Part shown: piece after piece, positions 1 to 64,000 of the stretch | Layout: each line of letters opens with the position of its first letter | How positions within the stretch are numbered: the first letter of the stretch is position 1 | DNA from: Flavobacterium sp. | GTDB lineage: Bacteria > Bacteroidota > Bacteroidia > Flavobacteriales > Flavobacteriaceae | Assembly: GCF_035292545.1 (NCBI RefSeq) | Contig: NZ_DATDPV010000009.1 | Span: 24,239-88,238, forward strand | Length of the DNA stretch: 64,000 bases | Direction: 5' to 3' | Translations under genes and position numbers: made by a program | Notes under the pieces: model-generated | What the model was told of the DNA's origin: nothing | Seen by the model: only the letters and a program-made list of their open reading frames with translations | Database searches by the model: none

Positions 1-2
1 CC

Positions 3-440
3 ATGCTTGCCAGAATTGATGGTGTTAACAATTACCTTATGTATTCCGACAGGCCAACACAATGGAATAATCCAGTTATGATTCAGGAACCTCGTTATCC
101 TTGGGAATTTACACAAATTGGAAACTGTGGATCACCACTTTGGACCGAAGAAGGCTGGTTGGTTATTACGCACGGGGTAGGTGCCATGAGGCGATATTGC
201 CTGGGCGCATCGCTATTTGATCTTGAAGATCCTTCGAAGGAAATTGGAAGGCTTAAAGAGCCCTTGCTTTAACCACTGGAAGGCGAACGAGAAGGTTATG
301 TGCCGAATGTAGTGTATTCTTGCGGCTCGATTATTCACAACAACAGCCTGATATTACCTTATGCCGTATCAGACTATTCCTCTACTTATGGCGTGGTGGA
401 TATGGTAGAATTGATGACTGCGTTGAAGAAAAGTAAATGA
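3..440 (+). pseudogene. 3' part of a GH130-family glycosidase/phosphorylase, interrupted by an in-frame TAA at 270-272
   Basis: ORF 3..272 has GH130-like motifs (GNCGSP, WLVITHGVG). The same frame continues after TAA with PLEGEREGYVPNVVYSCG... to TGA at 438-440. The 5' end lies outside the window. Confidence 0.75.
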
Positions 441-689
441 TGGTTTGAATACTTCACCATTTCTACTCGTTTAATGGTCTGTGAAAAATGCAGTAAAAAA
501 CCGAAGACGATTTATTTATACTTTGGTTTCCGACTTTGATATGCTGAGTCATATTATTTCCCCACTGATAATTAAATACTTAATGGTAATTATGTAACTT
601 ATATATAAAATTTTGTAACAATCTAGTACAAAAGATTATAGAACTTTGTCTCGTTGTGAAAATTCATTCGCAATCTAAATTATATTCAT

Positions 690-1451
690 ATGAAAAAGTT
701 AATTTTTATTGTATCTGTTGTTGTATTTGCAATTACGTTGAACTCTTGTAATGATAGTGATTCAAATTCTAATTATCCTTATAAAGTTAGAATGACAGAT
801 GCTCCGGGACCTTATGATGAGGTTAATATTGATTTGCAAGGAGTTGAAGTTACTGGTTCTAATGGAGAAATGGTTACTTTAAACACTACAGCTGGAATTT
901 ATAATCTTATAGATTTATCTAACGGTTTAAGCGCTTTAATTGCTACGAGTACTTTACATGATGCCACAGTGGCACAAATCAGATTGATTCTTGGAACTAA
1001 CAACACAGTTGTTATTGATGGAATAAGTTATCCTTTGAGCACGCCAAGTGCTGATCAGTCAGGTTTAAAATTATTAGTAAATCAAACACTTCAAGCAGAT
1101 ATTCAAAATGAAATTCTTATTGATTTTGATGCTAATACTTCAATTGTTGAAACTGGAAATGGAACTTATAAATTAAAACCGGTTTTAAGAACAGTGGTTA
1201 CTGCTATAAGTGGAAACATTAAAGGAAATATCACTCCAGCAGGAACAGTGGCTGCAGTAAGTGCAACTTCATCCACTGGTGTTGTATATACCAGTAATGT
1301 AAATGAACTTGGTCAATTTCAAATTTCAGGACTTCCATCAGGAACTTACACTTTTACTGTTACACCAGCATTACCATTGCTTCCTGTTACTCAATTAAAT
1401 GTTGTAGTTGTTGCGGGTGCTACGGTTACATTAGATGTTATAAATCTATAA
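690..1451 (+). CDS. DUF4382-like lipoprotein with C-terminal beta-sandwich (carboxypeptidase-regulatory-like) domain
   Basis: Lipobox LNSC; MTDAP start motif, ILIDFDA and YKLKPV motifs typical of DUF4382. Confidence 0.75.
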   Translation: MKKLIFIVSVVVFAITLNSCNDSDSNSNYPYKVRMTDAPGPYDEVNIDLQGVEVTGSNGEMVTLNTTAGIYNLIDLSNGLSALIATSTLHDATVAQIRLILGTNNTVVIDGISYPLSTPSADQSGLKLLVNQTLQADIQNEILIDFDANTSIVETGNGTYKLKPVLRTVVTAISGNIKGNITPAGTVAAVSATSSTGVVYTSNVNELGQFQISGLPSGTYTFTVTPALPLLPVTQLNVVVVAGATVTLDVINL

Positions 1452-1484
1452 GTTAATAAGTTATAAACAATAACGTTTATTTTT

Positions 1485-1522
1485 AAAGAGATTGTACAAT
1501 TGTTTTTGTGCAATCTCTTTTT
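1485..1522 (+). terminator. Intrinsic terminator
   Basis: AAAGAGATTGTACAA / TTGTGCAATCTCTTT inverted repeat followed by T-run. Confidence 0.7.
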
Positions 1523-1619
1523 ATTTGATTTCTTCTTAAAAAATACTTTATTCATATTTTGGGAATAGAACAGTTTCAAAAACATATAAATAGTAAATTT
1601 ACACTGTAAATAAATACCT

Positions 1620-2477
1620 ATGCTATTTCTAATTTTGAGCATTCTATGCAGTGTAACCGTGGGGGCAATCTTTAAAGCCGCACGCCAATATACTATCAGC
1701 AACATACAAATTGTTGCTTCAAATTATGTGTTTGCCCTTATACTTTGTTATCTGTCATTTCCGCCAGATGTTAACTCAATAGGAGCTGAGGCACCTTGGA
1801 GTATTTATATAGCGATAGGTGTTTTGTTACCCGCTGTATTTCTTATTATGGCTGCCTCTATAAAACACATGGGTATTGTAAAAACAGATGCCGCTCAGCG
1901 CCTTTCCCTGTTTATTCCTATTTTGGCCGCGTGGTTGATCTTTAGAGAAGAATTCAATATTCTTAAAATTACGGCCTTTATGGTAGCATTACCGGCACTG
2001 GTGCTTATTCTCTCCAAATACACCGAAAGTACTAAAAATAGATGGGGCTATCCTGCAGCAGTTTTACTTGGTTATGGTGTTATTGATGTTCTTTTTAAAC
2101 AAATTGCCACCTATACAAGTCTGCCTTATACGACCTCATTATTTGTGGTTTTTGGTATTGCATTGGTGATTATGATTGGAGTCGTTGTCTATGAAGTGCT
2201 CATCAGTAAACAACCATTAAACATCAGAAGCATTCTTTTTGGAGCTTTGGTCGGGATTTTCAACTTTGGAAATATTCTTTTCTACCTGAAAGCACATCAG
2301 GAATTTGCCGATAACCCTTCAACCGTTTTTGCCGGGATGAATATGGGCGTAATTATTATAGGAAGCCTGACAGGTATCTTCATTTTTAAAGAGAAACTGA
2401 CCAAAATGAATTATATAGGTCTTTTTCTGGCTTTAATAGCAATTGTTTTAATTGTAATGTCGCAGCATTACAAATAA
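1620..2477 (+). CDS. DMT/EamA-family membrane transporter
   Basis: 285 aa, about 10 hydrophobic helices in two repeats, C-terminal IFKEKL..N.IG motif. Confidence 0.8.
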   Translation: MLFLILSILCSVTVGAIFKAARQYTISNIQIVASNYVFALILCYLSFPPDVNSIGAEAPWSIYIAIGVLLPAVFLIMAASIKHMGIVKTDAAQRLSLFIPILAAWLIFREEFNILKITAFMVALPALVLILSKYTESTKNRWGYPAAVLLGYGVIDVLFKQIATYTSLPYTTSLFVVFGIALVIMIGVVVYEVLISKQPLNIRSILFGALVGIFNFGNILFYLKAHQEFADNPSTVFAGMNMGVIIIGSLTGIFIFKEKLTKMNYIGLFLALIAIVLIVMSQHYK

Positions 2478-2536
2478 TACGTTTTAACTAAATATTTCAT
2501 ATATTACTGAAGAATTATTCATTAAAAATTTAAATT

Positions 2537-3109
2537 ATGAAAAAATTATTTTTCCTTTTGATTGTAGTTTTATGTAATGCGACTTTATTTGCACAAACTA
2601 CCTGGAACGCTGATCCAATGCATTCCAATTTATCCTTTAGCATTACGCACATGGGCATTTCCGACATTGACGGATTATTTAATACGTTTACCGCTTCAGC
2701 AACTACTACCAAAGCGGATTTCAGTGATGCTGTTTTTGAACTTTCTACAGAAGTGGCTTCCATTAATACTCAGGTAGAACAGCGAGATAAGCATTTAAGA
2801 AGTGCCGATTTTTTTGATGTTGAAAAATATCCGAAAATGACCTTTAAAAGCACCTTAATAAAAAAGAAATCTAAAAACAGATACAAATTGAGAGGTAATC
2901 TTACCATGCACGGAATTACTAAAATGGTAAACCTGACTCTTTGGTATAGGGGAACTGTTGAAAATCCACAGTCAAAGGCTATGATTTCGGGTTTTCAGAT
3001 TTCAGGAACTTTAAAACGCAGTGATTTTGGTATTGGCTCCGGTTTTACTGAGGCCATGCTAAGTGATTTTGTAAAGATAAAAGCAGATTGTGAGTTTATA
3101 AAACAATAA
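2537..3109 (+). CDS. YceI-family lipid/polyisoprenoid-binding protein
   Basis: Signal peptide; DPMHS, SINT...RDKHLRSADFFDVEKYP, LTMHGITK, RSDFGIG motifs. Confidence 0.9.
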   Translation: MKKLFFLLIVVLCNATLFAQTTWNADPMHSNLSFSITHMGISDIDGLFNTFTASATTTKADFSDAVFELSTEVASINTQVEQRDKHLRSADFFDVEKYPKMTFKSTLIKKKSKNRYKLRGNLTMHGITKMVNLTLWYRGTVENPQSKAMISGFQISGTLKRSDFGIGSGFTEAMLSDFVKIKADCEFIKQ

Positions 3110-3164
3110 ACTTTATTTGGAGTCGAACTTCTTTTAGTTCAATTGGCCCACAACTTTAAAAACA

Positions 3165-3204
3165 TACAAAACCCGTCTCATATTGCAATAAGACGGGTTT
3201 TGTA
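3165..3204. terminator. Bidirectional intrinsic terminator
   Basis: TACAAAACCCGTCT / AGACGGGTTTTGTA 14-bp inverted repeat between convergent genes. Confidence 0.8.
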
Positions 3205-3233
3205 ACATCATAAAATAGAATGTAAAGAGATAT

Positions 3234-4289
3234 TTATGGTTCAATAATCACTTTCATGGCTTTTTCTTTGGACGCATTTCCAAATACTTCATATGCCTGC
3301 AAAATTTCATCGAGTTTAAAATGATGCGTTATCAGCTTATTTGGATCTATTTTTTTAGAAGTAACTGTTTTCAACAACATGGGTGTGGTATTGGTATTGA
3401 CCAGACCGGTGGTTATTGTAATATTTTGAATCCAGAGGTTTTGAATTTGTAAATCCACACTTTTACCGTGCACGCCAATGTTGGCAATATGTCCGCCTGG
3501 GCGTATGATTTTCTGACAAATATCAAAAGTAGCCGGCATTCCCACTGCTTCAATGGCTACATCTACACCGTCTTTTGTTTCTGACATAATCCTTTTTACG
3601 GCATCTTCTTTTTCGGAATTGATGGTATCTGTAGCGCCGAATTTCTTAGCTAATTCCAGTCTGTTTTCATCCAGATCAATCACATATATTTTTGCGGGTG
3701 AATAAAATTGAGCGGTCAGCAATACTGACATACCGATAGGTCCTGCGCCTACAATAGCAATGGTGTCTCCGGGTTTAACCTGTCCGTTTTGTACGCCAAT
3801 TTCATGTCCTGTTGGTAAAATATCGCTTAACATTACTAATGCTTCCTCATCTGATCCGGCAGGAATATGATGGAGACTGTTGTCTGCATGCGGAATACGT
3901 ACATATTCTGCTTGAGTACCATTAATTAAATGGCCTAATATCCAGCCACCGTCTTCACAATGGGAATACATTTGTTTTTTGCAATATTCGCAGGTGCCAT
4001 CTGATGTAATACAGGAAATAATCACATGATCTCCTTTTTTAAAACTTCTAACGCCTTCGCCTACTTCTTCAATAACGCCCACTCCTTCATGTCCCAGTGT
4101 GGTTCCTGGTTTGCAGGAAGGTGTCTTTCCGTGCAAAATACCTAAGTCAGTTCCACAAATCGTGGTCTTTAAAATTCTGACCAAAGCATCTGTTGGTTTT
4201 TCAATACTCGGCACAGGTATTTCTTTCAATTCAATTTTTCCCGGCCCTCCATATACAAGACCTTTCATTGTTGCTTTCATTCTTTGCAT
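3234..4289 (-). CDS. Zinc-dependent alcohol dehydrogenase (MDR family)
   Basis: ICGTD, GHEGVG, structural Zn cluster (C/D-x2-C-x2-C-x7-C), GAGPIG Rossmann motif. True start may be a downstream ATG. Confidence 0.92.
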   Translation of the reverse strand: MQRMKATMKGLVYGGPGKIELKEIPVPSIEKPTDALVRILKTTICGTDLGILHGKTPSCKPGTTLGHEGVGVIEEVGEGVRSFKKGDHVIISCITSDGTCEYCKKQMYSHCEDGGWILGHLINGTQAEYVRIPHADNSLHHIPAGSDEEALVMLSDILPTGHEIGVQNGQVKPGDTIAIVGAGPIGMSVLLTAQFYSPAKIYVIDLDENRLELAKKFGATDTINSEKEDAVKRIMSETKDGVDVAIEAVGMPATFDICQKIIRPGGHIANIGVHGKSVDLQIQNLWIQNITITTGLVNTNTTPMLLKTVTSKKIDPNKLITHHFKLDEILQAYEVFGNASKEKAMKVIIEP

Positions 4290-4709
4290 GTTTTAAAGTT
4301 TATTGCATTGGTAGATACTAATTGTTCAGCTTTATCTCAAACTACTTATGCTGTTTCGAGTTCTGGAAGTGGGTCTGGGATTAAAGTCTCCTCTTGCGCA
4401 ATAGAATTGCCTATTAAAGATGACTTTAATCATTTCATTATGAATGAATTATTAGTGTAATTTATTACAATAAAGATAGTTAATTTAATCATTATTATAC
4501 ATGATGAAAGTATCATTACTAGCAGATAAAGATGAGATTGGCTTTAAAATAATTAAAAAACGTCAAGAAATTATACAAAGCAAGACGTCATTTAATATAG
4601 GAACTTTATCTAAAATTGAATCTTTTCAATTTGACATCATCTTTGGCTTATCTTTTGTATTGTAGAAAGTAGCGTTTCAATATCTTATAATATAAAAGAG
4701 CCAAAAAGT

Positions 4710-5084
4710 ATGAAAAAATTGATTTTAATGCTATTGCTAACTGGCAGTGCGTATGCTCAGGAACAAGTATTTAACGTTCAGCGTTATTGCGTGGACGAAA
4801 TCCCTTTTAAGAAAGGAGAATGTGATATATTAGGAAATGAATATTCTTTCGTGTTCTTAGATACCAAAAAGAATGATGTAGTATTGTTTCTCACTGATAC
4901 GAGATTGGAATATAAAATTGTTAGCTCTGGTGTCCTTTCTTCCGATCCTGATTACACGCGCTATACTTTAGAAAATAAGTCAGGCCAAATTGAGATGAAA
5001 GTAAACAAACAGCACACAAAAATGGAATTCCTATATCCAAATAGCCGCATCTATTTAACTGTAGGTAAATCCACTAAGCTATAA
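4710..5084 (+). CDS. Secreted hypothetical protein
   Basis: 124 aa ORF with signal peptide MKKLILMLLLTGSAYA. Confidence 0.7.
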   Translation: MKKLILMLLLTGSAYAQEQVFNVQRYCVDEIPFKKGECDILGNEYSFVFLDTKKNDVVLFLTDTRLEYKIVSSGVLSSDPDYTRYTLENKSGQIEMKVNKQHTKMEFLYPNSRIYLTVGKSTKL

Positions 5085-5125
5085 CTGCCAAATATGGGTT
5101 AACCTAATCTTGGATATACTAAAAA

Positions 5126-5172
5126 AAAATAAAAACCCTTTTAATCGTGTGATTTTTAGGGTTTTTATTTTT
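5126..5172 (+). terminator. Intrinsic terminator
   Basis: AAAATAAAAACCCT ... AGGGTTTTTATTTT inverted repeat. Confidence 0.65.
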
Positions 5173-5335
5173 TAAATTCATTTCATTTTAAAGTAAAAAT
5201 TCAACGCTAATGTAAAAGTTGTTAATTTGAAAAAAATAAGCAGAAGTTTTTTAATATTTCAACTTTCAGAGATGCTGTAATGTTAAAATATTCTAAATCT
5301 TTTATTGTACTTTAGCGTTAAATATTTGACCTTAG

Positions 5336-6088
5336 ATGAAATTGAAAGTTATTATTGTTGATGATGAGTTGCACGCCAGAAGTTTTTTAAGAAAACTTTG
5401 CGAACGTTATTATATAGATCGCATTGAGGTAGTAGATGAATGCATTTCGGTTGAAAGTGCGGTTGTTTCAATTAGGAAATATAAGCCGGATTTGGTATTT
5501 TTAGATATTCAAATGCCTAATGAAAATGGATTTCACTTGCTTGACTATTTTGACGGGATTCCTTTTGAGATTATTTTTACCACCGCATATAAAGATCATG
5601 CATTAGAGGCAATTAAGTGCAGTGCACTGGATTTTTTAGTTAAACCTATTGGTGTTGATGATTTTAAGAATGCTATCCATAAATATAATTCTAAAACAAA
5701 TACTAATATAGGTATAGATCGATTTAAATTATTATCAGAGAATATCAATAACCAATTTGCAGACAAACAACGGATAATTTTTTCGACAAAAAATGGTTTT
5801 AAAGTTATCCAAGCCAATACTATTGTTTACTGTAAGGCAGAAGAATCCTACACTAATATTTATACAATAGAAGATGATTTACTATCTTCCAAATCATTTA
5901 AAGAAATATGTGAGCTACTTGTAGAACCCACTTTTATTAAAGTCCACAAAAGTTATTTGGTAAATGTTAATTATATAAAAAGCTTTAATTCAGTAGATTA
6001 TACTCTAGAAATGATTACTGATGCTAAGGTTCTCGTTTCAGATAAATCATTTACTAAAAAGAAATTGATTGATGCGATTACGAAATAG
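5336..6088 (+). CDS. LytTR-family response regulator
   Basis: Receiver IIVDDE, FLDIQMP, FTTAY, LVKP; C-terminal LytTR FIKVHKSYLVN. Confidence 0.92.
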   Translation: MKLKVIIVDDELHARSFLRKLCERYYIDRIEVVDECISVESAVVSIRKYKPDLVFLDIQMPNENGFHLLDYFDGIPFEIIFTTAYKDHALEAIKCSALDFLVKPIGVDDFKNAIHKYNSKTNTNIGIDRFKLLSENINNQFADKQRIIFSTKNGFKVIQANTIVYCKAEESYTNIYTIEDDLLSSKSFKEICELLVEPTFIKVHKSYLVNVNYIKSFNSVDYTLEMITDAKVLVSDKSFTKKKLIDAITK

Positions 6089-9065
6089 TCTTTTTCTTTA
6101 TTTTTTATTTTTTTTCACGGGTTCCTTATTCGGGCAATATTTGCCTTCTAAAAATTACACTACTACAGATGGTTTGCCTAATAATGCGGTTCGAGCATTA
6201 TTTCTTAATTCAAAAAACATATTATGGATTGGCACTGAAAATGGTGTCTCAAGAATGGAAAACGGTACGTTTTCTAATTTTAATGAATTGGATGGATTAG
6301 GTCATAACAGTTGTTGGGACATATCTCAAGATACAAACGGAAACATGTGGTTTGGCAGTTATGGCGGCGGGGTGAGTAAATTTGACGGTAAAAAATTTAC
6401 AGTTTTTACAACAAAAAATGGTTTGCTTGCCGATAGAACCCGAAAAGTATTTCCATATAAAAATAAAATATATGTAGGTACCGAACAAGGGGTTTCCATT
6501 ATCGATATCAACACGAATAAAATTGTTTCGCCTAAAGTTCCCCCACACAAAGATGATTTTATTGCTATTTCTCTTTTTGAATACCTGGGAGAAGTCTATT
6601 TTACTACAATTTTTGAAGGTTTATTCAAAATAGATGAATCTGGTATTGTTCCTAAAGTTATACCTGTAGTAATGCATAAGAATACTTATAGTTTGGGACT
6701 TTTTGGCTCGACACTTTACAGCAGTAACGAAGGTTTTATTGATAAATTCGATATTTCAAATATAAAGAAAGGGGATTTTTCTTCTTCAAAATTTGGACAA
6801 TCTATTGTTTGGCAATATGCAAGAGACAAAAGAAACACCATTTTTGCCGCAGCTTGGGGAATCTACAATCCTGATGGAGGATTGTATCGCATAGAAAATG
6901 ATAAAATGATTGATGTTTCTGAATATTTCGGAATTGAGTCTAAAATTTTATTAAATGTAGTCTATGACAAAAATAAAGATATTCTTTATGTAGGTTCCAA
7001 TGACAAAGGTATTTATGAAGTTCGTTTAGATAAAATGATTGATTATGATTTGTTTGATAGTAAATACATCATAGATTTTGAGAGTTTAGGAAAAAATAAA
7101 TTGGTATTGCATAATAAAGGAATTTCTATTTTAAATCCAAACAAAACGGTTTTGAAAAGCATTTCCTTATCTGATTTTAAAAACGTTGAAACCGATTTTT
7201 TAAACAAAAACAAGAATAAAATTGCTGCTCAATATCGTGAATCAAAAGATTTTGAACTCAATTTTAATATACCTGCCAGCGGAATTGAGTTTTATGAAAT
7301 GGTGAAAAACCAAAATTCTTTCTGGATAGGCAGCAATATTGGAATATTTGAAATTAATAGTCAAGGGAAAATCATTAATTATGTTCCAAAACATAGTCTC
7401 AAAATTGGCTTTACAGCTAAGAATCAATTTATAGAAACCATTCCATACGCTGGTGTTTATGTCTATGACGATGTGTATCATTTAAAAGGAAAACATTATT
7501 CAAAGTTTGAAAAACATACACCTCAAGACATTGTAAAAATTCTCAATCATAAGGATAAAACTTATCTTTTGTCTGTTTTTAATGGATTGTATGTGCATAA
7601 AAACAACCAATTTCAATCCTACTTAGCTGATGGCATTTGGAAAGAAAATAAATTTAAAAACATCACGGTTAACCAGAAAGGACAACTTATTTTATCCGCC
7701 GAATTTGGTGATGTATTTATAATAGATGATTCGAATTCGTTTAAAGTTTTAAAAACTATTTCTAAAAAAGAAATTATTGGAAATACCATTTTATTTCTCG
7801 AAGCTTATAAAGATTTTATTTTCATTGGAACTGAAAAGGGAATCAATATCTATAAAAACGGGAAAATAAGATTGATAGACAAGGAGCAAGGCTTAAAAGA
7901 TTGTGTCATAACCACCTCCCAAATTTTTGATAATGAATTGTGGTTGGGGACCAAAAAAGGTTATTATACAATTGATTTAAAACAATTGGTTCAGGAGCCA
8001 ATCACCGTTTCAAAGTTAGAAATCAGTAACATCGCTGTGAATAATATTCCAATAAAAAAGGCGAATTTCAATTGGTTTAGGTTTACATTAAAAGAGCTGA
8101 TTTTCGATTATAAACACAATTCATTTTCAATTGATTTTGTTCCAACAGGGCATGCAATTGCTAACAAACTGAAATTCCGTTACCGATTAAAAAACACCAA
8201 TCGTTGGAGTCCTTATAGTGAAAAAACCAATTTATTTTTACCGTATTTGCCCTATGGGAAGTATGATGTTGAGGTAGAAGTATCTGATTTGAATGCCGGA
8301 AAAACAACTGTTTTTAAGTTGTTGAAAATCACTATTAAGCCCCCTTTTTGGCTGAGCCTGTGGTTTGTTTCCATTTTAATTTTAGGAATATTGGGCACTT
8401 CTTTTCACTTTATTCTGGCTGAAAAAAAGAGAGCAAAAGAGAAAGCTGATATTCAAAAACGTATCGCTGAAACCAAACTGGAAGCCTTATTAAGCCAGAT
8501 GAATCCGCATTTTATTTTTAATGCGATGAACGCCATACAATATTATATCATCAGTAATGACATTGATAATTCGTTATTTTATATTGGTGAATTTGCCAAA
8601 CTGATGCGAAAAACTTTAGAAAATTCGTCTAGACAAACCATTACCATTAATGAGGAAATAGACTATTTGAAAACCTACATTACCATTGAAAATATGCGTT
8701 TTGACAATCGAATTGATTGTGAATTCCAAATTTCACCCGAAGTGGATACGGATTTTCATGAAATCCCTACAATGCTGTTACAACCCTTTGTAGAGAATGT
8801 TTTTGTGCATGCTTTTGATGCTTCACATCAATCACCAAAGTTGATTGTCTCTTTTAATATGATTTCAGAAAACCTTTTACAATGTAAAATTATTGACAAT
8901 GGAAAAGGAATGAACGATGCAAAGCATTCAATCGGACATAAGTCCAAAGGTATTGAATTAACGAAAGAGCGTTTATCGCTTTTACAAGATCCGATAGTTA
9001 ATCCAATTACGATTTTCCATGATAAAAATATAGGAACCACAGTCACAATCCGTTTGAAGGTGTAA
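6072..9065 (+). CDS. LytS-type sensor histidine kinase with periplasmic beta-propeller (Reg_prop) and Y_Y_Y domains
   Basis: DGLPNNAV/LWIGTENG propeller repeats, YRLKN..WSPY, TM helix, SQMNPHFIFNAMN, LLQPFVEN, DNGKG. ATG at 6072 preferred over TTG at 6069. Confidence 0.92.
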   Translation: MRLRNSLFLYFLFFFTGSLFGQYLPSKNYTTTDGLPNNAVRALFLNSKNILWIGTENGVSRMENGTFSNFNELDGLGHNSCWDISQDTNGNMWFGSYGGGVSKFDGKKFTVFTTKNGLLADRTRKVFPYKNKIYVGTEQGVSIIDINTNKIVSPKVPPHKDDFIAISLFEYLGEVYFTTIFEGLFKIDESGIVPKVIPVVMHKNTYSLGLFGSTLYSSNEGFIDKFDISNIKKGDFSSSKFGQSIVWQYARDKRNTIFAAAWGIYNPDGGLYRIENDKMIDVSEYFGIESKILLNVVYDKNKDILYVGSNDKGIYEVRLDKMIDYDLFDSKYIIDFESLGKNKLVLHNKGISILNPNKTVLKSISLSDFKNVETDFLNKNKNKIAAQYRESKDFELNFNIPASGIEFYEMVKNQNSFWIGSNIGIFEINSQGKIINYVPKHSLKIGFTAKNQFIETIPYAGVYVYDDVYHLKGKHYSKFEKHTPQDIVKILNHKDKTYLLSVFNGLYVHKNNQFQSYLADGIWKENKFKNITVNQKGQLILSAEFGDVFIIDDSNSFKVLKTISKKEIIGNTILFLEAYKDFIFIGTEKGINIYKNGKIRLIDKEQGLKDCVITTSQIFDNELWLGTKKGYYTIDLKQLVQEPITVSKLEISNIAVNNIPIKKANFNWFRFTLKELIFDYKHNSFSIDFVPTGHAIANKLKFRYRLKNTNRWSPYSEKTNLFLPYLPYGKYDVEVEVSDLNAGKTTVFKLLKITIKPPFWLSLWFVSILILGILGTSFHFILAEKKRAKEKADIQKRIAETKLEALLSQMNPHFIFNAMNAIQYYIISNDIDNSLFYIGEFAKLMRKTLENSSRQTITINEEIDYLKTYITIENMRFDNRIDCEFQISPEVDTDFHEIPTMLLQPFVENVFVHAFDASHQSPKLIVSFNMISENLLQCKIIDNGKGMNDAKHSIGHKSKGIELTKERLSLLQDPIVNPITIFHDKNIGTTVTIRLKV

Positions 9066-9082
9066 TGTTTTTTTCTGTCTGT

Positions 9083-9118
9083 AAAAAAGCTCCTGTCTGT
9101 TTTGACAGGAGCTTTTTT
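9083..9118 (+). terminator. Intrinsic terminator (copy 1 of a duplicated hairpin)
   Basis: AAAAAAGCTCCTGTC-TGTTTT-GACAGGAGCTTTTTT. Confidence 0.8.
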
Positions 9119-9363
9119 ATTTTAAAAAAAACCAAAAGGATGCTTTCATAGCTTAAAATGGTGCTTTTAAAAGATTCTATAATTTGATTATAAGAGATTT
9201 TTTATTTTCGATTAAGAAATTAATTAATCATCCAATAGAAATCAGAAAGATGCCTAATTGTTCTAGTAAATATTACGGTACTAAAAGTTCCTGAATTTCG
9301 AGTCTGCCCGCGAATTTCAGTAATCACCGCCCGAAAAATTTATAGTAAGTAAACCTACAAATC

Positions 9364-9936
9364 ATGGAACAAATTTTTTTAAACCTACAAAATTTTACTT
9401 TTTTGTCCTATTTGGCTTTAACAATTGTTGTTTTGAGTTTTTTTATGGGTAAAAAAAGTAATACGCCTTATAAATCTTTGTTATTCTCAAATCTGGGATT
9501 TTTCCTTTACAGATTTAGTATCGATAGTTTTCTGGGAATCAATAGTTATTTAGGAACTGATTTCGCCATGTATTTTATACTTATAAGTACTTTGTGTGCC
9601 ACATGGTTCTTATTAATAAAAAATAATGAGGATGAGAAAAATGAGGATAGAGGTTTTGTAAGAGAAACTCAAAATATGATTTATGAAGATGTTGAACCAA
9701 GATTGGATCAATTGCAGCACGGGGTTTCAAAATCTGCCGGTTTGGGTTTTTTCAATTATGTTTTGGAAGGAACAATGCATATTACACCGGATAAAGGACA
9801 AAATAAATTTTCAAGTTTTCTTGGTAATTTTTCCGGAGGAGAAAAAGGATATTATGAACATCCGCAAAGAGTGTACATTAATTGTTGTACCTATTTGATT
9901 TTGATTGCTATTCTGGGTTCTTTTTTCTTGATATAA
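9364..9936 (+). CDS. Hypothetical membrane protein (orphan-like)
   Basis: 190 aa, three N-terminal and one C-terminal hydrophobic segments; no recognisable motif. Confidence 0.6.
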   Translation: MEQIFLNLQNFTFLSYLALTIVVLSFFMGKKSNTPYKSLLFSNLGFFLYRFSIDSFLGINSYLGTDFAMYFILISTLCATWFLLIKNNEDEKNEDRGFVRETQNMIYEDVEPRLDQLQHGVSKSAGLGFFNYVLEGTMHITPDKGQNKFSSFLGNFSGGEKGYYEHPQRVYINCCTYLILIAILGSFFLI

Positions 9937-10090
9937 AATTTAAAAAGAGCGTTTTTATTTTAATAAACAGTAAGCAATATTTAATAATAATACACCTTAA
10001 AAATATAGTAAAGACATTGCATAGTCTGGTTTGGTGCTAAGAAAAATAGTGGTATAATTAATTATAGTTTTATTTTTATGTAATGTCCTT

Positions 10091-10124
10091 AAAGCTCTTG
10101 TCTGTTAGACAGGAGCTTTTTTTT
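10091..10124 (+). terminator. Intrinsic terminator (copy 2 of the duplicated hairpin)
   Basis: AAAGCTCTTGTCT-GTT-AGACAGGAGCTTTTTTTT, near-identical to 9083-9118. Confidence 0.75.
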
Positions 10125-10174
10125 GTTTGGTTGAGAAATTAATTAATCAAATCTAAAAATCAGGTCTAAGTTTT

Positions 10175-10432
10175 TTACCCAATGTCTTTAACATACCCGT
10201 CATATTCCAAATAAAACAATTCCAATGCATTCATCTTTTCAAAGAAAAAATCAAAAATTTCATCCCAATATTTTCTGTTGCTCACGCTAACCCCTAATTT
10301 GTCAAAGCAAACCCGGCACAAATTCTTCTTCCAGAATATTTTTTAAAGATTCCAGTTTTTCAAAATATTGGATTCGCTTTAATTCGTTTTGGTATTCGAT
10401 GTCAATCAATACTTGTGTTTCGGTATTTTCTA
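10175..10432 (-). pseudogene. Decayed copy of the DUF4268 gene (3' two-thirds, internal deletion of about 53 bp)
   Basis: 10201-10300 aligns without gaps to 17729-17828, and 10301-10432 to 17882-18013. Translates as ENTETQVLIDIEYQNELKRIQYFEKLESLKNILEEEFVPGLL* and ...LEYDGYVKDIG*; no start codon. Confidence 0.85.
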
Positions 10433-10482
10433 AATAATTTTATTTAAAGAAAAAGTCTGGCATTTCAGCGGACTTCGATTTA

Positions 10483-12462
10483 TTAAATATTGTTTTTGTT
10501 GAGAATAATGACGATTTTGTTAAAATCGGCGGCGGCATTAATTACCGCTTTATATTCATCAAATTTCTCCAGAGGATAGTTTATAATATTATAATATTCG
10601 GTATTTTCAATCGTGATTTCAGTGTCGTTTTTATTGTAATTGCTGGTAAATGCAGCTTCGGTTTTACCATTTAATTGCGTTTTATAATCCATTACAAATT
10701 TTTCAAGGTTTTTTACGGAATATCCTTTTGGCAATAAAATTTTAATTTTACGTAAATAGGAATGGGGATTATCAATTTCTACGGGTAACGTTCTTTTGTT
10801 TTCTTGGTAAAGTTCCATTTGTTTTCCAATGGTTTGACCAATTGAAAATAAATAAGTGTCACCCGCTTTTTGAATTAGATCTTTTCCTTCAAAAGTTACC
10901 TCCATGATAAATGGTTTTTTACCAATAAATTCTGTTCCGTCGTTTTCCGTCCTTAAAGTTTTATATTCTGTATCAACAGTGTAATTTTCGGCAACACTCT
11001 TCAAAATAGTTTTATATTCTTCGGCAGAAGCAAAATCTTTGAGGGGTTGGAAATTTATAGCAGAATAACCGCCAAAAGTCATTTTGTTTGTAATGGTTGG
11101 GTTTTCTATGTCTTTTGTGAAATCAACGGTTATATCCATTAAATCATGTGTAATCTCTTTTCCCGGGATTTCTATAAAATTAATTTCTCCAATTCCCATA
11201 GCCACTCCGGCAAACATTTTTCCTTTAATAAATAATCCATTATTGTCTGCTAAATTTGCGGGAATTAATGGAATGCGATATTCTATTTCTGTAGGTGTTA
11301 AATACTTTTTGATTGTCGGGAAATAAAATAACAGATCATTCAGATTTTCATAACTCTCGAAATCCTTATCAAATGGAATTTTGTATCTACTGGAAGTAAA
11401 AACCACATTATTTTCAATCTGGAAGTTTTTGAAGATGGCTAAATATAATTTCAAAATATCACCTTGATTGGCTTGTTTTGTTTTAATTATATCGGATAAT
11501 GTTTCTTTAGAATCTATATATCTATTATAGGTAATGGTTTTTTTTATTTTATTTTCAATGTTCCAAATTTGCTCTTGTGAATCATTTGATTTTGGAATCA
11601 ATTTGCAAAAATCATCAATTGCTTTTAGTTGTTTTTTGTCAAGTTCCGGATTAATGCGTTCGTAAAAATTTGTTGAAAATTCTTTAAAGTTGTATAAATT
11701 TTTCGCGCCACTAATTAAATTTGTGTCCAGTTTGTATCGAAATATTTTTAATTTAACATCCCAATTAGAGTATTTTTCATCATTGTCTAAAGCAGGGATG
11801 TTTTTCTCAGAAAGAGCTAGAATAACTTTTTTGTCTAGTTTTTCAGAATCAATTGTAGGTTCGACCAATCCATTGTAAGATTTAGTTTTGAAAATTAGGT
11901 GCTCAGGATAAATTAATTCAAAATTAAGGTTCGCAATGGGATGTACGTCTTGCATTTTAAATGTTTTGCCATCTAATTCAGGTCCTTCTTCTACTACCAA
12001 AATTCGCTCTATTACAGCGCCTTTTTCAAGTCCGTTGATAGCAAAGTAGTTGAATTTGACTCCTTTCTCCTCGTCAATTTCTTCTTTAATGTCTTTTTTA
12101 TCTAATTTTATGATTTTTCCATTTTTTAAAATCACTCTGACTTTATTAGTAAGAATTGTTTCATTTTGATTAAAAGGAATGTAAATTTTATTATTTCTTT
12201 CGATGGCATCATCGGCATTAATATAAATTTTTTCATGTAATAAATAATACTGCTTTGCGACGTTACCAACAAGTAAAACTTCAATTTTTATGGTACGATC
12301 TAAGATTACCTCGTTTTGATTTTTATATTGCTCCGGAATTTCAACAGTTGTTTCTTTTTCCTTCCAGTCATAATTTTTAAAAGAATAATCCTGAGCAAAA
12401 AATAAAGAGGAATGAAGGATTGCCGTAAAAGTTAAGATTTTTTTTAAGAGTTTGTTTTTCAT
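10483..12462 (-). CDS. DUF3857-domain protein with degenerate transglutaminase-like domain
   Basis: Signal peptide, DUF3857-like N-terminus (GAVIE), GKQMELYQ...PVEIDNP C-terminus; catalytic Cys/His/Asp positions not conserved. Confidence 0.75.
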   Translation of the reverse strand: MKNKLLKKILTFTAILHSSLFFAQDYSFKNYDWKEKETTVEIPEQYKNQNEVILDRTIKIEVLLVGNVAKQYYLLHEKIYINADDAIERNNKIYIPFNQNETILTNKVRVILKNGKIIKLDKKDIKEEIDEEKGVKFNYFAINGLEKGAVIERILVVEEGPELDGKTFKMQDVHPIANLNFELIYPEHLIFKTKSYNGLVEPTIDSEKLDKKVILALSEKNIPALDNDEKYSNWDVKLKIFRYKLDTNLISGAKNLYNFKEFSTNFYERINPELDKKQLKAIDDFCKLIPKSNDSQEQIWNIENKIKKTITYNRYIDSKETLSDIIKTKQANQGDILKLYLAIFKNFQIENNVVFTSSRYKIPFDKDFESYENLNDLLFYFPTIKKYLTPTEIEYRIPLIPANLADNNGLFIKGKMFAGVAMGIGEINFIEIPGKEITHDLMDITVDFTKDIENPTITNKMTFGGYSAINFQPLKDFASAEEYKTILKSVAENYTVDTEYKTLRTENDGTEFIGKKPFIMEVTFEGKDLIQKAGDTYLFSIGQTIGKQMELYQENKRTLPVEIDNPHSYLRKIKILLPKGYSVKNLEKFVMDYKTQLNGKTEAAFTSNYNKNDTEITIENTEYYNIINYPLEKFDEYKAVINAAADFNKIVIILNKNNI

Positions 12463-14408
12463 TATTTTTCTAATAAAATTATGGTTTCGGTATAGTTGTT
12501 TTTTAGTTTTTTGATAGTTTCATTCCAAAGTTCGAAATCGGTATTATCAAGAATTAGTTTCTTTTGCTTTATTTGAATATTCAAGTATAATTTATTGTTT
12601 TTTACTTCATAAATAAAATTAGCTTTTACTAAATCATTATCTAAAATAAAATTCTTGGGCAGATATTTAACCGTATAATTCTGTGGAATATCTAATTCGT
12701 ACTGTGTGTTTGTAAAAGTTAAAAAATCAAATTCAAATTTGGAAAGCCTGTCTTTTTCGATACTAAGTTTTTCATAATATTTATCTAAAAATAAATTAAC
12801 ATAAATTTCTTTTTCCATTTTCACAATATAATTGTCTAAATCGAAATTGAAGTTCACTATGTAGGGTTTGTCTCTGTCTTTCAGATTTTCTTCGGTATAA
12901 TCTTTTAAATTAAATTTGTTATTGCCTTTTAAAACAAGGCTTTTGATCATTTCAAATCTAGTTTTATTGGTTGCGTCTCCAATTTGTGATAAATAGTGAC
13001 TTCTGTTAAATCCGTTAAACTGAATTTTTCCGGAACCGGTCAGTTTATCTTTTACAATTGCTAATTTGACTTCTTCTCTAACTTCATTTTTTTCAGCAGC
13101 AATAATAGGAACTTTAATAATCTTATAAGTGTCATTTTCATTAAAGAGCGCTTCCTTTCCTTGGATAAAAGCAGTAGGAATCCCGTAACGGGTTTCTTTA
13201 TCTGTCGCATCCAGGAAGATATAATTCTCCCCGGTTTTAAAAACGGCAATCATGTGATTGTCTACAGATGGAGTCGATAATTCGCTATACGTATAAGGAA
13301 TGCTCCGGCTACCTATCCATGAAATGAAAACATTGTCGATATTGGCATATTTAGCCATCGCTGTGATTATACTTGCCATGTCTTTGCAATCACCAAATTT
13401 TCTTTCGAATACAAAACTGGCTTCACGGGGAATAAAACCTTCGTACCCATTTTCGAAAGCAATATATTTGATATTATCTTTTACCCAATAGAAAATGCTT
13501 TTAATTTTATCGGCATCACTAGTTTGGTTTGCAACAATTTCTTGGGTTATTGCTTTTAAATCAGCATCTTCTTTTGTATTTAAATTTTTGACAAACCCTT
13601 TATAATAGTTGAACAATTTATTGACATCGTCCAATACTTCAATTTTTTCATCATTAATGCTGTAGTCCTTAATGTAAACATCTATATGTGGAATACTATA
13701 TAAAAAACCAGGGGAATTTGCTTCGAATTTTAAAGGTTTAACATCTCGTAGGGTCCATTTATAAATCCATTTTCCTTTTCTTTCTGTTTTTGAAAATTCA
13801 ATGGCATTCTTAGGGTCATTAAAAATTTTATACCCAATGTTGATGTTTTTTTCTGTTTTGATTTCTAAGGTTGAATTCTTCATAGGCAGACTATTCCCAA
13901 AGATAAATTTGTGCAGCAAATAGGGGTCTAAAAACTCGGTTTGATACTCATACACTTTTTTCGCTCCTGCTTCCAGATTTGGAAAAATAAGTTGACGTTC
14001 TTTTACATCATTATAAAAAATGGCACTTTCTCTGGATTGTTTTTCATTGGATTGCGTAACTTTTATCTTCTTTTCCTTACCATTGTTGTCATTGACAACA
14101 GAATAAGCGTCATAGCTTTTTAATTGCACCAATTCAGAATAGGAGAAGGATTCCTGATTGTTTTGAATCCCATTTTCCGAAAGAATTATGGATTCATAAT
14201 GATTGTCCTGAATGACTTTTATTTTTTTATTTTGGATGGAAAAATCATACGATTGAAAATCATTCAGGATTAGTTCATTAATGTCCGGATATGCTTTTCT
14301 ATACTCCTGAAGTAGATTTTGAGCGCTACCAATAGTGGAACAAAACCAAAAAAAAGCGATACAATAAACAAGTTTATTTGACGATGCCAACCAATTCATA
14401 TGAATCAT
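12462..14408 (-). CDS. DUF3857 plus transglutaminase-like (Cys-His-Asp) protein
   Basis: FPNLEAG, WVKDNIKYIA, GDCKD (Cys), DNHMIAV (His), FLDAT (Asp). Start may be the ATG at 14399. Confidence 0.85.
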   Translation of the reverse strand: MIHMNWLASSNKLVYCIAFFWFCSTIGSAQNLLQEYRKAYPDINELILNDFQSYDFSIQNKKIKVIQDNHYESIILSENGIQNNQESFSYSELVQLKSYDAYSVVNDNNGKEKKIKVTQSNEKQSRESAIFYNDVKERQLIFPNLEAGAKKVYEYQTEFLDPYLLHKFIFGNSLPMKNSTLEIKTEKNINIGYKIFNDPKNAIEFSKTERKGKWIYKWTLRDVKPLKFEANSPGFLYSIPHIDVYIKDYSINDEKIEVLDDVNKLFNYYKGFVKNLNTKEDADLKAITQEIVANQTSDADKIKSIFYWVKDNIKYIAFENGYEGFIPREASFVFERKFGDCKDMASIITAMAKYANIDNVFISWIGSRSIPYTYSELSTPSVDNHMIAVFKTGENYIFLDATDKETRYGIPTAFIQGKEALFNENDTYKIIKVPIIAAEKNEVREEVKLAIVKDKLTGSGKIQFNGFNRSHYLSQIGDATNKTRFEMIKSLVLKGNNKFNLKDYTEENLKDRDKPYIVNFNFDLDNYIVKMEKEIYVNLFLDKYYEKLSIEKDRLSKFEFDFLTFTNTQYELDIPQNYTVKYLPKNFILDNDLVKANFIYEVKNNKLYLNIQIKQKKLILDNTDFELWNETIKKLKNNYTETIILLEK

Positions 14409-17400
14409 ATTTTTTTGTGAGTATTAAAGTACCGTTATTGTAAATTAATGTATTTCCGTGTAATTGATCATTTTTATATTCTGCTGTAATCCAAGGTTTT
14501 TTGTCTTCTTTAAAATATTCCTGGATTCCTTCATAATTCCCATTTATTAATTTTTCTCTTTTATAAACGTTTCCGTTGGCATAGTATTCTATACGCTCAC
14601 CGTCTAATAAGTTTTTCGTGTAATTGGATTCAAATTCCGGCTTTCCTTCCATATTATTGATGATCAATTTTCCTTCCAGACTTCCTTTTACAAAATTTAA
14701 TTTTATAGCAGTTTTTCCGTTAGGATAGTATGAGGCGATTTCAGCAGTTTCCCCAGTTATTTCTACTTTTTCGTTTAGTTCACCAGTTTTATTTTTTCGG
14801 ATATAATATTTAATACTGTTATTTTGATATCCAATGGTTAAAATGGATTCTCCTTTTTGATTAAAATAGTTGTATTCGCCGTCAATTGATCCGTTTAATT
14901 TGTTGTAATCAAGCATTTTTGATTTATTATAATAGAAACGGGTTGTTTTTCCATGTTCATCACCAAAAGCACTTTCATCCAATAACTTTAAATTACCAAC
15001 TAAATCATAATGTTTTCCTATACCATTTAATTTCCCTGAATAATAGCTGTATTCGGTATAAACTGTTCCCAGAGGGCTATATCCTTTATACGAATTGTGT
15101 CTTACGCCATTAATATATTCGGATTCGGAAACCGGATTCCCCAATTTGTCTTTTGCAATAAATTTACCATTAAATTCCCCATTTACCATTTCATAAACCT
15201 GAACAGTAGTTCCATTATTATAACTGGTCGTAAACTTTCCTGTTTTGTTTTTATAATCAATGGTATTTTCTTTTTCCCCTTTTAAATTATAGGTTTCAAC
15301 ATAAGTTGTAATATCGGCGATAAATTTATCCGTACTTGAAATTGCACCATTTTGCCAATAAGTATTTTTTTCAAAATTCACATACCCATTAACAATATAT
15401 CCTTTTGTATTTATTGAACCGCTGGGATAAAATGTCTTATAGGGTCCATTCTGTTTTCCATCTGCATAACTAAAAACCCTGTCCAATTTACCGTTTTCAT
15501 AAACTTCATAAAGGCCATTAATAGTATCATTAGTATAATTTTTTATGGCACCGATTAATCCGTTTCGGTCATAATCATGGCTTAAACCATTCTGTTTTCC
15601 TTGCGAATACATTTCTTTTAATCTTAATATTCCGGATGAATAATTATAATTCCATTCTTTGATTTTCCTGCCTTTTTCAAAATTGCCCGTAACCATTAAA
15701 TCCCCATCAAAATTATTCATAACGAAAGATTTTTTCGTTAAATTAATTTCAACAGGTTTTGGATTGTTTTTCGAGTACTGAAGTCCTGACTTTAACTCTC
15801 CTGAGCTGTATTTTTCTTCAAAATATTTAATCTCTTTAATATCAAAATAGCTGTAAGTTTCAAGTTCTTCTTTATCATTATAGATTGATTCAGAAGATTT
15901 TTTTCCATTAGCAAAATAATAGATTGATTTTTTTATTTTTCCATCTTCGTAAATAGTTTCTCTCTCCAAAACTTTATTGCTAAAGAAACGTTTAAAAGTA
16001 CCTTGGATTTTTCCGTTAATATAAACAGCTTCCGTTTTTACTGTTTTCCCATCATAATATTCAAAGTAATTCCCGTTAATCAGGTCATCCTTATAATTAC
16101 AGGCTTCGATTAAATCTCCGGCTTCATTATAGCTTGAATAAGGCCCGTTTAATTTTCCGTTTACATAACTTGTTTCTGATTTTTTACTTCCATTTGAATA
16201 TAAACAAATCAATTTTCCGTCACGTTCCCCGTTAGTGAAATTTATTTCACATTGTTTTCCCCCATTTACATGATAAGAAGCACTTGTTTTACTTAGAATT
16301 CCGTCTTTATAATTTTCGATAATACTTATTAATCCGTTAGAAAAGTAGGTAGTTCTTGTACCATCAATTTTTCCATTTAGGAAAGTTTTCTCTTCGGTTA
16401 TATCACCATTTTCATCATAATATTTTTGTAACCCGTTTAATTCATCATTTTTGAAGTTCAATTCGCCATTCAGATTTCCATATTCATTTAGGTATTTGAA
16501 TTTACCCTCTTTTTTGCCATTAATTTTCGGACCGATAAAATATGGAATACCGTTTTTTATAAGCACAACAACTTCTTGCTGATTCCCAAAATGGTCTAGG
16601 TTCCTTTTAGCAAACGAATCCCAAAAATCAGTAAGGATATAATTATTATAGAAAGCGGTAATTTTTTTCTTTTGTGAAGTAAGTTTTTTGCCAATTTTAT
16701 CTTCCATTCCCAATAGAATGTAATAGGAGAAACCTTCAAATTGTGTCTTTTCAATAACATCTTTAATCCATGGGAGATAGGTAGTTTCAAAAAAACCTGT
16801 ACCCATTTTATGTTCTACGGAATATTCTGCAACAGCTTGAACTTGACGAATGATGACATCATCAATTTCTGATCTTACTTTATAGGCACTTTTTAACGGC
16901 AATTGATTTCTAAGAATGATTTCAATTTCTTCAAAATTATCACCTGATGTAGAAAAAACCAGTTTGCCTTTCTCTAAATAATTTTGTCCGAATTTAGCAT
17001 TCAGTTTTAAGATTGCTTTTTCTGCAAATCGTCCATTGGGTGCAATAATTAAATAGCTTAATAAAGCCAAGGTTCCTTCGGTTATGTTTCCATTTTCAAA
17101 GGCAAGTGTGCCTAATAAATAATGGGAAGTCGCATGGTTTGGATTGTTTGAAATAATTCGTTTTAATATATCAACGCTTTTTTGAACTTCTTCTTTTCTA
17201 ATATATAAAACAGCAAAGTTGTATAGGAAATTGGAGGAGTTTGAAAGGTATTTTTCTCCTTCTTTGAAAATTTTTTCTGATTGTACATAATCCTTTTCAT
17301 CGCTCAAAAAACTCCCATAAAGAGTATATAATGTGGGAAGTTCGGGCATTCTGTTTTTCTTGTATAAATCTTCGAAAAAAGCTTTCAACTCCTCTTTTTT

Positions 17401-17628
17401 TTCTAATGAAGAAAGTGCTATAGCTTTTTCATGCTGGGCATAAAGAAATTTCGGATCCGTTTCGCTAATTTTTTCAAATTCCTTTATGGCTTCGATATAT
17501 TTTTCTTTTTCACTAAATGAATTTCCTTTGCGGATTATAGAATCATTATTATAAACAAAAGCATAGTCTGTTTGGGAATAGGATTTTGAAAAATATCCAA
17601 TAAAAAGAATAAGAAGTAGTTTTTTCAT
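14374..17628 (-). CDS. Exported TPR plus MORN-variant repeat protein
   Basis: Signal peptide, N-terminal TPR-like helices, more than 20 repeats like NGKLNGPYSSYNEAG / YYANGNVYK. Confidence 0.85.
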   Translation of the reverse strand: MKKLLLILFIGYFSKSYSQTDYAFVYNNDSIIRKGNSFSEKEKYIEAIKEFEKISETDPKFLYAQHEKAIALSSLEKKEELKAFFEDLYKKNRMPELPTLYTLYGSFLSDEKDYVQSEKIFKEGEKYLSNSSNFLYNFAVLYIRKEEVQKSVDILKRIISNNPNHATSHYLLGTLAFENGNITEGTLALLSYLIIAPNGRFAEKAILKLNAKFGQNYLEKGKLVFSTSGDNFEEIEIILRNQLPLKSAYKVRSEIDDVIIRQVQAVAEYSVEHKMGTGFFETTYLPWIKDVIEKTQFEGFSYYILLGMEDKIGKKLTSQKKKITAFYNNYILTDFWDSFAKRNLDHFGNQQEVVVLIKNGIPYFIGPKINGKKEGKFKYLNEYGNLNGELNFKNDELNGLQKYYDENGDITEEKTFLNGKIDGTRTTYFSNGLISIIENYKDGILSKTSASYHVNGGKQCEINFTNGERDGKLICLYSNGSKKSETSYVNGKLNGPYSSYNEAGDLIEACNYKDDLINGNYFEYYDGKTVKTEAVYINGKIQGTFKRFFSNKVLERETIYEDGKIKKSIYYFANGKKSSESIYNDKEELETYSYFDIKEIKYFEEKYSSGELKSGLQYSKNNPKPVEINLTKKSFVMNNFDGDLMVTGNFEKGRKIKEWNYNYSSGILRLKEMYSQGKQNGLSHDYDRNGLIGAIKNYTNDTINGLYEVYENGKLDRVFSYADGKQNGPYKTFYPSGSINTKGYIVNGYVNFEKNTYWQNGAISSTDKFIADITTYVETYNLKGEKENTIDYKNKTGKFTTSYNNGTTVQVYEMVNGEFNGKFIAKDKLGNPVSESEYINGVRHNSYKGYSPLGTVYTEYSYYSGKLNGIGKHYDLVGNLKLLDESAFGDEHGKTTRFYYNKSKMLDYNKLNGSIDGEYNYFNQKGESILTIGYQNNSIKYYIRKNKTGELNEKVEITGETAEIASYYPNGKTAIKLNFVKGSLEGKLIINNMEGKPEFESNYTKNLLDGERIEYYANGNVYKREKLINGNYEGIQEYFKEDKKPWITAEYKNDQLHGNTLIYNNGTLILTKKYDSYELVGIVK

Positions 17629-17693
17629 TACAAATTTAAGTTTATCAAATATAGATTTTTTATTAAATATTTGTAAGAAATTGAATAAAAATT

Positions 17694-18137
17694 TTATGTG
17701 TTAATTTCTAAATCACGAACGTAATCTCCATACTCCAAATAAAACAATTCCAAAGCATTCATCTTTTCAAAGAAAAAATCAAAAATTTCATCCCAATATT
17801 TTCTGTTGCTCACGCTAACCCCTAATTTTTCAACCCAAATGCGGCTGATTGTTTTTCCGTTTTCCAGAACAAAGTTTTTTTCGAAAACCAAACCGGGAAC
17901 AAATTCCTCTTCCAGAATGTTTTTTAAAGATTCCAGTTTTTCAAAATATTGGATTCGCTTTAATTCGTTTCTATTTTCAATATCTATTAACACTTGTGCT
18001 TTGGTATTTTCTACATAAAATTTAAAAGAAAAATCCTTGATTTTCGTATCATACAGTACCCATTTTCTAGGATATTTATCAGCAAATGCAACCCAGAATT
18101 CTCTCTTTAACCGTTGGTTTTCCTCTTTACTGTACAT
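17694..18137 (-). CDS. DUF4268-domain protein
   Basis: MYSKEENQRLKREFW...KWVLYDTKIKDFSFKF, ENGKTISRIW; family typical of Flavobacteriaceae. Confidence 0.8.
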   Translation of the reverse strand: MYSKEENQRLKREFWVAFADKYPRKWVLYDTKIKDFSFKFYVENTKAQVLIDIENRNELKRIQYFEKLESLKNILEEEFVPGLVFEKNFVLENGKTISRIWVEKLGVSVSNRKYWDEIFDFFFEKMNALELFYLEYGDYVRDLEINT

Positions 18138-18240
18138 TTTTTATAGAATTATATTTTAGATTGATTTTTCAAAAATTTGCAAATGATTATTTTCTGAACT
18201 ATATTTATAGTTATTTTGAGTGTAAAAATAAGCTAAGATT

Positions 18241-18879
18241 ATGGATTTTCTCGAATTTATAAAATATGTGCCAAAAATAGAAAAAGAAAAACTTCTGGCA
18301 GCGGACGCACATCTGAAAATGGCGCCCTTAGAACGTGTTTTGTCTTTGGAAGAAACCGATTATAGCTATAAAAATCCAAGAAAAGCCGCAGTAATGATGC
18401 TTTTTTATCCTAAAAATAACCAAACCCATTTGGTGCTGATTGTCAGAAATTCTTATCCTGGTATACACTCCTCGCAAATTGCATTTCCTGGCGGGAAAGT
18501 CGAAATCGAAGACCCGTCGCTTAAGCATACCGCTTTGCGTGAAACCCATGAAGAAATAGGAATTCATCCCGAAAAAATTCAGGTAATTAAAGCTTTTACA
18601 GAGATTTATATTCCACCAAGTAATTTCCTGGTAGCACCCTTTATGGGAATATCTCATTCCGAATTGACTTTTACCCAACAATTAGATGAAGTCGCCGGAA
18701 TTATTGAACTACCAATTGCGGATTTTCTGAATGAGGAGAATATCGTAATGAAACGGATGAATACGTCTTATGCTACTGATATTGAGGTTCCTGCTTTTAA
18801 AATCAACGAGCATTATGTTTGGGGAGCCACTGCCATGATGATGAGCGAATTGAAAGAAGTGTTGAAAAGAGTCCTTTAA
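18241..18879 (+). CDS. Nudix hydrolase, CoA pyrophosphatase type
   Basis: HSSQIAFPGGK...ALRETHEEIG Nudix box, VWGATA. Confidence 0.9.
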   Translation: MDFLEFIKYVPKIEKEKLLAADAHLKMAPLERVLSLEETDYSYKNPRKAAVMMLFYPKNNQTHLVLIVRNSYPGIHSSQIAFPGGKVEIEDPSLKHTALRETHEEIGIHPEKIQVIKAFTEIYIPPSNFLVAPFMGISHSELTFTQQLDEVAGIIELPIADFLNEENIVMKRMNTSYATDIEVPAFKINEHYVWGATAMMMSELKEVLKRVL

Positions 18880-18928
18880 TTTGTAACTTTTTGTAAATTT
18901 GCGCTTTACTTTTCCTAACAAGCTTACT

Positions 18929-19738
18929 ATGGGTTTATTCAAAAGAAATCCTTTTGGTCATATACTTTTTATAAAAAAATGGTTAATCCGAATTTTTGGA
19001 GGTATTACACATAGACGTTATAGAGGTTTTAACGAATTACACATCGAAGGTTCCGAAATCATCAGAGCACTTCCTGATACCAATGTACTTTTTATCTCCA
19101 ATCATCAGACTTATTTTGCGGATGTAGTGGCGATGTTTCACGTTTTTAACGCCAGTTTAAAAGGCCGTGAAGACAATATCAAAAATGTTTTGTATCTCTG
19201 GAATCCCAAGTTAAATATCTATTATGTAGCGGCCAAAGAAACCATGCGAGCCGGATTATTACCAAGAATTTTAGCTTACGCCGGTGCCATAACTGTAGAA
19301 AGAACCTGGCGAGCCAAAGGAAAAGACGTAACTGAAAAAAGGGATGTGAATCCAAACGATACCGAAAATATTCGAATTGCACTTAAAGATGGCTGGGTTA
19401 TTACTTTTCCTCAAGGAACTACAAAATCATTCAAACCCGTTCGTAAAGGAACAGCGCATATCATCAAAGAGCACCGGCCTATTGTAGTTCCAATCGTAAT
19501 TGATGGTTTCCGCCGTTCGTTTGATAAAAAAGGATTACGGATGAAAAAGAAAGGTATTCTGCAATCGTTCATCATCAAAGCACCGCTTGAAATCGATTAT
19601 GATAATGATACCATAGAGCAAATTGTTGAAAAAGTAGAATATGCCATCGAGCAACATGCTTCGTTTTTAAAAGTGATCCCTGCCGAAGAAATCGAAGTTC
19701 AAAAAGAATTAAACCGTTTGAGAAAATGGGAATATTAG
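18929..19738 (+). CDS. Lysophospholipid acyltransferase (PlsC-like)
   Basis: NHQTYFAD (HX4D) and FPQGT motifs. TAAATTTG box at 18894-18901 supports ATG 18929. Confidence 0.88.
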   Translation: MGLFKRNPFGHILFIKKWLIRIFGGITHRRYRGFNELHIEGSEIIRALPDTNVLFISNHQTYFADVVAMFHVFNASLKGREDNIKNVLYLWNPKLNIYYVAAKETMRAGLLPRILAYAGAITVERTWRAKGKDVTEKRDVNPNDTENIRIALKDGWVITFPQGTTKSFKPVRKGTAHIIKEHRPIVVPIVIDGFRRSFDKKGLRMKKKGILQSFIIKAPLEIDYDNDTIEQIVEKVEYAIEQHASFLKVIPAEEIEVQKELNRLRKWEY

Positions 19739-19786
19739 TTTAAGTTTTTTTAGATGCTAAACTTACGTTATCGTAATATAAAAACT

Positions 19787-20389
19787 TTACAATTCAATCT
19801 TCTCTAATTCCCTATGGTTCTTGTAAAGTTTCTTTAATAAAATACCATAAACAATTCGGTAAAATACCCAAAATGCCAATGACCACAGCATAAATTTCAT
19901 TAAAAGAGTCATTATATTTTTCACTTTTACATCTTCGTTGCTGAACTTCATAACAATCACAATGGTAATCGCGTAACTAACAAATAACATGGCGTAATTG
20001 TACCAGATATAATATTTTACTGTTCTTCTCGTCTTCAGAATGTTTTCCATCAATTGGTGTATCGTGTCCGTAGTGGAAATGGTTTTATGATTTTTGTAAA
20101 ACAAATAAATAAACGCAATGAGGACCACGTAATTAAATACATTTATCCAAAACATCAATTCCTCAACACCATATTTTTGTAATTTCGCGTGATATTTCGC
20201 ATCATTTTGATAGACATAAATCACAGTCCAAAACAAAAACTCAATAATACTAATAATAAAAAGCCACTTCACAATCGAAGACGATTTTTTATGTATCATT
20301 TTATAAATTTCCGTTTCCGAAACCTGCTCAAAAGAATTCGTATTCTTTTTCCAGTCTTTTTTCAATAAATCCAGCTCTTTCATAATCAT
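19787..20389 (-). CDS. Membrane protein, probable anti-sigma partner of the ECF sigma factor
   Basis: Four TM segments; start overlaps the stop of the sigma gene at 20389. Confidence 0.65.
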   Translation of the reverse strand: MIMKELDLLKKDWKKNTNSFEQVSETEIYKMIHKKSSSIVKWLFIISIIEFLFWTVIYVYQNDAKYHAKLQKYGVEELMFWINVFNYVVLIAFIYLFYKNHKTISTTDTIHQLMENILKTRRTVKYYIWYNYAMLFVSYAITIVIVMKFSNEDVKVKNIMTLLMKFMLWSLAFWVFYRIVYGILLKKLYKNHRELEKIEL

Positions 20390-20883
20390 TAAGGATTTAA
20401 TATTTTTTTTAATTTCCCTTTAATTCGGTTCATTTTCACCCTTGCATTCACTTCGCTAATTCCCAAAGTTTCCGAAATCTCCCGATAATCCTTATCTTCA
20501 AGATACATAAAAATCAATGCTTTTTCAATATCATTCAGTTGATAAACCGCCTGATACATCAATTTTAACTGCTCTTCTTCCTCAAAATTATATTCTTCCT
20601 GACTGATAAAAAACTGATGTTTTTCATAATCTACCGTAGAAACCGACCGGGTACTTTTGCGATATAAAGTTATCGCCGTATTCAGGGCCACCCGATAGGC
20701 CCAGGTCGAAAATTTTGCCTCGCCACGAAACTTCGGAAAAGCCCTCCACAACTGAATCGTGATTTCCTGAAACAAATCCTTATGCGCATCAGCGCCAGAA
20801 GTATACAGCCTACAAATCTTGTGGATGATATTCTGGTTTTCCCCCAACTGCTGTACAAATGATTGTTCTAAATCTTCGCCCAT
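20389..20883 (-). CDS. ECF RNA polymerase sigma-70 factor
   Basis: DLFQEITIQLW, FSTWAYRVALNT region 2; YREISETLGISEVNARVKMNR region 4. Confidence 0.93.
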   Translation of the reverse strand: MGEDLEQSFVQQLGENQNIIHKICRLYTSGADAHKDLFQEITIQLWRAFPKFRGEAKFSTWAYRVALNTAITLYRKSTRSVSTVDYEKHQFFISQEEYNFEEEEQLKLMYQAVYQLNDIEKALIFMYLEDKDYREISETLGISEVNARVKMNRIKGKLKKILNP

Positions 20884-20976
20884 AAAAGAGTAGTGTGCCT
20901 AAACTTAATTATGTTACAAAATACCACTTTTTTATTTTCCTGAAGCAACAATTCCCGCATTTTTTTAAATGCCGTT

Positions 20977-21058
20977 CCTGCTGTCCGCTATATCTTTTTC
21001 TTGTAATTCCTCCTTTGTCGGAATCACAAGAAAAAGGATGCCACTTCCATCAGGGCTA
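20977..21058 (+). repeat. Structured dispersed intergenic element (REP-like or ncRNA-like), copy 1
   Basis: CCTGCTGTC..ATCTTTTT-stem-AAAAAGGAT..CTTCCATCAGGGCTA; homologous to 32238-32308. Confidence 0.65.
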
Positions 21059-21128
21059 AAGGACAAATGGCAGTGCTTGTCAAGGAATTATGTAAAAAAA
21101 CTTTTGAACTTTAAATACCAAACCTTTG

Positions 21129-21136
21129 TATCTTTG
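21129..21136 (+). promoter_or_regulatory. Bacteroidota -7 promoter box
   Basis: TATCTTTG 30 nt upstream of ATG 21167. Confidence 0.55.
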
Positions 21137-21166
21137 AAACTTTGCAACTTTGAACCTGAAAAAAAT

Positions 21167-22471
21167 ATGAATATTCCCAATTCGAGTTTACCCAGAATAG
21201 TAATAATTGGCGGTGGTTTTGCCGGAATTGCATTAGCAAAAAAACTAAAAAACAAGGGAGCTCAAGTAGTCCTGATTGACAAACACAACTACCACACTTT
21301 TCAACCCTTATTATACCAAGTGGCTACTGGCGGCCTCGAAGCCGGATCAATCGCTTATCCTATCCGTAAAGTAGTTCAGGAATTCAATGATTTCTATTTT
21401 CGTCTGGGTCGTGTTACGGAATTGGATACCAAAAACAATAAAATTCTGTCCGATATCGGCGAATTAACCTATGATTATTTAATTATCGCCACCGGTTCCA
21501 AAACCAATTATTTTGGCAACAAAGAGATTGAGCACAATAGCATGTCGATGAAAACCATCCCGCAATCGCTCAATATCCGAAGCCTGATTCTCGAGAATTT
21601 CGAACAAGCCTTATTGACCAATGATGCGAATGAACGCCATAGTCTAACAAATTTTTGCCTTGTAGGTGGCGGACCAACAGGAGTGGAGCTTGCCGGTGCT
21701 TTGGCTGAAATGAAAAACGCCATTCTGCAAAAAGATTATCCCGATCTCGACATCAACAAAATGGAAATTAATCTTATCCAAAGCGGCGACAGAATCCTCA
21801 ACACGATGAGTGAAAAATCTTCTCAAAAAGCAGAAGAATTCCTAACCAAATTAGGCGTAAAAGTCAACAAAAATGTTCGCGTTACCGGTTATGACGGAAA
21901 AATAATCACCACTAATACAGACTTAACATTCGATACCGCAACTGTAATCTGGACCGCAGGCGTTCAAGGCGCTACGATTCCAGGGTTGGATTCCAACTCC
22001 CTTATAGACAAAGTGGAGCGTTTCAAAGTCAATCAATACAATCAAGTTGAAGGTTTTGAAAACATTTTCGCTGTTGGCGATGTTGCTTGTATGATAGATG
22101 AAAACAATCCTCTCGGACATCCTATGTTAGCACAGGCCGCACTACAACAAGGCTGGCTTTTAGGAGAAAATATTATCAAAAAAATTAACAATAAGGAAAT
22201 GGAGCCCTTTGTTTACAACGATAAAGGATCTATGGCGACCATCGGAAGAAACAAAGCCGTGGTCGATTTACCAAGATTTCATTTCAATGGCGTTTTTGCG
22301 TGGTTCGTTTGGATGTTTGTGCATTTATTTTCACTTATCGGATTCAAAAATAAAGCCGTAGTTTTTCTGAATTGGGTATACAACTACATCCGTTTTGACC
22401 GTGAAGGACGTTTGATTATTCGACCTTATAAAAAGAAAAGTTTTACATCGTTTACAAGTGATGAGATTTAG
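21167..22471 (+). CDS. ndh: Type II NADH dehydrogenase (NAD(P)/FAD-dependent oxidoreductase)
   Basis: GGGFAG, FQPLLYQVATG, GGGPTGVELAG, FAVGD, DKGSMATIGR. The ORF-track extension from 20969 is judged non-coding. Confidence 0.88.
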   Translation: MNIPNSSLPRIVIIGGGFAGIALAKKLKNKGAQVVLIDKHNYHTFQPLLYQVATGGLEAGSIAYPIRKVVQEFNDFYFRLGRVTELDTKNNKILSDIGELTYDYLIIATGSKTNYFGNKEIEHNSMSMKTIPQSLNIRSLILENFEQALLTNDANERHSLTNFCLVGGGPTGVELAGALAEMKNAILQKDYPDLDINKMEINLIQSGDRILNTMSEKSSQKAEEFLTKLGVKVNKNVRVTGYDGKIITTNTDLTFDTATVIWTAGVQGATIPGLDSNSLIDKVERFKVNQYNQVEGFENIFAVGDVACMIDENNPLGHPMLAQAALQQGWLLGENIIKKINNKEMEPFVYNDKGSMATIGRNKAVVDLPRFHFNGVFAWFVWMFVHLFSLIGFKNKAVVFLNWVYNYIRFDREGRLIIRPYKKKSFTSFTSDEI

Positions 22472-22736
22472 TTAGAGATAAATAAGAATAAGTCATAAAA
22501 ATAAAATACTAAAAAACTTAAAATCAATTACTTGGGCTTTTATTTTTTTTGTAACTTTAATCTCGTTTAATAAATTAAATTCAAGCATACATTTCCTTTA
22601 ACTCCCAAAGAAGGACGCTTTGTGATATCATTTAGCGATTAAACGAATTTAAATAGCCTACAAACATTTGATTTTATTAAAAGTTAATGGGAAGCCGAAA
22701 ACCATATAGAGTAGGCGAAATTTAAATTTAAACAAA

Positions 22737-23105
22737 ATGAAAAATTCAATTCTGATGTTGCTATCAGTGGTTTCGTTTACGTTTTTTGTAAACGCACAAT
22801 CCGTAAATGCACAAGAGACAAAGGAAGAATGGCCTGGAGTTACCATCAAAGTTTTGACCGACAATAGTAAGGTTAATGTGTCGGAAGTGACATTTGCTCC
22901 GGGAGCTGTTGCTGATTGGCACTCTCATCCATCGTACTCAGTTTATGCAGTAACCAATGTAAAAATGAAATCAGAAGTAAAAGGAAAGGATGCTACTATT
23001 GTTGAATTAAAAGCGGGTCAAGCGGGTTGGTCAGATGCCGTAACACACAAAACAACAAATACGGGCACAACGCCTTTTACAGTAATTGTAACCGAAATTA
23101 AGTAA
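22737..23105 (+). CDS. Secreted cupin-domain protein
   Basis: Signal peptide; TFAPGAVADWHSHP and H..TNTG cupin motifs. Confidence 0.8.
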   Translation: MKNSILMLLSVVSFTFFVNAQSVNAQETKEEWPGVTIKVLTDNSKVNVSEVTFAPGAVADWHSHPSYSVYAVTNVKMKSEVKGKDATIVELKAGQAGWSDAVTHKTTNTGTTPFTVIVTEIK

Positions 23106-23131
23106 ATACTAAATTTAAATTAAAAGTGTTT

Positions 23132-23183
23132 ACCAAATAAAAACTCCTAAAAATTTTGAGATTTCTAGGAGTTTTTATTTGGT
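23132..23183. terminator. Bidirectional intrinsic terminator
   Basis: 18-bp arms ACCAAATAAAAACTCCTA / TAGGAGTTTTTATTTGGT between convergent genes. Confidence 0.8.
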
Positions 23184-23207
23184 GTATGCAGCCACTTTCT
23201 TAATTAT

Positions 23208-24290
23208 TTACAATTCCCTCTCCTTATAATAATTCACCATCAAATCCACAAACTTACTATAACTTTCCAATCCGTCTTTCTGCTGGTTGAATTTCAGGAA
23301 ATTGTCATAAAATATCTTGAAGCCCGTTTCAATAAAAGTTTCATATTGTTTCCAGAAATCCTTGCTTTCTTTATAATTGGCTAATATTCCTGGATGAACA
23401 GTTTTTAGTAATTCGTCCAAAACCTTTTCATCACGAATTTGCCAATTGCGCAAACAATACCGTAATGCCTGACTGTAACCCGAATATTGAAAGTACAAAT
23501 CCTCATTTTTGATGGAAGCTAAAAAACCAATAAAATTCGCTTCACTCTCGGAGGCATAGCCCAACTGGTGCGCCATCTCGTGGCACGTAGTCATTGGAAA
23601 ATTATACATCGGTCCCATATAATTTACCTGCGCTTCATTGGTAAACGGATTCAGATAACCGCCAAATCCCATATAGGTCAAAGGCAAGCTAATCAATGAT
23701 TTTTTAATGCTTGAGTTTTCATATTCAAAGAAAGGATATTGTTTGGACAGGGATTGATACCCTTTTAAATTCATTTCAAAAACCTGCTCTTGTGTGTAAG
23801 GAAACACAATTTTTAAACTGTCGTTTTTTTCAATCTGATGGTGAACAGCATTCGTTTTTATGATTAATTTTTTGGTAAAATTTAATAAATCAGCATCAGA
23901 ATATTCCCTTTCAATATTCATTTTTTCGAATAAAGGAACGCGGTGATAATTCATCGCCCAAAGCAAATGAAACAAAAAATAGAATACCGAGGCAAAACTT
24001 AAAATTCGTAATACATTCGATTTCCATTCAGTTTTCCAAGAGAGTCCTGATGATTTTTGCAAATTGAAGGTTTTCCAAAGCCATTTCAAAATAAGAAAGA
24101 TGACTATAAAATAAATAACGTCTCCGATAGAAAAGGTAATAAAACCAAAGGTGATTCTCGATAATTTGGAAATCCAGACATACAAACCATTACTATAAAA
24201 TTGTTCCACTGATTCTGGAAAAAACGAAATGATTTTCAGAACAATAATTTGAAGCAGGAGTAAAATTGGAAGAATAAATTTCCGTTTCAT
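23208..24290 (-). CDS. DUF3810-family membrane-anchored putative zinc metallopeptidase
   Basis: N-terminal TM helices, GYLNPFTNEAQVN, CHEMAHQLGYASESEANF (HExxH). Confidence 0.82.
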   Translation of the reverse strand: MKRKFILPILLLLQIIVLKIISFFPESVEQFYSNGLYVWISKLSRITFGFITFSIGDVIYFIVIFLILKWLWKTFNLQKSSGLSWKTEWKSNVLRILSFASVFYFLFHLLWAMNYHRVPLFEKMNIEREYSDADLLNFTKKLIIKTNAVHHQIEKNDSLKIVFPYTQEQVFEMNLKGYQSLSKQYPFFEYENSSIKKSLISLPLTYMGFGGYLNPFTNEAQVNYMGPMYNFPMTTCHEMAHQLGYASESEANFIGFLASIKNEDLYFQYSGYSQALRYCLRNWQIRDEKVLDELLKTVHPGILANYKESKDFWKQYETFIETGFKIFYDNFLKFNQQKDGLESYSKFVDLMVNYYKEREL

Positions 24291-24348
24291 TTTTTATTTA
24301 TGGAATAGTAAAGTAACAAATTTAAGTCATTTATTTTTCATAAAAATG

Positions 24349-24356
24349 TACCTTTG
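24349..24356 (+). promoter_or_regulatory. Bacteroidota -7 promoter box
   Basis: TACCTTTG 20 nt upstream of the pepD ATG. Confidence 0.55.
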
Positions 24357-24376
24357 TTAAAACATAACAAAAAAAT

Positions 24377-25840
24377 ATGAGCCAGGAAATAAGAAACCTT
24401 GAACCAAAGCCACTTTGGAACAAATTTGCCGATTTAAATGCAGTACCTCGTCCTTCAAAAAAGGAAGATCGTGTCATTGAATTTATGAAAAACTTCGGAA
24501 ACAATTTAGGACTTGAAACTTTTGAAGACGATATCCGTAATGTAATCATCCGTAAACCAGCTACTCCGGGAATGGAAAACCGCAAAGCAATTGTTTTGCA
24601 AGGTCATTTGGATATGGTACACCAAAAAAATGCTGATACCAATTTCGATTTCGATAAACAAGGAATTGATATGTATGTTGATGGGGATTGGGTTCGTGCC
24701 AGAGGTACAACACTTGGCGCCGATAACGGACTTGGAGTTGCTATGATGATGGCTATTTTAGAGTCAAAAGACATTGCACATCCTGTCATTGAAGCATTAT
24801 TTACTATTGACGAAGAAACAGGTATGACTGGTGCTCTAAACCTAAAAGGCGGTATTCTGAAAGGAGAAATCCTTTTGAATATGGACACGGAAGAAGACGA
24901 TGAAATAGATATCGGTTGTGCAGGTGGAATCGATGTAACTGCTACAAGAAGCTACAATGAAGAAGAAGTTCCCGAAGGTTCCGTTGGACATAGGATTACC
25001 GTAAAAGGATTAAAAGGTGGCCATTCAGGAATGGATATCCACAAAGGATTAGGGAATGCCAATAAAATCATGAACCGTTTGTTGTTTGACGGATTTGAGA
25101 ACTTCGGTTTGCAAGTGGCGGAAATCAATGGAGGAAGTTTACGTAACGCTATTCCGAGAGAAAGTGTGGCAACCGTGATTATTGCGGAAATGTTTGATGA
25201 GGCCTATATTTTTGATATGCAGGAAATCATCAACGATATCAAAACTGAATATAAAACTACCGAACCTAACCTGACTATCGAAATCGTGAAATGCGATTTG
25301 CCGAAAAAAGTAATGGATTTAGGCGTTCAGGAAGGGATTATTCGTTCGATTTATACAGCACATAACGGCGTGTATCGCATGAGTGCTGACATGGAAGATT
25401 TAGTCGAAACGTCTAATAATGTGGCTCGTGTAATCATCAAAGATGGTGAAATATCTGTTGGATGTCTGACACGTTCTTCAGTGGAAACGTCTAAAATGGA
25501 TTTGGCGAATGCCTTGCGTTCGGCTTTTGAATTAAGCGGCTGCGAAGTAACCCTTTCAGGTTCCTATCCTGGTTGGACACCAAATGTAAAGTCGGAAATT
25601 TTAGATATTTTAGTTTCTGTTTATGAGAAACAAAATGGAGAAAAACCAAAAGTTGTGGCTTGTCACGCTGGTTTAGAATGTGGAATCCTAGGGACAAATT
25701 ATCCGGATATGGATATGATTTCTTTTGGTCCAACCATTCACGGAGCGCACTCTCCAGACGAAAGAGCGAGTATTTCCTCTTCTCAAAAATTCTGGAACTT
25801 TGTATTGGAAATCTTGAAAAATATTCCGGTAAAGAAATAG
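24377..25840 (+). CDS. pepD: Aminoacyl-histidine dipeptidase (M20 family)
   Basis: LQGHLDMV, TTLGADNGLG, DEETGM, GGHSGMDIH, CHAGLECG, HSPDER. Confidence 0.95.
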   Translation: MSQEIRNLEPKPLWNKFADLNAVPRPSKKEDRVIEFMKNFGNNLGLETFEDDIRNVIIRKPATPGMENRKAIVLQGHLDMVHQKNADTNFDFDKQGIDMYVDGDWVRARGTTLGADNGLGVAMMMAILESKDIAHPVIEALFTIDEETGMTGALNLKGGILKGEILLNMDTEEDDEIDIGCAGGIDVTATRSYNEEEVPEGSVGHRITVKGLKGGHSGMDIHKGLGNANKIMNRLLFDGFENFGLQVAEINGGSLRNAIPRESVATVIIAEMFDEAYIFDMQEIINDIKTEYKTTEPNLTIEIVKCDLPKKVMDLGVQEGIIRSIYTAHNGVYRMSADMEDLVETSNNVARVIIKDGEISVGCLTRSSVETSKMDLANALRSAFELSGCEVTLSGSYPGWTPNVKSEILDILVSVYEKQNGEKPKVVACHAGLECGILGTNYPDMDMISFGPTIHGAHSPDERASISSSQKFWNFVLEILKNIPVKK

Positions 25841-25860
25841 AAATTTATAATTTTGATATA

Positions 25861-25894
25861 AAAAAACCTCGTTTAGCGATAAACGAGGTTTTTT
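25861..25894. terminator. Bidirectional intrinsic terminator
   Basis: AAAAAACCTCGTTTA-GCGA-TAAACGAGGTTTTTT. Confidence 0.85.
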
Positions 25895-25904
25895 TTTGAA
25901 AAAA

Positions 25905-26420
25905 TTACTTTTTCTTCATCGGATAAGTTTCCTTGCTTTCTATTTCGTCTTTAATTCCATAAATTTCAGCAACGATACTATCAGTGGAAATCTTATTGTA
26001 AGTTATTTTTTGAGGAAAATCATGTTCTTTGTTCTCAAAAACCAATTGATTCTCAGTGGAGGTTGTTAATATGAAAGAAACAGACTTCCCTTCATTTTGG
26101 TCACTAACGGTAGGAATATAGAGCAATTGTCCGTTCTTTTGCATCAATTGGATAGATTCTGTAAAAGCAGTATCTTTTCCAGTGATAAAATACGTTTTCC
26201 CATGAAAAGTACTGTCATTTTCTTTCATCCAAGTTTCGGTTAAAACGCCTTCTTTAGAAGTATTTCCCCATTCTCCAATGAGCCAACTGGCTTTTTCTAT
26301 TAGGACAAAAGTTTTTGGAGTCGGTTCCTGTGTATTGGTTTCTGTGTTTTCTTTTTTCTGGCAAGAAATAAAAGCTGTGGTCAAAGCAACTGTATATAAT
26401 AAAGGAATTGTTTTTTTCAT
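25905..26420 (-). CDS. DUF6265-like lipoprotein
   Basis: Lipobox FISC; WLIGEW and VFENKEHDFPQKITY motifs. Confidence 0.75.
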   Translation of the reverse strand: MKKTIPLLYTVALTTAFISCQKKENTETNTQEPTPKTFVLIEKASWLIGEWGNTSKEGVLTETWMKENDSTFHGKTYFITGKDTAFTESIQLMQKNGQLLYIPTVSDQNEGKSVSFILTTSTENQLVFENKEHDFPQKITYNKISTDSIVAEIYGIKDEIESKETYPMKKK

Positions 26421-26475
26421 AAATGGTAAAGTTAATAGTTTTTATAAAGATAATTAATTAAGGTAAATTTAGGGT

Positions 26476-27339
26476 CTATTTTAAATTACTTCGAAACTCA
26501 GTAGGAGTAAGCCCACTATACTTTTTGAATAGTTTGGCAAAATAGGAATAGTTGATATAACCCAACTCATCGGCTATTTCACTTACCGTTTTGTTTTTGT
26601 CGATTAGCATTCTTTTGGCTTCCAGAATGATTCTTTTGGTAATCATTTCGGTAGCGGTTTCGTTCAGGATATTTTTGCAAATCCGGTTGAGATGTTTGAG
26701 CGTGATATTCATTTTGGTAGCATAAAATGACGGTGATTTTTCCAATTTGTAATGTTGCTCCAAGAACTTTTCAAACTGTTTTATTTTGTAATTGTAAGTA
26801 GGAATCGCATGGTCATTTTCGGAAAGATATTTTCTTGAAATCTCAATATGAATGATGTCCAGTAGATTCAATAATTTATCTTCTTTTTTGAGATTATTGC
26901 CCTGATTTTCTGCTATCATTAAATCGAAATAGGATTTGATTTGATGGAGCTCTATTTCATTCAATTGAATCTCGGGTTTATTTTTAACAGACTGATAAAA
27001 AGGATAATCTTCAATTTTTTTACTTCCGAAATAGAGATTGTAAATTTCCTGAGAGTAGAAAATAATATAACCTTCAATATCAGTTGACAGTTCCCAATTA
27101 TGGATTTGTCCGGGTTGTATTATGAAAAGACTTCCGGCGTTAATTTCAAAGGTGTCAAAATCAATTTCATGAACTCCGGTTCCCTTGGTAAACAATACTA
27201 AGACATAAAAATTGTGCCGATGCGGTTCTTCAATAAAACTATGTTCTTTGAGATGGCTTTTAAACGTATTGACATACAATTCATTTTGGTGTGAATGATG
27301 CTTAAAATGCTGGATTTCGTATACGGGATTTTTTTTCAC
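26476..27339 (-). CDS. AraC-family transcriptional regulator
   Basis: PHRHNFY cupin N-terminus; C-terminal IADELGYINYSYFAKLFKKYSGLTPTEFR. Confidence 0.93.
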   Translation of the reverse strand: MKKNPVYEIQHFKHHSHQNELYVNTFKSHLKEHSFIEEPHRHNFYVLVLFTKGTGVHEIDFDTFEINAGSLFIIQPGQIHNWELSTDIEGYIIFYSQEIYNLYFGSKKIEDYPFYQSVKNKPEIQLNEIELHQIKSYFDLMIAENQGNNLKKEDKLLNLLDIIHIEISRKYLSENDHAIPTYNYKIKQFEKFLEQHYKLEKSPSFYATKMNITLKHLNRICKNILNETATEMITKRIILEAKRMLIDKNKTVSEIADELGYINYSYFAKLFKKYSGLTPTEFRSNLK

Positions 27340-27430
27340 AGTTTACAAAATGTCTTTTTTGTGTTAGTATTGGCGAATTTAGAAAATACTCTTCAAATTT
27401 AAACCTTTTATCTTTGTGAAAAAATAAATC

Positions 27431-27793
27431 ATGTTAAGCAGTATCTATCATATTTTAAAAAATGAATGCCCGAATTGTTATAAAGGTAAAGTTTTTAGGG
27501 ATAAAAGTTTCTTTTTTAGCATCGGATTTCCAAAAATGAATGAAAATTGCGGTCACTGCCATTTTAAATTTGAAAAAGAACCCGGCTATTTTTTTGGAGC
27601 CATGTTTGTAAATTATGGCTTGACGGTAGCCGAAGGAATTCTGACGTATTCTATTGCAAGTCTTTTTTTTGATGAAACTTTCGAACCCAGAATTATTCCC
27701 ATAATTGGAGCAGTTATAATTCTTATGAGTTGTTTGAATATTAGATTGTCGAGGATGATTTGGATTTATATGTTCAGGAATTATTCCATGTAA
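27431..27793 (+). CDS. DUF983-family membrane protein
   Basis: CPNC...CGHC zinc-finger-like motif, FEKEPGYFFGAMFVNY, two TM helices; TATCTTTG box at 27409-27416. Confidence 0.8.
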   Translation: MLSSIYHILKNECPNCYKGKVFRDKSFFFSIGFPKMNENCGHCHFKFEKEPGYFFGAMFVNYGLTVAEGILTYSIASLFFDETFEPRIIPIIGAVIILMSCLNIRLSRMIWIYMFRNYSM

Positions 27794-27802
27794 TTTGAAA
27801 TA

Positions 27803-27836
27803 AAAAAACGCAACCCTGTGAAGTGGATGCGTTTTT
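27803..27836. terminator. Intrinsic terminator
   Basis: AAAAAACGCA..CC / GG.TGCGTTTTT imperfect hairpin between convergent genes. Confidence 0.6.
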
Positions 27837-27858
27837 ATAACTAACAAAAATAAGAATT

Positions 27859-28407
27859 TTAACCCAACAAAAACAAAATCAATAAAGGAAAAACTAATCC
27901 GGCAATAGCCAGTTTCCAACCTCTGCGTTTAAAAGTGAACTTTCCTGCCGGAATCATAATAGCCCCGGTTATGGCAATTGTAATTAATGATATTCCAAAA
28001 ATGTCAGAATAATAGATCCACCAATTAGACGTGTTTTTATGCAACTTCATGGTCTGGCTGATGAATGGGGTTTTATTGAAAGCCACGATTTCACCTTTTC
28101 CGGTTTTCATGTCAATTTCCACATCGTGTTTTTCAAAAGAAATTTTAAAGGTTCCTTTCTTCAAATTATGACGACGAAATTTATCGTCAATACCCAATTG
28201 TTTGCCTAAATCTTCTGCGAATTTTTCGTTGATTTTATCTTCAGCTGGAAGTTTTACTTCAATTGCTTTAGTTTCAATGGTGTATTTTTCAGGATGCCAA
28301 TCTTCTCTATGATTCATCAGAATTCCTGAAAAGGCAAAGGAGATAATTAATCCGATATAAAAATAGCCTAAGTCACGGTGCAGATTTCTTGCTTTAATGG
28401 GTTTCAT
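27859..28407 (-). CDS. PepSY-associated TM-helix protein (PepSY_TM_like_2)
   Basis: RNLHRDLGYF, SGILMNH, LHKN..WWIYYSDIF; directly downstream of the TonB receptor. Confidence 0.85.
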   Translation of the reverse strand: MKPIKARNLHRDLGYFYIGLIISFAFSGILMNHREDWHPEKYTIETKAIEVKLPAEDKINEKFAEDLGKQLGIDDKFRRHNLKKGTFKISFEKHDVEIDMKTGKGEIVAFNKTPFISQTMKLHKNTSNWWIYYSDIFGISLITIAITGAIMIPAGKFTFKRRGWKLAIAGLVFPLLILFLLG

Positions 28408-28409
28408 TT

Positions 28410-30806
28410 TTAGAATTTATATTTTAGGGATGCCATTACTTGTCTTGGCGCAATTGGATTCACACTATAATTTTCATGAACCGTGTAATTCAATTCATTG
28501 GTAACATTTGATAATTTACATAAGATTGAAAATTGTTTCCAAGTATATCCTGCAGAAAGATCAATAGTGGTGTAAGCATCCAAAGGTATTGTTCTGTCTG
28601 GAATGGTTTGCCCATTTGTATTATTCCAACCAGCCAATCTTTCTCCAATATAATTTGCCATTGTTCCAAAAGATAAACCTTTTAATGAGCCTGAAGGTAA
28701 AGTGTAAAATAAGCTAAAATTTGCTGTATTTTCCGGGGTTCTTACCAAACGATCACCTTCTATAAAACTTCCGTTTAATCCTGAAGTTTTAGTATAACGC
28801 ATGTTGTTGTAGCTATAACCGGCCATGATACTTAAGCCTTCAATTGGTTTTGCATTGATGTCAATTTCCACCCCTTTACTTGTCGTTTCTCCGCTTAAAG
28901 TTTTTACGTTGGTATTGGTATTAATTGTACCATCAGCATTGAACTCTGCTGTTTGAGATAAATTACTGTTAACAATCTGATAAAGTGTGATGTTAGTGCT
29001 GATCATTCCTTTCCAGAAATCTTTCTTAACTCCAATTTCATATTGGTCAATAATTGAAGCTTCAAGAGGTTCATTATTAATTGTTATTCCTGAGTTGGGT
29101 GTAAAAGAGTTAGCGTAGCTGGTAAACAAAGACATGCTTTTTGTTGGCTGATATACTAAACCTAATTTTGGAGAAAAGGCAACATCTTTACGTTTCGTTG
29201 GGTCCGCTGTCGCTATGTAAGTAACTGCTTCTGCTTCTTGCCAAGACCAACGCAATCCTGCCAGAACTTTAAATTTTTCTGTTACTGAAATTAAATCCTG
29301 TGCATATATTCCAAAACGGTTAGTGGTTGTTTTTACTATTTTAGTAGCAGTTGCCTCAGGGATTTCGGTATTTTGCGGATAGAGATCCAAATCAAAAATA
29401 TTGATAGTATCATAAATTCCGTTTGGATATAAAGGATCACCGTTTTCATCTACCTCATTGAACTTATATGTATAGGCTTGTGAAAATGAATTGTCAGCAT
29501 CGATACCTGTAAACAGTTGGTGTTTTATTTTTCCGGTAACAAAGTTTCCTTGTAGATTAATCTGCTCGCTTGTCATTTGTTCAAGCGCTTTGTTCTTTCC
29601 TAAAGGTCTGTTCCAGTCCCCGTTTGCTGCTGGTTGAATACGCTCCGTTCCTTCAGAAGTACGATTGTAATTTTGAAAAGAGGTATTGAAATTTAATTTC
29701 CAATTAGTATTGAATTTATGTTTTACTAATCCGGAAACTGAGGCTTGTTTAGTAAGTCCATTTGACCAATTTGCGCCTAAATAGGTATTACGTGGCACCT
29801 CTGCAACTGCTCTGCCAATGGCTCCGGTTCCAAAATCAGGTGTCCAATTATCTTTTAAATAATCTCCTTGCAATACAATTTCTGTTTTATCACTCGCTTT
29901 GAAAAGTACAGAGGGATTCACATAAAAACGTTCTTTAGTTACATTATCTCGAAAGCTTTCTGAGTTTTCATAAGTACCAACAAATCGGTATGCAATAATA
30001 TCATTCAAAGGACCATAAATGTCTATTGAAGGTTTGTAAAAAGAGTAACTTCCTATTTGCATGTTTATTTCTCCTCCTTTTTTAAACGATGGTGTTTTGG
30101 TTACCATATTCAGGATTCCTCCTGGCGCAACATTTCCAAACAATAACGCGGAACTCCCTTTCAAAACCTCTATTTTTTCTAAAGTAGCAACTTCAGGCAT
30201 AGAACCACCATTTAAGCGAAAGCCATTTTTAAACATATTATTCGCCGACATATCATATCCTCTGGACCAAAAGGATTCTTGTGCTCCACCACGTGCGGAA
30301 CCAACATAAACACCATTTACATTCTTTACGACATCACTTAATCGAATAGTTTGTTGTTGTTCAATTACTTGATGACCAATTATTTGTACGCTTTGTGGTA
30401 AGTCTAAAGGTCTTATTTCCAAACCGGATAAAACAGTTTCTCTTTTTTTGTTGGGACTGTCTTTTATTACAATGACTATTTCCTGCAGGGCTTCAATATT
30501 TTCTACTAATTTAAATTCTACATAGGTAGTTTCATTGGCTAAAACTTTTATTTCTTTCGATTGTTTTTTTAAACCTTCTCCCTCTAAAGTAATGATGTGA
30601 TTTCCTATTGGAAAATTGAAGAAACTAAATTCCCCATTATTATTGGTTTTATTTACGTTTGAAGCTTTTCCTAACTTAATCGATATTCCTGAAAGCGGAA
30701 ATCCGTCAGAGGAAACTATTTTGCCCTCCACGATACCGTTTTCCTGAGCATTTATATACAATGTGGTAAATAATAAAATAAATAATATTGTAATTCGACT
30801 TTTCAT
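28410..30806 (-). CDS. TonB-dependent siderophore receptor
   Basis: Signal peptide, N-terminal beta domain, plug (EKIEVLKGSSALLFG), C-terminal NVTN...PR..ASLKYKF. Confidence 0.93.
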   Translation of the reverse strand: MKSRITILFILLFTTLYINAQENGIVEGKIVSSDGFPLSGISIKLGKASNVNKTNNNGEFSFFNFPIGNHIITLEGEGLKKQSKEIKVLANETTYVEFKLVENIEALQEIVIVIKDSPNKKRETVLSGLEIRPLDLPQSVQIIGHQVIEQQQTIRLSDVVKNVNGVYVGSARGGAQESFWSRGYDMSANNMFKNGFRLNGGSMPEVATLEKIEVLKGSSALLFGNVAPGGILNMVTKTPSFKKGGEINMQIGSYSFYKPSIDIYGPLNDIIAYRFVGTYENSESFRDNVTKERFYVNPSVLFKASDKTEIVLQGDYLKDNWTPDFGTGAIGRAVAEVPRNTYLGANWSNGLTKQASVSGLVKHKFNTNWKLNFNTSFQNYNRTSEGTERIQPAANGDWNRPLGKNKALEQMTSEQINLQGNFVTGKIKHQLFTGIDADNSFSQAYTYKFNEVDENGDPLYPNGIYDTINIFDLDLYPQNTEIPEATATKIVKTTTNRFGIYAQDLISVTEKFKVLAGLRWSWQEAEAVTYIATADPTKRKDVAFSPKLGLVYQPTKSMSLFTSYANSFTPNSGITINNEPLEASIIDQYEIGVKKDFWKGMISTNITLYQIVNSNLSQTAEFNADGTINTNTNVKTLSGETTSKGVEIDINAKPIEGLSIMAGYSYNNMRYTKTSGLNGSFIEGDRLVRTPENTANFSLFYTLPSGSLKGLSFGTMANYIGERLAGWNNTNGQTIPDRTIPLDAYTTIDLSAGYTWKQFSILCKLSNVTNELNYTVHENYSVNPIAPRQVMASLKYKF

Positions 30807-30812
30807 GATTGT

Positions 30813-30896
30813 TTATTTGGAATAATTAAAAATAACGATGCAAATATATAATCCAATTTTGATTTCGCAAAACTTATTTAGATTAAATATGAATAA
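30813..30896. promoter_or_regulatory. Two Fur-like 23-bp pseudo-palindromes flanking a minus-strand -7 box
   Basis: TTATTTGGAATAATTAAAAATAA (30813-30835) and TTATTTAGATTAAATATGAATAA (30874-30896); CAAATATA at 30841-30848 reads TATATTTG on the minus strand. Confidence 0.5.
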
Positions 30897-31054
30897 TAAT
30901 TTAAAGCGTTTTTTATAAAACTGAAATTCAATAATTTAGAGAATGGACTTTTTTTATAATTCAGACTATAACATTCAGTTTTGTTTATAAAGCACTCGAA
31001 GAAACTCCAAAATACCTTCACATAATTTTAATAAAAAACAAAGTATTTTTTTCG

Positions 31055-31062
31055 TAAATTTG
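31055..31062 (+). promoter_or_regulatory. Bacteroidota -7 promoter box
   Basis: TAAATTTG 24 nt upstream of the prfA ATG. Confidence 0.55.
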
Positions 31063-31086
31063 CACTCCAAATAAAGGAATAAGAAT

Positions 31087-32163
31087 ATGTTAGATAAACT
31101 TCAATATGTAAAACAGCGTTACGATGAGATTTCGGATTTGATTATTCAGCCCGATGTTATCATGGATCAAAAGCGCTATGTCTTACTGAATCAGGAATAT
31201 AAAAGCATAAAAGCTCTGGTTGAAAAACGCGATGAGTACATGGTTTTGTTAGCAAATATTGACGAAGCCAACGAGATAATAGCCGATGGAAGTGATGCAG
31301 ATATGACCGAAATGGCCAAAATGCAATTGGACGAAGCCAAAGAAAGATTGCCGGAATTGGAAGATGAAATCAAATTCATGCTGATTCCAAAAGATGCAGA
31401 AGATGCCAAAAACGTGATGGTCGAAATTCGTGCCGGAACTGGGGGAGATGAAGCCAGTATCTTTGCCGGGGATTTGTTCAGGATGTACACTAAATATTGT
31501 GAAAATCGTGGTTGGAGAACTTCAGTTGTAGATGTGAGTGAAGGAACTTCAGGTGGTTTCAAAGAGGTTATTTTTGAAGTTACCGGCGAAGATGTTTACG
31601 GAACTTTGAAGTTCGAGGCAGGCGTTCACCGCGTGCAGCGTGTCCCTCAAACCGAAACCCAAGGTCGTGTGCATACATCCGCAGCAACCGTTATGGTATT
31701 GCCAGAAGCTGAAGAATTCGACGTACAAATTGATATGAACGACGTTCGTGTCGACTTTTTCTGTTCGTCAGGACCGGGTGGACAATCGGTAAATACAACG
31801 AAATCTGCCGTTCGTTTAACGCACATTCCAACCGGATTGGTGGCGCAATGTCAGGATCAAAAATCGCAGCACAAAAATAAAGACAAAGCATTTGGCGTTT
31901 TGCGTTCCCGTTTATACGAACAAGAATTAGCTAAAAAGCAGGCCGAAGATGCTACAAAACGTACTTCTCAAGTTAGCTCTGGAGACCGTTCTGCAAAAAT
32001 TAGAACCTATAATTATGCGCAAGGTCGTGTAACCGATCATAGAATTGGTATGGATATTTTTGATATGGACGGAGTTATGAATGGTAAAATTCAAAAACTT
32101 GTCGATGAACTTCAATTGGTAAACAATATGGAGAAATTGAAAGAAGCCAGCGAAACTTTCTAA
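31087..32163 (+). CDS. prfA: Peptide chain release factor 1
   Basis: [10 protein letters not shown] (GGQ), [15 protein letters not shown] (PxT, RF1 type), RSAKIRTYN. Confidence 0.97.
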
Positions 32164-32169
32164 AAACAT

Positions 32170-32194
32170 AAGCCTCATTTATTGAGGCTTTTTT
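32170..32194 (+). terminator. Intrinsic terminator
   Basis: AAGCCTCA-TTTAT-TGAGGCTTTTTT. Confidence 0.85.
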
Positions 32195-32237
32195 TATGAT
32201 TGGAAGCGAAATTTCAGGAATGTTTATCAATCCTATT

Positions 32238-32308
32238 CCCGCTATCATTCCAATCTTTTGTCCCGCTAAAGAAGCGACACAAAAGGATTTTCCCTTCTAT
32301 CGGGGCTA
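32238..32308 (+). repeat. Structured dispersed intergenic element, copy 2
   Basis: CCCGCTATC..ATCTTTTGT-stem-ACAAAAGGAT..CTTCTATCGGGGCTA. Confidence 0.65.
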
Positions 32309-32446
32309 AAAGACAAATCATTTAAATTTTTATGAGTGTTTAAAGATTGTACTCATAATACCAAAATACTGTTTGAAAAACAATTATACAAACTTCTAAA
32401 CTCTTTGTACCTTTGTGTCTTATAACCTCAGAGCCTGATAAAAAAA

Positions 32447-33259
32447 ATGACAACACAACAACTACACCAACAAATTCAACAAAAAAAATCATTTCTCTGC
32501 ATCGGTCTCGATGTCGATTTAAATAAAATCCCAAAACATTTATTGGAACTCGAAGACCCCATCTTCGAATTCAATAAAGCGATAATTGATACCACACACG
32601 ATTTAACGGTTTCCTATAAACCCAATACCGCTTTTTACGAAGCATACGGAATCAAAGGCTGGATGTCTTTACAAAAAACCATCAGTTACATCAACGAAAA
32701 CCATCCCGAAATCTTCACCATTGCCGATGCAAAACGTGGCGATATCGGAAACACCTCTTCCATGTATGCGAAAGCTTTCTTCGAAGATTTAAACTTTGAT
32801 AGTGTGACTGTTGCTCCTTACATGGGAAAAGACAGTGTAGAACCTTTTCTTGCTTTCGAAAATAAACATACCATTATGTTAGCCTTAACTTCCAACGAAG
32901 GTGCATTCGATTTTCAAACCTTGAATGTAGATGGAAAAGAACTCTACAAACAAGTATTGGAAACTTCCAAGACGTGGAAAAATAGCCAAAACCTAATGTA
33001 TGTAGTAGGAGCAACCAAAGCCGAATATTTCACCGAAATCCGTAAAATAGTTCCCGATAGTTTTCTATTAGTTCCAGGAGTAGGAGCACAAGGCGGAAGC
33101 CTTTCTGAAGTTTGTAAATATGGAATGAATGAAAATGTGGGATTGTTGATTAATTCATCACGTGGAATAATTTATGCATCCAACGGAACAGATTTTGCCG
33201 AAAAAGCAAGAGAAGAAGCGTTGAAAATGCAACAGGAAATGGCAGCTATTTTAAGTTAA
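32447..33259 (+). CDS. pyrF: Orotidine-5'-phosphate decarboxylase
   Basis: [43 protein letters not shown]; TACCTTTG box at 32408-32415. Confidence 0.97.
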
Positions 33260-33318
33260 TATTTGTTTGAAGTTTCAGGTTGAGCAACTTTAAACATTTT
33301 AAACTTTAAACAAAAATC

Positions 33319-34116
33319 ATGAAAACTTTAATTGATCAACTCGGAATTTCCCATTCTTTTGAAACTGCACCCAAAAGGATTATTTCGTTGGTTCCTTCCC
33401 AAACCGAATTGCTATATGATTTAGGTCAGGAAGCCAAGATTGTTGGAATAACAAAATTCTGCGTGCATCCTTATCATTTCAAATCCACCAAAAAAGTAAT
33501 TGGCGGAACCAAAAAAGTGCATTTTGAGAAAATCAGATTACTGCAACCCGATTTAATCATTGCCAATAAAGAAGAAAACACAAAGGAAATAGTTGAAGAA
33601 TTATCCAAAATTTGTCCGGTTTGGGTCACCAATATCATCACTTTTGAAGACAATCTGCAAATGATTTCCGATTTTGGACAGTTATTAAATTGCAGAATCG
33701 AAGCCCAAAAATGGATCGATAAAATTAATTTTGCCTATCAGGATTTTCTAATTTTTATCAAAGATAAACCGTTTAAAAAAGCAGCTTATTTTATTTGGGC
33801 CAATCCTTATATGGTTGCCGGTTCCGATAATTTTATCAATGAAATGCTGAAACTGAATCACTTTGAGAATATTTATGATACTAAAGGAAGATATCCCGAA
33901 ATCGAATTAGAAAAAATGCTGTCGGATGGCAATCCCGATTTGGTTTTATTATCCTCGGAACCTTTTCCTTTTAAAGAAGAACATGCTCTCGAAATTGGAC
34001 GATTTACAAATCATGCGAAAACCGTTTTTGTTGATGGCGAAATGTTTTCCTGGTACGGAAGTAGAATTTTAAAAGCTTTTGGGTATTTTAAAATGCTGCA
34101 TAAAAACATCGAATAA
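33319..34116 (+). CDS. Helical-backbone metal receptor (BtuF/FatB-like substrate-binding protein)
   Basis: RIISLVPSQTELL, GITKFCVHP, LQPDLIIANKEEN, DGEMFSWYGSR. Confidence 0.85.
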   Translation: MKTLIDQLGISHSFETAPKRIISLVPSQTELLYDLGQEAKIVGITKFCVHPYHFKSTKKVIGGTKKVHFEKIRLLQPDLIIANKEENTKEIVEELSKICPVWVTNIITFEDNLQMISDFGQLLNCRIEAQKWIDKINFAYQDFLIFIKDKPFKKAAYFIWANPYMVAGSDNFINEMLKLNHFENIYDTKGRYPEIELEKMLSDGNPDLVLLSSEPFPFKEEHALEIGRFTNHAKTVFVDGEMFSWYGSRILKAFGYFKMLHKNIE

Positions 34117-34201
34117 ATATTTGGAATAGTTTTTAGATTCTCATATTTCTTAATTCCATGCTTTTTAAAAATAAAAAACTACTTTTACCAAAACTAAACC
34201 T

Positions 34202-34987
34202 GTGATTAATTATACCATTTACGAAAATGAAACGAGCAGCCAATGGGTGACTTTTGTCCATGGAGCAGGCGGAAGTTCGTCTATTTGGTTCAGGCAAATT
34301 CGTGATTTTCAAAAACACTACAATGTATTGTTATTGGATTTGCGAGGTCATGGAAACTCCAATCAGCAAATCAAAAAGGCTTTCAAACAGAAATATACTT
34401 TCTCAGCTTTGGCCAATGATATTCTGGAAGTTTTAGATTATTTAAAAATAGAAAAATCCCATTTTGTGGGTATTTCTCTTGGTACGATTCTGATTCGTCA
34501 ATTGGCTGAAATGCATCCTAAAAGAGTGCAAAGTATGATATTGGGCGGCGCAATCCTGAAAATGAATTTTCGATCTCAAATCTTGATGAAGTTGGGAAAT
34601 ATGTTTAAGTATGTACTGCCTTATTTGGTGTTATACAAGTTTTTTGCTTTTGTGATCATGCCCAATAAAAACCACAAACAATCCAGGTTGCTGTTTATTA
34701 ATGAGGCGAAGAAATTATACCAAAAAGAATTCATCAGATGGTTTAAACTTACGGCCGAAATCAATCCCATTCTAAAATGGTTCCGTCAGGTCGAATTAAA
34801 CATTCCTACTTTATATGTAATGGGAGAAGAAGATTATATGTTTTTGCCTTCAGTGCGAAAAGTAGTCGAAAAGCATTATAAATCATCCCAATTATTTGTC
34901 ATTGAACAATGCGGTCATGTGGTAAATGTCGAGCAGCCCAATACTTTTAATCAGGCGGTAATTTCGTTTATCAATACTACCAAATAA
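34202..34987 (+). CDS. Alpha/beta-fold hydrolase
   Basis: FVHGAGG, DLRGHG, GISLG nucleophile elbow, GHVVN; GTG start. Confidence 0.9.
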   Translation: MINYTIYENETSSQWVTFVHGAGGSSSIWFRQIRDFQKHYNVLLLDLRGHGNSNQQIKKAFKQKYTFSALANDILEVLDYLKIEKSHFVGISLGTILIRQLAEMHPKRVQSMILGGAILKMNFRSQILMKLGNMFKYVLPYLVLYKFFAFVIMPNKNHKQSRLLFINEAKKLYQKEFIRWFKLTAEINPILKWFRQVELNIPTLYVMGEEDYMFLPSVRKVVEKHYKSSQLFVIEQCGHVVNVEQPNTFNQAVISFINTTK

Positions 34988-35168
34988 AAAAAAGCCAGCA
35001 CTCGAAAGTACTGGCATTTTTTAACTAACTCTAACCAAAATAATAAAAACCCTTTATTACTTTGCAAATGTCTGAATAAAATTCAGACTTCTATGTTAAG
35101 AGTATGTTATTTATATGTTATTGATTATTAAATTTTTAGGTTTAATTTTTTCGTTTTAAAAAAACGAA

Positions 35169-35879
35169 TTATACCTTGTCTTGCATGGCAAAAACTCTTT
35201 TCAATAAATCAGAAGTTCTTGCGCTTAAACTGGTTCTGATTTGTTTTTCTTCAACAGCTACCATTTTAAAAACACCTTTCATCGCTTCTTGCGTAACGTA
35301 ATCTTTTAAATCAGGATTTACTTTCGTCACTAAAGGAATTGAATTGTATTTTGTTATGATATTCGCCCAAACTTTATCAGCACCCACTTTGCTCAATGAT
35401 GTTTGAATCACAGGACTGAATTTTCCATACAAAGCATTAGAAGTCGAGTTTTGTAAATAGGTGGTTGCAGAACTTTCATTTCCCATCAAAATATTTTTTG
35501 CATCAGTAAAAGTCATATTTCTTACAGCGTCAACAAATATAGGAGTCGCCTCTTTTACGCCATCTTCTGCAGCACGGTTCAATACTTTTAAACCTTCGTC
35601 TGCCAAGCTGCTCATTCCGATGCTTCTTAACGTTTTATCTACTTTTTGTAATTCGGGTGGAAGTAAAATTTTAACCGCTTGATTTTTGAAGAAACCATCA
35701 GTTGCTGTCAACTTCGAAACTTGTTTGGATATTCCATTGTTCAAAGCTTCCTTTAAACCGTTGGAAATGTCCATGTTTCCTATAACTCCGCCTGTTTGAG
35801 GAAATTGCGATACAACTTGTTGTAATTCAGCACATCCAAATAATGAAAAGGCAATTAAAAACAAAAGAATTTTTTTCAT
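35169..35879 (-). CDS. DUF4197-family lipoprotein
   Basis: Lipobox LFGC; GLKEAL..G, LNRAAE, IAVEEK.IR-like motifs. ATG 35879 is supported by a minus-strand TATCTTTG at 35899-35906. Confidence 0.85.
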   Translation of the reverse strand: MKKILLFLIAFSLFGCAELQQVVSQFPQTGGVIGNMDISNGLKEALNNGISKQVSKLTATDGFFKNQAVKILLPPELQKVDKTLRSIGMSSLADEGLKVLNRAAEDGVKEATPIFVDAVRNMTFTDAKNILMGNESSATTYLQNSTSNALYGKFSPVIQTSLSKVGADKVWANIITKYNSIPLVTKVNPDLKDYVTQEAMKGVFKMVAVEEKQIRTSLSARTSDLLKRVFAMQDKV

Positions 35880-35929
35880 AACTTTATATTTATTTCCCCA
35901 AAGATACGCAAACACCATACCACTTTCTA

Positions 35930-35954
35930 ATAGCTATAAACTATTAAAACATAA
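35930..35954. promoter_or_regulatory. Possible OxyR-type site upstream of catalase
   Basis: ATAG-N7-CTAT at 35930-35944 followed by ATAA; resembles half of the OxyR consensus. Confidence 0.35.
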
Positions 35955-36017
35955 AACAATCGGTTTTGACTATAATCAAGATCTGTCTACCTATGATATT
36001 ATATAAAATTTACGACT

Positions 36018-37505
36018 ATGGAAATACACAAAAAATTGACTACAGCCTCGGGAAGACCTTATGCGGAAAACGAAAATTCTCAAACTGTTGGTCCAAGAGG
36101 TCCTATATTACTACAAGATTATATTCTTCACGAAAAAATGGCGCATTTTAACAGAGAACGAATTCCCGAAAGAGTGGTGCATGCCAAAGGATCAGGGGCA
36201 TTCGGAACTTTTACTGTTACCCATGATATAACGAAATATACGAAAGCCAAAATATTTTCTGAAATAGGAAAAGAAACCAAAGCACTAATGCGATTTTCAA
36301 CGGTTGGAGGAGAAAGAGGTTCTGCAGACACCGAAAGGGATCCAAGAGGTTTTGCCATGAAATTTTATACCGAAGATGGAAATTGGGATTTAGTCGGCAA
36401 TAATACACCGGTTTTCTTTGTGAAGGATCCCAAAAAGTTTGGAGATTTTATTCATACCCAAAAGCGGGATCCCCACACCAATATGAAATCGCCAACGATG
36501 ATGTGGGATTTTTGGTCACTCAATCCCGAAAGTCTGCATCAGGTTTTGATTCTGATGTCCGATAGGGGAACGCCTTATGGTTATCGGCACATGCATGGTT
36601 TTGGAAGCCATACGTATTCGATGATCAATAAAAATAATGAACGTTTTTATGTTAAATTTCATTTTAAAACCGCCCAAGGGATCAAGAATTTCACCAATGA
36701 AGAAGCGGCCGAAATGAAAGCATTTGATATGGATTTTTCTCAAAGGGATTTATTCGAAAATATCGAGGCAGAAAACTTTCCAAAATGGAATTTACAAATC
36801 CAGGTTATGTCAGAAGAGGAAGCAAATGCGCAAGACTATTACTTTAATCCCTTTGATTTGACCAAAGTTTGGCCGCATGGCGATTTCCCGATGATTGATG
36901 TAGGCGTTTTAGAGTTAAATCAGAATCCGCACAATTATTTTCAGGATATTGAGCAAGTAGCATTTGCTCCGGCACATATTGTGGATGGAATTGGTTATTC
37001 GCCAGATAAAATGTTGCAAGGTCGTTTGTTATCATACCCTGACGCACAGCGTTATCGTTTAGGCACAAATTACGAACAAATTCCAGTGAACCGTTGTCCA
37101 TTTGCAACCAATAATTACCAAAGAGACGGTCAAATGCGTGTAGATGGTAATGGCGGTGAAAAACCTAATTATTTTCCAAATAGTTTTGATGAAATAGAAG
37201 TTGATGAGGCTTATAAAGAACCGCCTTTGCCAATCAACAGTCCTAATGCCGATTGGTATGATAGAAATTGTGAAGGCGAAAACGATCATTATTCTCAACC
37301 TGGAAAATTATTTCAAATCATGTCGCCAGAAGAACAAGATAAAACCATTCATAATATAGTCTATAACATGTCAGGTATCGGTGGTCCTAAGAAAATGGAG
37401 ATTATCAACCGCCAATTAGGACATTGGTTTAGAGTCGATTCTCGATTGGGAACCGGAATTGCTGAAGGCTTAGATGTTACAATTGATATGGGCCAATTAA
37501 AATAG
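36018..37505 (+). CDS. katA: Monofunctional heme catalase (small subunit)
   Basis: [45 protein letters not shown]. Confidence 0.96.
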
Positions 37506-37522
37506 TTTCAACAAAAAACAAA

Positions 37523-38179
37523 ATGAACATTCTTGAACTGGAATTATTGTCAGATGACATCAATCAAACGGAGGTTTTTTATAATGAAGTCTTGGGATTG
37601 CAAACTGTTTCAAAAAATATATCGAGTGTTTCATTTGCAGCAGGCGCAACAAAACTGACTTTCAGGGCTTCCGAAAATAAAAGACCAGAGTATCATTTTG
37701 CTTTTGATATTCCAAACAACAAACTGTTGGAAGCTTTTGCATGGATAGAAAAGAAAACGGAAATATTAGAAGTTATTCCGCCTGATAAAATTGCGGATTT
37801 TTATAATTGGAATGCAAAGTCTTTTTATTTTTATGACAATGATGGAAGTGTTTTAGAGTTTATCGCCCGTTATGATTTAGACAATGCATCCGAGAAACCA
37901 TTTGACGGTTCATCAATTTTATCAGTCAGTGAAGTCGGTTTTGTATCTAAAAATGTGGCCCAACAAAGTGATGAAATAATTGAAAAATATGGTCTTTCGG
38001 TATTTTCAAAACAACCAAAAGGTAAGAAATTTATTGTTTTAGGAACCGATACCGGACTTTTTATCCTTGTGGAAGAAAATAGAAATTGGTATCCTACTAA
38101 TAAAAAAGCAAAATCATTCTGGACTAAAGTATTGTTTGAAAATAATGGAAAAACCAGAGAAATTGAAATTTCAGATTAA
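37523..38179 (+). CDS. VOC/glyoxalase-family protein
   Basis: FYNEVLGL, YHFAFDIP, SFYFYDNDGSVLEFIAR. Confidence 0.85.
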   Translation: MNILELELLSDDINQTEVFYNEVLGLQTVSKNISSVSFAAGATKLTFRASENKRPEYHFAFDIPNNKLLEAFAWIEKKTEILEVIPPDKIADFYNWNAKSFYFYDNDGSVLEFIARYDLDNASEKPFDGSSILSVSEVGFVSKNVAQQSDEIIEKYGLSVFSKQPKGKKFIVLGTDTGLFILVEENRNWYPTNKKAKSFWTKVLFENNGKTREIEISD

Positions 38180-38185
38180 AAAAAT

Positions 38186-38214
38186 AAAACGCTCAATTGA
38201 TTGGGCGTTTTTTT
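38186..38214 (+). terminator. Intrinsic terminator
   Basis: AAAACGCTCAA-TTGA-TTGGGCGTTTTTT. Confidence 0.75.
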
Positions 38215-38447
38215 ATACGAAATCTTTTCAAGTAAGAATTTAACTGTAATGATCCTTCAATTTTTCTCTTTCTTTTCAAATATATTTTGCTGATTGCTTA
38301 ATAAAAATAAAAGCAAAGTGAATTCAACTCCCCAAAAAAGATTTCTTCATAAAAATTTCACAATAACAATCTTAAATTTCAAATTTTAAACGGCAAATTT
38401 TTATTATTTCCGTAAATTGCGCACTTAAAAATGTCATTAAAATAAAA

Positions 38448-41400
38448 ATGGAACAAGTAAAACCATATATACCTAAGAATAAAGTAAGAATTGTAACAGC
38501 AGCCTCCCTTTTTGATGGTCATGATGCAGCAATTAACATCATGCGCAGAATTATTCAGGCCACTGGTGTTGAGGTTATCCATTTGGGTCACGACAGAAGC
38601 GTTGAAGAAGTCGTAAACACAGCCATTCAGGAAGATGCTAATGCCATTGCCATGACTTCATACCAAGGCGGTCACAATGAGTATTTTAAATATATGTATG
38701 ATTTGTTGCAGGAAAAAGGCGCAGGTCATATCAAGATTTTCGGCGGCGGCGGCGGGGTAATTTTGCCTTCAGAAATTGCTGAATTGCAAGATTACGGAAT
38801 CACCCGTATATATGCTCCGGATGATGGACGTGCAATGGGATTGCAAGGAATGATTAATGATTTGGTGCAACGTTCTGATTTTCCTGTAGGAGATAAATTG
38901 CATGGAGAAATTGATCAATTAGAATCCAAAAATCCAACCGCAATAGCAAGATTGATCTCTGCTGCAGAGAATTTTCCTGAAATAGCAAAACCTGTTTTTG
39001 ATCAAATTCATAAAAAAAATGAGAATTCAAAAATTCCTGTTTTGGGAATTACAGGTACAGGGGGTTCTGGAAAATCATCTTTGGTGGATGAATTGGTGCG
39101 CCGTTTTTTAATCGATTTCCCAGAAAAAACCATCGGATTGATTTCTGTGGATCCATCCAAACGTAAAACGGGAGGAGCACTTTTAGGAGACAGAATTCGT
39201 ATGAATGCGATTAACAACCCGAGAGTTTATATGCGTTCGTTGGCTACGCGTCAATCGAATTTGGCTTTGTCGAAATATGTTGCTGATGCTATTCAAGTAA
39301 TTAAAGCGGCAAATTATGATATCATCATTTTGGAGACTTCAGGGATTGGTCAGTCCGATACCGAAATTATGGATCATTCTGATGTTTCATTATATGTAAT
39401 GACACCCGAATTTGGAGCGGCCACCCAATTGGAAAAAATCGATATGTTAGATTTCGCTGATTTAGTAGCATTAAACAAATTCGACAAGCGTGGAGCACTT
39501 GATGCTATTCGTGATGTAAAAAAACAATACCAGCGCAACCATAATCTTTGGGATGTAAATCCAGATGAAATGCCTGTTTTTGGAACTATTGCTTCGCAGT
39601 TTAACGATCCGGGAATGAACACGCTGTACAAAGCGATTATGGATAAGATTGTAGAGAAAACGGATAGTGATTTGAAATCTACTTTTAAAATCACGCGTGA
39701 AATGAGCGAGAAAATTTTCGTCATTCCGCCACACAGAACCCGTTATTTATCTGAGATTGCAGAAAGTAACAGAAAATATGATGCAACAGCATTGACTCAA
39801 CAAAAAACAGCACAAAAATTATTTGGTATTTTCAAAACGATTGAAAGCGTTTCCGGAAAAATGCCAATCATTAATAAAGTAGGAATTGACGATAGTTCGG
39901 TACTTCCGAGTGCTATTGAAGAACACGATGAAAATAGAATTTTCCTTAACCTTTTACTGAACCAGTTTGATAAAGTAAAAATGGATTTAGATCCCTACAA
40001 TTGGGAAATAATCCTGACTTGGGACGAAAAAGTTAATAAATACAAAAATCCGGTTTATACTTTTAAAGTAAGAGACAAGGAAATCAAAATTGCTACTCAC
40101 ACCGAAAGTTTATCACATTCTCAAATTCCAAAAATAGCGTTGCCTAAGTATGAAGCTTGGGGCGATATTTTACGTTGGTGTTTGCAAGAAAATGTACCGG
40201 GAGAATTCCCGTTCACTTCAGGACTGTATCCTTTCAAACGCGAAGGTGAAGATCCGTCTCGAATGTTTGCTGGAGAAGGTGGACCGGAACGAACCAATAA
40301 ACGTTTTCATTATGTAAGTGCAGGTTTGCCGGCAAAACGTTTGTCTACCGCTTTTGACAGTGTGACTTTGTACGGTAATGATCCTCATGTTCGTCCTGAT
40401 ATTTATGGAAAAATCGGAAATGCGGGAGTTTCTATTTGTTGTTTGGATGATGCGAAGAAACTGTATTCCGGTTTCGATTTAGTTCATTCGATGACTTCGG
40501 TGAGTATGACCATTAATGGTCCGGCACCTATGTTACTTGGTTTTTTTATGAATGCTGCCATCGATCAACAATGTGAATTTTACATCAAAAAAAATGAAAT
40601 TGAAGATGTAGTTGAAGAAAAGATAAATGAAATCTATAAAGAAAAAGGAGTAGCCCGTCCCCGTTATAATGGCGACTTACCCGAAGGGAATAATGGTTTA
40701 GGATTGATGCTTTTGGGTGTTACCGGAGATCAGGTTTTGCCTTTAGATGTTTATAATGAAATTAAAGTTAGAACCCTTTCGCAAGTTCGCGGCACCGTTC
40801 AGGCCGATATTTTAAAAGAAGACCAGGCACAAAACACCTGTATTTTCTCAACAGAATTCGCTTTGCGTTTGATGGGTGACGTTCAGGAATATTTTATCAC
40901 GAATAATGTTCGTAATTTTTATTCCGTTTCGATTTCAGGCTATCATATTGCCGAAGCGGGTTCTAATCCGATTACGCAATTGGCTTTCACACTTTCAAAC
41001 GGATTCACTTATGTGGAATATTATTTGAGCCGTGGAATGGATATCAACGATTTTGGGCCCAACTTATCTTTCTTCTTTTCTAATGGTATCGATCCTGAAT
41101 ATGCTGTAATTGGTCGTGTGGCCCGTAAAATTTGGGCGAAAGCCTTGAAAAACAAATACGGAGCCAACGAAAGAGCCCAAATGTTGAAATACCATATTCA
41201 AACATCAGGTCGATCCTTACATGCTCAGGAAATTGATTTTAATGATATTCGTACGACATTACAAGCGTTGTATGCTATTTATGATAATTGTAACTCATTG
41301 CATACTAATGCTTACGATGAAGCAATTACAACACCAACCGAAGAATCAGTGCGTCGTGCTATGGCCATTCAGTTGATTATCAATAAAGAATTAGGGTTAA

Positions 41401-41888
41401 CTAAGAACGAAAACCCAATACAAGGTTCTTTTATCATAGAAGAATTGACAGACTTGGTAGAAAATGCGGTTTTGATGGAATTCGACAGAATTACCGAAAG
41501 AGGTGGTGTTCTTGGTGCTATGGAAACCATGTATCAACGTTCTAAAATTCAGGAAGAAAGTTTGTATTATGAAACGTTGAAACATACGGGAGAGTTTCCA
41601 ATTATTGGCGTAAACACGTTCTTGAGCTCAAAAGGCTCACCAACAGTGATTCCTGCTGAGGTAATTCGTGCAACGGAAGAAGAGAAACAATTCCAAATTC
41701 AAACCCTGGAAAACCTTCATAAAGCCAATGCAAAACAAGTAAAAGAACAATTGGACAGTATTCAAGAAGCGGCTATTAAAAATGAGAACATGTTTGAACA
41801 TTTAATGGAAGCTACTAAGTTTTGTACTTTGGGTCAAATTACGGCAGCTTTGTTTGAAGTGGGAGGGCAGTATCGCAGAAATATGTAA
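38448..41888 (+). CDS. icmF: Fused isobutyryl-CoA mutase / MeaB GTPase (B12-dependent)
   Basis: B12-binding [10 protein letters not shown]-loop GTGGSGKSS, mutase [12 protein letters not shown]-type motif and [10 protein letters not shown]; 1146 aa. Confidence 0.95.
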
Positions 41889-41921
41889 AAGCACGTATTT
41901 GGACGTTCCTCGATGATTTTA

Positions 41922-41958
41922 AAAAACCACTGAAAGCCCAATGTTTTCAGTGGTTTTT
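41922..41958. terminator. Hairpin at the icmF/element junction
   Basis: AAAAACCACTGAAA / TTTCAGTGGTTTTT. Confidence 0.75.
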
Positions 41959-42010
41959 GTCTTTTTATAATACATTTTGATTTGTCTTGAATTTATATAA
42001 ATACGCATTT

Positions 42011-42055
42011 GGTTGACTAAATGCTGACTAGATATATATATTATTTATATATTTG
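42011..42055 (+). promoter_or_regulatory. Putative integrase arm-type direct repeats and -7 box
   Basis: GGTTGACTAAA / TGCTGACTAGA at 11-bp period; TATATTTG at 42048-42055. Confidence 0.45.
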
Positions 42056-42076
42056 TTTGGCATAAGCAAATAAGAT

Positions 42077-43324
42077 ATGGCTACTATAAAATATTTACTT
42101 CAAAGTAAAAACGACAATTCAAATATATACGTACGGTATTCGATAAACAGAACTTTAGTTTTGAAACGTAAAACAGGTTTTGTAATTAATCCAAAAGACT
42201 GGAGCGAAGATAAAGCACAACCAATTCAGAGAAATGAAGATTTGAAAGCGATTAAATCTAAGCTGGACAAACTAGCTGTTTTTATTAATGATGCTTATAA
42301 CAATGCGATAAGCAAAGGAATAGTATTTACAGGTGATTGGTTACAACATCAAATTGATTTATTCAATAATAAAATTGTTGTTGTAGACTTAGACGTATTA
42401 TCCAATTCTATTGATGCTTATATTAATAACGGAGACAATTTAACAAGCGGTTCAATAAAAAATTTAGATAATCTTAAAAAATTTATTGTGAACTATGAGA
42501 CCGATGTTTTAAAAGGAAAGCAAATACTTATTAGAGATATTGATTTAAATTTTATTGATGTTTTTAAAAAGTATCATAAAAGTAAGGGGCGTTCCATAAA
42601 TTATATAGGTACTTATATTTCATTGTTAAGGGCGGTTGTCAATAAGGCTTCTTTAAATGGTATTCCAACACATCCACAGTTCAAACAAATAAAAGCGATT
42701 AAAGAAGTTAAAGAACCTGATCAAATTATTATTCTAACAGAAGCAGAACAGGAACTTATAAAAAATGCAACTTTGTTACGTGAAGCACATATAAATGCTA
42801 GAAAATGGCTTTTACTTGGGTGCTTAATCGGGCAAAGGGCAGGAGATTTACTAAATATAACCGACAAAAACATAAAAGGGTTAAACGGTATGAGCATAAT
42901 TGAATTGAAGCAACAGAAAACTGGTAAGCTGGTTGCAATTCCATTACTACCCGAAGCACTTGAAATAGTAGAAAGTGGATTGCCTTACAAAATAAATTTA
43001 GAGCATTTTAATAAATACAGTAAAGAGGTTTGTGAAATAGCAAAAATTAATACAAAGGTAAAAGGTAAAATGCGCATTGATGATAAAAGAACCTTAACGG
43101 CAGGTTATTATGAGAAATGGAAAGTTATAAGTTCTCACGTTTGCAGACGCTCTTTTGCAACTAACTTTTACGGAAGAATTCCAACATCTGTTTTGATGAA
43201 TATAACCGCTCACGGTACGGAAGCTGTTTTTTTAAATTATATTGGAAAAACTACCTATGATAATGCATATCAAATGTTAGAATATTTCAATAAACTTAAA
43301 CCGTTAGCTGAAAATTCAAATTAA
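42077..43324 (+). CDS. int: Tyrosine recombinase / integrase (Bacteroidota type with arm-binding and SAM-like domains)
   Basis: GQRAGD (Arg), QQKT (Lys), SHVCRRSFATN (HxxR), TAH...FLNYI (His, Tyr). Confidence 0.95.
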   Translation: MATIKYLLQSKNDNSNIYVRYSINRTLVLKRKTGFVINPKDWSEDKAQPIQRNEDLKAIKSKLDKLAVFINDAYNNAISKGIVFTGDWLQHQIDLFNNKIVVVDLDVLSNSIDAYINNGDNLTSGSIKNLDNLKKFIVNYETDVLKGKQILIRDIDLNFIDVFKKYHKSKGRSINYIGTYISLLRAVVNKASLNGIPTHPQFKQIKAIKEVKEPDQIIILTEAEQELIKNATLLREAHINARKWLLLGCLIGQRAGDLLNITDKNIKGLNGMSIIELKQQKTGKLVAIPLLPEALEIVESGLPYKINLEHFNKYSKEVCEIAKINTKVKGKMRIDDKRTLTAGYYEKWKVISSHVCRRSFATNFYGRIPTSVLMNITAHGTEAVFLNYIGKTTYDNAYQMLEYFNKLKPLAENSN

Positions 43325-43371
43325 AAGAACTGAATTTTTTCTGATATAATAAGCAACTTAAAAACAATACA

Positions 43372-44223
43372 ATGAATTACGAAAATATATATGAAGGTTT
43401 CTATTCAAAATATTATTCTAAAGCAGAAATTTTGATAAAAAATTTTTTCATCAAAAGACATAGCCAAAAGAGAACATTTGGAAATTCGATTAATGAGGTA
43501 AGATTTTATTTGAGTAATGATTTTATAAATAAGTACATTTTATACAATAATGAAAATTTACACCAATTTTTTTGTAAACGACACAGTATTTATTCCGTTG
43601 ATGAAGTACAAGAAGTTTTTGAAAATGAGATAAAAATTGAATTTGATAAAATTAATGCTTTGGATCTTCCTGCCGATTACAATTATCCAAAATTTATTAA
43701 AGAGATCGCATTAATTGAAGTTAAAAACGAAATTTCAAGATTGCTTTCAAATAATTCAGATTTACTTGTAATGTTCTTTAAATTAAACGAATTTGATGAT
43801 TTCGAAATCAGGGAACATAGAGGCTTATCAGTGGAGGATTACCCAATTTACAAAAAATTGAAGTCAAAATTATATCCTGAAAATTATGCAAATTTTATTG
43901 AAAATAATGATTTCAAAGTACTAGAATTCGAAGTGATAGATTTGAACAATACGACAGCAACTGAAAAAATTATCTATTTGCAAAAGTTAGGAATTATTGA
44001 TTTTTTAAAAGCAAAACAGCCATTTCAATCATCAACTAATAGTTTAGCTACCGTTTTAAGTGCAATAATTGGAGAAAAAGCAACAACTATCCAACCAATG
44101 ATAAACCCCATCGTATCTAAAGATGTCGATTCCAAAAACAATCCTTTAAATTCTCGAAAAGCTGTTAATAGAGTAGAACAGCAACTTGTAAAAATGGGTT
44201 TCAATCTTAATGAAACGATTTAG
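43372..44223 (+). CDS. Hypothetical protein between integrase and excisionase
   Basis: 283 aa open frame; helical C-terminal region (IIYLQKLGIIDFL...LATVLSAII). Confidence 0.7.
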   Translation: MNYENIYEGFYSKYYSKAEILIKNFFIKRHSQKRTFGNSINEVRFYLSNDFINKYILYNNENLHQFFCKRHSIYSVDEVQEVFENEIKIEFDKINALDLPADYNYPKFIKEIALIEVKNEISRLLSNNSDLLVMFFKLNEFDDFEIREHRGLSVEDYPIYKKLKSKLYPENYANFIENNDFKVLEFEVIDLNNTTATEKIIYLQKLGIIDFLKAKQPFQSSTNSLATVLSAIIGEKATTIQPMINPIVSKDVDSKNNPLNSRKAVNRVEQQLVKMGFNLNETI

Positions 44224-44280
44224 GGAAACCCTAGAAAAAACCTAACTGCTATTTGTGTCTTAATATTAATAAGACACAAA

Positions 44281-44562
44281 ATGAACACACCAATTTTCTT
44301 AAACGGCATCACATTAGAGCAATTAGCTGAAGTACTTGCACCACTTTTGCAAGCTCAAATTTCACAACTTCAACAACCTGTAAAGGTAGAACCTGAAAAT
44401 GACTTAATTACTCGAAAACAAGTTTGCGCACTTTTGAGTATAAATTTCACAACTCTTTGGAAGCATACCAAATCGGGAAAATTGAAAAGTTTCGGAATTG
44501 GAAATCGGGTATTTTATTCAAAAATCCAAGTTTTAGAAGCCGTTAAACCTATTAACGGATAA
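44281..44562 (+). CDS. Excisionase-like helix-turn-helix protein (HTH_17/AlpA type)
   Basis: LITRKQVCALLSINFTTLWKHTKSGKLKSFGIGNRVFY. Confidence 0.88.
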   Translation: MNTPIFLNGITLEQLAEVLAPLLQAQISQLQQPVKVEPENDLITRKQVCALLSINFTTLWKHTKSGKLKSFGIGNRVFYSKIQVLEAVKPING

Positions 44563-44567
44563 CGGTT

Positions 44568-46964
44568 TTGGATTCGGCAAAACCAACAGCCTTGCCAAAA
44601 AACTATATTGCTGAAGGGATTAAATTAGACTTCTTTAATGATTCTAATTTAAAAACTGATATTCAAAATCGCATTTCGGTTACTATCGGAACAGACTTTA
44701 TAAAAGCTTTAAATTGTATTAAAGGTGATAGAGGAACGGGCGAAAACTTTTCAGAAATAACACGTTTGGCAATGGCTTATTTTTTCTCTGAAATCTTCAA
44801 GGATAAAATAAAGGATAGTTACTATTCATTAGAAATGGTAAAAGGGTTTTTAGATGCTAATAATCTAACATCGTACACAGCAATTCACGAACGGGATGTG
44901 AAATTTTATAAATTAAATGAAGCACCATTATTCAAACATTGTTGGTTAATTATTCAAAGTGCATGGTATTTTAATTCGCCACATTTTGGGCACCACCAAC
45001 ATATTGACTATGTAAATCACTATATAGCTACGGGCGAAAAGTTACCAATTGCACAATATAATTTTGATCCAATTTATTTGGAAAAAAAGTATAGTAATAT
45101 TGATGATATAAAAAACAAAAAAACACCCATAAACGGCTTTGCATTAGTTAGTCAATGGTATCATGGAATTTTATTTCTAGTATGTAAAGAATTGGGATTG
45201 TCAACAACAAATTTTGTCGTGTCAGACAAAGACAACAGAGAATTTAATCCTTTAACGAAGACGTCTCGACAATTGCGAAGTCTCGCTCCGTTCAAAATAA
45301 TAGAATGTGATATAAAAAGTGCATTCCCTACCTTTTTAGATGTTGAAACTGGCGCAAAATTAAAAGATCAAGTTTATAATAATTTGATGCAATCTAACAA
45401 GATAACAAGAGGTGAAGCAAAAGTGTTATTTAATACCGTTTGCAATAGTAGAGAGTATAAAAGCAAAGTAGAAACAATAACGTTTTTTTTAGCTTGTGGT
45501 TATACTCAAAAGCAATGTGAACATCTTGTAACACTAACTCACAGTCCTAAAGCGAAATTTTATTCGTTTATGACAGAGTATGAAAGTGCGGCAATAAAAC
45601 ATTTCGTTTTTAACAATGATTTAAAACATTATGGACGGTTGCACGATGCAGTATTGTTTATTGACAGTAAAATAAAACCAGCGCATCTTAAGGTAGATCC
45701 AAATTGCGATTTTGGATATAAGGAACTAAACCGACCCATTTATAAAGAAACTTTCAGTTTGTCAGACAAACGTTTGCCGTATGCTTATGTCAGGAGTGTT
45801 CCAAAGGGATTAAATTTGGTTATCAGACATGATGCAATAAAACCCGAAGTTAAGGGTGTAGCTAATGGTTTTGTTTTTTATAAAGAAAAGTTTCAATATA
45901 TTGATGCAAGTTTTAATATGAACGATTTTAGAATTGATTACAGCACGTTCCTTCTCAAAATTGAAACAATGTTGAGTACGTTACAGTTTTTGAATAATAG
46001 ACCTACAAAACCTGAACATGTGTATTTGATTCTGCAACATATTAGAGCACATAGTCAATATGTGTTTAATGTGAAAGCTGTGTATTTAAGAGTTGTAAAG
46101 TTTAAATATTTGCCCAAGCTTGTTGTCGTAAAAGAGCGCAATTATAATGTTCTTGTGCCTATGTTATTTAAAAAAATTAGAGATTATTCACAGGCACGGA
46201 ATGAAGCCGAAAAGATTGTAAATACGACTACTAATTATTATAATTTATTTTGTTTAATAAAGGAACGAATCATAAACAATGATTATAGTTATGTGGACGA
46301 ATTAATTATAAATGGTAAAAAGGTAAACAATGTTTTGATTTATGTAATAATCAGCAAATTCAATTTGTTATGTACTGGTTTAGAGAGAAAGCCACGTAAA
46401 AGAGTTAGTGGAGACCCTCTTTATAATAGCAGTATAAAGAGGGTAACTCTTAACGGTTTTACGTTGAATACTAAAATTCAAAATGCAGTTACACAACGTA
46501 CAGTTATAAAATATGAGCGGGAGTTAAAAGAGTATAACCGATTGATAAATAATCGACAAATTGCACAACAATTGTTTTTAATCCTTTGCGATGTTGCTGG
46601 TCAAAAACATAATCTAAAAATAGATGAAAATATTGAGATCCAAAACCAATTGAAAACTGAACTAATTGCAATGATTGACAAAAAAGAGGTTTCTGATTTT
46701 CAAATAGGAGCAATTGAGTTTGACAAACGATTTAAATCAAATACCAAAAAAGAATTACCGATCATTTCAGATTTGAAGAATGTTTTTGATACGGATTTTA
46801 AAAATTCTATTTTTAATCAAATATCAATTGAGGAAGCATATAATAGAGGAGACGTTTTTTTTAAGGAATACTTAAACTTTCACGATAAAGATCAAAGAAA
46901 AGAAAAGATTATTCCAGTAAAAAAAATTAAAGAAGTTTTTAATTTTCCGGAACTTTCTTTTTAA
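44568..46964 (+). CDS. Large hypothetical protein with family-A-polymerase-like palm/finger motifs
   Basis: D248 in DIKSAFP, R281-x3-K285 in RGEAKVLFN, H359-D360 in RLHDAVLF. Start codon uncertain (TTG). Confidence 0.6.
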   Translation: MDSAKPTALPKNYIAEGIKLDFFNDSNLKTDIQNRISVTIGTDFIKALNCIKGDRGTGENFSEITRLAMAYFFSEIFKDKIKDSYYSLEMVKGFLDANNLTSYTAIHERDVKFYKLNEAPLFKHCWLIIQSAWYFNSPHFGHHQHIDYVNHYIATGEKLPIAQYNFDPIYLEKKYSNIDDIKNKKTPINGFALVSQWYHGILFLVCKELGLSTTNFVVSDKDNREFNPLTKTSRQLRSLAPFKIIECDIKSAFPTFLDVETGAKLKDQVYNNLMQSNKITRGEAKVLFNTVCNSREYKSKVETITFFLACGYTQKQCEHLVTLTHSPKAKFYSFMTEYESAAIKHFVFNNDLKHYGRLHDAVLFIDSKIKPAHLKVDPNCDFGYKELNRPIYKETFSLSDKRLPYAYVRSVPKGLNLVIRHDAIKPEVKGVANGFVFYKEKFQYIDASFNMNDFRIDYSTFLLKIETMLSTLQFLNNRPTKPEHVYLILQHIRAHSQYVFNVKAVYLRVVKFKYLPKLVVVKERNYNVLVPMLFKKIRDYSQARNEAEKIVNTTTNYYNLFCLIKERIINNDYSYVDELIINGKKVNNVLIYVIISKFNLLCTGLERKPRKRVSGDPLYNSSIKRVTLNGFTLNTKIQNAVTQRTVIKYERELKEYNRLINNRQIAQQLFLILCDVAGQKHNLKIDENIEIQNQLKTELIAMIDKKEVSDFQIGAIEFDKRFKSNTKKELPIISDLKNVFDTDFKNSIFNQISIEEAYNRGDVFFKEYLNFHDKDQRKEKIIPVKKIKEVFNFPELSF

Positions 46965-47048
46965 TAAAGATAAAATTTTTTCAAAAGAATTATAGCTTCT
47001 ATTTTGCGTAACAAAAGGTTTTATTTTTAGATTTTTTTTCACAAAGGG

Positions 47049-47190
47049 TATTGCAAAAGCTTTGCAAAGGTTTTGCAAAAAGTGTTGTGAAACCTTTGCA
47101 AGTATAATAAAGATAGAGAAATCAATGGATAGTGTACAAAATATCAACAAATAGTTTTGCAATCCTTCTATTGCAATCCTTCCATTGACT
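47049..47190. repeat. TTGCAA-rich repeat block (left part of the array)
   Basis: TTGCAA at 47051, 47062, 47073 (11-bp period), 47096, 47157, 47171; shares GAGAAATCAAT-N28-TTTTGCAA with 49087-49133. Confidence 0.75.
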
Positions 47191-47203
47191 ACATTTTTCT
47201 CGC

Positions 47204-47278
47204 TATAGCAGTAAAAAAAATATTTTTTCCTATTTTAGTTTAGCAAAATAAATAAAACAGTCTATTTTTACTGCTATA
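47204..47278. promoter_or_regulatory. 14-bp inverted repeat upstream of hipB (candidate operator)
   Basis: TATAGCAGTAAAAA (47204-47217) / TTTTTACTGCTATA (47265-47278). Confidence 0.55.
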
Positions 47279-47359
47279 ATGGTAATAATAGGTTGTTTTA
47301 TTTAAAATCACTTGTTTATATTGATTAATAAGTCTAAATTTACTGCTTAAACAGTAATT

Positions 47360-47569
47360 ATGAATGATTTTAATTTAGGGGACTTTATCAAAACGCATAG
47401 AAAAAAAGCGGGGCTAACACAATTGGAACTGGCAAACTTAGCGGGTATCGGTAAAACTACCGTATTTGATTTAGAAAAAAATAAAGAAACGGTTAAGTGG
47501 AATAATCTAAAATCCATACTGAATGTTTTAAATATTGAAGTTCAATTTATAAGTCCTTTAAATAAATAA
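47360..47569 (+). CDS. hipB: XRE-family HTH protein, HipB-like
   Basis: RKKAGLTQLELANLAGIGKTTVFDLEK; first gene of a tight three-gene operon. Confidence 0.85.
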   Translation: MNDFNLGDFIKTHRKKAGLTQLELANLAGIGKTTVFDLEKNKETVKWNNLKSILNVLNIEVQFISPLNK

Positions 47570-47571
47570 GT

Positions 47572-47886
47572 ATGAGAAAAGCTATTGTTTATGTCCATAA
47601 TAATAGGGCTGGTGAATTGATAGAGGAAGAGTTGGGACACTATACTTTTAAATATGATCCCGACTATAATTTAGAACCTGTTTCTCTGACAATGCCTGTT
47701 CATCAAAAAGTGTATTCCTTTAATCATTTCCCACCTTTTTTTGAAGGATTATTGCCCGAAGGTATCATGCTGGAAGGACTTTTGAAAATCAATAAATTTG
47801 ATAAAAAAGATTATTTATCACAATTAATTGCAACTGGAAATGATTTGGTAGGTGCTGTAACTGTTAAAGCTGATAGTCATGAATAG
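47572..47886 (+). CDS. hipS: HipA N-terminal-domain protein, HipS-like antitoxin
   Basis: AGEL..., FKYD..Y, VSLTMP, PPFFEGLLPEG, DLVGAV. Confidence 0.85.
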   Translation: MRKAIVYVHNNRAGELIEEELGHYTFKYDPDYNLEPVSLTMPVHQKVYSFNHFPPFFEGLLPEGIMLEGLLKINKFDKKDYLSQLIATGNDLVGAVTVKADSHE

Positions 47887-48802
47887 ATGCCCTATATCCT
47901 ATGCACTTTGTGGTAATGATAAATACAGTATTGAAGGATTACGAATGCTATCCCCAAAACTAACTGCAATTCAGGATTTGCCATTTTCAGCATCAGAACA
48001 AAGACAAGAAGCTGCAAACAGAGCCAGTAAATTATCTATCCAAGGCGTTCAACCTAAATTGAGTGCTATTTTATCTATTGCAAACAATCAATTTGAAATT
48101 GTGGATCAGTTTGGAAATTATATTATCAAACCACAAAATGATTTATTTCCAGAATTGCCCGAAAATGAAGATGTAACAATGCGTATGGCAAAAGTGTATG
48201 GAATTGACGTTCCTCTTCATGGATTAATTTATTCTAAAGACAATTCTAAATCCTATTTCATCAAACGATTTGACCGACATGGAAAAGGCAAAAAATATGC
48301 TACAGAAGATTTTACACAATTGACAGGAAATTCAAGAGATACAAAATACAATTACAGCATGGAAAAAGTAGTCCAAGTTTTAGAGGATTACTGTACTTTT
48401 CCAGTCCTAGAAAAAGCTGAATTTTTCAAAAGGATTTTATTTTGTTTTGTGACTGGCAATGAAGACATGCATCTTAAAAATTTTTCATTGATTACAAAAT
48501 CTGGTAAAACAACATTAACTCCCGCTTATGATTTCCTAAATTCATCTATTGCAGTCAAAAATCCACAAGAAGAAATGGCATTAACGCTTAAAGGAAAGAA
48601 AAGCAATTTTAAGAATACCGACTTGATCGATTATTTTGCCAAAGAAAGATTGCAATTGAATGACAAGACAATTGATAAAATAGTAAACGACCTATTTAAA
48701 ACTGCTCCAAAATGGACGGAATTAATTGAGATCTCTTTTTTGTCTGCCACTATGAAAGAAAAGTATTTTAGCTTAATGAAAGAACGGTTGAGTAGATTTT
48801 AA
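47879..48802 (+). CDS. hipT: HipA C-terminal-domain Ser/Thr kinase, HipT-like toxin
   Basis: N-terminal CPIS motif, SIQGVQPK loop, RFDR, GNEDMHLKNFS, PAYD. Confidence 0.9.
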   Translation: MNRCPISYALCGNDKYSIEGLRMLSPKLTAIQDLPFSASEQRQEAANRASKLSIQGVQPKLSAILSIANNQFEIVDQFGNYIIKPQNDLFPELPENEDVTMRMAKVYGIDVPLHGLIYSKDNSKSYFIKRFDRHGKGKKYATEDFTQLTGNSRDTKYNYSMEKVVQVLEDYCTFPVLEKAEFFKRILFCFVTGNEDMHLKNFSLITKSGKTTLTPAYDFLNSSIAVKNPQEEMALTLKGKKSNFKNTDLIDYFAKERLQLNDKTIDKIVNDLFKTAPKWTELIEISFLSATMKEKYFSLMKERLSRF

Positions 48803-48903
48803 AATTCGAAAAATAATTATCATTGAATATATTTTATAGAAAAAAATAATAAAATTTATTGTTGACAATCTGTTAAACGACTGTTACAAAAAAACCTAGG
48901 AAT

Positions 48904-49262
48904 CAAAGGTTTTGCAAAACCTACATTGCAAAATTATTCTTTAGCATTGCATTACCTCTTTTCAACTTCAACAAGTGTTCATGGAGATTGATAAATCAAT
49001 TGAGCGTGCAAAAGTGCTTTTGCAAGACCTCCATTGCAAAATTATTCGTTGATATTGCAATGCTTTTGTAACATCATTGTAATTGAGAGAAATCAATAAA
49101 TTGTATTAAAAATATATAAAAACTCTTTTGCAAAACCACCCTTGCAAAATTATTCTTTAACATTGCAATACCATTTCAACCATCATTAAGTATAGAAATA
49201 TAATTAAGTTTTATATGTTAAATCAAAAACACTTTTGCAAAACGATTTGTAAAAGTGTTTTT
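48904..49262. repeat. Tandem array of 108-bp-period units with conserved TTGCAA heads
   Basis: TTTTGCAA starts at 48910, 49018, 49126, 49233; TTGCAAAATTATTC at 48926, 49034, 49142; ends in a 17-bp hairpin 49225-49262. Confidence 0.85.
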
Positions 49263-49426
49263 TAATGTCAATATAAATTCTTACAAAAGATAAAATTATG
49301 ATTCTTTAAAATATTTTTATAGAAATGTTTCTATTTACGGCTTTCCTCAACATACTTGATGAAATAATCTTTACTTTAGCAATCGAATTATTTAATTTCA
49401 ATTAAAGAAATAATTATTTAAAATTA

Positions 49427-51955
49427 ATGAAAAATGAAGCTCATGCAAGAATCAAAATAAACCAACTACTTTCTGAAGCAGGATGGAGATTCTTTGATAA
49501 TGAGCTAGGAAGGGCTAATATTTTATTAGAAAATCATGTGAAAATCACCCAAACAGAAATAGATGCTTGGGGTAGTGACTTTGAAAAAACTAAGAGTGGT
49601 TCTCTCGATTTTCTACTTGTTGATACAAATAACAAACCCATTTGTGTTTTAGAAGCCAAAAAAGAGAGTTTACATCCATTAGTAGCTAAAGAACAGGCAA
49701 GAAAGTATGCAAATGCAGTGGATGCTCAATATATCATTTTATCGAATGGTATTGTTCATTATTTATGGGATTTAAAAAAGGGAAATCCCAAACCCATTTA
49801 TAAATACCCTTCTCCTACCGAAATTGGGGCTATTAAAGACTGGAATCCAGACAGAGTAGAATTAGCCAGTGAAGTTGTTAGTATTGATTATATTGCTTCA
49901 GTACAAATGCCAGACTATGCCGAAAGACCTAGTTGGAATGGGACAGTGGAGAGTAGTACTGATTTTATTTGGAACAATAAGCTTCGCTTTTTACGCTATT
50001 ATCAATTAAAGGCTGTTCAAAAATTGCAAGAAGCTGTTGCCAATGGTAAAGATCGATTTCTTTTTGAAATGGCTACTGGAACGGGTAAAACTCTAACAGC
50101 TGCTGCGGTTATCAAATTATTTTTACGTACCAAAAATGCGAAAAAAGTTTTATTTTTAGTTGATAGAATAGAATTAGAAGATCAAGCTTACAAAGATTTT
50201 ACCAATTATTTAAAGCCAGATTATACCACTTATATATACAAAGAACATAGAACTGATTGGCATAAAGCAGAAATTGTCGTTACTACTATTCAATCATTGC
50301 TTTTTAATAATAAGTATCGTGATTTGTTTACTCCTACTGATTTTGATTTATTAATTTCTGACGAATCGCATCGTTCTGTTTCTGGAAACTCGAGAGCAGT
50401 TTTTGAATATTTTAATGGCTATAAATTAGGATTAACGGCTACACCAAAAGATTATTTGAAAGGTGTAGATATTGATAAAATAAAAGAAAATGACCCGAGA
50501 GAAATTGAACGTAGAATGCTTCGGGATACTTACAATACTTTTGGGTGTGATAATGGTCAACCTACTTTTAGATATACTTTATTACAAGGGGTTAAAGATG
50601 ATTTTTTAAGAAACCCCATCACGATAGATGCTCGCACAGAAATTACTACACAATTACTTTCAGATCAGGGTTATGCCGTAATTAGGCAAACGGAAGAAGG
50701 TGAAGAATCGGAAATTTTTGTTTCAAGAGATTTTGAAAAAAAATTCTTTTCTGATAAAACTAATGCTATTTTTTGCAAAACATATTTAGAAAAAGCATTG
50801 CGTGATCCAATAACTAACGAAATAGGTAAAACAATCATTTTTGCGGTAAGCCAAAATCATGCAAGACGATTGACCGAAATTTTAAACGAATTTGCTGAGA
50901 AATTATTTCCAAATAAGTACAATTCCGATTTTGCAGTTCAAGTAACTTCACAGGTTACTGATGCACAACAAATGACCATTAATTTTTCTAATGATAATTT
51001 AAATGGAAAAACTAATTGGCTAGAAGGTTATAAATCAAGTAAAACTCGTATTTGCATAACAGTTGGAATGATGACAACAGGTTATGATTGTTCTGATTTA
51101 TTAAATATTTGTTTAATGCGTCCCGTTTTTAGTCCATCCGATTTTGTTCAGATTAAAGGTCGTGGCACCCGTAAACATACGTTTACCTTTAAATCTAAAA
51201 ACGAATTGAATGAAGAGGAAATAATACAAAAGGATAAGAAGAACTTTAAATTATTTGATTTTTTTGCCAACTGTGAATATTTTGAAGAGAAATTTGACTA
51301 TGATGAGGTTTTAATTCTACCAAAAACTGGGGAAGGTAAAACTGATAATTCTGGTGGAAATTCTAAAATAAAAAAATATACTAGTGAAATTATAGATCCT
51401 TTATTAGTAATGGAGGAGAAGGAAATAGGTCTTGATGGCATGAAGATTGACCGCATGCTTTATCGTGATTTTGAAAATAGAATTATAATGGACGACATTA
51501 TTAAAAAGAATGTTGAATTAGGTAATTGGGAACTAATAGTGAGTCATATTCAAAATGAAATTCTTGACAAACCCAATGAATATTTTAATATGGAAAAATT
51601 GCGGAAAGCTGCTAAAATAGATCGTAAAGTTTCCATACGTGAAATGGTAGAAAAAATATTTGGTATTATACCTAAATTCAAATCAAAAGACGAAATGCTT
51701 GATGAAGAATTTGATAAATTCATTTCTATCTATCCCCCGGAAGAAGATGTAAATATTAGAGCATTACAATATTTCTTCAAAGCTTACATTGTTGACCAAG
51801 ATATTAGGAAAATAATTGAAACTAAAGATTTTCAAGCCTTACAAACTAATCCTACTTTAACAATAACTCAATTTAAAGAAGTAGCAGCTAAATACAGAGA
51901 AGTAATTCCAGTATATATTAAAGATTATATTAAACTAGAGAATTTTGCAGCATAA
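49427..51955 (+). CDS. hsdR: Type I restriction endonuclease subunit R (EcoEI-like)
   Basis: D..L...EAKK nuclease motif, MATGTGKT, DESH, LTATP, MMTTGYD, QIKGRGTR. Confidence 0.92.
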   Translation: MKNEAHARIKINQLLSEAGWRFFDNELGRANILLENHVKITQTEIDAWGSDFEKTKSGSLDFLLVDTNNKPICVLEAKKESLHPLVAKEQARKYANAVDAQYIILSNGIVHYLWDLKKGNPKPIYKYPSPTEIGAIKDWNPDRVELASEVVSIDYIASVQMPDYAERPSWNGTVESSTDFIWNNKLRFLRYYQLKAVQKLQEAVANGKDRFLFEMATGTGKTLTAAAVIKLFLRTKNAKKVLFLVDRIELEDQAYKDFTNYLKPDYTTYIYKEHRTDWHKAEIVVTTIQSLLFNNKYRDLFTPTDFDLLISDESHRSVSGNSRAVFEYFNGYKLGLTATPKDYLKGVDIDKIKENDPREIERRMLRDTYNTFGCDNGQPTFRYTLLQGVKDDFLRNPITIDARTEITTQLLSDQGYAVIRQTEEGEESEIFVSRDFEKKFFSDKTNAIFCKTYLEKALRDPITNEIGKTIIFAVSQNHARRLTEILNEFAEKLFPNKYNSDFAVQVTSQVTDAQQMTINFSNDNLNGKTNWLEGYKSSKTRICITVGMMTTGYDCSDLLNICLMRPVFSPSDFVQIKGRGTRKHTFTFKSKNELNEEEIIQKDKKNFKLFDFFANCEYFEEKFDYDEVLILPKTGEGKTDNSGGNSKIKKYTSEIIDPLLVMEEKEIGLDGMKIDRMLYRDFENRIIMDDIIKKNVELGNWELIVSHIQNEILDKPNEYFNMEKLRKAAKIDRKVSIREMVEKIFGIIPKFKSKDEMLDEEFDKFISIYPPEEDVNIRALQYFFKAYIVDQDIRKIIETKDFQALQTNPTLTITQFKEVAAKYREVIPVYIKDYIKLENFAA

Positions 51956-51992
51956 TTTTAAAATTAAATAATACATACCCATAATAAAGATA

Positions 51993-54515
51993 ATGTTAGA
52001 TAACATAACAAAAAGAAGAATTGATGATTGCCGTGATATTTTGGTTGGAAAATTACCTGACCCAAAATCACAAATAGAACAAATAACCATTGCGCTGATT
52101 TATAAATTCATGGATGACATGGATAAAGAAGCGATTGAACTAGGTGGAAAGGCAAAATTCTTTTCAGATTATACAATTCCTGATCCAAATGATATTAAAA
52201 AACAAATTGTTATTCCTTTTGAAAAATACAGTTGGGACAATCTATTTGATAGCAAAGTAAGTGCTACCGAAATGCTTAAACTGTATTCGGAAGCGATTGA
52301 AGGAATGGTAAAAAACCCTAATATTCCTGAACTGTTTGCTAATATTTTTAAGAATGCCTATTTACCTTATCGTGACCCCGAAACTTTGAAAATGTTTCTT
52401 AAAACGATAAGTGAATTTGAATATACGCACAGTGAAAAACTAGGGGATGCCTTTGAATATTTACTTTCTGTAATGGGTTCGCAAGGTGATGCTGGACAGT
52501 TTAGAACACCGCGACACATTATTGATTTTTTGGTTGCAGCCGTAAACCCAAGTAAAACTGACACTATTCTTGACCCAGCCTGTGGTACCGCTGGATTTTT
52601 GATTTCTGCCTTTAAACACATTAAAGAACAAAACAATAATATCTTAACTCCAGACGAACGTAAAAAGTTAATTAAGAATTTTATCGGGTATGATATTTCG
52701 CCCGATATGGTGCGATTAAGTTTGGTCAATCTGTATTTACACGGCTTTTCTGACCCACATGTTTTTGAATATGATACATTAAGCAGTGAAGACCGTTGGG
52801 ACGAAACCTTTGATGTGGTGTTAGCAAACCCGCCATTTATGAGTCCAAAAGGAGGTATACGACCACACAAAAAATTTACCATAAGCAGCAATCGTAGCGA
52901 AGTATTGTTTGTAGATTATATAGCTGAACATTTAAACCCAAAAGGAAGAGCTGGTATTATTGTACCCGAAGGGATAATTTTTCAAAGTGGCACGGCCTAT
53001 AAAGCCTTGCGAAAAATGTTAGTGGACAAATACTTGTATGCCGTGGTGAGTTTGCCCGCAGGTGTTTTTAATCCTTATAGCGGTGTAAAAACATCAATTT
53101 TATTGATGGATGCTGATTTAGCTAAGAAAACGGATGATGTTTTATTTATAAAAATTGATAATGACGGTTATAATCTTGGAGCACAACGCAATTCCGTAAA
53201 AGGAGGACAATTAGAGGACGCAGTTGAAACTTTAAAAACGTTTAGACAAAATAGTGTTGAAGGAAAGTTATTTGAAAATACGTTTTTAGCTCAAGCTGTA
53301 AATAAAGCTGAAATTGGAAAAAGTGGTGATTATAATTTGACTGGTGAAAAGTATAAAGTCAATACAATTTTAAACTCAAATTATGAATTTGAATTATTAT
53401 CCAATGTCTGTGAAATAAATCCTGAAACTATTGATCCTGCCAATCTTAATACTGAAGAGTTTGTTTATATTGATATAGCATCAGTTGAAAATGGTACGGG
53501 TAGAATAAATTATGATAATATCGTAAAAAAAGAAAATGCACCATCTAGAGCTAGAAGAAAAGTTCGAGATAAAGATATAATTCTTTCGACTGTAAGACCA
53601 AATTTAAAAGCCTTTGGTTTTATTGAAAATCCTCCTGAGAATACAATTTCATCAACTGGCTTTGCAGTTCTTAGGCCAAAAAAAAATCTAAATTCGAAGT
53701 TCCTATTTTATAATTTATATACTGATAACATGGTATCTCAAATGGTTTCCATGATGGGCAAAGGCTCTTATCCGAGTATTAATCAGTCAGATGTTTCTTC
53801 GCTTAAAATACCGCTTCCACCTCTTTCTATTCAAGAAGAAATTGTTGCTGAAATTGAGAGCTATCAAAAAATAATTGATGGAGGTAAAATGGTGGTAGAT
53901 AATTACAAACCCAGAATTGAGATTGATAAGGATTGGGAGATGTTAGCGTTTGAAGACATTTGCTTAGTCAATCCTAAAAAATCGGAAATAAATACTCTTG
54001 ATGACGATACTCAAGTTTCGTTTGTGCCAATGGCAGATTTGAATGAGAATCAAATCGATTTTATTCCTAATCAAGTAAAACCCTTAAGCGAAGTATACAA
54101 AGGTTATACTTATTTTAAGGAAAATGATGTATTACTTGCTAAAGTAACACCCTGTTTTGAAAATGGAAAAGCTGGTATAGCTAAAAAATTGGTCAACGGA
54201 ATTGGTTTTGGTTCAAGTGAATATTATGTGTTTAGACCAAACGAAAAAATTCTTTCAACTTGGATATACTTAAATATTATTACAGTTAATTTTAGAGAAA
54301 GAGGAAAACTTAACATGACTGGGACTGGTGGTTTACAACGAGTACCCACGGATTATGTTAAATCATATCAAATTCCAGTTCCTCCAATAGAAACCCAACA
54401 ACAAATCGTTTCCCAAATTGAAAAAGAGCAGGCATTGGTCAATGCTAATAAAGAGTTGATTACAATTTATGAGCAAAAGATAAAGGATAGAATTGGTAAA
54501 GTCTGGGGAGAGTAA
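51993..54515 (+). CDS. hsdM: Fused type I methyltransferase-specificity protein (HsdM plus two TRDs)
   Basis: GQFRTPRH, DPACGTAGFL, NPPF; then two Methylase_S-like units ending IPLPPLSIQEEIV and IPVPPIETQQQIV. Confidence 0.92.
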   Translation: MLDNITKRRIDDCRDILVGKLPDPKSQIEQITIALIYKFMDDMDKEAIELGGKAKFFSDYTIPDPNDIKKQIVIPFEKYSWDNLFDSKVSATEMLKLYSEAIEGMVKNPNIPELFANIFKNAYLPYRDPETLKMFLKTISEFEYTHSEKLGDAFEYLLSVMGSQGDAGQFRTPRHIIDFLVAAVNPSKTDTILDPACGTAGFLISAFKHIKEQNNNILTPDERKKLIKNFIGYDISPDMVRLSLVNLYLHGFSDPHVFEYDTLSSEDRWDETFDVVLANPPFMSPKGGIRPHKKFTISSNRSEVLFVDYIAEHLNPKGRAGIIVPEGIIFQSGTAYKALRKMLVDKYLYAVVSLPAGVFNPYSGVKTSILLMDADLAKKTDDVLFIKIDNDGYNLGAQRNSVKGGQLEDAVETLKTFRQNSVEGKLFENTFLAQAVNKAEIGKSGDYNLTGEKYKVNTILNSNYEFELLSNVCEINPETIDPANLNTEEFVYIDIASVENGTGRINYDNIVKKENAPSRARRKVRDKDIILSTVRPNLKAFGFIENPPENTISSTGFAVLRPKKNLNSKFLFYNLYTDNMVSQMVSMMGKGSYPSINQSDVSSLKIPLPPLSIQEEIVAEIESYQKIIDGGKMVVDNYKPRIEIDKDWEMLAFEDICLVNPKKSEINTLDDDTQVSFVPMADLNENQIDFIPNQVKPLSEVYKGYTYFKENDVLLAKVTPCFENGKAGIAKKLVNGIGFGSSEYYVFRPNEKILSTWIYLNIITVNFRERGKLNMTGTGGLQRVPTDYVKSYQIPVPPIETQQQIVSQIEKEQALVNANKELITIYEQKIKDRIGKVWGE

Positions 54516-54516
54516 T

Positions 54517-55365
54517 ATGAGAGCATTACAAGAAATAGTAAACAGACATAATAAAGTCGCCTTTTTGATTGGTAACGGACCCAACTTGGCTGCTAAAATA
54601 ATGCCGTCATGGAAGGATTTATTAAAGTCTGCATCCGATAGACCTATTCGATTTGAAGTTGATGGACTTTCTAATACAGAAGTTTATGATTTGGTAGAAA
54701 TATATTCAACCGAACCTAAAGAGGTTAAAAACCATGTTAAAAGTAAACTAGAATTACTACCAACTTATAATATTAGTATTCATAGGAGGTTGATGGAGTT
54801 TGCAATTGCTAATGATTCCCCTGTCTTATCTACAAATTTTGATGAAGTATTTGAGAAATCTATAAATGCAGAATTATTTCATATAGAATCAAAAGGATTT
54901 GCACGTTTTTATCCATGGAAAACGTATTACGGATTAACACAACATATTCTACCTACTGATGGTTTTGGAATTTGGAAAGTTCACGGAGATGTTCGTTATA
55001 CGGATAGTATTCGACTTGGCCTAACCGATTACATGGGAAGTTCCGAAAGAGCAAGGAAATTAATTCATAATGGAGAAGATAGATTGTTTAATGGCAAGCG
55101 TCAAGAGTTATGGTCAGGTCATCAAACTTGGCTTCATATATGGTTCAATTTACCTATTGTTATTTTTGGTTTAACTTATGGTTTAGACGAAGTCTTTTTA
55201 CGTTGGCTTTTAATAGAAAGAAAACGGTATTTAAATATATATAGTAGCCCCATGAATGTATATTATGTTTACAAAGACACACCTGCACCTTCAGTTAGCA
55301 ATCTTATGCGAAATTTAGATGTTGAACTAGTTAGTATTAATGATTATTCTGAACTATACGGATAA
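54517..55365 (+). CDS. SIR2-family (SIR2_2-like) protein, putative NADase
   Basis: FLIGNG, W..LL, STNFD, KVHGD motifs; ATG 1 nt after the hsdMS stop. Confidence 0.8.
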   Translation: MRALQEIVNRHNKVAFLIGNGPNLAAKIMPSWKDLLKSASDRPIRFEVDGLSNTEVYDLVEIYSTEPKEVKNHVKSKLELLPTYNISIHRRLMEFAIANDSPVLSTNFDEVFEKSINAELFHIESKGFARFYPWKTYYGLTQHILPTDGFGIWKVHGDVRYTDSIRLGLTDYMGSSERARKLIHNGEDRLFNGKRQELWSGHQTWLHIWFNLPIVIFGLTYGLDEVFLRWLLIERKRYLNIYSSPMNVYYVYKDTPAPSVSNLMRNLDVELVSINDYSELYG

Positions 55366-56096
55366 TGGAAGAAGCAACTTATATATTCAATTATTTACCT
55401 GTTCGTTTTAAAGATACAAATGAGCAAGAGTATATTGAATACTTGTGGAGTTCGTTTGAAGGTAATTATGATAATGAAAAATATCAATTTGCTTTTATGG
55501 CTTATCACATGCTATTTATGAGTTTTGTGTATTTTAATATATGGCAAGTAAAATCAGTAAAAGAAGAAGATTTTAATAAAATCAAACTTGGCTTCAGTGA
55601 TAAATTAGATAAAGTTACTAATCCATTTATGTTTAGTACAGAAGGAGAAAGTCGAATTTTTGACCTTCTTAAATATTTGTGCGCATCTCATTCAGATGTA
55701 AATGCTCTAGTTGGGAGATATAAGAGTCTTGTAAAAGATCGAAATGAAATTGCTCATGCCAATGGATTAATACCTTTTAGAACTACTACATATCTTGAAA
55801 CTAAGATTAATGATATATTACGATATGCAGAAGAAATTCAGTCATTTTCAAAACCCATTATTCATGAGTGTTTTGAAAAGTTTTTAATTGAAAGTCAGGA
55901 TGAAGATGCAAGACAATATTACGATATTGTTGAACAAATTAATGAAAGTTTAATACATCAACATTATTTATCGCAAAAGGATATTAATTTTTGTTTAGAG
56001 TATGATCTACAAAAGTTAAATGGACAACCAAATTTCGCGGAAATCGAAAGGATTTATGATTCATTGAAAAGTGAGTATCAAATTGAGGTGAGTTAA
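55365..56096 (+). CDS. HEPN-like protein
   Basis: All-helical character; R126-x4-H131 (DRNEIAH); TAATG stop/start overlap with the SIR2 gene. Confidence 0.6.
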   Translation: MEEATYIFNYLPVRFKDTNEQEYIEYLWSSFEGNYDNEKYQFAFMAYHMLFMSFVYFNIWQVKSVKEEDFNKIKLGFSDKLDKVTNPFMFSTEGESRIFDLLKYLCASHSDVNALVGRYKSLVKDRNEIAHANGLIPFRTTTYLETKINDILRYAEEIQSFSKPIIHECFEKFLIESQDEDARQYYDIVEQINESLIHQHYLSQKDINFCLEYDLQKLNGQPNFAEIERIYDSLKSEYQIEVS

Positions 56097-56103
56097 ATAC
56101 ATA

Positions 56104-57135
56104 ATGGTCATTTATATGAAGCAAAAACCAGAAATAGTTAGAACTAAAAATGAAGCTACCGGAATGAGGGTAGTTTCTCAATATGTCACTGAGTTTTGGG
56201 AATGTGGTTGGCAGCCAATCGAACAAAGAAATGACAAAGGCATTGATGGTCTTATAATAATGCGAAAAGGCGGAAAAGATATTGGTGTTAATATTAATGT
56301 CCAGGTTAAATGTGGAGTTCATTATATATCAAGCTATAATAAAGATGAAATTAAAATTTCGATTAGCAATAAATTAAACGAGCATATAACATATTGGAAG
56401 ACACAATTAATTCCAACCATTTTAGTTTTTGTAATACCTTATATTCCAAAACGTGATAAACATGGTAACATTGTTAGAATAGAAGTAATTACTGATAGTG
56501 GCAATGTTAGAAAAGAAATTGATTGGAAAGAAAGTAGAATTAAAGCAGAAGCTTTTTGGGTGAATGTTAAAGATGTAAACGTTTTTGACATAGATAAAAA
56601 AACTATAATAAAGATTGATAAGAAAAATAGATTTGGGGAACATTCAAAAGGAGATTTTTTAAAACTAATTGAACCTTATAAAACTAATATATATATTGAT
56701 AGGATTAATTTAAATCTGGTTAACAGAAATCTTTTAAACTCAGATAATTTCAGAAAGGATGCCCGTCAATTTTATAAAGACTGGAAATTAATTGACAACA
56801 ATTATTTCCCTTGCAAAGCCTTAGGAGGTGAGAAAATAATTATTTCAAGAACTGGATGGAATCATATAACAAATAAATCAAGAGGAAGAGAAAGAAGAAA
56901 TATTTCTTTAAAATTATTAGGTGCAGCTAAACAGGTAATCGAAGAAGTTGAAAAATATTATCTTTTACAACAAGTGCCAAATGGAGAATATCTAGAACAA
57001 AAAATAGGAATAAGAGGTATTGTAAAAACTAAAAATGAAGGAGACAAAATTATTCAAGTAGTAATCTTAAGAAAATATAATGAAAGTAAAGATTACGATA
57101 AATATTGGTTTTATTCAGTTCATCACAGGCAATAG
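56104..57135 (+). CDS. DUF4365 (PD-(D/E)xK nuclease) protein with an extra C-terminal domain
   Basis: WQPIEQRNDKGIDGLI..NVQVK; C-terminal ISRTGWNHI...FYSV segment. Confidence 0.75.
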   Translation: MVIYMKQKPEIVRTKNEATGMRVVSQYVTEFWECGWQPIEQRNDKGIDGLIIMRKGGKDIGVNINVQVKCGVHYISSYNKDEIKISISNKLNEHITYWKTQLIPTILVFVIPYIPKRDKHGNIVRIEVITDSGNVRKEIDWKESRIKAEAFWVNVKDVNVFDIDKKTIIKIDKKNRFGEHSKGDFLKLIEPYKTNIYIDRINLNLVNRNLLNSDNFRKDARQFYKDWKLIDNNYFPCKALGGEKIIISRTGWNHITNKSRGRERRNISLKLLGAAKQVIEEVEKYYLLQQVPNGEYLEQKIGIRGIVKTKNEGDKIIQVVILRKYNESKDYDKYWFYSVHHRQ

Positions 57136-57277
57136 GTGCTAATCCCTTATTTCAATGCCTAAAAGAAGACTTTGAGCCGAAACTCTAGAAGTTAGTTAGA
57201 AAAACACCTAATCCGCTGCAATGAATACAAATTAATGCATCGTTGCAAATATATTAATTTTAAGATTTAAAATACTA

Positions 57278-58399
57278 ATGAAAGTAATCCAAAATAAATG
57301 GTTAGATAATTTTTTAAAAGAATTAGCGACTACTAAAGAGTTAAAAATAGTATCTCCATTTATTACGGATAACATGGTAACACATTTATTAGATAATTGG
57401 AAAGGAAACAAGATACAGGTTATAACAAGATATAATTTAAATGATTTTCGCTCAGGAGTATCAAGCCTTAAAGCATTAAGAAGATTAATTGAAAAAGATG
57501 TGGAAATAAAAGGCATAAAAGATTTACACAGTAAAGCCTATATTTTCGATGCAAATAGTATGATTATTACTTCAGCAAATTTTACCAATGGTGGTTTTTT
57601 TAATAATCACGAATTAGGGATTAAGAGTGAAAGCGAAGTGCAAATTAAAGAGACGTTAGATTATTTTAACAAATTGTGGTCATTTAATAATGATTTATTA
57701 GAGACTAATAAAATTAATGAATGGCAAAAAATCATTGCAGAAAATAGAATAACTACAGCAGGAGCCAACTTAAAAGATTTTGGAACTTCAATTATTAGAA
57801 AAGTAATTGGAGACAAAAATTACTTTATAAAATTTTATGGAAGAGGTAATGAAAGAGCAAATTGGAATGAAGATGTTGTAGATATTATTAATGGTACTCA
57901 TTGTCATTTTGCAATAACTTTTCCTGAAGGAATTGGAAGACCTACAAGGTATAACGAAGGAGATGTTGTCTATTTAGCTAGAATGATTGAAGACCAAGAA
58001 TATGCAATATTTGGAAAAGCAATAGCTAGAAAACATGACAGAATTAGAGATATAGCAAGTAATGAAGATAAAAAACATATTGAATGGAAAGAAGAATTTC
58101 CAATTTATATTAGAGTACATTCTGTTAAATTTTTAAACACAACTTTTAAAAATTGCCCAAAAATGGGTGTTTTAATGAATGAATTGGGTTATGAATGTTT
58201 CAAAAAGACCAAAGAAAGACACGATAATGGAGAGGAAAACATAAATCCAAGATTATCTTTAATGAGAAAACCTGATATATGGTTAAGTGAAGAAGGAGCT
58301 TTTTGGGTCGAACAAAGATTTAATGAAGCTAAAAAGAAATTTTCACTCGTTCCACAAACTTTTATTGACGGTTTGTATCAAGGTAATCCTAAAATTTAG
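57278..58399 (+). CDS. Phospholipase D-family nuclease with C-terminal domain
   Basis: IVSPF, HSKAYIFD (HxKx4D), TSANFT, N.ELG. Confidence 0.85.
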   Translation: MKVIQNKWLDNFLKELATTKELKIVSPFITDNMVTHLLDNWKGNKIQVITRYNLNDFRSGVSSLKALRRLIEKDVEIKGIKDLHSKAYIFDANSMIITSANFTNGGFFNNHELGIKSESEVQIKETLDYFNKLWSFNNDLLETNKINEWQKIIAENRITTAGANLKDFGTSIIRKVIGDKNYFIKFYGRGNERANWNEDVVDIINGTHCHFAITFPEGIGRPTRYNEGDVVYLARMIEDQEYAIFGKAIARKHDRIRDIASNEDKKHIEWKEEFPIYIRVHSVKFLNTTFKNCPKMGVLMNELGYECFKKTKERHDNGEENINPRLSLMRKPDIWLSEEGAFWVEQRFNEAKKKFSLVPQTFIDGLYQGNPKI

Positions 58400-58579
58400 G
58401 TAGTGTGTTCAAAATCGTAATTGCAACTAATTTTCAAGAAAGGACATTTTTGTTGCCTTTTATGATAGTTAAAAATTTATTTTTAATAGGCTAAGAAAAT
58501 TATTGAGTTTGTTGAGACATTTGCGAGCGGATTATTGAAGTTGGAGCGTAGAGAAAAAATAATGATAAAATAACAATCA

Positions 58580-60712
58580 ATGCATATATCAAAAGTTACA
58601 TTAGTTAACTACAGGAATTTTGCAAATGTAAAATTTAATTTTAAGAAAGGAATAAATACAATTATTGGTGAAAATGGTTCTGGAAAAACAAATCTTTTTA
58701 AAGCGATAAGATTACTATTAGATGATAGTTTATATTCGGCAGCTTATAAGTTAACTTCTGATGATTTTAACCGTGCCTTAGGTGACTGGAGGGGGCAATG
58801 GATAATAATAAGTATCGAATTTGATGAAATTTCAGCAGATGAAGCAATTCAGGCACTTTTTGTTCATGGAGCAGCAATTATTGAAAGTGAATATGTAAAA
58901 AGGGCAACCTACAATCTGTTTTTTAGACCAAAAGCAGATATCCGATTAAAACTATCACAGTTAGAAGAAGGAGACAATAGAGGCTTACAAAGTATACTTG
59001 ATGAAATTAATATTAAAGATGATTATGAGACAATTTTCACAGGTAAAAGTATTGCAGATTTCAGCGACCCTGACGTTTATAATGATTTAGTAGGCAATTT
59101 TGATGAAGTTAAATTTAATTTCAATATTGATACATCTAAATATGGAATTAGAGTTCCTAATCAGTTATCAGTGGCAAAGGAAATATCTTTCACTTTTATT
59201 CAGGCATTACGTGACGTTGTTAACGATTTTCATGACAACAGAACAAATCCTCTTCTTGCATTATTAAAACATAAAAGTGGAGAAATTGATGAAGCTGAGT
59301 TTGCTCCAATTAGTAAATTAGTAAAAGAAATAAATGAAGGGATAGAAACGCTTAAAGATGTGCAAACTATACGAAAAGATATTAAGCAGACTATTAGAGA
59401 TGCAGTTGGAGAAACTTATTCTCCTTCTTCCTTATCGATCAGATCTAATTTGCCTAAGGAGGCCGATAAACTTCTTCAATCATTAAAATTATTTATCGGA
59501 GAGCCAGATGAAGATTATGAAGGAAGTATACATGAATTAAGTTTAGGAGGTGCTAACTTAATATTTCTAACCCTAAAATTACTAGAGTATAAATACCAAA
59601 AATCTAAATCAACATTTGCAAATTTTTTAATAATCGAAGAACCGGAAGCACACATTCATACACACATACAAAAAACACTTTTTGACAAGCTCGATTATAG
59701 TGATACTCAAATAATTTACTCAACTCATTCAACGTATATTTCTGAAGTTAGTGATGTTTCTAGTATAAATATCCTTGCTAAAAAAAGGAATTATGCAGAA
59801 GTATATCAACCTTCTGTTGGTTTAGACTCAAAAAAAATAACTCAAATCCAAAGATATTTGGACTCTGTTAGAAGTAATCTTCTATTCGCAAAAGGCGTAA
59901 TTTTGGTAGAAGGAGATGCCGAAGAAATACTAATTCCCTCATTGGTAAAAAAAGCTCTTGGTCTTAGTTTAGATGAATTAGGAATAAGTTTAATAAATAT
60001 TGGGAGTACAGGATTCGAAAATGTTGCTCAGCTATTTCATAAAGATCGTATTAGAAGAAAATGCAGTATCATTACAGATCTTGACAGCGAAATTGTAGAT
60101 ACATCTACGGTGATTGGCGACACTGAAAGAACTAAATTATTTAAGAGTAAAGTTCGCAATTCTGCAATATCGGGAGCAAGAAGAAAAGTAGCACTTGATA
60201 ATTTTGTCGACGGAAATGAATTTCTTCAAGTTTTTTATGCACAGCACACATTTGAAGTTGATTTTGTTAAAGAAGGTAATGCTTGGGAAGTGAAGCAATT
60301 AATAAAGACTGTATATAAAGCTCCTCCGAAAAGGATTCAGGCAAAAGATGACCTAAATTCAAATGATGTAGCACTTTACGGAAAAAGAGTTTTAACAATG
60401 GCAAATCAGGAAAAAAAAGGATGGTTTGCAATTATGCTTGGTAAATATGTAACCTATAAAACCATAATACCTCAATATATACTCAAAGCGATTATTTTTG
60501 CGAAACCAACGTTTTCAAGAAGCCTGATTATTGATATAATTGAATATCGATTAAATCAAAACTTAATGGATAATTTGACACTTGATTTAGCCGAGATTCA
60601 ACTATCAATTTTGGATTACGAAAAGAATAAAATTGGAACAGATGAACTAATAGGATTAATTGAAAAAGTTATTCCCGACGATCAAATTGTAGAATTTCTT
60701 AAATCGTTATAA
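58580..60712 (+). CDS. gajA: OLD-family ATP-dependent nuclease (Gabija A)
   Basis: NYRNF, GENGSGKT, IEEPEAHIH, STHS, TOPRIM LVEGDAE and ITDLD; adjacent to a UvrD helicase. Confidence 0.88.
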   Translation: MHISKVTLVNYRNFANVKFNFKKGINTIIGENGSGKTNLFKAIRLLLDDSLYSAAYKLTSDDFNRALGDWRGQWIIISIEFDEISADEAIQALFVHGAAIIESEYVKRATYNLFFRPKADIRLKLSQLEEGDNRGLQSILDEINIKDDYETIFTGKSIADFSDPDVYNDLVGNFDEVKFNFNIDTSKYGIRVPNQLSVAKEISFTFIQALRDVVNDFHDNRTNPLLALLKHKSGEIDEAEFAPISKLVKEINEGIETLKDVQTIRKDIKQTIRDAVGETYSPSSLSIRSNLPKEADKLLQSLKLFIGEPDEDYEGSIHELSLGGANLIFLTLKLLEYKYQKSKSTFANFLIIEEPEAHIHTHIQKTLFDKLDYSDTQIIYSTHSTYISEVSDVSSINILAKKRNYAEVYQPSVGLDSKKITQIQRYLDSVRSNLLFAKGVILVEGDAEEILIPSLVKKALGLSLDELGISLINIGSTGFENVAQLFHKDRIRRKCSIITDLDSEIVDTSTVIGDTERTKLFKSKVRNSAISGARRKVALDNFVDGNEFLQVFYAQHTFEVDFVKEGNAWEVKQLIKTVYKAPPKRIQAKDDLNSNDVALYGKRVLTMANQEKKGWFAIMLGKYVTYKTIIPQYILKAIIFAKPTFSRSLIIDIIEYRLNQNLMDNLTLDLAEIQLSILDYEKNKIGTDELIGLIEKVIPDDQIVEFLKSL

Positions 60713-60714
60713 AT

Positions 60715-62508
60715 ATGTTTATTTGGAATCAAGGGGACTTAAATAGCGAACAAGAATCTGCTATTCATGAAGATGGAAGCATTCTATTAATTGCATGTCC
60801 TGGCAGTGGAAAAACTAGAACATTAACTTATAAAATTGCTTACGAACTTTCAAAGTTACAATCAGGAAAAGAATTTGTCATTGCTATTACATATACAAAT
60901 GCTGCGGCAGATGAAATTAAAGAGCGTGTAGAACTCCTTGGAGTAGATATTTCCCAACTATGGATTGGTACAATACATTCATTTTGCACAGAATGGATTT
61001 TAAGGCCTTATTCCCTTTATATTGAAGAACTTAAGCATGGATTTAAAATTTTAAATTCTCATGATTCAGAAGAAATTTTAAATACCCTTTGTTCTAAATC
61101 TGACAACCCTAAAATAAATTACTACGATTGTCAATTTTTTGCTACTATTAATAAGTACAAAATAACCTCTCTCGAAGAACATAAATATTCTTCAATAAGA
61201 TCAGTATTGTATGAATATTTTGAAATTCTTAAACAAAATAAGCAAATAGATTATGAGCAAATACTTCATTATTCTTATAAAATTTTAAAAAACAACCCCA
61301 TAATTTGTTCAATACTTTCCAAAATTTTCCCTTACATTTTAATCGATGAATATCAGGATACAAAAGAAATTCAATATCATATTATATTTTCAATAATAAA
61401 AACGGGTGTGGGACATACAAAATTATTTATTGTTGGTGACCCAAACCAATCAATTTATGATACTCTTGGCGGGTATCCCATGCCAAAATCTGAAATGGAA
61501 GAAATTATAAATATCTATTTGGTTGAAAAACATTTAGAGAGTAATTATCGTTCATCTTCAAAAATTATTGGATATTTTGATTATTTTAAAACGTATCCTA
61601 ATAGAATAAATCCTGCTGGTAATTCCGCTAACTATAATAGTATGATAACTTTTAATCGAATTATAAATCATTCGATATTAGAAGATGAAATTGTTAGATT
61701 GATACTGGACAGTATAAAAAATAAAGGAATTCAGCCAAATGAAATTTGTATTGCAGCTCCCCAATGGATTCCTTTAGCAAGTCTAACAAGGAAGTTAATG
61801 GTAAGATTACCAGATTATAGTTTTGATGGACCTGGTATGGCTCCCTTTTCTAGAGACATTGATAATTTTTGGTTTAAATTATCCAGAATAGTTTTGACTG
61901 AACCATCACCTAACTTATACATAAGAAGAATTCGATGGGCAAAAGAAGTATTGACTGAATTAACTTTTGTTGGAGCTACTATCGATGAGATTTTGCCTAA
62001 GGATCTTTTAAGAATATGTAATTCTATTATAATTGAGGAAGAGGATGGATTAAAATATCTTAAACAAATATTTGATGGAATATTAAATCAATTGAAAATC
62101 AATATTTCAGTTTTTCCTTCATTAATTGAACACTATCAATCATTTTTTAGTAGTTCAGAAGCAAGAATTGCAAGATTACAGAAAGAAGGAAATGAATTCA
62201 TTGGATCTATTGAAAATTTTAAAAAAGTTTTCAAACAACGAGAAGGAATTAAAATATCAACAATTCATGGAGTAAAAGGAACTGAATATGACGTTATAAT
62301 TGGGTTTGGATTATTACAAAATTGGGTTCCTCATTTTAATGATTCCAATGGTGTAATCAATTCAAAGAAAATGCTTTATGTTTTAGCTTCTAGGGCGCGG
62401 AAACATTTGCATATCATTTCTGAAAGTGGAAGAAACATAAACAGGTATAATCCTCGTGGGTTGCAACCAACCTCTCATTTGGTAAAATATATATACGAAT
62501 ACGACTAA
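60715..62508 (+). CDS. gajB: UvrD-family helicase (Gabija B)
   Basis: ACPGSGKT, TYTNAAA, TIHSF, DEYQD, VGDPNQSIY, NYRS, STIHGVKG.E, YVLASRA. Confidence 0.88.
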   Translation: MFIWNQGDLNSEQESAIHEDGSILLIACPGSGKTRTLTYKIAYELSKLQSGKEFVIAITYTNAAADEIKERVELLGVDISQLWIGTIHSFCTEWILRPYSLYIEELKHGFKILNSHDSEEILNTLCSKSDNPKINYYDCQFFATINKYKITSLEEHKYSSIRSVLYEYFEILKQNKQIDYEQILHYSYKILKNNPIICSILSKIFPYILIDEYQDTKEIQYHIIFSIIKTGVGHTKLFIVGDPNQSIYDTLGGYPMPKSEMEEIINIYLVEKHLESNYRSSSKIIGYFDYFKTYPNRINPAGNSANYNSMITFNRIINHSILEDEIVRLILDSIKNKGIQPNEICIAAPQWIPLASLTRKLMVRLPDYSFDGPGMAPFSRDIDNFWFKLSRIVLTEPSPNLYIRRIRWAKEVLTELTFVGATIDEILPKDLLRICNSIIIEEEDGLKYLKQIFDGILNQLKINISVFPSLIEHYQSFFSSSEARIARLQKEGNEFIGSIENFKKVFKQREGIKISTIHGVKGTEYDVIIGFGLLQNWVPHFNDSNGVINSKKMLYVLASRARKHLHIISESGRNINRYNPRGLQPTSHLVKYIYEYD

Positions 62509-62521
62509 AAAAAACAAAAAA

Positions 62522-63427
62522 ATGTCAAAATCAAAATCACAACAAATAGCAGAAAAAACCATTTTTGCAACCTTTAAAATATTGAAAGAGGCGGGGGGAG
62601 AAATGCGTGGTAAAGATGTCGTAGATAAAATTAGAGAAACTATCACTTTTGATGAATATGAAAGTCACCGCTATGAAAAAACTGGTTACATTAGATGGGA
62701 ATCAATATTGCATTTTTATACTATTGACTGTATGAAAGCTGGCTTTTTACGAAAAAACAAAGGTACTTGGATACTTACAGAAGAAGGCGAAAAAGCCATA
62801 AAACTAGGACAAGAAAAATTACTGGTAACAGCTACAAAACTTTATCGTGAATGGGATGGTAAAAGAAAAAAAGGAGCTATTGAAGAGGGTATTCTTGAGG
62901 AAGATATTACAGAAGTTAACACGAGTCAAGCACAAAAAGCAATATTAAGCCAATACGAGGAAGAAGCCTATAATGGAATTAGAAATTTCATTGTCAGTAA
63001 AAACCCTTATGAATTTCAAGATTTAGTGGCGGGATTATTAATAGCAATGGGCTACTATATTTCTGAAATAGCACAACGTGGCCCAGACGGAGGAATTGAC
63101 ATTATAGCTTTTACAGATCCTTTGGGAACTAAACAGCCTCGTATCATAGTGCAAGTTAAACATAGACCTAATGATAATGTTTCCTCCGATGAAGTGCAAA
63201 AATTAGCTGGAACGTTAAAAAGAAATACTGATGTTGGAATTTTTGTTACTTCTGGTACCTTTTCAAAACCTGCAATAAAAGAAGCCAGAGAATCGAGAGA
63301 GCATATCGAATTGATTGACTTCAATCGATTGACTTCTTTATGGCAAGAGTACTATGTCAAAATGAACGATGAACAAAAAAATCTATTACCCTTACACCCA
63401 ATCTACTTTTTAGGAAGTAATGAATAA
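62522..63427 (+). CDS. mrr: Mrr-family type IV restriction endonuclease
   Basis: Winged-helix Mrr_N (W.LTEEG); PYEFQDLVA, DGGIDII..IVQVK, FVTSGTFS. Confidence 0.9.
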   Translation: MSKSKSQQIAEKTIFATFKILKEAGGEMRGKDVVDKIRETITFDEYESHRYEKTGYIRWESILHFYTIDCMKAGFLRKNKGTWILTEEGEKAIKLGQEKLLVTATKLYREWDGKRKKGAIEEGILEEDITEVNTSQAQKAILSQYEEEAYNGIRNFIVSKNPYEFQDLVAGLLIAMGYYISEIAQRGPDGGIDIIAFTDPLGTKQPRIIVQVKHRPNDNVSSDEVQKLAGTLKRNTDVGIFVTSGTFSKPAIKEARESREHIELIDFNRLTSLWQEYYVKMNDEQKNLLPLHPIYFLGSNE

Positions 63428-63436
63428 ACTATTGAC

Positions 63437-64000
63437 ATGCCGAAATTTTTAAATACTAAAGGTCTAATAAACTGGATCCCAAAAATAATAAACGAAACAG
63501 TTAGCGAATTAGTGATAATAACGCCTTATATGCAATTATCTGACAATATCTATAATTGTCTTTTCAATGCAAATAAACGTGGTGTAGAAACCATAATTAT
63601 ATATCGGGAGAACAAATTAACTGATAAAGACAAGACAAAATTATTAGCTCTTGATAATTTAAACTTAATGCACCATCCAAACGTTCATGCAAAATGCTAC
63701 TATAATGAGAATTATTTACTTATTGCATCAATGAACCTTTATGAATATTCTGAAAAGAACAATCGTGAAATGGGTGTTTTATTGCACAAAATTGATATTG
63801 ATGAAGATAACGAAATAGAATCATGGAGAAAACGAAATGATGATGATTCAATATTTGCTGAGGCATTAGAAGAAATCCTTGAAATAAAAAATGGTGCGGA
63901 ACTCGAAAAAATGAGTAGAGAAACCATCGAGGAAGGTTTTGAAATGGAAATTCTAAAAACTAAAAAAGAAAAAGCCGAGGACAGATTAAAGCAATTCAAT
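63437..64000 (+). CDS. PLD-like domain protein (partial, runs off the window; absent from the ORF track)
   Basis: Frame open from ATG 63437 to the window end: IITPY, HAKCYYNE, SMNLYEYS..NNREMGVL. Confidence 0.8.
   Translation, partial: MPKFLNTKGLINWIPKIINETVSELVIITPYMQLSDNIYNCLFNANKRGVETIIIYRENKLTDKDKTKLLALDNLNLMHHPNVHAKCYYNENYLLIASMNLYEYSEKNNREMGVLLHKIDIDEDNEIESWRKRNDDDSIFAEALEEILEIKNGAELEKMSRETIEEGFEMEILKTKKEKAEDRLKQFN

Follow-up and report, generated by a model that had tools for sequence, protein, structure and literature searches.

An integrative island of Flavobacterium carries, between a hipBST-like gene trio and its defence cargo, three tandem non-coding units of 108 bp, each of which opens with a conserved head of about 43 bp built on the palindrome TTGCAA and continues into a body that has diverged to random-level identity. 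The same hexamer is clustered downstream of the gene for an orphan 798-aa protein with family-A-polymerase-like (PolA-like) features, in this island and in eight of nine close relatives, whereas the tandem array itself is found in none of them. We consider it probable that the array is a protein-binding DNA element; that its sites are iteron-like and auxiliary to an origin-like cluster at positions 47050-47180, and thereby linked to replication, is a narrower reading that we advance tentatively.

Results

Position of the array in the island

The window, by which we mean the whole stretch of 64,000 nucleotides analysed, contains an integrative island that sits after a methylmalonyl-CoA mutase gene. 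The order of the island is integrase, 283-aa protein, HTH_17 protein, 798-aa protein, non-coding stretch, hipBST-like trio, array and defence cargo, the last including the restriction subunit of a type I system, a fused methylase-specificity protein and a SIR2-like protein. No ParA/ParB-type genes were present among the ten island ORFs scanned (42077-55365). The features outside the array are listed below.

42077-43324: integrase, first gene of the island order
44281-44562, plus strand: HTH_17 (excisionase/AlpA-like) protein of the island core, alternative candidate binder
44568-46964, plus strand: 798-aa orphan protein with family-A-polymerase-like motifs and fold, candidate replicase and candidate binder
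47050-47180, unstranded: first TTGCAA cluster, 85-215 bp past the stop codon of the PolA-like gene, found by scanning the window's own genome for head-like strings
47200-48822, plus strand: hipBST-like cassette (HTH_3 47360-47569, HipA_N 47572-47886, HipA_C 47879-48802)
49330-49426, plus strand: type I restriction-modification (RM) leader/promoter region, TTACGGCTTTCCTCA ... CTTTAGCAATCGAATTAT, conserved and common to relatives without the array

The hipBST-like cassette lies between the first TTGCAA cluster and the array and has its own operator-like TTTACTGC/GCAGTAAA repeats. The trio with its promoter region (~47200-48822) is found alone in ~10% of Flavobacterium species at 71-76% identity, and the homology of these lone matches mostly ends ≤20 bp from the hipA stop codon, which indicates that the cassette was inserted into a pre-existing non-coding region and that the array is not part of it. 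On the other side of the array, the final 100 bp upstream of hsdR are the conserved RM leader. Both the 80 bp upstream of the array and the stretch past its closing hairpin are collinear with the same region in two relatives, L175 and L160; comparison with the relatives gave no support to the idea that the array is inverted relative to them.

Anatomy of the 108-bp units

Three full units at exactly 108-bp spacing had been described in a first-pass annotation of this DNA, and two approaches bore this out. A repeat finder returned a 63-nt stretch in three copies (starts 48902, 49010 and 49118; start-to-start distances 108 and 108 bp), and the pattern TTTTGCAA-N8-TTGCAAAA occurred exactly three times in the 64-kb window (48910, 49018 and 49126), compared with 0.07 occurrences expected from dinucleotide-preserving shuffles; for TTGCAAAATTATTC the corresponding numbers were 3 and 0.28. 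Independently assembled contigs from three other soil-metagenome runs spanned the array with zero differences and no copy-number variants among them, so the array is not an assembly artefact. Its parts are as follows.

48902-49009, unstranded: unit 1, head 48910-48953, TTGCAA at 48912 and 48926, TTGCAT at 48947
49010-49117, unstranded: unit 2, head 49018-49061, TTGCAA at 49020, 49034 and 49055, body GAGAAATCAAT at 49087
49118-49225, unstranded: unit 3, head 49126-49169, TTGCAA at 49128, 49142 and 49163
49223-49264, unstranded: degenerate fourth head turned hairpin, stem arms 49225-49241 and 49246-49262, flanks A5/T6

Each head follows the formula TTTTGCAA-N8-TTGCAAAA-N13-ATTGCA over a length of ~43 bp and comprises three TTGCAA sites (O1, O2 and O3) with centres 14 and 21 bp apart; in unit 1, O3 reads TTGCAT instead of TTGCAA, and exact TTGCAA copies number 2, 3 and 3 in the successive units. 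The 63-nt heads are pairwise 70-78% identical in the 108-bp register, and the conserved head of about 40 bp noted earlier resolved into a 43-bp core in which 34 of 43 columns are invariant. The A+T-rich bodies, in contrast, showed identities of 24%, 24% and 47%, against a shuffle mean of 30% (sd 6%), and Tandem Repeats Finder did not detect the array because the bodies have diverged. Variable bodies of equal length had been proposed; the variability stands, at random-level identity, while the equal length is weakened by a weak body motif, (G/T)AAATCAAT, which shifts from offset 84 in unit 1 to offset 72 in unit 2, so that the bodies may hold compensating indels.

Both palindromic features already on record are present, namely TGCAAAAG-TG-CTTTTGCA at 49007-49024 and the 17-bp hairpin at 49225-49262, and the head of unit 1 opens with a perfect 14-bp palindrome, GGTTTTGCAAAACC. 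The fourth head reported at 49233 also exists, in degenerate form and inside the hairpin, where a fourth copy of TTTTGCAAAA makes up the 5' arm of the 17-bp stem. The hairpin (−17.1 kcal/mol, z = −5.65) has T6 directly after it and looks like a bidirectional intrinsic terminator that divides the array from the RM leader.

The contrast between near-invariant heads and saturated bodies argues for selection on the heads, and the head-to-head distance, of which there are two intervals only, has probably been under selection as well. Selection on spacing, as first suggested, is backed by a period of exactly 108 bp that persists despite saturated bodies, but the 108-bp spacing is not conserved in the island family, and with only two intervals the exact period rests on n = 2. 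No coherent phase of the TTGCAA sites was seen at the 10.5-bp helical repeat (resultant 0.11); the coherence at 10.8 bp (0.70) is trivial because 108 = 10 × 10.8. DnaA boxes were absent from the non-coding region.

TTGCAA clusters in the window and in related islands

The first TTGCAA cluster holds six copies of the hexamer (47051, 47062, 47073, 47096, 47157 and 47171; spacings 11, 11, 23, 61 and 14 bp), split 4 + 2 around a 55-bp A+T-rich stretch (47102-47156). Within it lies a head-like TTTTGCAA-N8-TTGCAA (47155-47176), an exact 16-mer at 47065-47080 is common to the cluster and the start of unit 1, and the 48 nt at 47115-47162 align gap-free, at 73%, across the junction of units 2 and 3, with the body of the former and the head of the latter. 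The non-coding region of the window has 15 TTGCAA in 1019 bp compared with 45 in 63 kb, and the 64-kb window contains no other TTGCAA clusters.

We read nine distinct related islands (L034, L035, L156, L158, L159, L160, L173, L174 and L175), whose PolA-like protein is 66-75% identical. The core is the same in all nine; 430-750 bp of non-coding DNA separate it from the defence cargo, which varies. TTGCAA clusters occur in the non-coding DNA after the PolA-like gene in 8/9 islands; the close relative L173 has almost no cluster. In six relatives the density of the hexamer in this DNA was 7.2/kb, compared with 0.94/kb in the rest of the loci (Poisson P ~1e-16), and TTGCAA was by far the commonest palindromic hexamer there. 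Neighbouring sites were 11-14 bp apart in 15 of 26 cases and 20-24 bp apart in 10 of 26. L159 has a single head in which O1, a loop 4 nt shorter and O2 are followed by O3 and then the same TACCATT; its O2-O3 gap of 15 nt has the length seen in the array heads with a different spacer sequence, the 15-mer CATTGCAATACCATT is common to this head and that of unit 3, and the sites of this island are arranged 3 + 3 around ~330 bp, the other relatives being laid out differently. The string GAAATCAAY, a further 30 nt and a head are kept at three places, namely the non-coding region at 46965-47359, the junction of units 2 and 3, and L175. L175 and L160 are collinear with both of these window segments; after GAAATCAAY and 30 nt, L175 has TTGCAA-N8-TTGCAA, the corresponding values in L160 being 31 nt and N7. 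An invariant hexamer whose copies change in number, order and partners, at distances that are kept while the spacers drift, points to clusters of protein-binding sites rather than to a structured RNA, in which the architecture would be retained and paired bases would covary. In relatives at 56-60% identity, genes come directly after the PolA-like gene, with no cluster and no long non-coding region.

The 108-bp tandem array was absent from all nine related islands, which makes it a lineage-specific triplication of a conserved cis-module, and whatever the triplication adds is therefore dispensable for the family. A search for the array elsewhere in Flavobacteriaceae, which the first-pass annotation had suggested, found it in none of ~800 other genomes, so the 108-bp spacing is not a conserved feature of the island family. 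By blastn against its own genome and 60 relatives, the array was unique, the short matches being A+T-rich chance similarity; two blastn matches that overlapped the head (G017 and G042) lacked the motif. The strict head pattern gave single matches only, and no arrays, in 400 family genomes and, among the matches listed, single occurrences and no arrays in metagenome contigs; many of its matches were SecA coding sequence or unrelated. A sequence-only head model (R1) run against 400 Flavobacterium genomes recovered no second array. The multi-match locus (L191) was a protein-coding 21-bp heptad repeat; L188/L204 and L190/L203 were TTGCAA clusters in metal-resistance or primase contexts, not arrays. 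Neither the array nor the PolA-like protein had a relative among viral contigs, plasmids and phages. TTGCAA clusters were also seen ahead of a metal P-type ATPase gene and, in the window's own genome, ahead of an integrase gene; such unrelated contexts mean that the hexamer is not specific to replication modules.

Two of the earlier expectations were borne out in part. Co-occurrence with PolA-like homologues holds for TTGCAA clusters and single heads, which accompany the gene in 8/9 close relatives, but for the 108-bp array in none. The notion of an iteron-like or nucleoprotein scaffold gains from the fact that the building blocks travel with the PolA-like gene and recur at 47050-47180, and loses from the lack of the tandem array in any relative.

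The 798-aa protein and other core proteins

The 798-aa protein has ~190 homologues, all unannotated and none with a Pfam domain, and the protein itself gave no Pfam, NCBIfam, PHROG or PDB sequence match. Its alignment keeps D248, R281/K285 and H359-D360, ordered like polymerase motifs A, B and C. For the AlphaFold model (pLDDT 78), the 50 best PDB matches were all family-A DNA polymerases, the best Foldseek match being weak (E = 6e-3, TM ~0.2). The PolA-like identity assigned on the first pass thus has weak support at the level of the predicted fold, and we keep the label as plausible, not secure. No helicase, primase or winged-helix initiator domain was recognisable in the 798-aa protein, and no primase/helicase domain was detected in any core protein. 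The fold of the 283-aa core protein is all-alpha and matched no PDB entry significantly; the C-terminal domain of this protein occurs a single time in the window's own genome and so does not account for the genome's other TTGCAA clusters.

Proposed function and alternatives

We propose that the array arose by a lineage-specific threefold tandem amplification of a cis-module from the non-coding region after the PolA-like gene, and that the TTGCAA palindromes would be double-stranded-DNA sites for a dimeric DNA-binding protein. Candidate binders are the C-terminal part of the 798-aa PolA-like protein, the HTH_17 protein, the 283-aa protein or a host factor. The proximal cluster at 47050-47180, which begins 85 bp past the stop of the PolA-like gene, and the array may together form a two-part iteron region, in which the proximal cluster would serve as an origin-like site and the three-unit array, in an auxiliary role, would recruit, titrate or pair with the same protein after excision of the island, with a logic as in P4 ori plus crr or plasmid control iterons. 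Speaking against a part in replication are the lack of an initiator, helicase or primase domain, the lack of DnaA boxes, the near-empty L173 and the TTGCAA clusters in unrelated contexts, for which reasons we call protein binding probable and its replication-linked form, although it is the explanation we prefer, somewhat less likely than not. A bolder extension, in which the island family would be a satellite-like replicon whose orphan family-A-polymerase-like initiator/replicase recognises TTGCAA and the array would be a crr-like or handcuffing copy-number locus, is speculative, and we think it improbable.

If the TTGCAA sites are instead operators, the HTH_17 protein or a host regulator bound to them would gate the defence cargo or the induction of the island. 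A precedent is RptR, which binds three 6-bp palindromes of another sequence (TAGCTA); these sites accompany type I RM in defence islands and lie across the −10 box of the first gene, and the regulator is encoded there (PMC12255303). The island resembles this system in having ~three copies of a six-bp palindrome together with type I RM defence, and an operator role would also fit the conserved HTH_17 gene of the core, the finding that in every relative type I RM or other defence cargo follows the TTGCAA clusters in the same orientation, and the promoter-like places that such clusters occupy elsewhere (own-genome integrase, P-type ATPase). Judged by layout alone, against the RptR-type arrangement of two or more 6-bp palindromes across the promoter of the first gene of the island, the array differs in that the sites are 165-520 bp upstream of hsdR behind a hairpin, with no adjacent small regulator. 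The array ends 165 bp upstream of the hsdR ATG with the strong terminator-like hairpin between, the RM leader has its own promoter-like box, conserved in relatives without the array, and no conserved small regulator ORF adjoins the sites. The intergenic regions upstream of the core genes have no TTGCAA, so there is no sign of autoregulation, and overall we regard an operator array as unlikely. A feature acting as RNA seems to us decidedly improbable. It could take the form of three antisense promoters sending short RNAs toward the hipA 3' end, or of a hipBST 3' UTR processed to small RNAs and ending at the 49262 terminator. The minus strand of 3/3 heads carries a perfect Bacteroidota −7 box, TAATTTTG, of which O2 is a part, and O1 and O2 of each head (TTTTGCAA and TTGCAAAA) can pair into an 8-10 bp hairpin with an 8-nt loop, (A/G)ACCnnCn, with a U-rich stretch after it. 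Folded as the plus strand, the region as a whole exceeds shuffles in stability (z = −4.3), the minus strand has a terminator-like hairpin with a T7 run immediately left of unit 1 (48890-48915), and no canonical plus-strand promoter occurs between hipA and the array, which makes read-through plausible. Against the sigma-A promoter pattern of Bacteroidota (−7 box TAnnTTTG with a −33 TTG 17-23 nt upstream), however, the putative antisense promoters raised on the first pass match in part: the minus-strand boxes are real, but no head has the −33 TTG at that distance and the head homologues of the relatives lack the −7 box. The hairpins that the heads can form are weak (−6.5 to −8.4 kcal/mol; z −1.1, −1.4 and −3.8, only unit 3 lying beyond shuffles), the minus-strand regional fold is unremarkable (z = −1.8), and covariation is absent, the two arms of a stem being the same palindrome in every case. 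Extra TTGCAA copies that do not pair are conserved to the same degree, and the bodies, which would form the bulk of any such RNA, are unconstrained. A search for RNA runs that contain the stretch found none. No Rfam family matched; in the Rfam 15 scan (E up to 10), only sub-threshold microRNA/CRISPR-repeat chance matches fell on the terminal hairpin. Each unit has a small ORF (MQNYSL..., 21, 21 and 15 aa) that opens with the TTG of O2 and shows no similarity to the others beyond six codons; as they are not conserved, these ORFs were rejected as genes. Readings of the head as a sigma-54 or canonical plus-strand promoter were rejected on inspection and by a promoter scan.

The units could also lack a function of their own and represent a recent-looking but decaying tandem duplication that arose from the hipBST insertion or from replication slippage, the heads staying similar only because each retains the sites on which the single ancestral copy depended, or through gene conversion. 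In keeping with this, the array is unique to one lineage, its bodies are random-like, two intervals only lie behind the exact 108, and it occupies a rearranged junction beside an inserted cassette that is flanked on both sides by a 16-bp direct repeat. Neutral decay, however, should strike head and body alike, whereas 34/43 head columns are invariant next to saturated bodies; the period has survived substitutions without net indel; and gene conversion confined to ~43 bp in three copies would be unusual. We therefore give this explanation a low probability and favour the protein-binding array.

Discussion

Arrays of short binding sites are already known from the neighbourhood of replication or regulatory genes; what is distinctive here is the 6-bp palindromic motif, the 108-bp units with three sites each and the orphan PolA-like protein, in an undescribed Flavobacterium defence-island family. 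For Proteobacteria and Firmicutes there are good descriptions of defence-carrying integrative islands (P4-like elements, PICIs and SaPIs); to our knowledge, those of Bacteroidota have barely been described. The present family combines a core of integrase, 283-aa, HTH_17 and PolA-like proteins with exchangeable type I RM or other defence cargo and lacks annotated elements for replication or regulation. Our analysis found a single conserved non-coding signal in the family, the TTGCAA module, of which the triplicated form represents a natural variant in dosage. The main value of the array is that it offers the most obvious experimental entry point to the island family. If a core protein binds, the module would give a direct handle on island replication or switching and yield candidate components of a Flavobacterium replicon; should it have no binder, the array would be an ordinary decaying duplication. 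Should the satellite-replicon interpretation be true, this would be the first cis-acting replication element defined for such a Bacteroidota replicon.

The closest parallels in layout are to satellite and plasmid origins. In SaPI origins, 6-12 iterons of five or six nucleotides follow rep directly and form two sets on either side of an AT-rich stretch (PMC9371898), and PICI origins have the same two-set layout (PMC6092414). The hexamer repeats of the island likewise start right after its putative replication gene, the SaPI/PICI core of int, regulator, xis and rep being comparable, and short repeats downstream of the replication-protein gene are found in the window and in 8/9 close relatives. 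The differences are that the putative replicase of the island is a PolA-like orphan, not a Rep helicase (SF3/SF4) with a winged helix, that its hexamer is palindromic and so confers no orientation, and that SaPI origins have nothing corresponding to the 108-bp triple array, which lies 1.8 kb away. Arrays of the CRISPR or type III ToxI-like kind do not fit: their repeats would be conserved as whole RNA-forming elements beside a cas or toxin gene, whereas conservation here is limited to ~43 nt in 108, with hipBST and type I RM as neighbours.

In the phage-plasmid P4, crr reportedly consists of two direct 120-bp repeats with three ori iterons in each, and the ~777-aa alpha protein is said to bind both ori and crr. 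On this description of crr, the island is similar in having three direct 108-bp repeats with about three sites each and a separate cluster beside a gene for a 798-aa protein; it differs in that its core proteins have no primase/helicase homology to alpha and that the array is not conserved among relatives. The sopC locus of F is composed of tandem fixed-length units with one palindromic binding site each and is conserved over the whole length. The island shares the fixed-length tandem units and the palindromic sites, but its bodies are not conserved. In P1 incA and F incC, extra initiator-binding arrays outside the minimal origin titrate or 'handcuff' the initiator. Their iterons are 19-22 bp direct repeats placed head to tail, whereas the island has 43-bp heads at a 108-bp period; it resembles these control iterons in that its array, too, is a lineage-specific, dispensable extra array.

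Integration site and the 283-aa core protein

In at least four genomes, the island family was directly preceded by a methylmalonyl-CoA mutase gene, as seen in the window (41889-42076) and in the left flanks of the related islands L034, L035 and L158. This shared position points to the 3' end of that gene as a conserved site of integration. Within the island core, the 283-aa protein (43372-44223) shared its C-terminal ~100 aa, at 62-78% identity, with the C-termini of many Flavobacterium proteins that were 170-330 aa long and had unrelated N-termini; this C-terminal part is a mobile, highly conserved domain. An AF2 model yielded no match when compared with the PDB.

A hipBST-like cassette and the type I RM cargo

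The cassette comprises the following module:

47360-48802: hipBST-like module of three genes, HTH_3 with separate HipA_N and HipA_C

We detected this module in 32 of the 301 Flavobacterium species sampled, at a DNA identity of 71-76%, and because homology in most of these matches ended at the hipA stop codon or in its vicinity, the module behaves as a mobile cassette. Directly 5' of the HTH_3 gene lie the inverted repeats TATAGCAGTAAAAA / TTTTTACTGCTATA (47205-47218 and 47266-47280) and TTTACTGCTTAAACAGTAA (47340-47358), and these repeats of the 47200-47358 stretch probably serve as operators of the HipB type. Homology to the cassette begins within the same stretch in several other Flavobacterium genomes. 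In the type I RM cargo, the methylase and both specificity (Methylase_S) repeats were fused into one 840-aa protein (51993-54515), with the 3' end of its gene overlapped by the SIR2-like gene that comes next.

Other repeated sites in related islands

In the stretch that separates the TTGCAA cluster from the RM leader, five related islands carried palindromes of the CACGTTAACGTG / CCCGTTAACGGG type in 4-6 copies, located at 8730-8900 in L034, at 12740-12900 in L035, and in the same place in L156, L158 and L173. These palindromes are a second, lineage-specific set of repeated sites, one that tracks the core lineage and not the cargo. At 4850-5010 of a further relative, L159, two TTGCAA triplets flanked ~9 copies of (T)ACATAATGT(A), arranged in tandem or overlapping, and the copies constitute an iteron-like array with another motif at the same position. 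In two relatives (L034, 5629-5661; L159, 1808-1936), clusters of ATACCA/TGGTAT were also observed in the short intergenic region 5' of the HTH_17 gene; these clusters are possible core-operon operators.

TTGCAA clusters at other loci

Elsewhere in the genome that contains the window, three TTGCAA with 9-bp spacing (contig C57, 161999-162022; positions 4000-4023 of the locus L207) filled the 72 bp that separate the end of a DUF3987 gene, at its stop, from the start of a gene for a tyrosine integrase, and this locus is a second integrative element, unrelated to the island of the window. Three more clusters (952-985, 3376-3399 and 4577-4594) were found on contig C38 in the 950-4600 region (locus L206), which holds small unannotated ORFs with faint PHROG matches and may be another mobile element.

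The head-model scan of Flavobacterium genomes returned L188 (1499-1561) and, at the same place, L204, each with six TTGCAA at 11-13 bp spacing. These sites fall within a primase-like coding sequence (Zn-ribbon/DUF6371) adjoined by heavy-metal-associated genes. A 21-bp tandem repeat in L191 (560-960; ~16 copies, each with TTGCAA) was rejected as a relative of the array, being an open reading frame that encodes heptad repeats VAMT(I/N)N(G/F). Pairs of ATTGCAAT with 11-bp spacing occurred in L190 and L203, in the latter upstream (5') of a P-type ATPase.

Follow-up and report, generated by a model that had tools for sequence, protein, structure and literature searches.

The Flavobacterium sp. locus described here combines a restriction system with probable back-up effectors that are optional; its SIR2 protein and HEPN-like protein do not make up a fixed pair. 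In the analysed window, a stretch of 64,000 nucleotides, a type I restriction-modification system is followed directly by a SIR2-family gene and a gene encoding a HEPN-like protein, and comparison with related loci shows that hsdR, hsdMS and the HEPN-like gene constitute a conserved operon with a variable effector slot, in which SIR2 is one optional occupant. By analogy with PrrC, we read the locus as a layered defence operon, in which restriction would act first and abortive effectors linked to the restriction enzyme would follow, and we assign this reading a probability of roughly 0.55. The locus represents no named system, nor is it a two-effector system of a categorically new sort.

The hsdR, hsdMS, SIR2, HEPN-like and DUF4365 genes lie in one block and point in one direction. 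The features concerned are listed below by their position in the window:

49427..51955, + strand: hsdR, 842 aa, with an N-terminal PD-(D/E)xK nuclease (DFLLVD...LEAKK) and a DESH helicase
51993..54515, + strand: hsdMS fusion, 840 aa, with an N6-adenine methylase (NPPF) and two target-recognition domains
54513..54519, + strand: hsdMS/SIR2 junction, with TAA at 54513-54515, a single spacer T at 54516 and ATG at 54517
54517..55365, + strand: SIR2-family protein, 282 aa, single domain
55363..55367, + strand: SIR2/HEPN-like junction, TAATG, the stop overlapping the start
55365..56096, + strand: HEPN-like protein, 243 aa, all-alpha, encoded by the conserved terminal gene of the R-MS operon family
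55740..55757, + strand: R126-N-E-I-A-H131 (Rx4H motif) in the 243-aa HEPN-like protein
56104..57135, + strand: DUF4365/LPD3 protein, starting 7 nt past the HEPN-like gene (Pfam DUF4365, 66.5 bits)

Pfam, PADLOC and motif reading together identify a type I restriction-modification system, comprising an HsdR with nuclease and SF2 helicase, an HsdM and an HsdS with two target-recognition domains, the M and S parts being fused. HsdR is matched by Pfam ResIII (136 bits) and HSDR_N_2 and by the PADLOC model REase_I, and the fusion protein by Pfam N6_Mtase (184 bits), by two copies of Methylase_S, and by MTase_I and Specificity_I of PADLOC. An earlier note on this DNA had placed one nucleotide between the hsdMS stop and the SIR2 ATG, had read the SIR2 stop as overlapping the next start in TAATG, and had found RNEIAH in the protein that follows; all three readings are exact, the last of them falling on residues 126-131. 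The same note regarded the two genes as embedded in the type I operon, which needs correction: they are appended at the 3' end of hsdR-hsdMS and do not lie between hsd genes.

The equivalent hsdMS junction of related loci is a TGATG or TAATG overlap, and the C-terminus of hsdMS (...KVWGE) is conserved at the junction. In loci devoid of SIR2, hsdMS leads directly into the HEPN-like gene (...KVWGE-TAATG-GAAGAA, the second protein beginning MEEA...), and in loci that contain SIR2 an overlap of the TAATG/TGATG type flanks it on both sides. The stop/start overlaps are not a product of chance, since junctions of this kind reappear across related loci. A scan for sigma-70 promoters and terminators, which proved uninformative, placed no terminator-like site on the + strand from the start of hsdR to position 58154, and the sequencing runs containing the locus sequence, sought as RNA evidence of co-transcription, were DNA metagenomes only. 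The DUF4365 gene and a PLD gene were considered as further members of the unit and rejected; since they are common only to the closest relatives (L055 and L056), DUF4365 is treated here as a neighbour and not as a conserved part. The surroundings form a defence island, with a HipA-like pair, the type I system, the DUF4365/LPD3 protein, a DrmC-like PLD protein, Gabija (GajA and GajB), Mrr and a second PLD protein.

Judged by its predicted fold and its catalytic Asn and His, the 282-aa protein is confirmed as a member of the SIR2 superfamily, as the earlier note had called it. The AlphaFold model, based on an alignment of 43 sequences, consists of a single domain with a pLDDT of 92.8, and Foldseek searches of the PDB returned 63 matches at E <= 1e-3, with alignments covering the whole chain. 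The best neighbours are all defence sirtuins, namely KomC (E 2.6e-9), DSR2, ThsA, AVAST5, SPARSA and SIR2-HerA; the structural matches to KomC, DSR2, ThsA, SIR2-HerA and SPARSA have E values of 1e-9 to 1e-5 and TM scores of about 0.6, at an identity of only 11-18%. The sequence displays a GNGxN loop (G19-N-G-x-N23), T106-N107-F-D109 and H156-G157. Throughout the 43 aligned sequences T106-N107-F-D109 is conserved and N107 is invariant, and close relatives share N107, D109 and H156; H156-G157 is kept in the clade of the studied protein, and in many distant relatives W-H-I-N-G replaces W-K-V-H-G, placing N-G at the H-G position. The Pfam SIR2_2 score of 23.4 bits lies just below the cut-off of 24.5, and most close homologues have a precomputed PF13289 match. 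No PADLOC v2 model matches the protein, NCBIfam yielded nothing for it or for the HEPN-like protein, and sequence searches of the PDB with either protein or with the HEPN profile gave nothing useful. Furthermore, Pfam and PADLOC found no TIR, HerA, Argonaute, KomA or KomB, SLOG or large sensor domain in the nine genes between 49427 and 63427. The earlier description of a bare, sensor-less SIR2 domain lacking its usual partners (TIR, HerA, pAgo) therefore stands. The protein is probably an NAD-destroying effector.

For the 243-aa protein, HEPN is the best-supported call on sequence, and the protein is a probable RNase. It matches Pfam HEPN_RiboL-PSP at 23.2 bits (E 7e-5), below the cut-off of 28.4; the same model matches 22 of 35 relatives (best E 1.5e-6), and HEPN_MAE_28990 matches four of them. 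An Rx4-6H motif with a polar residue after the Arg is present (R126-N127-x3-H131). Among 35 sequences R126 and H131 are invariant and N127 nearly so, and all 60 loci compared retain the pattern R[ND]xxxHxxG. The earlier assignment to HEPN thus holds at the level of sequence, but has no significant counterpart at the level of structure: the all-alpha AlphaFold model is confident (pLDDT 93, pTM 0.90), and Foldseek searches of the PDB and BFVD with it gave no significant match (best E > 1, the HEPN protein 2q00_B appearing at a probability of 0.44). Pfam detects no ATPase domain in the protein, no minimal nucleotidyltransferase antitoxin of the HEPN-MNT type flanks its gene, and an hhalign comparison of the HEPN profile with a DUF3644 protein was insignificant. 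Hydrophobic residues 40-65 were considered as a membrane helix, a possibility dismissed on the grounds that they form one helix within the confident model. That no named system would cover the two proteins, as the earlier note had suspected, agrees with PADLOC, in which SIR2 has no model and the HEPN-like protein has only a weak match, to the Csx20 CARF-HEPN model (E 1.3e-4).

A strict regularity connects the HEPN-like gene with its restriction enzyme. When metagenomes were searched with the HEPN alignment, 506 candidate stretches were confirmed and 80 loci retained. Upstream sequence of 3 kb or more is available for 38 loci; without exception these have a gene of the same hsdM(S) family upstream in the same orientation, and in most cases the 842-aa hsdR comes before it. 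The association with hsd genes that the earlier note had put up for examination thus holds in all of these loci. In 27 of these 38 loci hsdMS and the HEPN-like gene are directly adjacent, in three SIR2 lies between them, and in eight the slot holds other cargo: ABC-3C genes (L089, L092), DUF4917, AAA_13 (RloC-like) ATPases, DUF429 or an AbiH-like protein. The AAA_13 ATPase gene is found just upstream of the HEPN-like gene in L093, L112 and L143, and DUF3800 is also seen among the slot cargos. The trio hsdR-hsdMS-HEPN occurs on plasmid pPZ02 of Paracoccus zhejiangensis, where RefSeq annotates the third gene as a 'hypothetical protein', and 921 clusters (50% identity) were matched when 1.84 billion cluster representatives were searched with the HEPN-like profile.

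The reverse dependence does not hold. Of about 400 Bacteroidota genomes, about 24 encode a member of the hsdR family (at least 49% identity) and seven contain the HEPN-like gene, two of them in degenerate form, leaving about five with an intact copy. Where it is missing, the terminal position of the operon is taken by DUF6602, by DUF3644 (a HEPN family) together with an EC042_2821 REase, by DUF4917 or by nothing. Since most R-MS operons of the family do without it, the HEPN-like gene is dispensable for restriction. In the loci with enough upstream sequence, the gene is met only downstream of one R-MS family, whereas that family often lacks it.

SIR2 behaves differently, as an optional, horizontally moving cassette in the slot between hsdMS and the terminal gene. 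With the SIR2 alignment as query, 52 loci were found among 185,579 species genomes; most belong to Bacteroidota, and distant members occur in Proteobacteria and other phyla. The HEPN family adjoins SIR2 in only five of them (directly downstream in L002, L004 and L012, two genes on in L013, upstream in L023), and conversely SIR2 is present in only nine of 60 HEPN loci, so that the co-occurrence expected if the two genes formed a unit fails in 47 of 52 loci on one side and 51 of 60 on the other. The hsdM(S) family is found just upstream of SIR2 in ten loci besides the studied one, and the gene after SIR2 varies, being DUF6602 (L001, L009, L024), DUF5655 (L008, L013) or nothing related. Translational coupling of SIR2 to the HEPN-like gene is also seen in L002, L004, L012, L055, L056, L063 and L075. 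In a tree of 60 HEPN proteins the nine SIR2-bearing loci are confined to a single one of two main clades, where they make up 9 of 29 rows, and the presence of SIR2 requires eight state changes, at least five of them forced by well-supported branches. The SIR2 proteins of L063 and L002 are 92% identical and their HEPN proteins only 60%, from which we infer that the cassette has been exchanged between operons and not co-inherited with the HEPN-like gene.

Distant SIR2 relatives extend the association to other restriction enzymes. In L047 and L052 such a relative sits between type III mod and res, its codons overlapping theirs; in L043 it follows a type IIG enzyme, in L046 and L049 other type I hsdR genes, and in L041 recD. 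Further members adjoin SIR2-HerA, HerA-like or PLD genes. SIR2 also occurs beside unrelated genes (L029, L036, L152) and in defence islands lacking nearby restriction genes, and may therefore work alone.

The combination of an NADase with the HEPN-like protein is not confined to SIR2. DUF4917, a sirtuin-like family (PMC10421069), is encoded directly upstream of the HEPN-like gene in five loci of clade B (L091, L095, L106, L122, L129), and a gene of the SIR2 superfamily immediately precedes it in 14 of 60 loci. In addition, two HEPN-like proteins are fused to a C-terminal TIR domain, one with the motif kept (P0314, RNDICH) and one with the His lost (P0325, RNQWLK), and both fusion genes immediately follow hsdMS of the same operon type. 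Such fusions are rare, as a search with P0314 gave only ordinary TIR proteins. The SIR2 protein resembles DUF4917 at the motif level only: hhalign comparisons of its profile with DUF4917 and AbiH-like proteins were insignificant, and the Pfam models AbiH and DUF4917 gave no match at E <= 0.01. Taken together, the 14 of 60 loci and the TIR fusions give the pairing of SIR2 and HEPN some substance as a facultative combination. Of the two-effector module proposed in the earlier note, this facultative form survives and the obligate form does not.

Several described systems bear on how such an operon may function. For PrrC, it has been proposed that the RNase is kept inactive by the restriction enzyme as long as no phage blocks restriction (PMC3710099; PMC3632139). 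As at the studied locus, the HEPN-type nuclease gene of the PrrC/EcoPrrI system (type Ic) is tightly linked to type I hsd genes; PrrC, however, has an N-terminal ABC ATPase and is encoded between the hsd genes, whereas the HEPN-like protein, at 243 aa, lacks an ATPase and its gene comes last. At least 16 HEPN clades have been linked to restriction-modification systems, and a PrrC-like second line was proposed for them in 2013 (PMC3710099). Among the clades named there (RiboL-PSP, MAE_28990, DUF3644/EC042_2821, AbiU2 and others), the best Pfam match of the studied protein is RiboL-PSP, and its relatives also match MAE_28990. In that survey, RiboL-PSP-HEPN is listed in L-PSP fusions or ParB operons and not with type I R-MS genes (PMC3710099), unlike the studied protein, which accompanies type I R-MS genes and scores below the Pfam threshold. 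Variable extra genes in restriction-modification operons have likewise been noted (PMC3632139). Experimentally, Ronin and EcoR22I are restriction-type loci that trigger cell death in response to anti-restriction proteins (bioRxiv 10.1101/2023.04.06.535777). Their death effectors are built onto restriction-type proteins, in Ronin as RonA with HsdMS, which resembles the reading proposed here; RonA is nonetheless a membrane peptide of 61 aa in a system with no hsdR, whereas the studied operon encodes an apparently complete enzyme and its candidate effectors are enzyme domains.

Among sirtuin-like proteins, AbiH provides abortive infection with a single gene (PMC13064643). AbiH and DUF4917 are single-domain proteins, as is the studied SIR2, and DUF4917 occupies the same slot before the HEPN-like gene elsewhere, but the studied protein matches neither Pfam model. 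With its closest structural matches (KomC, DSR2, ThsA, SIR2-HerA and SPARSA) the studied protein has the catalytic Asn/His pair in common, but differs in its first loop, which reads GNGxN; KomC, a bare SIR2 protein of about 264 aa, is also similar in architecture. Membership of Kongming, suggested by KomC as the top fold match, was rejected, neither KomA nor KomB being present. Thoeris, DSR, SIR2-HerA, short pAgo and Kongming all provide their SIR2 domain with a cognate partner or a sensor, whereas the studied protein has no sensor domain and none of these partners in the nine genes scanned.

Linkage alone does not distinguish functional coupling from shared transcription or an insertion hotspot. 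The main rival to a layered operon, which we consider unlikely though deserving of serious attention, holds that SIR2 and the HEPN-like gene are independent single-gene abortive-infection systems that have settled at an insertion and expression hotspot on the 3' side of hsdR-hsdMS, use its transcription and are functionally unconnected with the restriction enzyme and with each other. The slot houses many unrelated cargos (ABC-3C, AAA_13 ATPases, DUF429, DUF3800, DUF4917), and the SIR2 cassette moves horizontally and turns up in other defence islands and beside unrelated genes, with AbiH as a known precedent for a sirtuin-like system of one gene (PMC13064643). The HEPN-like gene, by contrast, never occurs away from one R-MS family in the 38 informative loci and normally overlaps hsdMS by its start codon, a fidelity to one neighbour that free-standing defence genes do not usually show, and even SIR2 has relatives wedged with overlapping codons between type III mod and res. 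Hitch-hiking is thus plausible for SIR2 and less so for the HEPN-like gene, given its strict faithfulness to one R-MS family.

That SIR2 and HEPN form an obligate two-gene system, each protein needing the other, is largely refuted by the co-occurrence counts cited above, and we regard it as very improbable. Such a system would fit the translational coupling at this locus and the seven others, the adjacency in reversed order in L023 and the recurrence of NADase modules with the HEPN-like module, but it is difficult to reconcile with 47 SIR2 loci that have no HEPN gene and 51 HEPN loci that have no SIR2, with DUF6602 in the place of the HEPN-like gene after SIR2, and with the disagreement between the two phylogenies. 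It also seems improbable, to a slightly lesser degree, that the 243-aa protein is no toxin at all and instead assists or regulates the restriction complex without catalytic activity of its own, for example during assembly or in alleviating restriction, or binds RNA and so regulates the operon. Its model has no structural match among solved HEPN RNases, the TIR-fused relative P0325 has lost the motif His, and no antitoxin-like gene is present; on the other hand, R-N-x3-H-x2-G is kept in 60 of 60 loci, HEPN models are the only family-level matches, and most R-MS operons work without the gene.

Under the layered reading, the apparently intact type I enzyme (HsdR and the fused HsdM-HsdS) would restrict incoming DNA first, with the two translationally coupled accessory genes standing behind it. 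The HEPN-like protein would lie dormant as an RNase, either inhibited by the restriction complex or docked to it, and once that complex is blocked or overwhelmed it would fire and stop translation, as PrrC does with EcoPrrI. SIR2 may serve as a second abortive effector, present only optionally, which would deplete NAD+. The back-up role guarding the restriction enzyme, which the earlier note had considered, fits the candidate HEPN gene well, this gene being always linked to one R-MS family, and the general idea has already been published (PMC3710099).

A more specific version may follow from the recurrence of NADase modules with the HEPN-like module, as SIR2, as DUF4917 or as TIR in cis, namely that the HEPN-like protein couples effectors to the restriction enzyme. 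It might be a docking and sensing module on the type I enzyme, which licenses interchangeable NAD+-destroying effectors when restriction is blocked; this we hold as tentative and, on balance, rather doubtful. Just as tentatively, the SIR2 family and DUF4917 could act in trans and TIR in cis, and the SIR2 family could work for type III and type IIG enzymes as well. If true, this would amount to a modular guard platform on the restriction complex.

To our knowledge, very few examples of the hand-over from restriction to abortive infection are understood in detail, PrrC, Ronin and EcoR22I foremost among them. The sensor-less SIR2 family, which PADLOC v2 misses, is a candidate restriction-associated NADase, since it recurs in type I and type III operons and beside a type IIG enzyme. 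The operon family itself is widespread, as the 921 clusters indicate, and is found in Bacteroidota and on the plasmid of an alphaproteobacterium, Paracoccus. It offers a natural set of variants, in which the same restriction enzyme is accompanied by no add-on, by HEPN alone, by SIR2 or DUF4917 together with HEPN, or by a HEPN-TIR fusion; a comparison of these variants would bear directly on how, if at all, an RNase and an NADase are connected to the restriction complex.

The hsd operon of the window, with its SIR2 and HEPN-like genes, lies in a defense island, among these further genes:

47572-48802: split HipA-like kinase, just upstream of the hsd operon, consisting of a 104-aa N-terminal-domain gene and a 307-aa gene
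56104-57135: DUF4365 protein that also matches LPD3 weakly, starting 7 nt past the HEPN gene
57278-58399: PLD protein of 373 aa, a full-length match to the PADLOC DrmC model (191 bits)
within 58580-64000: complete Gabija pair, GajA (1023 bits) and GajB (825 bits)

The DUF4365 gene is common only to the window and its two closest relatives, L055 and L056 (L-numbers denote related loci in other genomes or metagenomes, with locus-internal coordinates). Among the nine genes scanned (49427-63427), no DISARM match was found besides the DrmC-like PLD protein. After the Gabija pair come an Mrr-type restriction protein and a second PLD protein, the latter truncated by the end of the window.

The SIR2 family has distant members within type III operons as well, where they are flanked by mod and res genes (L047:7452-8582 and L052:6223-7365), the codons of mod, SIR2 and res overlapping or abutting. 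These two proteins, of 376-380 aa, carry an additional N-terminal region. Many distant family members contain the motif W-H-I-N-G, whereas the window SIR2 contains W-K-V-H-G, and thus have an Asn in place of the usual catalytic His.

The HEPN-like protein occurs in fused and extended forms. In L157 (7330-8946) and L158 (4312-5682), a C-terminal TIR domain is fused to the HEPN-like domain, and both fusion genes are located immediately 3' of hsdMS in the same operon type as that of the window; the motif His is gone in one of them (RNQWLK). A Balneola genome (L023:6934-7977) encodes a 347-aa form with a Cys-rich, zinc-ribbon-like C-terminal extension, and its gene order, hsdMS-HEPN-SIR2, is the reverse of that in the window.

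In other loci, the HEPN gene is replaced by a DUF6602 gene (229-242 aa) as the last gene of the same hsdR-hsdMS operon:

L133:5411-6100
L138:7252-7956
L139:7307-8035
L149:5967-6695
L001:6928-7638

The DUF6602 coding frame overlaps the 3' end of hsdMS in L138, L139 and L149. The RmuC nuclease is said to be a distant relative of DUF6602 (bioRxiv 10.1101/2024.07.02.601686). A convergent DUF6602 gene also lies beside the hsdR-hsdMS-HEPN trio carried by the mobilizable plasmid pPZ02 of Paracoccus zhejiangensis (L154:2868-8738), which is adjoined by the Tn7-like genes TniQ, TniB and a Mu-type transposase.

Finally, a large AAA_13 ATPase gene of the PrrC/RloC type directly precedes the HEPN gene in L093 (5388-7997), L112 (3320-5620) and L143 (5311-7920). 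This looks like a split form of the PrrC arrangement, which combines ABC ATPase and HEPN in one architecture.
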